Part shown: piece after piece, positions 1-34,041 of the stretch
Numbering within the stretch: the first letter of the stretch is position 1
Layout of the letters: every line of letters begins with the position of its first letter
Translations under genes and position numbers: made by a program
Assembly: GCA_037446635.1 (NCBI GenBank)
Contig: JBBIIG010000023.1
Span: forward strand, 782 to 34,822
DNA length: 34,041 bases
Direction of reading: 5' to 3'
Origin: a bacterium
GTDB taxonomy: Bacteria > Zhuqueibacterota > Zhuqueibacteria > Oceanimicrobiales > Oceanimicrobiaceae
The notes under the pieces: model-generated
Database searches by the model: none
Told to the model about the DNA's origin: nothing
Seen by the model: only the letters and a program-made list of their open reading frames with translations

Positions 1-158
1 TTCAGCAGGTGCGCACGGTGGAAATCGTTGGGCTCGATTTGCAGGCGGACGGCGGCACCCACGAGGCCAACACCCGCGAAGTGGGGCGCATCAAAATTGT
101 GGGACACGAAAGCAAAGGCAAGATCAACAAGCGCTTGCGGATTCAAATCGAGGATTAA
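1..158 (+). CDS. alaX: Alanyl-tRNA editing protein AlaX family, C-terminal fragment (runs off the left edge)
   Basis: The frame starting at nt 3 reads QQVRTVEIVGLDLQADGGTHEANTREVGRIKIVGHESKGKINKRLRIQIED*. DLQADGGTH and SKGKxNKR are typical of the AlaX/tRNA_SAD C-terminus. Not in the supplied ORF track. Confidence 0.85.
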   Translation, partial: QQVRTVEIVGLDLQADGGTHEANTREVGRIKIVGHESKGKINKRLRIQIED

Positions 159-348
159 CCTGAACCCCAGAATCCCGACCTCCCGAAGGCCGAGCCCTCG
201 GAATGATTTGGACTTTTGTGCCAGCAAGAGGCGAGGCGCTTCCACAGGCCAAATTGAATTTACTGAATGCCAGCGCCGAATATGCCAGGCTGTATTACTG
301 GTCGTCGTTTGTGTTGATTGGGAGATGAGCGCAAAGCCGAGTTTTGCG

Positions 349-843
349 TTACTGAATTTTGTGGCGCGATTGAAAGACGAAATGATCAATAATGCTCATC
401 ATGGCGATGATGAATACCGCCAGCGCCAGCAACCCGAAGTTCAAATGCAGACCGGCAAGATATTTGTTTATCGTCGAAATGAAGTGCCAGTCAAATGATA
501 AATAGGTGCGGAGCGTTGTAAAAAACGTCGCGGCTTTTTCAAGTCCCACCAGATAAAGCGTCGTCGCCACTCCCGCGATTATGCCAAAAAACGCCAGCCA
601 GATGGGAAGGGTGAACGCTGCCTCTTCGCCAGCTCTGAGTTTCGCCATCACCGTGTCTGCAAAGTCGAATCGCAAAGTCAGCTCCGGTTCGCGGCCCAGC
701 GCCGAGTACAGGTTTTGATATTGCTGCAATTGCGCCTGGCATCGCGCGCAGGTTTCGAGATGCATCGCCACACGATTCGAAGCACCACGTTTGTTATCGA
801 GGTAATTTTGAATTTCCTGATCGTTCAAGTGTTTTACGGCCAT
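349..843 (-). CDS. Zinc-binding (zf-HC2) membrane anti-sigma factor
   Basis: N-terminal HL...YLD...HLETCARC (HxxxCxxC) followed by two hydrophobic segments. Overlaps the stop of the ECF sigma gene. Confidence 0.85.
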   Translation of the reverse strand: MAVKHLNDQEIQNYLDNKRGASNRVAMHLETCARCQAQLQQYQNLYSALGREPELTLRFDFADTVMAKLRAGEEAAFTLPIWLAFFGIIAGVATTLYLVGLEKAATFFTTLRTYLSFDWHFISTINKYLAGLHLNFGLLALAVFIIAMMSIIDHFVFQSRHKIQ

Positions 844-1409
844 AATTCCTCCACTGGATATTTGGCGCTGAGTCTCTCCTTTAAAATCTTTCTCGCCCGA
901 AAGAGATAGCTTTTCACTGTGCCCGCCGGCATGTCCAAAATTTCGGAAATTTCTGAATAGCTCATTTCATCCAAATGGTACAAAGTTAAAATGGCGCGAT
1001 ACTGCGCGGGCAATGTTTCGATCTCCTTTTGCAATCGCGCCGTCAGGTCGGTTGCAAGGGCCGCCGAGTCTGCGGCGTCGTAAGAGCAAAAGCTTTTTTC
1101 CAGCGACTCGGATTTGCCAGCCAGATCGTCAAACAACAAGACTTTCTTTTTCTTCAAATAATTGAGGCAAGTGTTGTAAGCAATTTTCGCGATCCAGGTT
1201 GAAATTTTCGATTCAAAGTGGAAGCTCGATAAATTCTGATAGACTTTCACGAACACCTCCTGGCAGAGGTCCTCGCGGTCGGCCTCGTTGTTCACCATTC
1301 GGAAAACGATGTGGCTCACCAGCCGCTGGTAAGCCGCGATCAGATTGCGGAAGGCCTCGGCGTCGCCGGCGACAATTTTTTTCACCAGCTCTTCGGGTTC
1401 GGTCATCAT
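834..1409 (-). CDS. ECF RNA polymerase sigma-70 factor (SigW/RpoE-like)
   Basis: GDAEAF, DREDLCQEVFVKVY, STWIAKIAYN (region 2) and SYSEISEILDMPAGTVKSYLFRAR (region 4.2). Confidence 0.95.
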   Translation of the reverse strand: MMTEPEELVKKIVAGDAEAFRNLIAAYQRLVSHIVFRMVNNEADREDLCQEVFVKVYQNLSSFHFESKISTWIAKIAYNTCLNYLKKKKVLLFDDLAGKSESLEKSFCSYDAADSAALATDLTARLQKEIETLPAQYRAILTLYHLDEMSYSEISEILDMPAGTVKSYLFRARKILKERLSAKYPVEELWP

Positions 1410-1421
1410 ATTTTTTTAAAT

Positions 1422-1448
1422 GGACAAATTATCTGCTCAAAAGTTGCA
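1422..1448 (-). promoter_or_regulatory. Putative ECF promoter driving the sigma/anti-sigma operon
   Basis: The minus strand reads TGCAAC-N16-TGTCC just upstream of the sigma ATG. It mirrors the plus-strand copy. Confidence 0.65.
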
Positions 1449-1456
1449 AACGGCTC

Positions 1457-1483
1457 TGCAACAATTTTTGAACTCAACTGTCT
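1457..1483 (+). promoter_or_regulatory. Putative ECF promoter driving the small membrane protein gene
   Basis: TGCAAC-N16-TGTCT, with the same motif and spacing as the divergent copy. Confidence 0.65.
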
Positions 1484-1556
1484 CATCTGTCAGAACGGTT
1501 CAAAATAAGCCTATTAATGAAATTTGCAAAACAAAAATTAGCAAAGGAGAAATCGT

Positions 1557-1901
1557 ATGAGCGGCGAATGGGTTCCCGTCATTGTCGTGCCGGCCATTTT
1601 CTTTTCCGTGGTGGCGATGATTAAAGTTATTTCGGACAACATGGTGCGGCGCAAGCTGATTGAAAAAGGCCTGGTGAACGCCGATGTCAAATATCTGTTT
1701 GCCAGCAGCGCGAACGGTGCGCCGGGTTCGTTGAAATGGGGGATGGTGCTCATCGCAGTGGGCACGGCCATTTTAATTGGCCAGCTCGCGCCCTATTCCA
1801 TTTCGGAGGAAATCACCATCAGCGCGATGCTGATCATGGCGGGTCTGGCGCTGATTGTGTATTACTTCATCGCCAGCCGGTTCGCTAAAAAGTCGGAGTA
1901 G
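1557..1901 (+). CDS. Small 3-TM membrane protein, DUF6249-like
   Basis: RBS AAGGAG. TM - RRKLIEKG - SLKWGMVLIAVG - 2 TM pattern, typical of proteins divergent from ECF sigma genes in FCB bacteria. Confidence 0.75.
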   Translation: MSGEWVPVIVVPAIFFSVVAMIKVISDNMVRRKLIEKGLVNADVKYLFASSANGAPGSLKWGMVLIAVGTAILIGQLAPYSISEEITISAMLIMAGLALIVYYFIASRFAKKSE

Positions 1902-1958
1902 CGGAAACCTCGGGGCGCACTTTTGACGTGCGTCTCGCGTTTTAAATTCACGCTTCAG

Positions 1959-1997
1959 AGATGCCAGGCACTTTTAAAGTGCCTGGCATCTTTTTTT
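1959..1997 (+). terminator. 16-bp perfect inverted repeat followed by a T-run (intrinsic terminator or REP-like)
   Basis: AGATGCCAGGCACTTT-T-AAAGTGCCTGGCATCT followed by TTTTTT. Confidence 0.75.
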
Positions 1998-2024
1998 CTC
2001 CCACGCCAACCTATTTTAATCTGT

Positions 2025-2052
2025 TTGACAATGTGAAAAAGAATGTTATTTT
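2025..2052 (+). promoter_or_regulatory. Putative sigma-70 promoter
   Basis: TTGACA-N16-TATTTT with TGn before the -10, upstream of RBS GAGGAG and ATG 2087. Confidence 0.45.
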
Positions 2053-2086
2053 GTGTCGTATCATTTTTTATTGAGGAGATAACCTA

Positions 2087-3274
2087 ATGACATGGCTCCA
2101 GTTAATGGCAGCGCTGGCCAGCCTGCTGATGAGCGTGCTGCCGGTTTGTGCCCAGATTGACCCGGGCGACATTAAAATTTTCGGCTATTTTCAAACTTCC
2201 TTTCGGCACACGACGCAATTGGAGGCCGATCCGGAACAGAATTCCTTCAATTTGCAGCAACTCAATCTTTTCTTTCAACATGATTTTTCTCAAAACTGGA
2301 CCGCTTTCATCAACTTTGAATTTCTAAATAATTTTTCGTCGAGCCGCCAGTGGGGGTCGGCCAACCTGGAAGAGGCCTGGTTGAAATACCGGCGGGGCAA
2401 GGAATTCAATCTTAAGCTTGGTTTGCAAATTCCGGTTTTCAACAATCTGAATGAAATCAAAAATCGCACGCCGGTTTTGCCCTACATCATTCGGCCGCTG
2501 ATTTATGAAACCTCGTTTAACGAGTTCATTCCTATTGAGGAGTATTTGCCCACGCGCGCTTATATTCAGGCTTATGGGTTTTTGCCACTTTCAGCTGAGG
2601 CGAAGCTCGATTACGCGGTTTACTTAGGCAACAGTCCCAACATCTCGACTCCTCGACCGGATAGTTTGGGAAATTTTCAAACTGGGATCGATACCACCGA
2701 CACCTTCCTCATCGGCGGTCGCCTCGGTGTGCGGTACCGGGAATTAAAGGCGGGGGTGTCGGCTACCCTCGATCATGTCAATTTTTTCCAGGGTGCGGAA
2801 ACGGTTGTGGGCGGCTCCCCATCCCGGTTTAATGAGATTCGACGGTTGCGGATCGGCGGTGATTTTTCCTACAACCTGGGGCCGGTTGCGTTCGAAAGCG
2901 AAATCATTGTCGTATCCTATGACGACGACATTGCAGAAGTCAGCCTCGACAAACAGTTTTATTATGCGACTCTCGGTTATCATTTAAGCGACCGGCTTTT
3001 TGCCTACGGGAGTTATTGGAATACCAGCGAAGATCTGACCGGCGTTTTTAGGGAGGCGGAGACGGGGGAGCCGGGTCTGTTCAATGGAGATGCCAACGTT
3101 GAAGTTTTGACCTTTGGGTTTTCCTATAACTTCAGCGACCGAATCACCTTCAAGGGACAGTTTGCACGGGTCTGGATCGACTTCAAAGTTTTCGAGGTGG
3201 GGATCGCTAATATCAGCAATGCTTTGAAAGACACAGCCAACAACTATGCTGCCGGGGTTTCAGTTTTTTTCTAA
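2087..3274 (+). CDS. Outer-membrane beta-barrel (porin-like) protein
   Basis: Signal peptide ending VCA-Q, amphipathic beta-strand pattern rich in aromatic residues, C-terminal Phe (GVSVFF). Confidence 0.8.
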   Translation: MTWLQLMAALASLLMSVLPVCAQIDPGDIKIFGYFQTSFRHTTQLEADPEQNSFNLQQLNLFFQHDFSQNWTAFINFEFLNNFSSSRQWGSANLEEAWLKYRRGKEFNLKLGLQIPVFNNLNEIKNRTPVLPYIIRPLIYETSFNEFIPIEEYLPTRAYIQAYGFLPLSAEAKLDYAVYLGNSPNISTPRPDSLGNFQTGIDTTDTFLIGGRLGVRYRELKAGVSATLDHVNFFQGAETVVGGSPSRFNEIRRLRIGGDFSYNLGPVAFESEIIVVSYDDDIAEVSLDKQFYYATLGYHLSDRLFAYGSYWNTSEDLTGVFREAETGEPGLFNGDANVEVLTFGFSYNFSDRITFKGQFARVWIDFKVFEVGIANISNALKDTANNYAAGVSVFF

Positions 3275-3732
3275 TGTTGAGAATCATGCTTAGTAACGTG
3301 ATGGTGGTTTTGGGATCCCTGGTATTCTGGGCGGCGAGTGCGCATGCCCAAGTGGCGATCATTGCTCACAAGTCGGTGCCGGCTGACGAGATCAAAAAAA
3401 CCGAGCTGCTGGATTTTTACACCGGCGATATCAAAAAGTGGGGGAATCAAACGCCGGTGGTGGTATTCGATCTGAAATCTAAATCAGAAGTGAAGGAAGT
3501 GTTTTATAATTTTTTAGGCAGAAGCCCGTCGCGGATGAAATCCATTTGGCTGAAGAAGATGCTTTCCGGCGAAGGCGAGCCGCCGCAAGCGCTGGAATCC
3601 GAAGAGGAGATGGTGAAAAAAGTTGCGGAAACCGCCGGCGCCATTGGGTTTGTGAGCAAAGCCAAATTAAATGACGAGGTCAAAACGTTGTTCATCATCG
3701 AGAATGATGCTGATAAAAAAGCGAAACCGTAG
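3274..3732 (+). CDS. Small periplasmic protein, phosphate-ABC substrate-binding (PBP2)-like
   Basis: Signal peptide AHA-Q; VAIIAHKS...FYTG...W and VAETAGAIGFV motifs. Translationally coupled to the porin gene (TAATG). Confidence 0.75.
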   Translation: MLRIMLSNVMVVLGSLVFWAASAHAQVAIIAHKSVPADEIKKTELLDFYTGDIKKWGNQTPVVVFDLKSKSEVKEVFYNFLGRSPSRMKSIWLKKMLSGEGEPPQALESEEEMVKKVAETAGAIGFVSKAKLNDEVKTLFIIENDADKKAKP

Positions 3733-3781
3733 TGTTAGTTCCTAACCCTGTCAGGGATTCCTGAATAGCAGTTTAACGACC

Positions 3782-5431
3782 ATGATCCATTTTCGCGATT
3801 TTAAATTAGCGACCAAGCAGCGCATCGGCGCCGGTTTTATTTTGATGATCATGGCCGCGGTCAACGTTTATTCCATCAACCGGCTGGCCACGTTGAAGCG
3901 CGACATCGACGTGGTAACCACCAACCGCCTGCCGCGCGCCATCGCCATTTCTGAAATCAACCTCAACACTTCCGAGCTGCGGCGCAATCAACTGCAGTTT
4001 ATTTTTGTGGGAGAGGGTGCGGCCAAAGAGGAGCAGATTCAGGCAATGATCGCTCTCATTGATAGCATCAATGCCAGCATCGATGCTTACCAACAACTGA
4101 GAGGCGAGTCGCAGGGGCAAAATCATCACGCGGATGAAGAAGGCCAACTTTACGCCGAGTTCGATCAGAAGTGGGAGCGCTATCTTGATTTGTCGTTTGA
4201 ATTCTTGCGCCTCTCCCAAGGCGATGATAAATTAGTTGCCTTTCAACTCCTCGACGGCGAATTGCGCGCCGTGTATAACGACCTCAGCGCCGTGCTCATG
4301 GCGCTGGGGCGCGTGAATAAAGAGAGCGCCTTTGCGGCGGCAGCGCGCGCGGACGTGACCTTTCGGCGCACGCGGTTTTTTACGTACAGCCTGCTTTTGG
4401 CGACGGTGCTGTTTACCATTTTCCTTGGCTCCTGGTTGGTGCGGCTGATCACGGTTCCCGTGCAGCAACTGGAGCGGGCCGCCAGTAAGGTAGCCGAAGG
4501 CGACCTGAATGTACAGTTGAATATTTTGAGCAAAGATGAAATCGGTAGTCTCGCGTCATCCTTCAATCAGATGACAAGAGCATTGCGCGAAGCGAAGGAA
4601 AAGACCGAGCGCCAGGCAGAAAAATTGTGGGCGCAAAACCAGCATCTTGCCAAAACCATGAATGAGCTCAAAGCCACCCAGGAACAGCTTTTGATGAAAG
4701 AGAAAATGGCGGCGCTGGGTGATCTGGTGGCGGGCATCACCCATGAAATCAACAACCCCATTGGCGCCGCTAACGCCGCCGCGGACGTGGCGCGGCGCTG
4801 CATTCAAAAAATCGAAAAAATTTTCAGAAGCGCGAAATCGGTCGCCGAAATCAAAAACAGTCCGGAGATTAAAAAATCACTAAAAATTCTAAAAGAAAAT
4901 TTGGGAGTAACCGCCGCGGCCGGCGAGCGCGTGGCCACGCTGGGCAAAAGCTTACGAATATTTGCCCATCTCGACGAGGCCGAATACCAACGGGCGGACA
5001 TTCACGAGGGCATCGATAGCACCCTGACGTTGATGGAATCGGAGCTGCGGGATCGGATTGCGATTAAAAAGGATTACGGCCCCATCCCGCCGATTGCCTG
5101 CTACCCCGGGCAGCTCAATCAAGTGTTCATGAATTTATTGAAGAACGCCTCCCACGCCATCGAAGGCCGCGGCGCTATCGCTATCCGCACTTTCCGGCAA
5201 AACCATCATGTGCACGTTGAAATTTCCGACAACGGTCGAGGTATTCCTCCGGAAAAACTCGGTAAGATTTTTGACTTTGGTTTCTCGGCCGATCACCCGC
5301 GCGTGAAAATGACTTCGGGGCTATCCACCGCTTACAACATCGTGCAAAGGCATAACGGTGAAATTAAAGTGAAAAGCGAGGTGGGCAAAGGCACGACCTT
5401 TTCGGTAATCTTGCCCATCAAAGACACATGA
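3782..5431 (+). CDS. Sensor histidine kinase (periplasmic four-helix-bundle sensor, HAMP, HisKA, HATPase)
   Basis: Two TMs around an MCP-type helical domain; HAMP (PVQQL...GDL...DEIGSLASSFNQM); H-box AGITHEINNP; N-box QVFMNLLKNA; G1 DNGRGI. Confidence 0.92.
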   Translation: MIHFRDFKLATKQRIGAGFILMIMAAVNVYSINRLATLKRDIDVVTTNRLPRAIAISEINLNTSELRRNQLQFIFVGEGAAKEEQIQAMIALIDSINASIDAYQQLRGESQGQNHHADEEGQLYAEFDQKWERYLDLSFEFLRLSQGDDKLVAFQLLDGELRAVYNDLSAVLMALGRVNKESAFAAAARADVTFRRTRFFTYSLLLATVLFTIFLGSWLVRLITVPVQQLERAASKVAEGDLNVQLNILSKDEIGSLASSFNQMTRALREAKEKTERQAEKLWAQNQHLAKTMNELKATQEQLLMKEKMAALGDLVAGITHEINNPIGAANAAADVARRCIQKIEKIFRSAKSVAEIKNSPEIKKSLKILKENLGVTAAAGERVATLGKSLRIFAHLDEAEYQRADIHEGIDSTLTLMESELRDRIAIKKDYGPIPPIACYPGQLNQVFMNLLKNASHAIEGRGAIAIRTFRQNHHVHVEISDNGRGIPPEKLGKIFDFGFSADHPRVKMTSGLSTAYNIVQRHNGEIKVKSEVGKGTTFSVILPIKDT

Positions 5432-5460
5432 CGGCCAAATTTTTCCAAAAAAGCACACAA

Positions 5461-5478
5461 GCGTCATGGTGTTGTAAC
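5461..5478 (+). promoter_or_regulatory. Possible Pho-box-like direct repeat upstream of sixA-ppx
   Basis: GCGTCAT-ggtg-TTGTAAC with 11-bp periodicity, resembling CTGTCAT-N4-CTGT(C/A)A(C/T). Downstream genes are phosphate-related. Confidence 0.3.
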
Positions 5479-5634
5479 ATCGGATGAGTACTAAGAGTAA
5501 TAAAATTTCTTAATTCTTAGATCCAAAATTGGGCACCGAGAACCAGAATAAATCGTAACTGCTAATCGGTGCCATTCAGTGTGCTTCGGTGTTTTATTTA
5601 ATTTGAATTAAAACTATTCTGCACGGAGGGAGAG

Positions 5635-6366
5635 GTGAAGCAACTTTATTTAATACGACATGCCCGCGCCGCTGAGTCCGCGGGAGGGGGAGATAGTAAA
5701 CGTTCGTTGCTTAAAAGCGGCCGCAGCGACGCCAAAGCGGTGGCGAAAAAGCTTAAAAAATTAGCCGAGCCGCCGCAGCTCATTCTTACCAGCTCCGCCA
5801 AGCGCGCGGTTCAAACCGCGGAGATTTTCGCAAAAACGCTGGCGGTCAAATCGAAAAAAATTCAGAAGCGTGCGGAGATTTACGACGCCGGCCGTGACGG
5901 CATTTTGACGCTGCTGCGGGGATTGGACTCGAACCTCGCGGCTGCGATGGTCATTGGGCACGTTCCCGCTCTGAACGATCTCGCCCAGCTTTTGCTCAAG
6001 GATTTTAAAGGTGACATTCCCACCTCCGGCGTCGTCGCAATCGACTTGAACATCGAAAATTGGAGTGAGTTAGGCGAAGGCGTGGGCAGCCTTTTGTTTT
6101 CGGAGTCTCCGCAACAGCGGGCAAAAAAGTCCAGCGCCTCCAAAGCCATTCGCCAGAAGCTGCAGGCCGCCATCACAGCGGCCGTGGCCAAAGAGTTGAA
6201 CAAAGTGGATCGAAACGCCGCTGGTAAAATGGCGACTGCGGTTGAAAAAGCAGGCGCCAAAATCTCCCAAAAATTTTCTAAACTGATCAAGAAAGCTCAA
6301 AGCGAGGCGGCAAAGAGCGAGAAGAAAAAATCCGCAAAAAAGCAGGCCACTCAAAAATCTGAATGA
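5635..6366 (+). CDS. sixA: SixA-type phosphohistidine phosphatase with a Lys/Ala-rich C-terminal extension
   Basis: LIRHA catalytic motif, SSAKRAVQTA, IGHVP. GTG start after GGAGG. Confidence 0.85.
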   Translation: MKQLYLIRHARAAESAGGGDSKRSLLKSGRSDAKAVAKKLKKLAEPPQLILTSSAKRAVQTAEIFAKTLAVKSKKIQKRAEIYDAGRDGILTLLRGLDSNLAAAMVIGHVPALNDLAQLLLKDFKGDIPTSGVVAIDLNIENWSELGEGVGSLLFSESPQQRAKKSSASKAIRQKLQAAITAAVAKELNKVDRNAAGKMATAVEKAGAKISQKFSKLIKKAQSEAAKSEKKKSAKKQATQKSE

Positions 6367-6398
6367 TGAAATCCACCAATTGAAAGGGAACGCACGCA

Positions 6399-7301
6399 AT
6401 GAAATTCGCAGCTATTGATATCGGCTCGAACGCGGTTCGGCTTTTGTTTATCCAGGTTTTTGAAAACGGCGACGGCGCCTATTTCAAAAAGGACGCCCTG
6501 TTCCGCGTGCCCATTCGTTTGGGCGAGGATGTGTTTGTCGAACAGAAAATTTCAGCGGAAAAAGCTCATAGCCTGGTGGAAGCGATGATCGCGTTTCGCC
6601 ATTTGATTGAAGCGTACCAACCCATCGATTTCATGGCGTGCGCCACCTCTGCCATGCGCGAGGCCCAGAACGGGTCGCAAGTGGTCGCGGAGATCAAAAA
6701 GCAAGCCGATATCGATATCGAAATTATCAGCGGGCAGCGGGAGGCGGATTTAATTTATTTGAATCACATCGCCGAAAATCTCAATCCAAAGAAGTCCTAT
6801 CTTTATATTGACGTCGGTGGCGGCAGCACGGAGGTGACGCTGTTCGCGAAAGGCGGAATTGTTGGCTCGCATTCGTTCAATCTCGGTACGGTGCGTATCT
6901 TGAAAAATCTCGATACTTCTGAGGAGTGGGACAAACTGAAAACGTGGTTGAAAGAGCAATCGCAAACATACCGGCAAATTGTGGCGATTGGCTCGGGCGG
7001 CAACATCAACAAGATTTTCAGCCTGTCGCGAAAAAAAGAAGGCAAGCCGCTTTCGTACCGCAAAATGAAAAATATTTATGAGCTGCTGAATTCCTATTCG
7101 TATGAAGATCGCATCAAATTTATGCGCCTGCGCCCCGACCGCGCCGACGTCATCATCCCGGCGTCAAAAATTTTTCTTTCCATTATGAAGTGGGGAAACA
7201 TCAAGAAAATTTATGTACCGCAAATTGGTTTAGCCGACGGGATCGTTCACATGTTGTATGAAAAGCACCGGCGCAGTCAGATGCGCCGGTTGGAAAAATA
7301 G
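6399..7301 (+). CDS. ppx: Exopolyphosphatase Ppx/GppA, short form
   Basis: AAIDIGSNAVRL, ATSAMREA, IDVGGGSTE, GSGGN and DRADVI motifs. Confidence 0.93.
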   Translation: MKFAAIDIGSNAVRLLFIQVFENGDGAYFKKDALFRVPIRLGEDVFVEQKISAEKAHSLVEAMIAFRHLIEAYQPIDFMACATSAMREAQNGSQVVAEIKKQADIDIEIISGQREADLIYLNHIAENLNPKKSYLYIDVGGGSTEVTLFAKGGIVGSHSFNLGTVRILKNLDTSEEWDKLKTWLKEQSQTYRQIVAIGSGGNINKIFSLSRKKEGKPLSYRKMKNIYELLNSYSYEDRIKFMRLRPDRADVIIPASKIFLSIMKWGNIKKIYVPQIGLADGIVHMLYEKHRRSQMRRLEK

Positions 7302-7387
7302 CAGCCTGCCAAATTACCAATTCCTCGTGCTCTTTGGATGTTCGGCGTTGTGAATTTGGTTTTACCCGATGCTGAGCGTCTTCGGTT

Positions 7388-7415
7388 TCGCTCCCACGCT
7401 GGCGCGTAGGAGCGA
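7388..7415. repeat. REP-like palindrome
   Basis: TCGCTCCCACGC-TGGC-GCGTAGGAGCGA, an imperfect intergenic hairpin. Confidence 0.5.
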
Positions 7416-7585
7416 GGGCAGGGTATCTTCTCAAAATTAGGAATCGATTATCAGTTTTGAGAAAGCCTAACGCCGTTCTCTTCGTTTTTAATCCTCTCAA
7501 TGTCCAATTTAAGATTTTTAAAATCAGAGAATTTGCAGAGGTAAATCAGTTTGGTTAATTTAATGGCAAAGAATTTGTTAAGCCC

Positions 7586-7609
7586 TCATTTCGATATTTG
7601 ACGAAATGA
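7586..7609 (+). promoter_or_regulatory. Putative ArsR operator
   Basis: Perfect 8-8-8 inverted repeat TCATTTCG-atatttga-CGAAATGA ending 4 nt before the arsR ATG. Confidence 0.6.
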
Positions 7610-7613
7610 CCAA

Positions 7614-7982
7614 ATGAAAGAGTTAATTAAAATTTTTAAGGCGCTGTCCGACCCCAACCGTCTGCGCGTTGTGAAAATGCTCGAGCGCCGGTCGCTGTGC
7701 CTGTGTGAGATCGCCGTGGTTTTAAACTTAGCCGCTTCGACGGTTTCTAAACATCTCTCGATTTTGCGGGAGGCTGATTTGATCCGCGATCACAAAGACG
7801 GCAAGTGGGTGAATTTCCATTTAAACAAAGAGACGTCGGCGCGGTACGCGCGAGAGTTGCTGGGATTTTTGGAAAAGAATTTCCCCGACGATGACATCAT
7901 TCGCCGCGACGCCCAGCACGTGCAGAGGGTGGACCGAGTCGCGATTTGCAAAAATGGGAAGCATTACCATGAACTGGCGTGA
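7614..7982 (+). CDS. arsR: ArsR/SmtB-family repressor
   Basis: FKALSDPNRLR, LCLCEI (alpha3 CxC site), STVSKHLSILREA, GKWV. Heads the ars cluster. Confidence 0.93.
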   Translation: MKELIKIFKALSDPNRLRVVKMLERRSLCLCEIAVVLNLAASTVSKHLSILREADLIRDHKDGKWVNFHLNKETSARYARELLGFLEKNFPDDDIIRRDAQHVQRVDRVAICKNGKHYHELA

Positions 7983-9270
7983 ACAGTATAAAAGTCTTTT
8001 TTGGATAATAGCGATCTTTCTTTTTGCTTATTATCTGCCCATCGGCGATGCCCGGTTTAACACGGCCATCTTGCAAGCCTTCGCATTGGTGAAGTGGTAC
8101 GCCCGCGAGCACGTCCTATTGTGTCTCGTGCCGGCGTTTTTTATTGCCGGCGTGATTTCGGTGTTTGTGAGCCAGGCGGCGGTCATCCAATATTTTGGCG
8201 CAGCGGCGAAAAAGTGGCTGGCCTACGCTGTGGCCTCGGTTTCGGGAACGATTCTGGCGGTATGTTCCTGCACCGTGCTGCCGTTGTTTTCCGGTATTCA
8301 CAAACGCGGCGCGGGACTCGGTCCGGCGATTGCGTTTCTTTATTCCGGACCAGCCATCAACATTTTGGCAATTATTTTGACGGCGCGAATTTTGGGACTG
8401 GAATTAGGGATCGCGCGGGTAGTAGGCGCGGTGCTGTTCAGCGTGCTGATTGGTCTGGCGATGCATCTCATCTATCGCAAAGAGAAATCGCAAAAAGCGG
8501 AGGCGCAACTGGCGATGCCGCAACCGGAGGAGACGCGCCCACTGTGGCAGACGGCGTTTCACTTTTTCGTGCTGGTGGCCATTCTGGTCTTTGCCAACTG
8601 GGGCCAGCCGCAGAGTGGTAACGGCGCCTGGAGCTTCATGTACGCCCACAAGTGGCAGGTAACGGCCATGCTCGGTATTCTGTTTGGCGTCTCGCTAATT
8701 AAGATTCTGAAGCTTGAGGCCTGGCATGTTGTCCTGGGCGCGATTCCGGTAATCCTCCTTGCACTCTTGTTTCCGGAAAATCCGCTGCTTTCCTTTTCCG
8801 CAGCTGTGATCGTTCTGAGTGTGCTGATTTCCATCACCCCCGGCGAGCCGCAGGATTGGATGGCCTCCACCTGGGGCTTTGCGAAACAGATTTTGCCGCT
8901 GCTGGCGGCCGGGGTTTTGGCCGCAGGTTTTTTGCTGGGCACGCCAGAGGGCGGCGTCGGCTTGATTCCCAATAAATGGATTGTCCGAATGGTGGGCGGC
9001 AACTCGCTGTTCGCCAATTTGTTTGCATCGGTGGCCGGCGCGTTCATGTATTTTGCCACGCTCACCGAAGTGCCGATTTTGCAGGGGTTGATCAACAGCG
9101 GCATGGGCAAAGGCCCGGCCCTGGCGCTGCTGCTGGCCGGCCCGGCGCTCTCACTGCCCAACATGCTGGTCATCCGCAGCGTGATTGGAACAGAGAAGAC
9201 GGTGGTCTATGTTTCGTTAGTGATTGTGATGGCCACCATCAGCGGATTGATTTTTGGGGCGATGTTCTAA
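7969..9270 (+). CDS. ArsP/DUF318-family permease
   Basis: VCSCTVLP, AFLYSGPAIN, YFATLTEVP and GPALSLP motifs; many TMs. Probable start is ATG 7969, overlapping the end of arsR. Confidence 0.9.
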   Translation: MNWREQYKSLFWIIAIFLFAYYLPIGDARFNTAILQAFALVKWYAREHVLLCLVPAFFIAGVISVFVSQAAVIQYFGAAAKKWLAYAVASVSGTILAVCSCTVLPLFSGIHKRGAGLGPAIAFLYSGPAINILAIILTARILGLELGIARVVGAVLFSVLIGLAMHLIYRKEKSQKAEAQLAMPQPEETRPLWQTAFHFFVLVAILVFANWGQPQSGNGAWSFMYAHKWQVTAMLGILFGVSLIKILKLEAWHVVLGAIPVILLALLFPENPLLSFSAAVIVLSVLISITPGEPQDWMASTWGFAKQILPLLAAGVLAAGFLLGTPEGGVGLIPNKWIVRMVGGNSLFANLFASVAGAFMYFATLTEVPILQGLINSGMGKGPALALLLAGPALSLPNMLVIRSVIGTEKTVVYVSLVIVMATISGLIFGAMF

Positions 9271-9280
9271 TTCTTGCGGA

Positions 9281-9399
9281 TGGAGTACTGGAGAACTGGA
9301 CTTGTGGAACGCTGGATTAATGGATTGATGGAAGAGTGAAGGACATCTTCATCGATCCATTGATCCAATACTCCAATACTCCAATACTCCATTAATCCT
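9281..9399. repeat. Inverted pair of degenerate 8-bp tandem arrays
   Basis: Seven TGGANNNN units from 9281, then six NNNNTCCA-type units from 9352, including ATACTCCA x3. Confidence 0.8.
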
Positions 9400-9435
9400 C
9401 GATGAGAAATCTCAAAACTGATTTAAGGAGGAACA

Positions 9436-9861
9436 ATGCAGAGAATACTAATTTTGTGTACCGGCAACTCCTGCCGCAGTCAAATGGCCGAGGGATTTTT
9501 GAAGTCATTCGATTCGAAATTGGAGGTCCATTCCGCGGGGACGAAGCCGGCTGAGCGGGTTCATCCCAAAGCAGTGGAGGTGATGAAGGAAGTGGGGATT
9601 GACCTTAGTGGCAATAAACCGAAAATGGTGGATCAATTTCTCGATCAGCCGTTCGATTACGTTATCACCGTGTGCGATCACGCGAAAGAGACGTGTCCGG
9701 TGTTCACCGGCAAAGTCAAGCAGCGGCTGCACATCGGTTTCGACGATCCCGCTGCGGCTACTGGAACGGAAGACGAAGTTTACGCCATTTTTCGCCGCGT
9801 GCGCGATGAGATTCGCGACAGCTTCCAAGAGTTTTATGAACAAATCAAACAAAAGGAGTAA
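9436..9861 (+). CDS. arsC: Thioredoxin-coupled arsenate reductase (LMW-PTP fold)
   Basis: P-loop CTGNSCRSQMAEG, resolving cysteines in TVCD...TCP, and FDDP. Confidence 0.93.
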   Translation: MQRILILCTGNSCRSQMAEGFLKSFDSKLEVHSAGTKPAERVHPKAVEVMKEVGIDLSGNKPKMVDQFLDQPFDYVITVCDHAKETCPVFTGKVKQRLHIGFDDPAAATGTEDEVYAIFRRVRDEIRDSFQEFYEQIKQKE

Positions 9862-9865
9862 TGAG

Positions 9866-10120
9866 ATGCTAAACATAAAAGTGGTGGGTCCCGGCTGTGG
9901 CAATTGCCAGCGACTGGAAGCCTTGTGCAAAGAAGTGGTAGCCGAAAACGGCATCGAGGCGCAAATCGAGAAGGTCACGGATTTCAGGCAGTTTGCGGAT
10001 CTGGGTATCCTCTGGACGCCGGGTCTGGTCATCAACGGTCAGGTCATGGCCAGCGGCAAGATTCCGGTCAAAAGTACGCTGGCGCACTGGATACAGGACG
10101 CCGTAAATGGTAAACGATAA
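9866..10120 (+). CDS. Small redox-active disulfide (thioredoxin-like) protein
   Basis: MLNIKVVGPGCGNC...TPGLVING...GKIP. True start is ATG 9866; the ORF track extends it upstream. Confidence 0.88.
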   Translation: MLNIKVVGPGCGNCQRLEALCKEVVAENGIEAQIEKVTDFRQFADLGILWTPGLVINGQVMASGKIPVKSTLAHWIQDAVNGKR

Positions 10121-10153
10121 CGCAATTATTCAACGAATAAAAAGGGTTTCAAA

Positions 10154-11262
10154 ATGGCAAGATTCAACAAGCGATAGAGAAGCTGCAAAATTTCAAGCTG
10201 CTGCCGCTTTTCGTCATCATCAGCATGGTGATCGGCATCGGCCTCGGCAAGCTCTACGGCATCTCGAACTTTGAGCTTACGCCGCCCATCGATGCCATCA
10301 TCGCGATTTTCAAAGGCACGTACACCTTCTCCCTGGCCAACTCGCTGGCGCTGGGCGTGGTCATCGGCTTGTTCTTGATGATGTACCCGGCCATGACCAA
10401 CATCAAATTCGAGGACCTCGGTCGCGCCGTCAAGTCGCCCAAGCAGCTCCTGGTGGTGCTGTTTTTCAACTTTGCGGTGGCGCCGTTCTGGATGCTGCTG
10501 TTGGCCAACTTTTTTCTCGAGCCCGGAAGCGATTTCCACACCGGCCTGGTGCTGTACGGCCTGGCGCCGTGCATCGCTATGGTGATCATTTTCACCTTCC
10601 TCTCTTTCGGTAACACGGCGATGGCGATTGTCCTGGTGGCGATGAACTCCATTCTGCAGATGATTCTGATTCCAGTCTATGCCCACTGGCTTCTGGGCGA
10701 AGTGAATTTTAATGTCTGGGTGGTGGCCGAGAGCGTGGTACTCTATCTCGGCCTGCCGCTGGTGGCCGGCTTTTTTACCCGGCGCTGGGGCGTGAAAAAG
10801 TACGGCGAGGAGGGCTTCAAGAAGGTCAAGACCTATCTCGACAGCCTGTCCATTATCGGTTTGCTGTTCACGCTGATCGTGATGTTCGCGCTCAAAGGCG
10901 ATTTAATCGTGGCGCAGCCCGGCATCATCCTGCAACTGGCCGTCCCGATGACCCTGTTTTTCTGGAGCATGTTCATCGTGGTCTATCTGTTTGGCTGGAA
11001 GCTGGGCTTCAACTACAAAGACGCCACCGCCGTGGCCTTCAACACCACCGGCCGCGATTTTGAAATCGCCATCGCCATTGCCATCACCGCCTTCAACCCC
11101 ACGGTCGCGCTGGCGACGGTGGTGGGCCCGCTCATCGAGGTACCGGTGATGCTGGTCTTGGTGTGGTTTGCTCGCGCCAGCCGACAGCGCTTATTTGCCG
11201 AGACCGCTGAAGCGGTTGAGATCGTACAGGCCACCGCGGCTCAAAGAAAGGAGGTAGCTTAA
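10154..11262 (+). CDS. acr3: Acr3-family arsenite efflux pump; apparent 1-nt frameshift just after the likely start
   Basis: MMYPAM, GLAPCIAMV, FEIAIAIAI and GPLIEVPVM motifs. The frame is open from 10141 and encodes TM1, but the ATG at 10154 is out of frame. The first in-frame ATG is 10225. Confidence 0.9.
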
Positions 11263-11264
11263 CC

Positions 11265-12158
11265 ATGTTCAGAAAAGTATTGTTTCCAACGGATTTTGGC
11301 GAATTTGCCGGCCACGTGCTCACCTGCCTGGGCGACCTGCGCAATGCGGGCCTGGAAGAGGTGGTGCTGCTGCATGTCATCGACGCCGATGAGCTCAACC
11401 AAAATCTTCTGGCTTCATTTTATAAAATCGACGAAGCCCGGTTGCGGGAGATTGCGCAGATCAAGCTGAAAGAATACCAGCAAACCCTGGAGAGCAAAGG
11501 CATTCGTGTCAAGGCGGAGATTGCCACCGGCATCCCCAGCAACAAAATCGTGCGAGTCGCAGAGGCCGAAGGTGTGTCCTTGATCATTGGCGGCACGCAG
11601 CGCCGCCGCGGCGAGGAGGAAGACAAGCTGGATACCACCACCGCGCGGGTGATCCGCAAAAGCAAGCTGCCGGTGCTGGTGATCAAACTCACCGAAGACG
11701 AGATGGCCCACCCGGCTGAGTGCGAGCGCTTTTGCGGCCGGCTGTTCAGCAAAGTGCTGTTCCCCACCGACTGGTCGGACTGCGCCAAAGCCACGCTGGC
11801 CGAGGTGAAAAAACTGCGCGGCGTCGCCCGGCAAATCCTGGTCGGCCACGTCATGGATGAACGGGTACTGAGACATCTCGATCCCAAAAAAATCGAGGAA
11901 TACCGCCAGAACGATTTAAGGCGACTGGACGAAGTTGAGAAGGAGCTGCGCGGCCTTGGCTTCGCGGTGGATACGCATCTGCACGTGGGGCATCCGGCCG
12001 CGGAAATCAACCGCATCGCCGACGAACAGGAGGCGTCGCTGGTGGTCATCGGCAAAAAAGGCAAGACCGGGCTGAAAGAGATCATCTGGGGCAGCACCTC
12101 GGAACACCTGGTGCGCCAGAGCAATCGCTCGGTTTTGGTATATTACTGTTGTGATTAA
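11265..12158 (+). CDS. Tandem-domain universal stress protein ending in Cys-Cys-Asp
   Basis: Two copies of KVLFPTD(F/W); second domain has GKKGKTG...WGSTSE. C-terminus YYCCD. Confidence 0.9.
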   Translation: MFRKVLFPTDFGEFAGHVLTCLGDLRNAGLEEVVLLHVIDADELNQNLLASFYKIDEARLREIAQIKLKEYQQTLESKGIRVKAEIATGIPSNKIVRVAEAEGVSLIIGGTQRRRGEEEDKLDTTTARVIRKSKLPVLVIKLTEDEMAHPAECERFCGRLFSKVLFPTDWSDCAKATLAEVKKLRGVARQILVGHVMDERVLRHLDPKKIEEYRQNDLRRLDEVEKELRGLGFAVDTHLHVGHPAAEINRIADEQEASLVVIGKKGKTGLKEIIWGSTSEHLVRQSNRSVLVYYCCD

Positions 12159-12179
12159 GAAAAATGGAGGTGTTTGGCC

Positions 12180-12533
12180 ATGAAGAAAGCAATTTTAATG
12201 TGCACGTGCAGCTTTGCCTGCCCGAGCATGAAGGACATCAATTTTGGCGAGCTTTCCGAACGCATTCGCCTGGAAATTCCGCACGACTACATGGCCCTGC
12301 ATCCGCGACTGTGTGAAGCGAACGGCGAAGAATTCATGAGCCGGATTTTGAAAGACGATTCGGTTTACATCACCCCGGCCTGTAAAGAAACCAATCAGAA
12401 GAAGCTGTTGCGCGATGCCTTCGAACGCGCCGGCGTGTCCATGGATGACCACTGGAAACCGGTGATGATGAGTTTCAAGAACACCGAGCAAGTTTTCGAA
12501 GAAGTCAAAAAGAAGGTCGAGGAGGTGGGGTAA
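12180..12533 (+). CDS. Small Cys-rich protein resembling the N-terminal domain of heterodisulfide reductase A
   Basis: CTC-x3-C ... HPRLC ... PAC ... RDAFERAG pattern. RBS GGAGG. Confidence 0.6.
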   Translation: MKKAILMCTCSFACPSMKDINFGELSERIRLEIPHDYMALHPRLCEANGEEFMSRILKDDSVYITPACKETNQKKLLRDAFERAGVSMDDHWKPVMMSFKNTEQVFEEVKKKVEEVG

Positions 12534-12534
12534 A

Positions 12535-12849
12535 ATGGCTGGCACTGGCTACATGGGAATTCCTCGCGAGGAAATCCCGTGGCACCCGACCATCGACCCT
12601 GACATGTGCACCGGCTGCGGCGAGTGCTTAGACTTCTGCGCCAACGACGTCTTCGAGCTAAACGAAGATGAGATGATCATGGCCGTGAAGAATCCCTACA
12701 ACTGCGTGGTCGGCTGCGACCGCTGCGCCGAGTTCTGCGCTACGGGCGCCCTGTCTTTTCCGAGCAAAGAGGATCTGGTCGCCACCCTCCGGGAGCTGCG
12801 GGTCAAATACGCCCAGGCGGCGGAAAAGGAAAGAGTTCAAAGTACTTAA
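12535..12849 (+). CDS. 2x[4Fe-4S] ferredoxin
   Basis: CTGCGECLDFC and CVVGCDRCAEFC. N-terminal PREEIPWHPTID. Confidence 0.9.
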   Translation: MAGTGYMGIPREEIPWHPTIDPDMCTGCGECLDFCANDVFELNEDEMIMAVKNPYNCVVGCDRCAEFCATGALSFPSKEDLVATLRELRVKYAQAAEKERVQST

Positions 12850-12850
12850 T

Positions 12851-13327
12851 ATGTATGAACGATTGGAGAAACAGGCCGCAGCATTACACCACCTCGTCGC
12901 CGAGCTGATGAAGAAATACCAGTTCCGCCACCGCCAAGAAATCTGCTGTCATGGCATCTCGATCACCCAGTATTACGCGCTGGCGGCACTTGGCGAGACC
13001 GGGAAATTGTCGATGGGCGAATTAGCCAGGCAGATGCGTCTGAACGTGAGCACGATGACGCGCATCGTCGATCAGCTTGTTGCCAAAAGCCTGGTGCATC
13101 GGTGGATGGATCCTCAAGATCACCGCGTCTGTGACGTGGCGCTCACCCAACAGGGACGGTCGCTGCTCGGGGAGATCACGGGCGAATTGCTGGAAACAGA
13201 GAAAGCGATTCTCTGTTGCATTCACCCCGAGGAGCGCGAGACATTGATCGTCGCTTTGAGAGAACTATCGAGAGCGGTGGATCAATGGCTGGCGCTCGCT
13301 CGACAAAAAGAAGGAGTAACCCCATGA
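12851..13327 (+). CDS. MarR-family regulator with vicinal cysteines
   Basis: MGELA...STMTRIVDQLVAKSLV...DHR...LTQQG; ICCHG and LCCIH. Confidence 0.88.
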   Translation: MYERLEKQAAALHHLVAELMKKYQFRHRQEICCHGISITQYYALAALGETGKLSMGELARQMRLNVSTMTRIVDQLVAKSLVHRWMDPQDHRVCDVALTQQGRSLLGEITGELLETEKAILCCIHPEERETLIVALRELSRAVDQWLALARQKEGVTP

Positions 13328-13533
13328 AGGCTGAACAATTCATTCACGAATTTGACGCGCTCTCGCCTGACGACAAGAAGCGCGTGCTGATGGCCATTGG
13401 CCCTGCCTTCTGCCGCGAGCTGATGAGCCATCCCGATCTAATCATGGAGATGCGAGGGTGGTGTCGAAACAATTTGACACCAGGTGAAATGCAGGACATA
13501 ATTGCGATGTTTCGCCGCAAAGCGGAGAAATAA
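13324..13533 (+). CDS. Small hypothetical protein (69 aa, two Cys)
   Basis: RBS AAGGAG, ATGA overlap with the MarR stop, and the ORF fills the operon gap. Confidence 0.65.
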   Translation: MKAEQFIHEFDALSPDDKKRVLMAIGPAFCRELMSHPDLIMEMRGWCRNNLTPGEMQDIIAMFRRKAEK

Positions 13534-13557
13534 TGCAATCAACTAAAGGAGTACAAA

Positions 13558-14925
13558 ATGGGAGTTGCGCAACCTGTTACGCATAAGAAAAGTCAGCGCG
13601 GAGGGGAACTTGTCAAAGCGCTGCTTTTCCGTAAGCCCAACCGGCGCGAGGTGGGATACCTTGCGTTGGTAGCGCTGTTCTACGCCCTGGGCGTGGGATA
13701 TGTCTATATCCACGATTTGTCCTTTCAATCGCTTTTTCTTTATGGACTGCTGCAGCCGCAAGGCGTCACCGGAGAGGCGGCGCGGCTCACCGAAATCGAT
13801 ACGCCGCTGTCGTGGAATCTTTTGCAGGTGGGCTGGTTTGTCCTGATCAAAGGCGCTGCGGTGCTGGTGGAGCTGTTCCAATACTGGGTGGTGGGCATGC
13901 TCATTGCTGGCGCGCTGGTGGTGTTTGTTTCCTAGACTAAAGTGAAACAAAAGATGGGCTACGGCGGCGTGAAGGCCAATTTCCTCGCCACCACCTCGGG
14001 CGCGATTATTCCCATCTGCTCCTGCGGCATCGTGCCGGTGCTGGCGGGCATGGTGGAAGCCGGCATTCCACTGGGCGCGACCATGGCCTTTCTCATCGCC
14101 GCGCCGATGTTGAATATCCCGACGGTGTTTATGACGGCCGGTGTGCTGGGGTGGAAAATGGCGATTGGCCGCATCATTGCCACCTTCGGCATTGCGCTGG
14201 CGGTCGGGCAGGTGCTGGCCTACTGGCAGCGCCAACACCGTGGACTGAAGCATTTTCTCAAAATCAAAGTCGCACCCAAACTCTCGCCCGAACTACAGCG
14301 GTTTGCCTTTCAAATCGGCATGAAGTTAGTCAACAATCCGGACGGCGCCAGCACCGCCGACATTGGCGCTCAGCACGAAAGCAAGCTTTTGCAGTTGGAG
14401 GAAGCGGGCTTGATTGAACGCAACCATCTTGGCAACTGGCAGCTTGTGGTGTCCGACGCCGAAGCGCCGCAAAACGCCTGTTTTGTGTTGCCCAGCGGCG
14501 ACATCAAGCGCCCCTTCGGCGAAAAAATTCGCGAGACCCTTCGCACCGCCTACGATTTCTTTCTGCAGCTCAACTACTATCTCATTCTGGCGGTGGTGAT
14601 TGCCGGCGCCATCAAAGTGCTGATTCCGACTTCGGTCATCGTCAATTTTGTCGGCGGGGAAAGTTTAAACTCAGTGCTGGTAGCCTCAGCCGTCGCGGTG
14701 CTGGCCTATGTTTGCACCTATGTGGAAGTGCCCACCGCGGTGGCGCTGATGGCCAAGGGCATGGGCGGCGGCGCTACGCTGGCCTATCTGCTGGGCGGCC
14801 CGGGGCTGTCGCTGCCTTCGATTGCCATGCTTTCGGGAGTTTTTAAAGCTCGAGTATTGGCGCTCTATGTTGGCGTCAGTTTTTTGGGATGCGTTGTCGC
14901 AGGTTACCTTTTTAATTTATTTTAG
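13558..14925 (+). pseudogene. Second ArsP/DUF318-family permease, interrupted by an in-frame TAG at 13933-13935
   Basis: ORFs 13558..13935 and 13942..14925 share a frame (VFVS*TKVKQKMG). PICSCG, AFLIAAP, YVCTYVEVP and GPGLSLP motifs. Confidence 0.8.
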
Positions 14926-14936
14926 GAGATAGAAGA

Positions 14937-15281
14937 ATGGCTGATCCAGAAGTAAGAATTTTTTCCATGCCGCAAGAGTTCCCGTGCGGGCCGGCCTCGG
15001 AGTGCTGCGGCCCCATCGGCCAGACTGAGGAAGAATTGCAAACGCTAAAGCAAGGACTTGAGCGAGAACTCGGCGTTCAGGTCCAAACCTTTAATGTCAA
15101 AAATGGTGCGGACATGAAGGAGCACCGCCAGATCCTGGCCTTGCTGCGATCTTTTGGCTGGGGCGTCTTGCCTATCATTGCGGTGGGCGATGAAGTGGTC
15201 AGCATGGGCGCCCCGCGCGTCGAAGATGCGGCGGCAGCCGTGCGCAATAAGCTGAATACTGTAATGATTAATTCAAAGTGA
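14937..15281 (+). CDS. ArsD-like arsenic metallochaperone / thioredoxin-fold protein
   Basis: N-terminal IF...CGPASECCGP Cys cluster and C-terminal LPIIAVGDEVVSMG, as in ArsD-type folds. Confidence 0.6.
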   Translation: MADPEVRIFSMPQEFPCGPASECCGPIGQTEEELQTLKQGLERELGVQVQTFNVKNGADMKEHRQILALLRSFGWGVLPIIAVGDEVVSMGAPRVEDAAAAVRNKLNTVMINSK

Positions 15282-15292
15282 GGAGATGAAAC

Positions 15293-15526
15293 ATGCCAAC
15301 CTACGAATTCGGCTGCATCGATTGTGGCGAAAAATTCGAGATTTTTGCTACAGTCAGTCAAAAGGAAAGCGGGCTGGATTTAACCTGCCCCAAATGCGGG
15401 GGGATGAAGGTCGCCCAGCTTTTTAACAGCATTAACTTTGTCAAATCCAACGCCGGCAGCGCCGACAAGGCTTTTCAAATGTCGGGCGGCTGCGGCCCCA
15501 ACGCCGGCCCCAACTGCTGCGGATGA
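15293..15526 (+). CDS. FmdB-family zinc-ribbon protein with a CCG tail
   Basis: MPTYEFGCIDCG...CPKCG; ends GGCGPNAGPNCCG. Confidence 0.88.
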   Translation: MPTYEFGCIDCGEKFEIFATVSQKESGLDLTCPKCGGMKVAQLFNSINFVKSNAGSADKAFQMSGGCGPNAGPNCCG

Positions 15527-15537
15527 AGGAGACAATC

Positions 15538-15939
15538 ATGGCAATACAAACTTCAGAAGGCGTGCTGACTAAGGAAGCTCTGCTCTCCGAAGCCGCCCAC
15601 CTCGGAAGCGCCGTGCGCGCTTCGAAAGTGTTTCAAGATTTTGTTACGGCACAGCACGCAGCCGACATCAGCGCTAAAGTACGACAAGCGCGCCAGCAGC
15701 TTTTCGAAGCCAGAGCGAGGGTGCAGAATGCAATGCAGAACCTGGGCGACGTAGCCAGCGCGGTTCACCACTTTCAGTCGGCGCAGGCTGAATTACAGTC
15801 GCTGCCGGAACTCAAAAAGCTCTTCGCCAGCCAGCAGGAGCTCTTAAGCCTGTTTGAATTCCTCGCCGCACAAATCAGCCAAGCGAGCGGGGTGGATTTT
15901 GTCGATGCCTGCCGGGTTTCAAGCGGCTGTTGCGGATAA
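15538..15939 (+). CDS. YlbF/YmcA-like helical protein with a CCG tail
   Basis: LGSAVRASKVFQDF...QISQASGVDF helical pattern; ends CRVSSGCCG. RBS AGGAG before ATG 15538. Confidence 0.65.
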   Translation: MAIQTSEGVLTKEALLSEAAHLGSAVRASKVFQDFVTAQHAADISAKVRQARQQLFEARARVQNAMQNLGDVASAVHHFQSAQAELQSLPELKKLFASQQELLSLFEFLAAQISQASGVDFVDACRVSSGCCG

Positions 15940-15956
15940 TTTTGAGGGTTAATGAT

Positions 15957-16289
15957 ATGGATTCCAAACTAAAATCAGAAATTGAAGGCTTTGCCGATGC
16001 GCTTCGGCAATCCGAGGCCGTTTACAATTACTTGAGTGCAAAGGCAGAAGTAGAAAGCGACGGTCAATATGCCGGATTTATAAACCAGATTGAGGGACAA
16101 GCTCCGGCTGGCGATGTAGCCGCGCTGAATGTGACCTGGCAGACGGTTGCCGACGCGCCACAATTGCGCGCCTATCTGCAGGCCAGACTTGCGCTGGTCA
16201 AGCTATTGCAGGAAATTAATGAGCAGATCAGTTCTGAGGTTGGTTTCAACATCGCTGCCAGTTTACAGCCCGCTTCGTGCTGCGGTTAA
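15957..16289 (+). CDS. Second YlbF/YmcA-like protein with a CCG tail
   Basis: FADALRQSEAVYNY...LLQEINEQISSEVGFN; ends ASCCG. Confidence 0.65.
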   Translation: MDSKLKSEIEGFADALRQSEAVYNYLSAKAEVESDGQYAGFINQIEGQAPAGDVAALNVTWQTVADAPQLRAYLQARLALVKLLQEINEQISSEVGFNIAASLQPASCCG

Positions 16290-16365
16290 AGATTTCCAAT
16301 TTGATGAGAGCAAAGTGAGCGCGTCAAGTGAAAAGGAATAAGTCAAAGGAATAAGGAGCAAGAAT

Positions 16366-16614
16366 ATGACTGTGAAAATCCTGGGCATCGGCTGCCCGAA
16401 ATGTAAAATCCTGGAAACCAAAGTTAAGGAAGTGGCCATGAAAAATGGCATCGGCTGCGAGATTGAAAAAGTCACTGACCTGTCGCAGATCATGAATTAC
16501 GGCGTGATGATGACGCCCGGTCTGGTCATCAACGAGCAGGTGAAGAGTGTCGGTGCCGTTCCCGGCGAAACGCAGATTCTGCAGTGGCTGCGGGAGGTGC
16601 AACATGCGCTCTAA
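16366..16614 (+). CDS. Small redox-active disulfide (thioredoxin-like) protein, paralogue of 9866..10120
   Basis: KILGIGCPKC...IEKVTD...YGVMMTPGLVINE. Confidence 0.9.
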   Translation: MTVKILGIGCPKCKILETKVKEVAMKNGIGCEIEKVTDLSQIMNYGVMMTPGLVINEQVKSVGAVPGETQILQWLREVQHAL

Positions 16615-17190
16615 AATTCTTGCACTGGTTTTCTTGATGTCCGCCGCGCTGCTGGTTTCCTGTGGGAGTGAGCAGACGCAAACAACCCGCGAGCAAGTTA
16701 AAACAGGCGGCCAGCTTACCGCAGATCAGAACCGAGAGCCAACCACCCGTGACGTTGGCGCTAATAGCGACCATCCCACCGGCAAACACGAGACGAACAG
16801 CCCGCGCCAACAACTCCCAAGAAAGTAGTCAGCGAGAAAAAAAATTCCGCACCCAAAATCACTTTTATTGAACTGGGCTCGGTCAATTGCATCCCCTGCA
16901 AGGCCATGCAGCCCGTGATGAAGTCCATCGAACAAAAATATGGCGAACAAATCCGAGTTGTCTTTTACGATGTCTGGACGCCCGAGCAGCAGAAGTACGC
17001 GCAACAGTTTGGCATTCGTCTGATTCCCACACAAGTCTTTCTCGACGCGAACGGTTCGGAAATCTTTCGCCACGAGGGCTTTTTTCCGGAAGCTGAGATT
17101 GATCAGTTTCTGCGGGCGCAGGGGTTGGCGGAAACCCTGCCTGCGCGGGCAGGCGATCCGCATCGCGGAAAAGCCCAGCAAGGATCGTGA
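16604..17190 (+). pseudogene. Thioredoxin-domain lipoprotein, frameshifted between 16768 and 16828
   Basis: Lipoprotein signal MRSKIL...LLVSC in one frame (stop at 16828). KITFIELGSVNCIPCKAM...IPTQVF thioredoxin domain in the -1 frame, with no start of its own before the CxxC. Confidence 0.8.
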
Positions 17191-17199
17191 GGCGCTCAA

Positions 17200-17904
17200 A
17201 TGATTTCGGAAACGTTTAGCGTTTTGAGTCAGGCTCTCGGCGATGCCTTTGGCGTTGCTCTGCTGGCGGCGCTGGCCTGGGGCGTGCTGAGTATATTGTT
17301 GAGTCCCTGCCATCTTTCCAGCATCCCACTGATCATCGGCTACATCAGTACCCAGGGAACGGTCACTGCGCGGCGTTCCTTCAATCTGTCCGCCGTCTTC
17401 GCTTTGGGCGTACTGGTGACCATCGCCTTTATTGGAATCATCACAGCCTCGCTGGGACGGTTAATGGGAGATGTTGGCGCGGCTGGCAACCTGCTGGTGG
17501 CAGGCATATTTGTGATCATCGGTCTGTACTTGATGGACCTCTTGCGATTGAATTGGAGCGGTGTACGTATGCAGCAGACTCGCTTGCGCGGTGCGGCCGG
17601 TGCGCTGACACTGGGACTGCTGTTCGGCATCGGACTCGGGCCGTGCACCTTTGCCTACATGGCGCCCGTGCTGGGTACGGTGTTTCACCTTTCGCAGACC
17701 AGCGTGGTCAAAGCCAATTCACTGCTGCTGGCGTTTGGCCTGGGTCACGTGGGAGTGATCGTGGGCGCCGGATCGTTGGGCAACTGGGTGCAGCGCTACC
17801 TCAACTGGACCGGCAGCTCAAAAGCGATGGTGCGGGTGAAGCGTGTCTGCGGCGGGCTGGTGCTGCTGGGCGGGGTGTATTTAATTTTCACGACCTTGTC
17901 ATAA
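17200..17904 (+). CDS. ccdA: CcdA/DsbD-beta transmembrane electron transporter
   Basis: LSPCHL and LGPCTF redox cysteines; about 6 TMs. Confidence 0.88.
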   Translation: MISETFSVLSQALGDAFGVALLAALAWGVLSILLSPCHLSSIPLIIGYISTQGTVTARRSFNLSAVFALGVLVTIAFIGIITASLGRLMGDVGAAGNLLVAGIFVIIGLYLMDLLRLNWSGVRMQQTRLRGAAGALTLGLLFGIGLGPCTFAYMAPVLGTVFHLSQTSVVKANSLLLAFGLGHVGVIVGAGSLGNWVQRYLNWTGSSKAMVRVKRVCGGLVLLGGVYLIFTTLS

Positions 17905-17907
17905 AGA

Positions 17908-17940
17908 AACCTTGTCAGGGTTCGGAACCCTGACAGGGTT
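17908..17940. repeat. REP-like palindrome, with a partial second copy at 3744-3756
   Basis: AACCTTGTCAGGGTT-cgg-AACCCTGACAGGGTT. AACCCTGTCAGGG also occurs at 3744. Confidence 0.7.
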
Positions 17941-17957
17941 AAGCCGGACGAATTGAA

Positions 17958-18362
17958 ATGAGAGCAAATACTACGCAAAAAACCGTGAAACTATTTAAGG
18001 CGCTGGCCGACGAAAACCGGGTGCGCATTTTAAAGATGCTCGAGACGCGGGGGCTGTACGTCTGCGAAATTACGGAGACGCTGCGCCTGGCGCTTTCCAC
18101 GGTTTCCAAGCATTTGTCTATTTTGCGCGATGCCGGCTTCATTGTGGACGAAAAGGAGGGCCGCTGGGTGCGCTGTCGTCTCAACCGCGAACCCGACGAT
18201 CCATGCGTACAAGAACTGCTTCGCATGGTGGCTCGCTGGCTTCCAACCGACGAAACGGACACGGTTGAGTTGGCGCGCGTTCTCGCCTGCCGCACAGAGC
18301 GGCGCTGTCAGAGTGAAAACTTACTCGTGGAAATGTTGGATGATCCGTTCACCTTATCGTGA
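17958..18362 (+). CDS. arsR: Second ArsR/SmtB-family repressor
   Basis: FKALADENRVRILKML, LYVCEI and STVSKHLSILRDAG. Clear paralogue of 7614..7982. Confidence 0.88.
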   Translation: MRANTTQKTVKLFKALADENRVRILKMLETRGLYVCEITETLRLALSTVSKHLSILRDAGFIVDEKEGRWVRCRLNREPDDPCVQELLRMVARWLPTDETDTVELARVLACRTERRCQSENLLVEMLDDPFTLS

Positions 18363-18374
18363 GGAAGATAAAAT

Positions 18375-19163
18375 ATGGAAGGTATCAAGAGTATTGCATT
18401 CATCGGCGGTGGCCGCATCACGTATCTGTTGCTGTATGCATTAAAGAAACGCAACGCGCTGCCGGGTCAGGTTGTGGTTGCCGACCCCAACACGGGCGTT
18501 CTTGAAAAAGTAAAAGCGATCGCGCCCAATGCCATCACCTGCACTTCAAACAATGGCGAAGCCGCCGCGGCGAACGTGATCTTTCTGGCGGTTCATCCGC
18601 CGGTAGCGCCGCAGGTGCTTGAAGAGCTGCGCGGAAAAATTGGCGCATCGACGACGCTGGTGTCGCTCGTCCCGACGATTTCATTGAACCGCTTGAACTC
18701 GACTCTCGGCAGCAACCGTCTCGTGCGGATGATCCCTAACGCGCCCTCGATCATCCATCAAGGGTACAATCCGGTGGCGTTTCACCCGTCGGTAACGTCA
18801 GAGGAGAAATCGCGCTTGCTGCAAATGTTCAGTCATTGGGGCGCGGCGCCGGAAGTGGATGAGAAGCTGCTGGAGGCGTACGCCGTTATCGCCGCGATGG
18901 GGCCGACCTATTTCTGGTTTCAATGGCTTGAGCTGCAGCGGTTGGCGGTGGAATTTGGGATGAAGGACGACGCGGCGAAAGCGGCACTCGCCGGCATGTT
19001 GCACGGCGCCGTGGACACGTTATTCCATTCCGATCTGTCGCCGACTGAAGTTCTCGACCTGATACCGGTGCATCCGCTGAAGGAGAATGAAAAGGCTGTT
19101 CGTGAAATCTTTTCCGGGAAATTGGGCGGGTTGTATCGCAAGCTCAGCGAGGCAACGAAATAA
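18375..19163 (+). CDS. Pyrroline-5-carboxylate reductase-like NAD(P)-binding oxidoreductase
   Basis: IAFIGGGRI Rossmann motif, FLAVHP, RMIPNAP and AMGPTY. Confidence 0.8.
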   Translation: MEGIKSIAFIGGGRITYLLLYALKKRNALPGQVVVADPNTGVLEKVKAIAPNAITCTSNNGEAAAANVIFLAVHPPVAPQVLEELRGKIGASTTLVSLVPTISLNRLNSTLGSNRLVRMIPNAPSIIHQGYNPVAFHPSVTSEEKSRLLQMFSHWGAAPEVDEKLLEAYAVIAAMGPTYFWFQWLELQRLAVEFGMKDDAAKAALAGMLHGAVDTLFHSDLSPTEVLDLIPVHPLKENEKAVREIFSGKLGGLYRKLSEATK

Positions 19164-19169
19164 AAGGCA

Positions 19170-19311
19170 ATGGTTCCAATCATGACTGCTCAAGAAATTC
19201 TTCAAACCAAAAAAGTATTTGCCCTGATCGGCGCGACGTCGGATAGGTGGAAATGCGGCTACCAGGTGCTGGCCACTTTGATCGAGACCGGCTACACCGT
19301 TCTGCCGATCA
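19170..19311 (+). pseudogene. CoA-binding protein (YccU-like), N-terminal fragment
   Basis: ILQTKKVFALIGAT...KCGYQVLATLIETGYTVLPI; similarity stops abruptly where 'PINP' is expected. Confidence 0.75.
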
Positions 19312-19530
19312 CGGGAAGCCATCCTCGAAGCCGCTCCGTTGCGGGTGCGCCCAATTTTGATGACACAAGCAACGACAATACTTGGCCTGCTGCCGCTGGC
19401 GATCAACTGGGGCGAAGGCGGCGACATGCTGCAGCCCATGGCGGTGGCGGTGATCGGCGGGTTGTTTTTCTCATTATTGGTGACGCTGCTGTTGTTGCCG
19501 AGCTTGTATTTTATGTTTGAGAGAAGGTAA
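19312..19530 (+). pseudogene. RND (AcrB/CzcA-family) efflux permease, C-terminal fragment only
   Basis: REAILEAAPLRVRPILMT...LGLLPLA...PMAVAVIGGL...TLLLLPSLY corresponds to the last two TMs of an RND pump. Confidence 0.88.
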
Positions 19531-19741
19531 ACGGAGCTGGACTTGTGCAATCTGATTGTAAAAAGTCAACAAACCTCATGAGCAGGTCCGGTTTCATTGT
19601 AATACCATCAGGCCAGACTGTTGTGCCAAACCCGCGGTACTAACCAGCTACAAAGGAGGTGATGCCTTTGCAGGATTGAAAAGGTGGTGACGGTTAAATT
19701 TGAAGAGTGTTTGAATTGACAAAATCACACAGGAGGAAATT

Positions 19742-20857
19742 ATGTCTCAAACTTTGACACGTAAAGAATTCATCACCAGTGCGGCAAAGTATGCAGCGGG
19801 CATTTCGGCGGGCGTCGCAGGACTCAGCTTGCTTTCACCGGAAAAAACCAAAGCGACGGTTCAGCAATACACTTGGCCGTGGCCCTATCAGAAACTCGAT
19901 CCGGAACATGTGCGCGTGTTGGGGCACGATAGCTTTTGGGAAAAAGCCTGCTCGTATGCGGCGTTCAAAGGCATCATTCATGCTCTGGCCGAGACGGTTG
20001 GCGAGCCCTTCACGTTGATGCCGCCGGAAATCATGATTTTCGGGCACGGCGGCGGCGCGGGTTGGGGAACCCTCTGCGGCGCGTTGAATGGCGCTTCGGC
20101 GGCCATCTGTTTGGTCACCGACAAAGAAACGTCCGACAAGCTCATCAACGAGCTGATTGGCTGGTACACGCAGACGGAATTTCCCACCGACAAGAGCAAC
20201 GAGTATGCAGTGAATCATGTTTTTGTGGACCAGCGTTATGATCAGGCGCTCCCTCAGAGCCTGTGCGGATCACCGCTCTGTCATGCCTCGGTCACAGAGT
20301 GGTGCATCGCCTCAGGCTTCAAAGTGTCGGATACCGAACGCAAAGAGCGCTGCGCCAGACTCGCTGGTGATGTCGCGGCTTATGCCGTCGAGTTGCTGAA
20401 CCAACATTTTGACAGCGTGTTCACGCCCATCTACGTCCCGCCAGAATCCATTGCGGCCTGCATGAGTTGTCACGGCGCGAGTTTTCAAAATAATGTTGCC
20501 GCGAAGATGGAGTGCATGCAATGTCACGGCGATCCGCATGCGACGACTGCTGTTGAAGAGATGCCAGGCGTGCCCGCTTCGTTCAGCCTGGAGCAAAACT
20601 ACCCCAATCCGTTTAATCCGGGAACGAGCATTCAATTCTCGGTGGCCAACGCCGAAAAGGTTGATCTCGCGATTTATGATATTCGAGGTCGCTTGGTGCG
20701 CACATTGGTGGATCACGAATTGTATTCACCGGGGCAGTACACCCTGAGTTGGGACGGCACGGACAACCACGGGCGGCGAGTCGCCAGCGGCGTTTACTTC
20801 ACCAAGATGCAAGCGGGAAAATTTGTTGCCACACGCAAAATGTCGATGGTGAAGTAA
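19742..20857 (+). CDS. Split-Soret cytochrome c-like protein (C-GCAxxG-C-C family, two CxxCH) fused to a T9SS/FlgD-type C-terminal domain
   Basis: Tat-like LTRKEFI signal; GWGTLCGALNG, SPLCHASV, ERKERC; CMSCH and CMQCH; then FSLEQNYPNPFNP...IYDIRGRLV...WDG...SGVYF...RKM. Confidence 0.82.
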   Translation: MSQTLTRKEFITSAAKYAAGISAGVAGLSLLSPEKTKATVQQYTWPWPYQKLDPEHVRVLGHDSFWEKACSYAAFKGIIHALAETVGEPFTLMPPEIMIFGHGGGAGWGTLCGALNGASAAICLVTDKETSDKLINELIGWYTQTEFPTDKSNEYAVNHVFVDQRYDQALPQSLCGSPLCHASVTEWCIASGFKVSDTERKERCARLAGDVAAYAVELLNQHFDSVFTPIYVPPESIAACMSCHGASFQNNVAAKMECMQCHGDPHATTAVEEMPGVPASFSLEQNYPNPFNPGTSIQFSVANAEKVDLAIYDIRGRLVRTLVDHELYSPGQYTLSWDGTDNHGRRVASGVYFTKMQAGKFVATRKMSMVK

Positions 20858-21261
20858 ATTTTAAACCGGCTGCCCGATTTAATCAAAACAACTTGTATGA
20901 TGAATCGGGCGTCCTGATCAATTCCGTCTTCAACTTTGCGAGATGATGGTTCAATCCGGGCGCCTGAATTTCCAGAATTATTCGCGGCGCCCGGATTTCA
21001 TTTCCCACTAACCATGAATTCCCACAATTGAGAATTGCGGAGGATAACATTCTCAGGTGTGGGAATTTGTTTTTGAAGCTCAGAACTTTTCGCAACCTCT
21101 ATAAATACTGTAGAATCTATGCATAGCTGAAGGCACAGAACCCCTCAGTATTTGTGGCATTTCTTTTGATCCTCAGCAATCCAATTTAACATTCCATCCC
21201 CATTTAGGAATTGACGACTTTCCTTTAATCTTTTGGATTTAAATTCTAAGGAGCAAAAATT

Positions 21262-22164
21262 ATGGCTCAAGAACAAAAGTCCAATTTAACCCGCAGGGCA
21301 TTTTTCAAACTGACGAGCAGCGCCGCCGCGGGGTTGGCGGCGGTAACGGCGTTGCTTGCCAGTTCCCGGAAATCACGGCCGGTGGGCCCGCCTTATTCCA
21401 TTACGGAATTTAACGGCGTCAGCGAAACCGTGCGCATGCACAACGACCTGCAGCGCGCGCTTGCCAAAAAGCCGGAAGAGCGGCGCTGGGCGATGGTCAT
21501 CGACACGCGGCGCTGTATCGGCTGCAACGCCTGCACCGCGGCTTGCATCGCCGAAAACAATCTGCCGCCGGGGGTGATGTATCGCACCGTGCCGGAAATC
21601 GAAAGCGGCGAATTTCCCGACGTGCAGCGTCACTTCATGCCTACCAACTGCATGCAGTGCGACAACGCGCCGTGCATCGAGGCCGCCAACAAAATCATTC
21701 CCGGCGCCATGTTCAAACGGCCCGATGGCATCGTCGAAATTGACTACACCAAAATGAGAGGCCGCGAAGTTTTCGAGGCCGCCAAGAGCGCCTGCCCCTA
21801 CACCGCGCTTTATTTTGATGAAGGGAAAAATTACACCGATGGCACGCCGGCGGTGCAGCCGTATGAAAAACGCAGCGTCAACGAATATGACAAAACCTGG
21901 ACGCGCCTGCAAACCGCTGGTTCGACGCGCAAATGCCATTTCTGCACGCAGCGCCTCGCGGCCGGACAACTGCCGGCGTGTGTCGCCACCTGCACCGGAC
22001 TGGCAATGCACTTCGGCGATTTGAACGATCCCGAAAGTCTCGTGGCGCAAATGATGCAATCGAATCGCCTCATGCGGCTGGAAGAAAGTCAGGGCACGGA
22101 GCCGCGGGTGTTTTATTTAGCGGCTCAGCCGGAGGAAAGCTGCATGACGTGCCATTCATTTTAA
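21262..22164 (+). CDS. TtrB/NrfC/DmsB-family Fe-S subunit with a Tat signal, three clusters and a C-terminal CxxCH
   Basis: LTRRAFFK; WAMVID..CIGCNACTAAC; CMQCDNAPC; ACPY; KCHFC..PACVATC; FGDLNDP; GTEPRVFY; CMTCH. Confidence 0.9.
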   Translation: MAQEQKSNLTRRAFFKLTSSAAAGLAAVTALLASSRKSRPVGPPYSITEFNGVSETVRMHNDLQRALAKKPEERRWAMVIDTRRCIGCNACTAACIAENNLPPGVMYRTVPEIESGEFPDVQRHFMPTNCMQCDNAPCIEAANKIIPGAMFKRPDGIVEIDYTKMRGREVFEAAKSACPYTALYFDEGKNYTDGTPAVQPYEKRSVNEYDKTWTRLQTAGSTRKCHFCTQRLAAGQLPACVATCTGLAMHFGDLNDPESLVAQMMQSNRLMRLEESQGTEPRVFYLAAQPEESCMTCHSF

Positions 22165-22256
22165 GCGCAGTTTGTAGTAGTGCCTTTAGGCACCGACACT
22201 GAAGGGGCTATGAAAAACTACTTTTGAGATGTTGTCACTTTCTGGAGGTGAAAAAA

Positions 22257-25200
22257 ATGAAACCCAAAATAGATCAACCCAACGGCCAATCCCGTCGCGA
22301 ATTTTTGAAAACCTCGGCGCTGCTCGGCGGCAGCGCCGCGTTCCTTTCGCAAGCAGTGTGGTGCGAAAAACTGTTTGCCGCCGCCGAAGCAGGAATGCTC
22401 TCCGCTGCCGACACCTACGATCTGGCCAAACCGGAAAACATGCTGCAAACGGTTTGCTTGCAGTGCAACACCGGCTGCGGCATTCGCGTGAAGCTGATGA
22501 ACGGCGTCGCGGTGAAAATCGACGGCAATCCCTACAACCCGTGGACATTGGTGCCGCCCATCGATTACAAGACGCCACTCGCCGACTCAGCTAAACTCGA
22601 AGGCGCGCTTTGCCCGAAAGGCCAATCCGGCGTGCAGACGCTCTACGATCCGTATCGCATTGTCAAAATCTTGAAGCGCGCCGGTAAGCGCGGCGAAAAT
22701 CGCTGGGTGAGCATCTCGTTCGAGCAGGCCGTCAATGAAATCGTCAACGGCGGTTTGCTCTTCAAAAACGTCAAAGGCGAAGAGAATCGCCGCGTCACCG
22801 GCTTGAAAGAATTGTGGGCGCTGCGTGATCCGAAGCTCGCAGCCGACATGGGCAAAGCCATCGACGAGATTCGTCACAAAAAAACGCCGGAAGAAAAGAA
22901 AGCGGCAGTGGAGGAATTCAAAAAGAAATTTGCCGCACATCTCCATTTGCTCATCGACCCCGAGCATCCCGATCTCGGCCCGAAGAACAATCAGGTGAGT
23001 TTCGTTTGGGGCCGCGTCAAAGCCGGCCGCTCGGAGTTCATCAAGCGCTTCATCAGCGAATCGTTCGGCTCCACCAATGCGCATGGCCACACGACTGTCT
23101 GCCAAGGCTCGCTCTATTTCACCGGCAAGGCGATGAGCGATCAATTCGTCGAAGGCAAATTTTCCGGCGGCCAAAAATTTTACTGGCAGGCGGATACCAG
23201 CAACGTGGATTTTCTCCTGGCTATCGGCTCGTCGTACCTCGAAGGCGGCTACGGCCCGACGCATCACGCGCGCAAGCTCATGCAACGCCTCGTCGAAGGC
23301 AAGGTCAAAATCGCCGTGGTCGATCCGCGCTTCTCGAAGATTGCAGCGAAGGCTTACAAATGGGTGCCGGCCAAGCCCGGCTCCGAAGCCGCGCTGGCGC
23401 TCGGCATGATGCGCTGGATCATCGAGCAAAAAAGATTCGATGAAAAATTTCTCAGCGCCGCCAACAAAGCCGCGGCCAAAGCTGCGGGCGAGCAATCGTG
23501 GACCAACGCCGCGTGGCTGGTGAAGGAAGACGGCGCGTTCCTGCGCGCCTCGGAAATCGGTTTGGCGCCAAAAGAAAAGCGGCAAACGAAAGACGGCAAA
23601 GAGTGGGAATTCGATCCGTTCGTCATTCTTGCCAAAGGCCAACCGCTCGCGTTCGATCCGAATGATGAGAAGAATGCGGCCGCCGGCGACGTGCTGGTCA
23701 ACACCACCGTTGGCGGCATCAAAGTGAAAAGCAGTCTGCAAATCATCTATGAATCCGCCGCTTCAAAGACGATTGAAGAGTGGGCGGAAGTCTGCGGCAT
23801 CTCTGCGGATGACATTGTTGAGCTGGCGCGCGAATTCACCTCGCACGGCAAGCGCGCGGTGGCGGATCCGCATCGTGGCGTCTCGCAACACACCAATGGT
23901 TTTTACAACGTGCTCGCGGTTTATTGTTTGAATGCGCTTATCGGCAATTGGGATTGGAAGGGCGGACTCATCAAAGCTTCCACCTACAACATTCTCGGCG
24001 AGAAGGAAGGCCAGCCGTTCGCGCTCGGCAAAATGCATCCGGCGAAGCTCAAGCCGTTCGGTCTCAGCATTATTCGCCACGATGCGAAATACGAAGAGTC
24101 CACGATTTTCTCCGGCTATCCGGCCAGGCGCAACTGGTATCCGTTCTCCAGCGATGTGTATCAGGAAATCATTCCTTCCATTGGCGATGCTTATCCTTAC
24201 CCAACGAAAGTGCTGTTCACGTACATGGCAGCGCCGACCTATTCACTTCCCGGCGGACAAACCAACATCGAGATTCTCAGCGATCCCAACAAGATTCCGC
24301 TGGTGATTGCCTCGGACATCACCATCGGCGAAACCTCGATGTATGCCGATTATATTTTTCCGGATTTGACGTATTTGGAGCGCTGGGAATTTCACGGCAG
24401 CCATCCGAGCATTCCGCAAAAGGTGCAGCCGGTGCGCAACCCGGCAGCCGCGCCGGTGACAGAGTCCGTGACCGTGTTTGGCGAGAAACTGCCGATTTCT
24501 CTCGAAAGCATGATTCTCGCGATTGCGGAGAAAATGGGCTTGCCCGGTTTCGGGCCGAACGGCTTAGGTGAAAATCAAGCGTTGGTTCGTCCCGAAGATT
24601 TTTATTTGAAGATGGTGGCGAACATTGCCGCGGGCGACAAGCCCGGCGACGCGGTGCCCGATGCCGATGACGCGGAGCTGCAACTCTTTCTCGATGCGCG
24701 CCGTCATTTGCCGCCAACGGTTTTCGATCCGGTGAAATGGCAGCAAGCGGTTGGCGAGGCAAATTGGAAGAAAGTCGTGTACGTGCTCAATCGCGGCGGC
24801 CGTTATCAGGATTATGAGAAAGCGTACGACGGCGAAAAGTTTGCTAACAAGTATGGCCAGCTTATCAATGTGTATTTGGAAAAATATGCGAAGGCCAAAT
24901 CGCCGATGACCGGAAAGAAGCTTTTCGGCTATCCGGTTTATCAGCCGGTGATGGATGTATTGGGCCGCGAGATTCACGACGAGCAGGAAGGCTTTGATTT
25001 GAATCTCATCACCTACCGCGTGGTGACGCAAACCAAATCACGCACGGTTGCCGATTATTGGCTCAACGCCATTCAACCCACAAATGAAATTCTCCTCAAC
25101 AGCCAGGATGCCAGTCGCCTCGGTTTAAGCGAGGGCGATAAAGTGAAGATCGTTTCGAAGTCGAACCCCGACGGCATGTGGGATTTGAAGAACGGCACGT

Positions 25201-25469
25201 TCAAGCCGATGATTGGCGAGGTGAAAGTCATCGAAGGCATTCGTCCCGGCGTGATTGCGTTTTCGCTCGGCAAGGGCCACTGGGCTTATGGCTCATCGGA
25301 TGTGCGCATCGATGGCAAGATCGTCAAAGGCGATGCCCGGCGCGCCACCGGCATTCACGCCAACGCCGCGATGCGGTTGGATGATCATTTGAAGAACACG
25401 TGTTTGATCGACCCGGTGGGCGGCAGTGTGAGTTTTTATGATACGAGGGTGAGGGTGGTGAAGATTTGA
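22257..25469 (+). CDS. Mo/W-bisPGD oxidoreductase catalytic subunit, tetrathionate reductase (TtrA/SrdA)-like clade
   Basis: RBS GGAGGT, Tat SRREFLK, FS0 motif CLQCNTGC...CPKG, YDPYR, HGHTTVCQG (Cys Mo ligand), ADYIFPD and a C-terminal molybdopterin-dinucleotide domain; 1070 aa. Confidence 0.88.
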   Translation: MKPKIDQPNGQSRREFLKTSALLGGSAAFLSQAVWCEKLFAAAEAGMLSAADTYDLAKPENMLQTVCLQCNTGCGIRVKLMNGVAVKIDGNPYNPWTLVPPIDYKTPLADSAKLEGALCPKGQSGVQTLYDPYRIVKILKRAGKRGENRWVSISFEQAVNEIVNGGLLFKNVKGEENRRVTGLKELWALRDPKLAADMGKAIDEIRHKKTPEEKKAAVEEFKKKFAAHLHLLIDPEHPDLGPKNNQVSFVWGRVKAGRSEFIKRFISESFGSTNAHGHTTVCQGSLYFTGKAMSDQFVEGKFSGGQKFYWQADTSNVDFLLAIGSSYLEGGYGPTHHARKLMQRLVEGKVKIAVVDPRFSKIAAKAYKWVPAKPGSEAALALGMMRWIIEQKRFDEKFLSAANKAAAKAAGEQSWTNAAWLVKEDGAFLRASEIGLAPKEKRQTKDGKEWEFDPFVILAKGQPLAFDPNDEKNAAAGDVLVNTTVGGIKVKSSLQIIYESAASKTIEEWAEVCGISADDIVELAREFTSHGKRAVADPHRGVSQHTNGFYNVLAVYCLNALIGNWDWKGGLIKASTYNILGEKEGQPFALGKMHPAKLKPFGLSIIRHDAKYEESTIFSGYPARRNWYPFSSDVYQEIIPSIGDAYPYPTKVLFTYMAAPTYSLPGGQTNIEILSDPNKIPLVIASDITIGETSMYADYIFPDLTYLERWEFHGSHPSIPQKVQPVRNPAAAPVTESVTVFGEKLPISLESMILAIAEKMGLPGFGPNGLGENQALVRPEDFYLKMVANIAAGDKPGDAVPDADDAELQLFLDARRHLPPTVFDPVKWQQAVGEANWKKVVYVLNRGGRYQDYEKAYDGEKFANKYGQLINVYLEKYAKAKSPMTGKKLFGYPVYQPVMDVLGREIHDEQEGFDLNLITYRVVTQTKSRTVADYWLNAIQPTNEILLNSQDASRLGLSEGDKVKIVSKSNPDGMWDLKNGTFKPMIGEVKVIEGIRPGVIAFSLGKGHWAYGSSDVRIDGKIVKGDARRATGIHANAAMRLDDHLKNTCLIDPVGGSVSFYDTRVRVVKI

Positions 25470-25591
25470 TATTTTGAAGATGTAATACTTACCGTGCTGA
25501 AAATTTGTCGTCGGTGGCTCAGCGCCAGAACGCGAGGGGTCGTTTCAAACCCGTTTTCTGATTGAGTTCGGAAGTTGAACTGAGGCATTAA

Positions 25592-25618
25592 GCCCCCGGA
25601 TTTTTCCGGGGGTTTTTT
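25592..25618 (+). terminator. Intrinsic terminator after the molybdoenzyme operon
   Basis: GCCCCCGGA-tttt-TCCGGGGG followed by TTTTTT. Confidence 0.8.
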
Positions 25619-25694
25619 GTTGCTTCTAATTTTTGTTTGACTCATACCCAGAATAATATTAGATTCAAAAAAAAATTTTTGGTTTACTCTTAGA

Positions 25695-28682
25695 ATGCCA
25701 ACCACTACGACAACCTTGAATCCCGACTGGCTCAAACAGGGCTTCTCGCGCGTACAGGATTTTCAATACCTGATGCAGTACCGCATCCGCAACGTGCTGC
25801 TGGTTTCCAGTTTGTACGATTTGTTTTTATTCGAAGAGGATGGCCGGCTTTATGAACTGCTGCGCGAGGAATATCGCGATTTAAATTTGAGCCTCACGCC
25901 CGATATCACGCGGGTTTCCAGCGGTGAAGACGCTATCGCCCTGGCCAAAACCGAAAAGCGCTTCGATTTGATTATTACCACACTGCACGTCAAAGACATG
26001 TCGGCAAACGAATTTGCGCAGCTGGTGCGCGATTCTGGGTTGGACATTCCAATTGTGCTGCTGGCCTACGATCACCGCGAGCTTTCGGAAATGCTGCTCT
26101 ACCACAATCTCGCGGTTTTCGATCGCGTGTTCGTTTGGCAAGGGGATTTTCGCATCATCATCGCCATCCTCAAATGTTTGGAAGACCGCGCCAACGTCGA
26201 GCATGACACCAGCAAAGTCGGTGTGCAAGTCATCATTCTCATCGAAGATCAGGTTCGGTATTATTCATCGTTTTTGCCCATCATTTATAAAGAGCTTTTC
26301 AACCAGGCGCAGCGGTTGATTTCCGAAGGCGTCAATCTTTCCCATAAATTTTTGCGAATGCGCGCCCGCCCAAAAATTCTTTTGTGTACCAATTACGAAG
26401 AGGCTTGGGAGTACTTTTCAAAATACAAAGACTATATTTTGGGAATTATCTCCGACGTGGATTTTATGCACAACGGCCAGCCGGATCCCGAAGCCGGTTT
26501 GCAATTCTGCCGAAAGGTGCGCGAGGAATTTGCCGACATTCCCATCCTGCTGCAATCGTACGTCCGCGAAAATGAACACCACGCCCGCGAACTCGGGGCG
26601 GCGTTTTTGCTCAAAGATTCTCCGACGCTTTTAGACGAGCTGCGCCATTTTATGGTGAACAACTTTGGATTCGGAGATTTTGTTTTCCGCACGCCCGATG
26701 GCCGTGAGGTGGGGCGCGCATCGGATTTGGCGTCGTTGGAACAGCAGCTTCACATTGTGCCGGAGGAGAGCATAAAATTTCACGGCGAGCGCAACCACTT
26801 TTCCAATTGGCTCAAGGCGCGCACCGAGTTTGGTCTCGCCCACCGCTTGCGGCCGCGGCGGGTTTCCGATTACGCCACGTTTGAAGAGGTACGCCAGTAT
26901 TTGATCGCCACCTTGCGCGAATATCGGCAGATGCGTCAGAGCGGAGTGATCACCGATTTTCGGCGCGAGACCTTTTATCCCTACAGCAGTTTTGCGCGTA
27001 TTGGCCGCGGTTCGCTGGGCGGCAAAGCGCGCGGCCTGACCTTTGTGAACCGGCTGCTTTACAATTACAATCTTCAAAACAAATTCGAGGGCGTGAAAAT
27101 ATACATCCCGCCGGCGGTGGTTTTGGGAACCGAAGTCTTCGACGAGTTTCTCGATGCCAATCACCTTCGCCACTTCGCTTTGAATGCCGAAGACGATCGC
27201 CAAATCATCCAACGCTTTTTGGAGGCGCAATATTTTCCCAAAGCCGTTGAAAACGATCTGGCCGATTTTTTGGATTTGATCAAAATTCCGCTGGCCGTGC
27301 GCTCGTCGAGCCTGCTCGAAGACTCTCAATATTATCCCTTCGCCGGCGTCTATCAAACTTTCATGCTGTCCAACAACAGCAGCGATCATCGCCAGCGGCT
27401 CGCCCAATTGCTCAACGCCATCAAACGGGTGTATGCCTCCACCTTTTTTCAAAATGCGCGCGATTATTTCAAAGTCACTTCGTACCGGCTCGAAGAAGAA
27501 AAAATGGCGGTGGTCATTCAAAAGTTGGTGGGCTCGCAACATGCGAATCGTTTTTATCCCGATTTTTCCGGCGTGGCGAAATCGTACAACTTCTATCCCA
27601 TCGCGCCGCAAAAATCCACCGACGGCGTGGCCATGGTCGCGCTGGGTCTCGGCAAGACGGTGGTTGATGGCGGCCTGTGTTTGAAGTTTTCTCCGAAGCA
27701 TCCCAATCAAATCCCGCAATTCTACTCCGTCGCCGAGTCCATGAAAAACAGCCAGCGCACGTTTTACGCCCTGAATCTGGACGGCCGCTTGGATGATTTC
27801 CATCAAAGTCAGGACCTGCTTTCTTTGGTGGATTCGTTTGATTTGGAGGTGGCCGAAGCCGACGGCATTTTGAAATACGTTGGTTCAACTTACGCGCACG
27901 AAAATCATACGATTTACGACGGCATCTCCCGTCGCGGGCCGCGCCTGGTGACTTTTGCGCCGATTTTGAAACACAAGCTTTTTCCACTGCCCGAAATTTT
28001 GGACATGCTTTTGGAATTAGGCGTTTGGGCTATGGGCACGCCGGTCGAGATCGAGTTTGCGGTGAATCTTTCCGTTGCCGAGAGCCGGCCAAAAGAATTT
28101 GCTTTTCTGCAGTTGCGCCCGTTGGCGCTGCGCCAGGAGTTTGACGTTTTGGAAGTCGAGGACAGCGATGTCAGCAAATTAATTTGTGCCAGCGACAATG
28201 TGCTGGGCAACGGCAGCATCGGCAATATTTACGATGTAGTGATGGTGGACCTTGACCGTTTCGACCGCCTGCGCAGCCGCGAAGCGGCAAAAGAAGTTGC
28301 CATTTTCAATTCAAAATTGGTTGCTGAAAATCGGCCCTATATTTTGATTGGTGTGGGCCGCTGGGGATCGCTGGATCCATTTTTGGGTATCCCCGTCAAA
28401 TGGGAGCAAATCTCCGGCGCGCGCGTGATTGTAGAAACCGGCCTGAAGGATTTAAATATCGCGCCCTCGCAGGGTTCGCATTTCTTTCATAATCTCACTT
28501 CGTTCAGTGTCGGATATTTTACTGTGAACTCCAGCGCCAATCAAAGCTTCCTCGACTGGGATTGGCTGTTGGCGCAACCGGCGCAGGAGACGCTCCAGTT
28601 CAGCCGGCGCTTGCATTTTGATAAACCCATCACGGTGAAGATGAATGGGCGGCAGAATAAAGGAGTGATTTTGAAACCGTAA
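25695..28682 (+). CDS. PEP/pyruvate-binding (PPDK_N) domain protein with N-terminal receiver-like domains
   Basis: GSLGGKARGL, LAVRSSSLLED, FAGVY, EKMAVVIQ, VEIEFA and LQLRP. N-terminal REC-like segments. C-terminal GRWGS and PSQGSHFF. Confidence 0.85.
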   Translation: MPTTTTTLNPDWLKQGFSRVQDFQYLMQYRIRNVLLVSSLYDLFLFEEDGRLYELLREEYRDLNLSLTPDITRVSSGEDAIALAKTEKRFDLIITTLHVKDMSANEFAQLVRDSGLDIPIVLLAYDHRELSEMLLYHNLAVFDRVFVWQGDFRIIIAILKCLEDRANVEHDTSKVGVQVIILIEDQVRYYSSFLPIIYKELFNQAQRLISEGVNLSHKFLRMRARPKILLCTNYEEAWEYFSKYKDYILGIISDVDFMHNGQPDPEAGLQFCRKVREEFADIPILLQSYVRENEHHARELGAAFLLKDSPTLLDELRHFMVNNFGFGDFVFRTPDGREVGRASDLASLEQQLHIVPEESIKFHGERNHFSNWLKARTEFGLAHRLRPRRVSDYATFEEVRQYLIATLREYRQMRQSGVITDFRRETFYPYSSFARIGRGSLGGKARGLTFVNRLLYNYNLQNKFEGVKIYIPPAVVLGTEVFDEFLDANHLRHFALNAEDDRQIIQRFLEAQYFPKAVENDLADFLDLIKIPLAVRSSSLLEDSQYYPFAGVYQTFMLSNNSSDHRQRLAQLLNAIKRVYASTFFQNARDYFKVTSYRLEEEKMAVVIQKLVGSQHANRFYPDFSGVAKSYNFYPIAPQKSTDGVAMVALGLGKTVVDGGLCLKFSPKHPNQIPQFYSVAESMKNSQRTFYALNLDGRLDDFHQSQDLLSLVDSFDLEVAEADGILKYVGSTYAHENHTIYDGISRRGPRLVTFAPILKHKLFPLPEILDMLLELGVWAMGTPVEIEFAVNLSVAESRPKEFAFLQLRPLALRQEFDVLEVEDSDVSKLICASDNVLGNGSIGNIYDVVMVDLDRFDRLRSREAAKEVAIFNSKLVAENRPYILIGVGRWGSLDPFLGIPVKWEQISGARVIVETGLKDLNIAPSQGSHFFHNLTSFSVGYFTVNSSANQSFLDWDWLLAQPAQETLQFSRRLHFDKPITVKMNGRQNKGVILKP

Positions 28683-28684
28683 AC

Positions 28685-30868
28685 ATGAAATTCCCCAAGC
28701 TCCCGGTGATTGGTTTTCTCGCCATCTCTTTGGCTGCCAACCTCGTGGCTCAAGAGCGCCCCAGGATCGGCCTCGCCCTCAGCGGCGGCGGCGCCAAAGG
28801 TTTCGCTCACGTCGGCGTGTTGAAAGTGTTGGAGGAAGCTGGTTTGCCCATCGACTACATTTGCGGCGCCAGCATGGGCGCCTTCATCGGCGGCATGTAC
28901 GCTATCGGCTACCGCGCCAGCGATCTCGAAAAATTGATTCTCACCACCAACTGGAATGATTATTTAAACGACCGCGTGGAACGCCGCGCGATGCCCATGG
29001 AGCAGAAACTTTGGGATGGCCGTTTCATCGCCGAGCTGCCCATTCGCGACGGCAAAGTGCGCTTGCCCTCCGGTCTCATCGCCGGGCAGAAAATCAGCCG
29101 CCTGTTTTCCCGCTTGACGCTGCCAGTGCATCACCTGGGCGAGTTCCGCGATTTCCCGATTCCGTTTGCCTGCGTGGCCACCGATATTGTCACCGGCGAA
29201 GCCGTGCGTTTGGAAAGCGGCCATTTGCCGGAAGCGCTGCTGGCGAGCATGGCTTTCCCCACCGTGTTCGCCCCGGTGCGAATCCACGACCACCTGCTAG
29301 TGGACGGCGGACTGGTGCGCAACCTGCCCGCGGAAGACGTGCGCGCCCTCGGCGCGGATCTCGTCATCGGCGTCGATGTCAGCGCGCCATTGTTGACCGA
29401 AGAAGAGTTGAGATCGTTTTTCGACGTCCTCAATCAGGCCGTCAGTTTCATGAGCGTCAGCTCCACGATGCGCCAGCGCCAGTTGTGCGATCTGCTGATT
29501 TTGCCGGACGTGAGCCGCAAACCGGTTTTCGATTTTTCTCACCCCGACAGCCTGATCGCCGCTGGCGAGCTGGCGGCGCGACAGCTTCTGCCGCAATTGC
29601 TCGCGCTCGCCGATTCCATGCGCCTGCTCAGCAATCATCATCAACCCCGGCGCTTCGCCGCCGCCGATTCGTTTTTTGTCGTCAAAATTACGATCGAAGG
29701 TGTAAGAAAGCTTTCACGTCATTCTGTGCTTTCGGGTCTGCAGCTCGCCGTCCCCGGCTGGGTTACGTTAGCGGCGATTGAAAACGCCGCCAACCGTTTG
29801 AGCGGCTCTCAGATTTTCGAGCGCGTTCTTTATCAAATTGAACCGGGCGCCGGTGGGTCGCATCTCAAAATTAAAGTGGTAGAAAAAAGTGAGCACCTTT
29901 TTCGGTTCGGGCTGCGTTACGACAGCAGCACCGAGGCCGCGGTGCTGTTGAACGGATACTTCCGCAATCCGGCCAAAAGCAATTCGTTTTTAAATTTGGA
30001 TCTGAAATTGGGGCAACAGATTTATTTCGATGCGCAGTATTTTTTGCACGCCGGGCGCCAGCCGCGCTTCAGCGTTCGCGGCCGCGTTCACGTTGACGAC
30101 GACTTTCTCGATCTTTTTTCCGGCAGCCAGCGCGTGGCCAGCTTGCGCATCCAGTCTGTTTTCGGAGAACTTCTGTTCGGCAGCATTTTTTCCAACAGCT
30201 TTTCCATCGCCGCGGGCGCGCGCTTCGAATACAGCGATCGCTCTTTTCGGGTTGGCCCGCTGGATTTGCCGTCGCAAAGCAGCGCGGTGCTGCCGCTGCT
30301 GTTTCAGCTCGGGATCGATACCAAAGACCGCGCGGTGTTTTTTAGCCGCGGCGCGGCGCTGCTTTTCCGCAACGAATTCGCGCATGACCATTTTCTCAGC
30401 GACGGCACGTTTTCCCGCCACTACTTCAATTTCAAAATGGCCCTGCCGCTGCACCAGCGTGTTTCTTTGTTGAGCGAAATTCTGCTGGCCGCAGCTTTCG
30501 GCGACAGCCTGCCGCCGCACTACCAATTTATTTTGGGCGGCTTGAATACCACCGCCTGGTTTTTGGAAAAAGATGCCACGCGCACGTCGTTCGTGGGATT
30601 GAAGCCGCAGGAAGTGCTCGGTGAACACGTGCAGTTTTATCAACTCGGCTTGCAATATGAATTTCTACCGCGTATATTTCTGCAATTTCGCGCCAACGCC
30701 GGCAACCGCTTCGATTCGCTGCGGCTGGATTTTTCGCGCGGGCGTTTTCTTTACGGAGTAGGAGCCACCCTCGGCGCGGCCACGCCGGTCGGGCCGCTGG
30801 AATTTACCATCATGGGCGGCAGTCGTCACAATTTTCTAACCCATTTGGGTTTAGGGTATAAATTTTGA
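28685..30868 (+). CDS. Patatin-like phospholipase with POTRA and beta-barrel domains (PlpD / type Vd-like)
   Basis: Signal peptide; LSGGGAKG, GASMG (catalytic Ser), DGG (catalytic Asp). C-terminal barrel ending LGYKF. Confidence 0.9.
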   Translation: MKFPKLPVIGFLAISLAANLVAQERPRIGLALSGGGAKGFAHVGVLKVLEEAGLPIDYICGASMGAFIGGMYAIGYRASDLEKLILTTNWNDYLNDRVERRAMPMEQKLWDGRFIAELPIRDGKVRLPSGLIAGQKISRLFSRLTLPVHHLGEFRDFPIPFACVATDIVTGEAVRLESGHLPEALLASMAFPTVFAPVRIHDHLLVDGGLVRNLPAEDVRALGADLVIGVDVSAPLLTEEELRSFFDVLNQAVSFMSVSSTMRQRQLCDLLILPDVSRKPVFDFSHPDSLIAAGELAARQLLPQLLALADSMRLLSNHHQPRRFAAADSFFVVKITIEGVRKLSRHSVLSGLQLAVPGWVTLAAIENAANRLSGSQIFERVLYQIEPGAGGSHLKIKVVEKSEHLFRFGLRYDSSTEAAVLLNGYFRNPAKSNSFLNLDLKLGQQIYFDAQYFLHAGRQPRFSVRGRVHVDDDFLDLFSGSQRVASLRIQSVFGELLFGSIFSNSFSIAAGARFEYSDRSFRVGPLDLPSQSSAVLPLLFQLGIDTKDRAVFFSRGAALLFRNEFAHDHFLSDGTFSRHYFNFKMALPLHQRVSLLSEILLAAAFGDSLPPHYQFILGGLNTTAWFLEKDATRTSFVGLKPQEVLGEHVQFYQLGLQYEFLPRIFLQFRANAGNRFDSLRLDFSRGRFLYGVGATLGAATPVGPLEFTIMGGSRHNFLTHLGLGYKF

Positions 30869-31016
30869 TCATGGTAGAATTTCATTTGGCGGCGGGGGCT
30901 ACCGCACATTTTAGGGCGAGTCGGAAAAAAGTTTTACGAAGGCGAAGGAGGTCAAAATCGAAACCGTATTTGTGGAAGGCGTGCTCATCCGTTTTCCCAT
31001 TTCCTCACGGTGACCG

Positions 31017-32036
31017 GTGGATACCCTCACACAAATTGCTCTTGGCGCGGCGGTTGGCGAAGCGGTTCTCGGCAGGAAAGTCGGCAACCAAGCGGTGATG
31101 TGGGGCGCGGTGGGCGGCGTCATCCCGGACCTCGACGTGCTGGCCACGCCTTTTTTGAACGACGTGCAGGAGCTGACGTTTCACCGCGGTATCACTCACT
31201 CCATTGCGTTCGCGGTCGCGCTTTCGCCGCCGCTGGCGTATTTGATTTCGCGCGTGCACAAAACCAAAGAGGCGCGTTGGTTTGACTGGACAAAGTTGAT
31301 GTTTTGGAGCATCGTCACCCACCCGATTTTGGATTGTTTCACCATTTACGGCACCCAAATTTTTCAACCCTTCAGCAACTACGCGGCGGCGTTCAACACC
31401 ATCTTCATCATCGATCCGCTTTACACTTTGCCGCTGCTGTTCTCCGTGATCGCACTGATGTTTTTTCAGCGCACCAATTTCAAGCGCCGAATCCTCAACC
31501 AGATCGGTTTGGGCCTGAGCTGTTTTTATCTCTGTCTGACCGTCATCAACAAGTTCTACGTGAACTGGGTGTTCGAGCGAGCATGGCAGAGTCAAAACAT
31601 TTCGTACCAGCGCTATTTCACCAATCCCACACCGCTCAACACTCTTCTTTGGCGGGGCGTGTCCGAGAGCAAAGATGGATTTTGGGAAGGGCTGTATTCA
31701 TTGCTGGATCGCAACCAGAAGATTGAATTTCGATTCATTCCCAAACATCATGAGCTGATTCGGCCGTTCGCTGCGCAGCCCGAGCTGCACAAATTGTTTT
31801 GGTTTACCAGGGGTTATTTCAGCGTCTCACAAAAAGATGGCTTCCTGTATCTCCACGACCTGCGTTTTGGGAGAAGCGACATGGGCTTGCCCTATTTGAA
31901 AGGCGACTATCTTTTTAGTTATCGCATCACAGCCGCGGGGGATGGCGCTGTCGTGTCCGTTGAGCGGGCGAATGTGCGGTTTCGAATCAGCAAAGAATTG
32001 CTGTTGTTTTTATGGCAGCGAATCAAAGGGAATTGA
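31017..32036 (+). CDS. Membrane-bound metal-dependent hydrolase (YdjM-like)
   Basis: MDTLTQ..LGAAVG, PDLD, HRGITHS, THPILD and FIIDP motifs. Confidence 0.88.
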   Translation: MDTLTQIALGAAVGEAVLGRKVGNQAVMWGAVGGVIPDLDVLATPFLNDVQELTFHRGITHSIAFAVALSPPLAYLISRVHKTKEARWFDWTKLMFWSIVTHPILDCFTIYGTQIFQPFSNYAAAFNTIFIIDPLYTLPLLFSVIALMFFQRTNFKRRILNQIGLGLSCFYLCLTVINKFYVNWVFERAWQSQNISYQRYFTNPTPLNTLLWRGVSESKDGFWEGLYSLLDRNQKIEFRFIPKHHELIRPFAAQPELHKLFWFTRGYFSVSQKDGFLYLHDLRFGRSDMGLPYLKGDYLFSYRITAAGDGAVVSVERANVRFRISKELLLFLWQRIKGN

Positions 32037-32199
32037 TTGGACAACGCCTCCCTGCTCAATCATTTTCAGAGATATCTCCGGCCCTTGGCGAGTCCTGTTT
32101 TTTTTGAAAAAAAGCTCAAAACGCAAATCGGGCAGCTGCGGTAGAGTTTTAAAAAAACCGTTCGACAGTTTGCTAAGTGCGCCATTTCAGAATTCCTTG

Positions 32200-32440
32200 T
32201 CCGCGTAGCGGCTCCGCTTTGCCTGCCTGCGCAGGCAGGCGGATAGGGATGCCTTAAACCTCACCCTTCCGCGAAGCGGATCCGCTTTGGCGGAAATCCT
32301 CTCCTGGGAGACTGTTGAAAAAGTCCAAAAACAGGAGCTGTCATGCCCGCATGCTTTTGGCGGCATCCACGAAAACCAACGGCTAATGGACTCCCGACAA
32401 AAGCGTTCGGGAGTGACAAAGACCTTTTTCAAACAGTCTC
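32200..32440. repeat. Cluster of nested palindromic / MITE-like elements
   Basis: Two copies of TCCGCG(T/A)AGCGG(C/A)TCCGCTTTG-GCGGA; a perfect 20-bp palindrome at 32221-32240; a terminal inverted repeat pair at 32308-32325 and 32421-32440. Confidence 0.75.
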
Positions 32441-32684
32441 TAAGAGGGGAAAGGACTAAGTGTTAAGTTTATCGCCTTCCTTTAAAATTTGCTCTTACCC
32501 AAAAACCACCAGCGAGTTAGTTAATTGAGTTTTCTCTAAAAATTCCTACGCACTTTGGAATGCAGGTGGTACTATTTAGAAATTTTCCATTTTGATACAC
32601 AACAGTTGGCAGGTGGGGGGACTGTTTCACTGTCTCGCCCTGATCTCAATTTTCGATTTTAGACGTTTGAGGAGATTTGAAAAG

Positions 32685-34041
32685 ATGATCGGAGAAGCCA
32701 TTTTTAAACATAGTTGGAAGATGTTCTTTGTCGGCTGTTTTTTGATCCTGCTTTGCGGGCTGAATGTTTCCTCTTCTTTGGCGCAGACCTGTTCGTCCAC
32801 GCCGGTTGCAGTAGGATATCGCGATTTCAACTACGGCAGCACGGTCATCAACACCCCGACAGCGGAGAAACCGCAAAGCAAGCTTTGGATCAACGATGGT
32901 CTTTGGTGGGCAGTGATGTGGGACGCCTCCGCCAACAAATACCGTATCCACAAGTTTGACAAGAACAACCAGTGTTTCCAAAATGTCGGCCCGGATGTGG
33001 ACAACCGCGCCAATAGCCTCTCGGACGCGCTGTGGGACGGACAGAAATTGTACATCGTTTCGCACATGTACGAAGGCTCCAGCGGCGCGGCGCGTCTGTT
33101 CCGTTACAGCTACAACAATTCCACCGATACCTACACCCTCGACAGCGGATTCCCGGTCGATGTCACATCGCAAAACGCCGAGGCCATGACCATTGCCAAA
33201 GACTCCAGCGGCAAGCTTTGGATAACCTATGAAAATGGCGGCACCATCTGGATCAATCGTTCCACCACGAGCGAACAAACCTGGGGCAGCCCTTTCCAAC
33301 TGCCGGTACAAGGCGGGAATGTTGCCGGCGACGACATCTCCGCGATTCTTTCGTTTGGCGGCAATAAAATCGGCGTCCTGTGGAGCAACCAGAATGACAA
33401 AAAGATGTATTTTGCCGTTCACAACGATGGCACCGGCGATACCACCTGGCAGCCGCGCGAAGAAGCGCTGGCCGATCAAAATTTAGGCGCCGTCGCCGAT
33501 GATCACATCAACCTCAAAATGACCAGCGACAATGGCGGCAGTGTGTACGCCGTCACTAAAACCAGCCTCAGCACCAGCAACGCCCCCCTTATTTACGTGC
33601 TGAGGCGAGACTCAAATGGCTCGTGGTCGCGGCATATTTATGGTTTGAAGCGCGACAGTCATACCCGTCCTATCCTCTTAGTGGATGAAGAAAATCGCCA
33701 GCTTTACGTGTTTGCCAACGGCGGCGACGGTACGATTCGAATGAAAAGCGCTGGTTTGGATAATATCAATTTTGCCGTCGGTAAAGGCGAAATTTTTATT
33801 GACAGCAGCAGCGACAACGATATCAATAACCCTACCTCCACTAAGCAAAACCTGAACGGCTCCACGGATTTGTTGGTGCTCGCCAGCGATAAAGGCAGCC
33901 AAAACTATTTGCACAATTTTATCGATCTCGCCGGCGGTAGTTCAACGCCGGACATCACGGTTGCGCCGTCTTCTCACAATTACGGCGACGTGGTGGTGGG
34001 CAGCAGTTCGCAGCAGACGTTTGTGGTGACGAACGACGGGA
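32685..34041 (+). CDS. Large secreted protein, 5' part: beta-rich (propeller-like) domain followed by an Ig-like 'choice-of-anchor D'-type repeat
   Basis: RBS GAGGAG, ATG 32685, signal peptide ending SLA-Q, TAEKPQSKLW..DGLWW. The frame is open to the window edge, ending PDITVAPSSHNYGDVVVGSSSQQTFVVTNDG. Absent from the ORF track because it has no stop. Confidence 0.8.
   Translation, partial: MIGEAIFKHSWKMFFVGCFLILLCGLNVSSSLAQTCSSTPVAVGYRDFNYGSTVINTPTAEKPQSKLWINDGLWWAVMWDASANKYRIHKFDKNNQCFQNVGPDVDNRANSLSDALWDGQKLYIVSHMYEGSSGAARLFRYSYNNSTDTYTLDSGFPVDVTSQNAEAMTIAKDSSGKLWITYENGGTIWINRSTTSEQTWGSPFQLPVQGGNVAGDDISAILSFGGNKIGVLWSNQNDKKMYFAVHNDGTGDTTWQPREEALADQNLGAVADDHINLKMTSDNGGSVYAVTKTSLSTSNAPLIYVLRRDSNGSWSRHIYGLKRDSHTRPILLVDEENRQLYVFANGGDGTIRMKSAGLDNINFAVGKGEIFIDSSSDNDINNPTSTKQNLNGSTDLLVLASDKGSQNYLHNFIDLAGGSSTPDITVAPSSHNYGDVVVGSSSQQTFVVTNDG

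Follow-up and report, generated by a model that had tools for sequence, protein, structure and literature searches.

The segment at 19742..25618 of the window (the whole 34,041-nucleotide stretch of DNA analysed here) contains a two-gene module, B and A, in which the iron-sulfur subunit B has lost all ligands of its fourth cluster (FS4) and ends in a haem-type CxxCH tail, and which has no membrane anchor gene. Anchor-less, cytochrome-linked Ttr-like loci already exist with four clusters, including one in PSR-1; what is new here is the three-cluster B with its haem-type tail, and judging from the sequence the enzyme is probably a cytochrome-fed As(V) reductase. We give about an even chance to the full reading, in which B and A form an anchor-less periplasmic Mo enzyme that carries haem c on its tail, is fed by cytochromes and reduces arsenate.

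The gene arrA is the usual survey marker for arsenate respiration, and a second route, through Ttr-like enzymes, is now emerging (PMC11462812, PMC12949373). The branch described here is widespread and is automatically labelled ‘tetrathionate reductase subunit B’, yet is unable to work as TtrBCA does. It provides a natural experiment on electron input, given that closely related A subunits occur with three wirings (NrfD and quinone; a four-cluster B with a trihaem cytochrome encoded separately; a three-cluster B with a haem-type tail). The combination of FS4 loss and a terminal CxxCH is an easily screened sequence signature, and the haem prediction is testable with one small protein.

Locus layout and the split-Soret neighbour

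Three open reading frames in one orientation (+) occupy 19742..25618, as the initial annotation had described, and its further observations of 92 bp between the B stop codon and the A ATG with no C gene between them, of a terminator after A, and of missing NrfD, TorD and two-component genes (in the ORF and profile annotation of 19742-25618) were all reproduced (Table 1). Its three-gene module was not borne out, since a split-Soret gene adjoins B at none of the 47 FS4-less loci that extend 1.6 kb or more upstream of B, and the actual module is B and A, two genes only. A promoter scan remained at chance level (7 sites against 4.0 +/- 2.1), and the sigma-54 pattern occurred 15 times against 16 expected, with no site on the + strand upstream of B. 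The gap between the split-Soret gene and B is 404 bp, with a hairpin right behind the split-Soret stop codon; the initial annotation mentioned neither this gap and hairpin nor the FS4 ligand loss and CxxCH end of B.

Table 1 Features of the B-A locus and its surroundings, in window coordinates
Feature	Position	Strand	Basis
Split-Soret cytochrome c-like gene	19742-20857	+	Profile, PDB 1h21 match
B subunit gene, TtrB-like, 300 aa	21262-22164	+	Fer4_11 TtrB/DsrO/ArrB-like profile
Remodelled FS4 site within B	21685..21792	+	Cys comparison, predicted helical
B C-terminal C294-M-T-C297-H298, predicted haem c attachment site	22141..22155	+	Alignment
A subunit gene, Ttr-like Mo/W-bisPGD catalytic subunit, 1070 aa	22257-25469	+	Profile, motifs
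Intrinsic-terminator-like hairpin closing the B-A unit	25590-25615	+	11 pairs, 7 G-C, T-run
Arsenic/metal island	7614..19163	+	Profile annotation
Deletion junction region, break at 19311/19312	19170..19530	+	Truncated gene ends

The first gene does encode a dihaem split-Soret-like protein with a secretion C-terminal domain, as originally annotated. It scores 171 bits against NF047622 (cut-off 400), matches PDB 1h21 (E 2.5e-34) with both of its CxxCH motifs aligned, carries a twin-arginine-like signal (TRKEFI) and ends in a FlgD_ig/Por_Secre_tail domain of T9SS type A; SprA is present in the genome. Nonetheless, this gene is likely a neighbour and not part of the module. No split-Soret gene lies beside B at any of 100 B loci overall, and none of the 19 genomes in the family to which the two closest ttrBA relatives belong contains a split-Soret match. 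Matches occur in 8 genomes of the phylum, and only the present genome has the gene beside ttr genes; in two others its neighbours are proC-like genes or permease/thioredoxin genes such as those of an ars island. That B-A in this lineage has the protein as its dedicated redox partner, as its co-oriented and adjacent gene might suggest, we consider very improbable in view of these counts, of the 404-bp gap with its hairpin, and of the fact that a working T9SS tail would place it outside the outer membrane. Also in favour of such a partnership, pieces from run X1 of a related strain match the split-Soret gene and 150 bp upstream of B, with no contig bridging the two, and at locus L002 an octahaem cytochrome of another kind, also T9SS-tailed, is encoded 5.7-6.8 kb upstream of B. 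A complex prediction for B and the split-Soret domain scored 0.20 (mark 0.32) and was given no weight.

A three-cluster B subunit and its CxxCH tail

B carries a Tat-type signal (LTRRAFFK, read from the sequence) and 12 cysteines for three [4Fe-4S] clusters (C85/88/91/95, C130/133/138, C178 and C225/228/240/244). All four FS4 ligands are missing: motif 2 has Ala142 in place of its fourth cysteine, and KMRGREVFEAAKSA stands where motif 3 would have its CxxCxxC, the remodelled segment being predicted helical. The structure model (pLDDT 92.6; a second model, used after an earlier one from a 9-sequence alignment with pLDDT 43.9 was discarded) has ArrB (6cz7_B) and PsrB (2vpw_B) as its top fold matches in Foldseek, while an Atlas search with B returned generic Fe-S clusters alone. 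The model is least confident in the tail, where pLDDT drops to 63 and 50 over the last blocks, so that we can only infer a haem position near FS3. All 111 aligned sequences have the Cys-x2-Cys-His of the tail while the preceding linker varies freely, as would suit a haem c motif carried by a flexible arm. The hallmarks of a c-type cytochrome are present, namely a conserved CxxCH, an exported protein and cytochrome c maturation genes in the genome (CcmE and CcsA/CcmF-type proteins), and the tail likely binds haem c at this predicted site. No distal haem ligand was identified for the tail, which we count against the proposed model. A haem-tailed B was not found described in the literature searched, and the accessible portions of PMC13685797, PMC9386147 and PMC5317091 hold nothing on this architecture.

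FS4 loss, the haem-type tail and the missing anchor co-occur. Among the matches listed, FS4 loss and a CxxCH end are found together in 118 of 120 B homologues; the tail is present at 67 of 68 complete FS4-less loci and in none of 59 four-cluster B relatives. A lies at most 500 bp from B at all 62 FS4-less loci with A on the contig. None of the 68 complete FS4-less loci has an adjacent NrfD, in keeping with the nrfD-free neighbourhoods anticipated in the initial annotation. The anchor-less state that it described is therefore upheld, but is not unusual in the clade, given that 37 of the 59 four-cluster relatives also have no adjacent NrfD; in this four-cluster, anchor-less sister clade a separate trihaem cytochrome gene lies just upstream in 25 of 37 loci. 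TorD was not seen at related loci in a weak search with distant queries. FS4-less, haem-tailed B subunits form one clade, which is paired with several A lineages, including more distant ones (L107, L118, L121; 47-49% identity); an AU test with a quick LG+G4 tree rejected a single A clade for the haem-tailed enzymes (p 3e-84). Records of haem-tailed B are labelled Zhuqueibacter, Ignavibacteriales, Bacteroidota and Acidobacteriota, and also come from many metagenomes. Two points count against our model: no cultured or assayed member of this clade was found in the literature searched, and a conserved dedicated cytochrome partner is absent, multihaem genes occurring in 9 of 27 FS4-less clusters.

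An unlikely alternative for the tail is that it serves as a metal, disulfide or docking motif in a three-cluster arsenate reductase fed directly at FS3 by a soluble or membrane cytochrome, in the manner of FdhAB, which has four clusters in all (PMC9774666). B is a Tat-type protein, exported folded, in which haem attachment to the tail is a prediction and the tail is modelled at low confidence, and one FS4-less B (L146) occurs without a tail, all of which would suit this alternative. However, the invariance of Cys-x2-Cys-His next to a freely varying linker argues for a haem motif, as does the trihaem cytochrome gene kept upstream by most of the four-cluster anchor-less sisters.

With regard to an anchor encoded elsewhere, which would have weakened the initial reading, the genome, which is 97% complete, yielded no cognate TtrC; its highest score with the TtrC profile is 141 bits, whereas 19 of the 20 training sequences reach 381-538 bits. 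Genomic NrfD proteins were rejected as the anchor, their matches sitting in an HmcBC-like pair, in ACIII and in one other B-C-A unit that is split over two contig ends. The sole TorD-family gene belongs to a type II DMSO-reductase-family operon. The genome encodes a NapC/NirT-domain cytochrome, the HmcBC-like pair, ACIII and many multihaem cytochromes. Loss of the anchor and of the FS4 site, together with gain of a haem-type tail, points to electrons drawn from cytochromes, not from quinone, and the soluble, cytochrome- or haem-coupled enzyme of the initial annotation is probably correct, with the predicted haem link now placed on B itself. Under the proposed mechanism, A and B would be exported and form a two-subunit enzyme free in the periplasm; electrons would pass from menaquinol to a quinol dehydrogenase encoded elsewhere in the genome (NapC/NirT-like, HmcBC-like or ACIII), on to a periplasmic cytochrome and to the tail haem of B, and then via FS3-FS2-FS1, FS0 and Mo to As(V), and the arsenite produced would be handled by the ars island.

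The catalytic subunit and its substrate

Among families, A fits TtrA best (NF011567, 518 bits, cut-off 1750), with 132 bits against the Arr family NF041714 (cut-off 1600). A has a Tat signal (SRREFLK), FS0 cysteines 67/70/74/119, a G252-R253 motif and an H278-x3-C282 segment in which C282 is the predicted Mo-ligating cysteine. It is 58% identical to copy 1 of the arsenate-respiring Anaeromyxobacter PSR-1, 56% to the protein of Melioribacter sp. OK-6-Me, 24% to ArxA-type L160 and 30% to true TtrA, represented by one annotated E. coli plasmid copy (L092) standing in for Salmonella. Looking up the A proteins of PSR-1, Melioribacter and Geomobilimonas by exact match gave no hit. The Ttr-clade placement of the initial annotation holds in our tree, in which A groups with the PSR-1 and Melioribacter proteins (32 rows, SH-aLRT 100), apart from true TtrA; this tree includes no SrdA sequence, and the order deep inside the 32-row clade is without resolution. 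The Gly-Arg motif, aligned to ArxA-type L160 and PSR-1 and not directly to ArrA R165, occurs in 103 of the 107 A subunits aligned, is common to A and ArxA, and is not found in the E. coli-plasmid TtrA or PhsA. It has been proposed, as a hypothesis, to mark arsenic enzymes (PMC12949373 section 4.2). In addition, the active-site segment HGHTTVCQGSL is identical in A and PSR-1, and A appears to belong to a group that likely reduces arsenate.

The arsenic island comprises two ArsR, two ArsP-type permeases, ArsC-like LMWPc, Acr3-like and ArsD-like proteins, together with thioredoxins, DsbD-TM and a proC-like gene. The deletion previously noted at 19311 is real: two truncated genes are joined there, the 5' third of a CoA-binding gene on the left and, on the right, an RND permease gene reduced to its final 72 codons. 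In public runs, relatives have contigs that stop or begin at this very point, with other flanks. Arsenic genes flank close relatives too, with island-like genes beside B-A in L002, L010, L099, L105 and L118, so the linkage is not solely due to this deletion, contrary to what had been suspected. The earlier candidacy of arsenic is strengthened by the tree, the GR motif and the ars or arrT-like genes beside relatives, which, as raw counts, are present in 35 of 50 four-cluster loci and in 11 of the 27 FS4-less clusters represented by a locus of 8 kb or more. A natural pair is formed by L004 and Melioribacter L069, which have the same order of arrT-like gene, kinase, regulator, porin, B, A and moaA; unlike Melioribacter, L004 has no C and a remodelled B. 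Against the model we count the 16 of 27 FS4-less clusters in which no ars or arrT gene was seen within the stretch covered, the lack in this genome of a close orthologue of the relatives' arrT-like sensor or porin gene, and the Melioribacter ttrA induction, which is statistically not clear (PMC5492636).

Several of these observations could also be accommodated if the wiring were as proposed and the substrate were selenate, antimonate or tetrathionate: the Ttr clade is functionally mixed (PMC12949373), our A tree is without SrdA, haem-tailed B pairs with the distant A lineages named above, and many relatives have no ars gene nearby. We regard this as distinctly unlikely, considering the GR motif and the active-site segment shared with PSR-1, the identity of 30% to true TtrA versus 58% to PSR-1, and the report that a Ttr-like arsenate reductase does not reduce tetrathionate.

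The same wiring might also run in reverse, much as Aio works with cytochrome c, with arsenite oxidised and electrons passing from the tail haem to cytochromes and on to oxygen, nitrate or extracellular Fe(III), although we think this improbable. The As(V)/As(III) potential is about +60 mV. That of menaquinone is about -80 mV (PMC9774666), and an enzyme that oxidises a substrate of more positive potential than menaquinone would need to leave the quinone pool. Furthermore, the GR motif is common to ArxA, the genome contains two haem-copper oxidase-family genes and NapA and no AioA or ArrA above cut-off, and the relatives L003 and L005 adjoin multihaem-porin clusters. However, As(V) reduction is the activity reported for those Ttr-like relatives that have been characterised, Shewanella-type ArrAB acts as a reductase even though it has no anchor (PMC2500031, PMC8076601), and Melioribacter, which is quinone-linked, has the sensor-porin context of L004. 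A broader version, which we consider unlikely, holds that an Fe-S subunit with a tethered haem c in place of the quinone-facing cluster was invented once and became an adaptor re-paired with several Ttr-like A subunits, which it disconnects from the quinone pool, turning an arsenate reductase of these uncultured bacteria into a cytochrome-linked arsenite oxidase; if true, this would add a third route beside Aio and Arx, missed by current marker genes.

Comparison with known systems

Muramatsu reportedly described, in 2020, a Ttr-like As(V) reductase from Anaeromyxobacter sp. PSR-1, an organism with two Ttr-like copies, either of which may be the characterised enzyme. A Ttr-like As(V) reductase system is also presented in a report on Melioribacter roseus (PMC5492636). 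Both belong to the same A clade as the window's A and share with it the WGR/FGR and HGHTTVC segments, the B-before-A order and an arrT/ars-type context. Their B subunits have four clusters and no tail, whereas the window's B has three clusters and a tail. PSR-1 copy 1 and Melioribacter have NrfD, unlike the window's module, and PSR-1 copy 2 is anchor-less with four clusters and a separate trihaem cytochrome gene.

Bona fide TtrBCA systems (Salmonella, Shewanella ANA-3, E. coli plasmid L092) resemble the window's pair in having B upstream of A, a long TtrA-type catalytic subunit, and Tat signals on both A and B, the latter being a criterion for TtrBCA (PMC2500031). They differ in their B-C-A order with a nine-helix NrfD-type TtrC, in a four-cluster TtrB without a haem-type tail, and in lacking the GR motif, and true TtrA forms a separate clade. 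SrdBCA has SrdC, whereas the present module is without a C subunit. ArrAB (Shewanella ANA-3, PDB 6cz7) is, like the window's pair, a soluble periplasmic AB pair often without an anchor, and shares with it the B fold (best Foldseek match) and the arsenic-binding Arg; however, its gene order is AB and not BA, ArrB has retained the FS4 motif and lacks a haem tail, and the Arr/Arx clade is only distantly related to the window's A.

Desulfovibrio FdhAB has three clusters on its small subunit and is coupled to cytochrome c3. Like the present pair it is soluble, consists of A and B and totals four clusters (PMC9774666), but it belongs to another catalytic clade with another substrate, and its haems sit on separate proteins and not on a B tail. 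Finally, the split-Soret cytochrome c of Desulfovibrio desulfuricans (1h21) is a homologue of the product of the gene at 19742, both having C-terminal CxxCH motifs, although the window's protein has a T9SS C-terminal domain in addition and its score falls short of the family cut-off; this cytochrome offers a precedent for c haems at the C-terminal end of a Tat-type protein.

The B-A unit and its neighbours

Three genes lie where the initial annotation had placed them, and, as it also held, none of NrfD, TorD or a regulator is found in the unit; B and A, the TtrB-like and TtrA-like subunit genes, are separated by 92 bp. Among named relatives, the closest is L002, a Candidatus Zhuqueibacter record whose A is 93% identical.

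Positions of features in the window
Feature	Position	Remarks
Porin, small PBP-like protein, HAMP histidine kinase, then SixA-like and Ppx/GppA genes	2087-5431	Upstream of the arsenic/metal gene (ars) island
Tandem pair of small YlbF/halo-CC-star-like proteins	15523-16289	Within the ars island
Split-Soret cytochrome c homologue	19742-20857	2 CxxCH; T9SS-type C-terminal domain
TtrB-like Fe-S protein (B)	21262-22164	Twin-arginine signal
TtrA-like catalytic subunit (A)	22257-25469	Twin-arginine signal
Hairpin	25590-25615	3' of B-A
995-aa receiver-like/PPDK_N (PEP-utilising) fusion, then patatin-Omp85 protein	25695-30868	

The further proposal, that the split-Soret cytochrome forms a three-gene module with B and A, agrees with the gene order of the window but is very improbable in the light of its relatives, as a split-Soret gene adjoins none of the 47 loci with enough upstream DNA whose B lacks the ligands of Fe-S cluster FS4 (FS4-less loci). 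Among 167 genomes of the phylum, split-Soret matches occur in 8 and the A clade in 10, the two together only in the genome of the window (G000) and in G052, in the latter on separate contigs. Two of the four other T9SS-tailed split-Soret copies adjoin island-type proC-like or permease/thioredoxin genes. At 19311/19312 a truncated CoA-binding gene abuts the 3' end of an RND permease gene, and contigs of relatives end or begin at this point. Judging from gene neighbourhoods, the split-Soret gene looks like island cargo. Four further genomes of the phylum (L164-L167) likewise encode a split-Soret cytochrome that has both a T9SS tail and a Tat-like signal; a redox protein exported by Tat and then by T9SS would be unusual. 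G000 encodes SprA and many T9SS-tailed proteins; taken together with the affinity to L002, this makes a KSB1-type bacterium the probable host.

FS4 loss and the C-terminal motif of B

Compared with its relatives, B of the window keeps 12 cysteines: alanine replaces the fourth cysteine of the second motif, the third motif lacks CxxCxxC, and the protein ends in CMTCH. By the standard ligand pattern of the family, the four missing ligands are those of FS4, the cluster closest to the quinone site in PsrABC and to the haem in NarGHI.

FS4 loss and the CxxCH tail go hand in hand in B homologues. Among genome loci sampled via A (the best 80 of 172), B is FS4-less in 10, each of which has the tail and no NrfD gene beside it, and retains four clusters in 59, none with the tail; 11 were unclassed (five with no B on the contig, four unmapped by our script, one with an assembly gap and one broken). 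A metagenome scan with FS4-less-specific patterns, which select for FS4 loss and not for the other traits, added 64 loci, giving 74 in total (46 clusters at 90% identity). Once four B cut by contig ends and two frameshifted ones are set aside, the tail is present in 67 of 68 complete FS4-less B; A lies within 500 bp in all 62 loci having A on the contig, and the sole NrfD match is 6.7 kb distant. The lone B without the tail (L146) may be a true exception or a truncation. Of 1581 protein matches the best 120 were inspected, and 118 of them have both traits; in an alignment of the window B with 110 of these 120 (omitting the self match, eight longer proteins and one with altered tail spacing) the 12 cluster cysteines and the Cys, Cys and His of the tail are all invariant. 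With trait columns removed, 69 FS4-less B rows form a single clade (FastTree support 0.95), separate from NrfD-linked B and from four-cluster anchor-less B.

A structure model of mature B (pLDDT 92.6) best matches ArrB and PsrB, and helices occupy the former FS4 site. The tail, modelled at low confidence, might be non-haem, a reading we consider unlikely beside the invariance of its residues.

The catalytic subunit and arsenic

Window A shares 58% and 56% identity with the Ttr-like proteins of Anaeromyxobacter sp. PSR-1 and Melioribacter sp. OK-6-Me, with which it clusters in our tree, and 30% with a plasmid-borne E. coli protein annotated as TtrA. Passages of PMC12949373 distinguish Ttr-like arsenate reductases from true Ttr and propose a Gly-Arg pair as an arsenic mark, awaiting mutagenesis (section 4.2). 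This pair is present in window A (G252-R253) and in 103/107 aligned A subunits, the four without it being true TtrA, its Azospirillum sister, a haloarchaeal protein and PhsA. In portions of PMC11462812 and PMC13608581, enzymes of this type are regarded as As(V) reductases, and oxidation of arsenite by B-A would accordingly be an unlikely activity. Slightly less probable still is action on another substrate. Melioribacter ttrA adjoins arrTSR-like and ars genes, and its induction by arsenate was statistically not clear (parts of PMC5492636).

Among the 27 FS4-less clusters represented by a locus of 8 kb or more, 11 contain ars or arrT-like genes (13 if ArsR is counted), 11 a porin gene and 9 multihaem cytochromes. 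Within 3 kb of B, L002 has ArsP and thioredoxin genes and L001 an arrT-like sensor system; these are the two closest relatives, and in both a porin gene comes next. The porin beside relatives' B-A resembles phosphate-selective porin clusters, only a minority of whose members carry that family. A homologue (37%) elsewhere in the genome (G000:C69:5263-10252, L176) lies upstream of phoB-, phoR- and pstS-like genes, which hints at a family of oxyanion/phosphate porins that has no Pfam match. A second 300-bp copy of the A gene 3' end, ~7.6 kb downstream of A (L002:18843-19142), suggests an insertion with duplication. Compared over arrT-like, kinase, regulator, porin, B, A and moaA genes, L004 has the Melioribacter order minus C (the NrfD/TtrC anchor gene), plus the remodelled B.

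An AU test on a quick tree of 42 rows rejects a single clade for the A partners of haem-tailed B (p 3e-84); L126, for example, is the sister of NrfD-linked L034. We therefore infer, with long-branch caveats, that the electron-input part was swapped more than once. On sequence evidence, B-A is a real and widespread variant within the Ttr-like arsenate-reductase group. Conjugative enterobacterial plasmids, such as that of Citrobacter arsenatis (L093:4040-9435), carry a B-C-A-chaperone molybdoenzyme unit that has the GR motif, shows 34% identity to window A and lies divergent from arsRDAB.

Electron supply and known anchor-less systems

A cognate anchor elsewhere in the genome, which the initial annotation had raised, was not encountered: G000 (97% complete) has three NrfD-family genes, each inside its own operon and none with a TtrC-like score. 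Predicted quinol-to-cytochrome routes exist, because a NapC/NirT-domain cytochrome, an HmcBC-like pair, ACIII, a large multihaem cluster and the maturation proteins CcmE and CcsA/CcmF-type are encoded. B-A is most likely fed by cytochromes through the predicted haem on B, the full mechanism being an evenly balanced proposition. Contig C20 of G000 carries a large cluster of cytochrome genes that also includes Rieske/cytochrome b, NapC-like, HmcBC-like and napA genes. Four of its products (9834-11318, 25199-27994, 28859-31867, 41430-43109) are multihaem cytochromes that have 7-9 CxxCH and a T9SS-type C-terminal domain, and are candidates for an electron conduit exported by T9SS.

Loss of the anchor is by itself not new, and the small subunit of FdhAB has three clusters. 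FdhAB has four in all, according to passages of PMC9774666, and C is frequently absent from ArrAB loci as described in parts of PMC2500031 and PMC8076601. A ttrAB pair without ttrC is noted once, and ascribed to a contig end, in the relevant portion of bioRxiv 2020.10.01.322446; a TtrB-like subunit combining FS4 loss with a terminal haem motif was not found in the open-access literature searched. Among the 59 four-cluster relatives, 37 have no adjacent NrfD, 25 of these with a trihaem cytochrome gene directly upstream. These 37 loci (L014-L079), often with ars genes and mainly from Desulfobulbaceae, Geobacteraceae and Anaeromyxobacter records, form one B clade, a second anchor-less lineage. 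Anaeromyxobacter sp. PSR-1 carries two Ttr-like loci on one contig (L056:835-6196 and L056:8887-14193), of which one is NrfD-B-A, whereas the anchor-less copy, without NrfD and with a four-cluster B showing no evident Tat signal, has the order arrT-like, trihaem cytochrome, B, A.

Follow-up and report, generated by a model that had tools for sequence, protein, structure and literature searches.

A TtrB-like iron-sulfur subunit with the ligands of three clusters and a C-terminal CxxCH tail in a bacterium of the Zhuqueibacterota

Introduction

Enzymes of the iron-sulfur molybdoenzyme family are described as assemblies of three modules, a catalytic subunit A, a four-cluster iron-sulfur subunit B and a membrane subunit C, and in enzymes with NarH-, DmsB- or PsrB-type subunits the cluster FS4 is the one that adjoins the membrane subunit. 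The question raised by the locus described here is how a Ttr-like enzyme would receive its electrons when the FS4 ligands and the gene for the membrane subunit are both missing. The locus lies in a window of 34,041 nucleotides, by which we mean the whole stretch of DNA analysed (assembly GCA_037446635.1, contig JBBIIG010000023.1, positions 782 to 34,822). The quinone site of PsrC is close to a PsrB cluster (PMC8076601), and TtrB is defined by four [4Fe-4S] clusters and 16 cysteines (PMC12949373, section 3.3), against 12 ligands in the protein encoded here.

Results and discussion

The iron-sulfur subunit

The gene of the iron-sulfur subunit, B, shows the following features:

21262..22164, + strand: B, a TtrB-like Fe-S subunit of 300 aa, three-cluster and CxxCH-tailed by translation, alignment and structural model
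21289..21306, + strand: twin-arginine motif TRRAFF in the Tat signal of B, read from the sequence, with TatC encoded in the genome
21514..21546, + strand: Cys group I, complete (C85, C88, C91, C95) by translation and alignment
21637..21639, + strand: Met126, conserved in the clade and a speculative candidate for sixth haem ligand
21649..21687, + strand: Cys group II, with C130, C133 and C138 present and Ala142 at the position of the fourth Cys
21754..21795, + strand: Cys group III, with only C178 left and Met165, Phe171 and Ala174 in the region of the first three
21934..21993, + strand: Cys group IV, complete (C225, C228, C240, C244)
22141..22155, + strand: C294-x-x-C297-H298 at the C-terminus, by its motif a likely haem-c attachment site

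The initial annotation had described groups I and IV as complete, group II as lacking its fourth Cys and group III its first three, so that 12 ligands would remain ahead of a terminal CMTCHSF. Our translation agrees with this description, with the complete groups at residues 85/88/91/95 and 225/228/240/244 and 12 cluster ligands followed by C294-M-T-C297-H298-S-F and the stop codon, and the alignment to PsrB (2vpw_B) and ArrB (6cz7_B) places the four absences as described. Only the extent of the gene had to be corrected, given that the stretch 21505..22164 then reported covers residues 82-300, while the open reading frame begins at 21262 and includes TRRAFF. The Cys that closes group II in the four-cluster sisters is Ala142 in B, and the group III region carries a 3-residue insertion besides the loss of its first three Cys. 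From what is known of NarH, DmsB and PsrB, we take the four missing Cys to be the ligands of FS4.

An AlphaFold model of B (pLDDT 86 overall, 64 in the tail of about 14 residues) retains the expected fold, as a fold search matched it to PsrB (Z 23.5, rmsd 1.9, 189 aligned) and ArrB (Z 23.0, rmsd 2.2, 207 aligned), and also to 2ivf_B and 4ydd_B. The model places a helical turn immediately ahead of the CxxCH, and no cytochrome Pfam match that would indicate a cytochrome domain around the motif was obtained in B. A CxxCH within the last 12 residues is found in 6 of the 5571 open reading frames of at least 150 aa in the same genome, which is 97% complete.

Conservation of the redesign

The loss of FS4 and the terminal motif are shared by the relatives of B. 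A CxxCH within the last 25 residues is present in 118 of 119 homologues, the remaining one (P0057) having CxxxCH, and the FS4 motif is present in none of them. Since this search and a second homologue search used queries that contain the tail, which biases their counts, a control search was run with residues 73-287 alone against 1.84 billion representatives. Among its 150 matches the tail motif occurs in four, all without any FS4 Cys, and in none of the 133 representatives having some or all FS4 Cys; six others lack both the FS4 Cys and the motif, and seven were unreadable. Four of those six (P0150, P0158, P0190 and P0193) belong to unrelated lineages and, together with the beta subunit of pyrogallol-phloroglucinol transhydroxylase (4v4c_B), which has no haem, they indicate that the loss of FS4 alone does not require a haem.

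In a pooled, de-duplicated set made of the locus proteins, the 119 homologues and 15 hand-picked representatives, the terminal motif is found in 169 of 175 FS4-less sequences and in 0 of 33 four-cluster sequences. Conservation of the CxxCH among FS4-less homologues, which the initial annotation had set beforehand as a test of its reading, is thus borne out. The six exceptions are L059 at the end of a contig, L044 with what is probably a frameshift, the CxxxCH of P0057 and three degenerate tails (L038, L040 and P0122), in which FS4 and an intact CxxCH are both absent. Degenerate tails keep the His (CKSQH, IAGFH, CARWH, CADQH). Across 101 alignment rows the CxxCH is invariant, and over the clade, which spans divergence to about 50% identity, C294 is conserved at 98%, C297 at 97% and H298 at 99%, while 50 different pairs occupy the two middle positions, the flanks vary in length and sequence, and the linker from the last strand to the motif has a 17-residue spread. 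Two Cys and a His kept at 97-99%, variable flanks and a His retained even in degenerate tails are, as far as sequences can tell, the behaviour of a haem tag.

The positions of the old FS4 ligands are also conserved in the clade, as Ala142 (93%), Met, Phe or Leu at 165, Phe171 (87%) and Ala174 (88%), and no gain of a fourth conserved Cys, His or Asp was found in B across the clade alignment. A vacated site filled by conserved hydrophobic residues points to an old redesign. In this regard, decay or a sequencing artefact, in which a broken ttrB would have acquired a CxxCH by chance, could draw on the fact that another gene of the neighbouring arsenic island is broken (the in-frame TAG of the second arsP); it is refuted by a pattern present in 118 of 119 homologues, by the intact A gene and by the conserved replacement residues, and its probability is negligible. 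The long-standing redesign proposed in the initial annotation is therefore upheld by the homologues, by the filled pocket and by the co-variation given below.

Named clade members are metagenome-assembled genomes of Armatimonadetes, Ignavibacteriales, Bacteroidota and Planctomycetaceae, with no cultured host seen among them. A scan of genome contigs gave one locus from 30 stretches, and 364 matches in plasmid records were all below 60% identity, with no clade member by score among the 15 listed. In two members (L056:7995-8771 and L063:156-932) the second group I Cys is replaced by Asp or Glu-Leu (CVGDHAC, CIGELAC), which suggests a changed FS1 ligand.

Operon and phylogeny

The surroundings of B contain:

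22257..25469, + strand: A, a TtrA-like Mo-bisPGD catalytic subunit of 1070 aa, with its ATG after a GGAGG site
25590..25615, + strand: terminator-like hairpin and T-run directly 3' of A
21089..21116, + strand: weak sigma70-like promoter match 5' of B (7 matches against 3.6 expected)
19742..20857, + strand: split-Soret cytochrome c homologue (match to 1h21_A, E 2.5e-34)
7614..18362, + strand: arsenic-resistance island, by Pfam and profile matches

A starts 92 bases 3' of B, in the gene order B-A, and carries a Tat signal (SRREFL), the FS0 motif CLQCNTGC and the Cys motif HTTVC. The terminator-like hairpin that follows A defines the transcription unit as ttrBA without ttrC, the next gene encoding a PPDK-domain protein. 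The layout is alike in the closest named relative (L001, Ca. Zhuqueibacter), which is 86% identical. The best NCBIfam match of A is TtrA (NF011567, 518 bits where the cut-off is 1750), and B scores 133 against 416 with NF011569, so both subunits stay far below the cut-offs of the TtrBCA families.

After removal of 10 duplicates, 92 loci gave 82 distinct B sequences, 60 of them FS4-less and 22 four-cluster. The FS4-less loci have a terminal CxxCH in 56 cases, A directly after B in all 48 with readable downstream DNA, and an NrfD gene in none of the 60 stretches fetched, in which 12 contigs end within 600 bases. In contrast, the four-cluster sisters have no CxxCH, and NrfD is next to B in 20, called by Pfam for 4 and by our own profile for the remainder, the other two being at a contig end. 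Close sisters fused to NrfD keep FS4 in 11 of 11 cases, and none has the tail; a fusion of FS4-less B to a cytochrome was absent from 20 longer proteins, which is a weak negative. The co-variation of FS4 loss, terminal CxxCH and NrfD absence, raised in the initial annotation as a check, is thus observed over the 82 distinct sequences.

In the B tree, all FS4-less proteins group in a single clade, which lies within the four-cluster TtrB-like sisters (SH-aLRT 100), with a support of 97 after removal of the trait columns and of 93/99 in a careful tree built from thinned rows (37 of 92 and 22 of 37). The redesign of B arose once, and the loss of FS4 with the gain of CxxCH therefore counts as a single evolutionary observation. 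The A tree (36 selected rows) is different in that the B types interleave, with at least five changes, and one clade of four-cluster-linked A is rejected by the AU test (p 1e-94); on this tree NrfD presence tracks the B type in five of five independent pairs (p 0.0625), partly because the B and C genes lie side by side and are transferred as a pair. This interleaving indicates that four-cluster B with C, and three-cluster CxxCH B, are alternative input modules which A has repeatedly swapped. No swap among the loci examined produced an FS4-less B with NrfD. Proteins of a separate lineage (P0507-P0512) present a DmsB-type Fe-S domain, with a partial FS4 Cys set (CRGTGAC), fused to a membrane domain and to a cytochrome c domain of class I.

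Probable haem attachment

Judged from its motif, the tail of B probably carries a covalent c-type haem. The genome encodes CcmE, three Cytochrom_C_asm genes and TatC, and 24 of its open reading frames have at least three CxxCH; cytochrome c assembly genes are also present in both of the other clade-bearing genomes tested. A Tat pattern together with a CxxCH is restricted in this genome to B and the adjoining split-Soret homologue. Split-Soret cytochromes c (1h21) share with B a predicted Tat signal and C-terminal CxxCH motifs (PMC4429474, PMC3623810), so Tat export with haem c has a precedent. The initial annotation had called a covalent haem on a Tat substrate unusual; the combination is rare, but the split-Soret cytochromes are a precedent. 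Split-Soret cytochrome c differs from B in its unrelated fold and its two haems, and we know of no molybdoenzyme partner for it.

The Ccm system normally acts on unfolded Sec substrates. Among 45 assessable FS4-less B genes, 16 lack a twin-arginine motif that is nonetheless present on the A beside them; 14 of these start no more than about 20 residues ahead of the first conserved helix and two look damaged. In such members haem would have to be added to the folded complex after export, and an exposed terminal tag would make attachment at that stage plausible. The signal-less members also speak most strongly for a metal site other than haem, where the CxxCH would bind Zn, or an Fe-S centre in replacement of FS4, acquired in the cytoplasm ahead of export, or would cap the vacated FS4 face. 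This avoids attaching haem to a folded protein, and it agrees with the missing cytochrome fold and the lack of a clear sixth ligand in B. We regard it as unlikely, though, in view of four points: B gained no fourth conserved Cys, His or Asp; Ala, Phe and Met occupy the old FS4 pocket; the His is better kept than the second Cys; and the spread in spacing suits a tethered tag over a buried metal site.

Position 126, four residues before an FS3 ligand, is Met (90%) or Lys (9%) in the clade and Leu, Ile or Thr in the sisters. Both Met and Lys are able to ligate haem, and it is tempting to speculate, from this conservation, that Met126 or Lys is the sixth haem ligand, although Met126 may only cover FS3. 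Met249 is likewise clade-specific. It was set aside together with Met150, because by analogy with the ferredoxin fold they would lie against FS1 and in the former pocket of FS4; Met59, Met78 and His226 were discarded for being common to the four-cluster sisters. A search for residues of A that track the B type (44 against 9 rows) gave six weak positions and no convincing His or Met ligand.

Proposed electron route

Taken together, we lean towards a model in which the FS4-less B, through its predicted haem-c tail, feeds a periplasmic and probably arsenate-reducing enzyme from cytochromes. If the haem is there, it very likely lies in the electron path, and it may occupy the former site of FS4. 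A and B would take up their Mo and Fe-S cofactors and fold in the cytoplasm, then be exported by Tat, as the motifs seen on both suggest, and the Ccm system would then add haem to the short exposed tail. Oxidation of quinol would take place at another site, in alternative complex III or a cytochrome b/multihaem c module, and electrons would pass from a cytochrome to the tail haem and along FS3, FS2, FS1 and FS0 to Mo. The haem-tailed B would thus take the place of four-cluster B plus NrfD as an interchangeable input module, a function that we propose on top of the observed swapping.

A bolder form of this model can be advanced tentatively, at somewhat less than even chances. Here, the folded Mo/Fe-S heterodimer would be exported by Tat and then receive haem on a natural C-terminal tag, even with a signal-less B, the haem would replace both FS4 and NrfD, and the resulting adaptor would repeatedly rewire Ttr-like reductases. 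The haem would perhaps be capped by Met126 or Lys beside FS3.

In one subclade (L025, L034/L035, L037 and L048, four distinct loci) B-A is directly preceded by genes for a 7-haem cytochrome c and for a cytochrome b, which shows a cytochrome module in the place of NrfD; the pair may resemble Geobacter CbcBA. A multihaem or split-Soret gene is nearby in only 7 of the 27 FS4-less loci of at least 8 kb, so a dedicated donor is not conserved, and in none of the four four-cluster loci of that length.

The split-Soret homologue of the window has an RK-type Tat-like signal, two CxxCH and an FlgD/T9SS-like C-terminal domain. As a dedicated donor it has low odds, since such a gene adjoins B only in the window and in L013/L014 and is not found before B in L001, and a hairpin and the promoter-like site stand between it and B. 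It is probably a transcription unit apart from B-A, and is at best a weak candidate for electron donor. Its combination of a Tat-like signal with an FlgD/T9SS-like domain (19742-20857) is an odd mix of export tags, and an 8-haem cytochrome of L001 (1152-2612) has a tail resembling that domain. A 50-kb cluster elsewhere in the genome (G000:C20:5860-55535) holds 14 multihaem cytochrome reading frames (3-14 motifs), an Fe-S protein and an NrfD-like gene, and is a candidate extracellular electron transfer locus and a possible donor network.

Three NrfD genes over the cut-off lie away from the operon in the same genome, and one may be used in trans. In this regard, FS3 could be fed directly by a protein partner or by an NrfD encoded elsewhere, leaving to the CxxCH, be it with haem, as a disulfide or as an As(III)-binding dithiol, an accessory or regulatory role. 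Such direct feeding resembles Shewanella ArrAB, which lacks an anchor and is fed by CymA with no haem in B (PMC2500031), and it agrees with the haem-less three-cluster B proteins (4v4c_B and the four unrelated lineages), with three natural members without an intact motif and with the further NrfD genes. It is nevertheless improbable, given that the motif is present in nearly all FS4-less proteins (169/175) and was gained exactly on the branch of FS4 loss, and that a dithiol would not need a conserved His.

Probable substrate

Arsenate is, with fair confidence, the substrate, which the enzyme would reduce as As(V). The island upstream includes two ArsR, two ArsP, an LMW-PTP ArsC, Acr3, an ArsD-like protein, thioredoxins and a DsbD/CcdA membrane domain, and ars-type genes accompany 15 of the 27 FS4-less loci of at least 8 kb (13 if ArsR is excluded) and one of the four four-cluster loci of that length, the ArsA and ArsD labels of this survey being read from sequence without Pfam. 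Ttr-like As(V) reductases have been described (PMC12949373, PMC5492636, PMC3534657, PMC11462812, PMC13608581, PMC10100899), and this precedent together with the ars context makes arsenate reduction the most likely activity. A carries WGR and HGHTTVCQGSLY motifs in common with NrfD-linked relatives; its GR pair precedes the Mo-ligand loop, a GR motif having been presented as a mark of arsenic-binding enzymes (PMC12949373; Fig. 2B legend), and HTTVC aligns with the Cys loop HSSVC of ArrA. A deeper A branch with GRIEHG-type motifs, which also pairs with haem-tailed B, may act on other substrates.

The opposite direction, in which the tail haem c would be a high-potential exit and the enzyme would oxidise arsenite or a sulfur compound, has a low probability in our view. 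If the sixth ligand were Met126 or Lys, a high potential would be probable, going by the behaviour of His/Met haems. ArrX/PhnD-type sensor genes occur near several loci, and Arr and Arx have been described as bidirectional in vitro (PMC13685797). Closely related A subunits that share the WGR and HGHTTVCQGSLY motifs pair, however, with either input module, and both the NrfD-linked Ttr enzymes (PMC8076601) and the described Ttr-like arsenic enzymes (PMC12949373) are reductases, the former quinol-fed. Oxidation with the haem as exit is therefore considered unlikely, and cytochrome-fed arsenate reduction is retained as the working model.

Relation to known enzymes

The profiles and motifs place the operon in the lineage of TtrA, SrdA and alternative arsenate reductases, as TtrA is the closest family, the Mo ligand is a Cys and B precedes A. 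With Salmonella TtrBCA/SrdBCA it has in common B before A, Tat motifs on A and B, TtrA as best match and the Cys Mo-ligand motif, but it differs in the absence of TtrC/NrfD, the three clusters, the terminal CxxCH and the arsenic context. The Ttr-like arsenate reductases of Anaeromyxobacter PSR-1, Melioribacter roseus, Pyrobaculum and Limisphaera likewise have a TtrA-type subunit, encoded beside ars and arrTSR-type genes (PMC5492636, PMC12949373, PMC13608581); unlike the two-gene B-A unit, those of M. roseus and Limisphaera are described as complexes of three genes.

Shewanella ANA-3 ArrAB (6cz7) is a soluble periplasmic AB dimer without an anchor, linked to quinol by a c-type cytochrome (PMC2500031), an arrangement like the one proposed here. 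The B fold is the same, but ArrB has four clusters and no CxxCH tail, the gene order is AB instead of BA, and both subunits are far from the Arr profiles (A 132 bits against 1600; B 126 against 450).

The EbdABC, SerABC and PcrABC enzymes are soluble periplasmic Mo/Fe-S enzymes whose wire ends distally in a haem, borne by a separate subunit, through which electrons are exchanged with cytochromes, and they keep FS4 as [3Fe-4S]. The exchange through a terminal haem is as proposed here, and their B folds match (2ivf_B, 4ydd_B). Nonetheless, FS4 is absent in our B, the motif is on its own tail and A has a Cys rather than an Asp ligand. The type II DMSO reductases, with a B of about 330 aa and a haem gamma subunit, are distant by profile (TIGR03478, 82 against 481; TIGR03479, 93 against 985), and the B-A operon has no gamma gene.

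Transhydroxylase 4v4c_B lacks the four matching Cys and is the precedent for a three-cluster B, but it is cytoplasmic, with a Ser-ligated A (PMC10100899). Moreover, it has no haem motif at the aligned position, and its FS4 loss is independent. FS4 loss without haem and Tat export with haem c thus each have a precedent. No description of their combination in a three-cluster CxxCH-tailed TtrB was found in the literature searched, which did not extend to the PSR-1 paper, and the excerpts of PMC13685797, PMC7509429 and PMC9386147 contain nothing on such a B. Measured in this analysis were the swapping of modules seen in the A tree, the members without a signal, the fusions to NrfD and the Met or Lys that is a candidate ligand.

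A B subunit with its own haem, if true, would be a further route linking molybdoenzymes to the respiratory chain. The haem-tailed three-cluster B appears common among Ttr-like enzymes, which in a study of paddy soil were more transcribed than arrA (PMC11462812). Where ttrAB stood at the end of a contig and ttrC was lacking, this has been read as a possible gap (PMC8528874); the present clade shows that ttrC can be absent from a metagenome-assembled genome by design and not through an assembly gap. The haem-tailed B is also a small system, provided by nature, in which to ask if a Tat substrate that has already folded can receive haem from Ccm. Were the adaptor proposal correct, one gene would turn quinol-fed Ttr-like reductases into cytochrome-fed ones, repeatedly, and uncultured bacteria of the subsurface would have arsenate respiration wired into their multihaem networks.

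Other features of the island and its counterparts

A porin-like gene with a weak phosphate-porin Pfam match stands beside ttrBA in nine loci, 5' of B in L001, L003, L004, L010, L011, L017, L021 and L022 and after A in L031, and could encode an arsenate entry channel. In the window, the 455-codon frame of the second ArsP permease (13558-14925, + strand) is interrupted by one in-frame TAG (13933-13935), which is probably due to an assembly error or a nonsense mutation. An open reading frame with a CoA-binding domain at the island edge (19170-19520, + strand) matches Pfam positions 1-51 of 116 and continues into unrelated sequence, and looks like a truncated or chimeric remnant. Within the island, two tandem YlbF/Com-family proteins (15523-16289, + strand) show weak halo-CC-star HcsL matches and end in CCG, possibly as As(III)-binding tails. 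Finally, the DsbD/CcdA membrane domain (17200-17904, + strand) adjoins the thioredoxins and could serve arsenic detoxification or keep the CxxCH thiols reduced.
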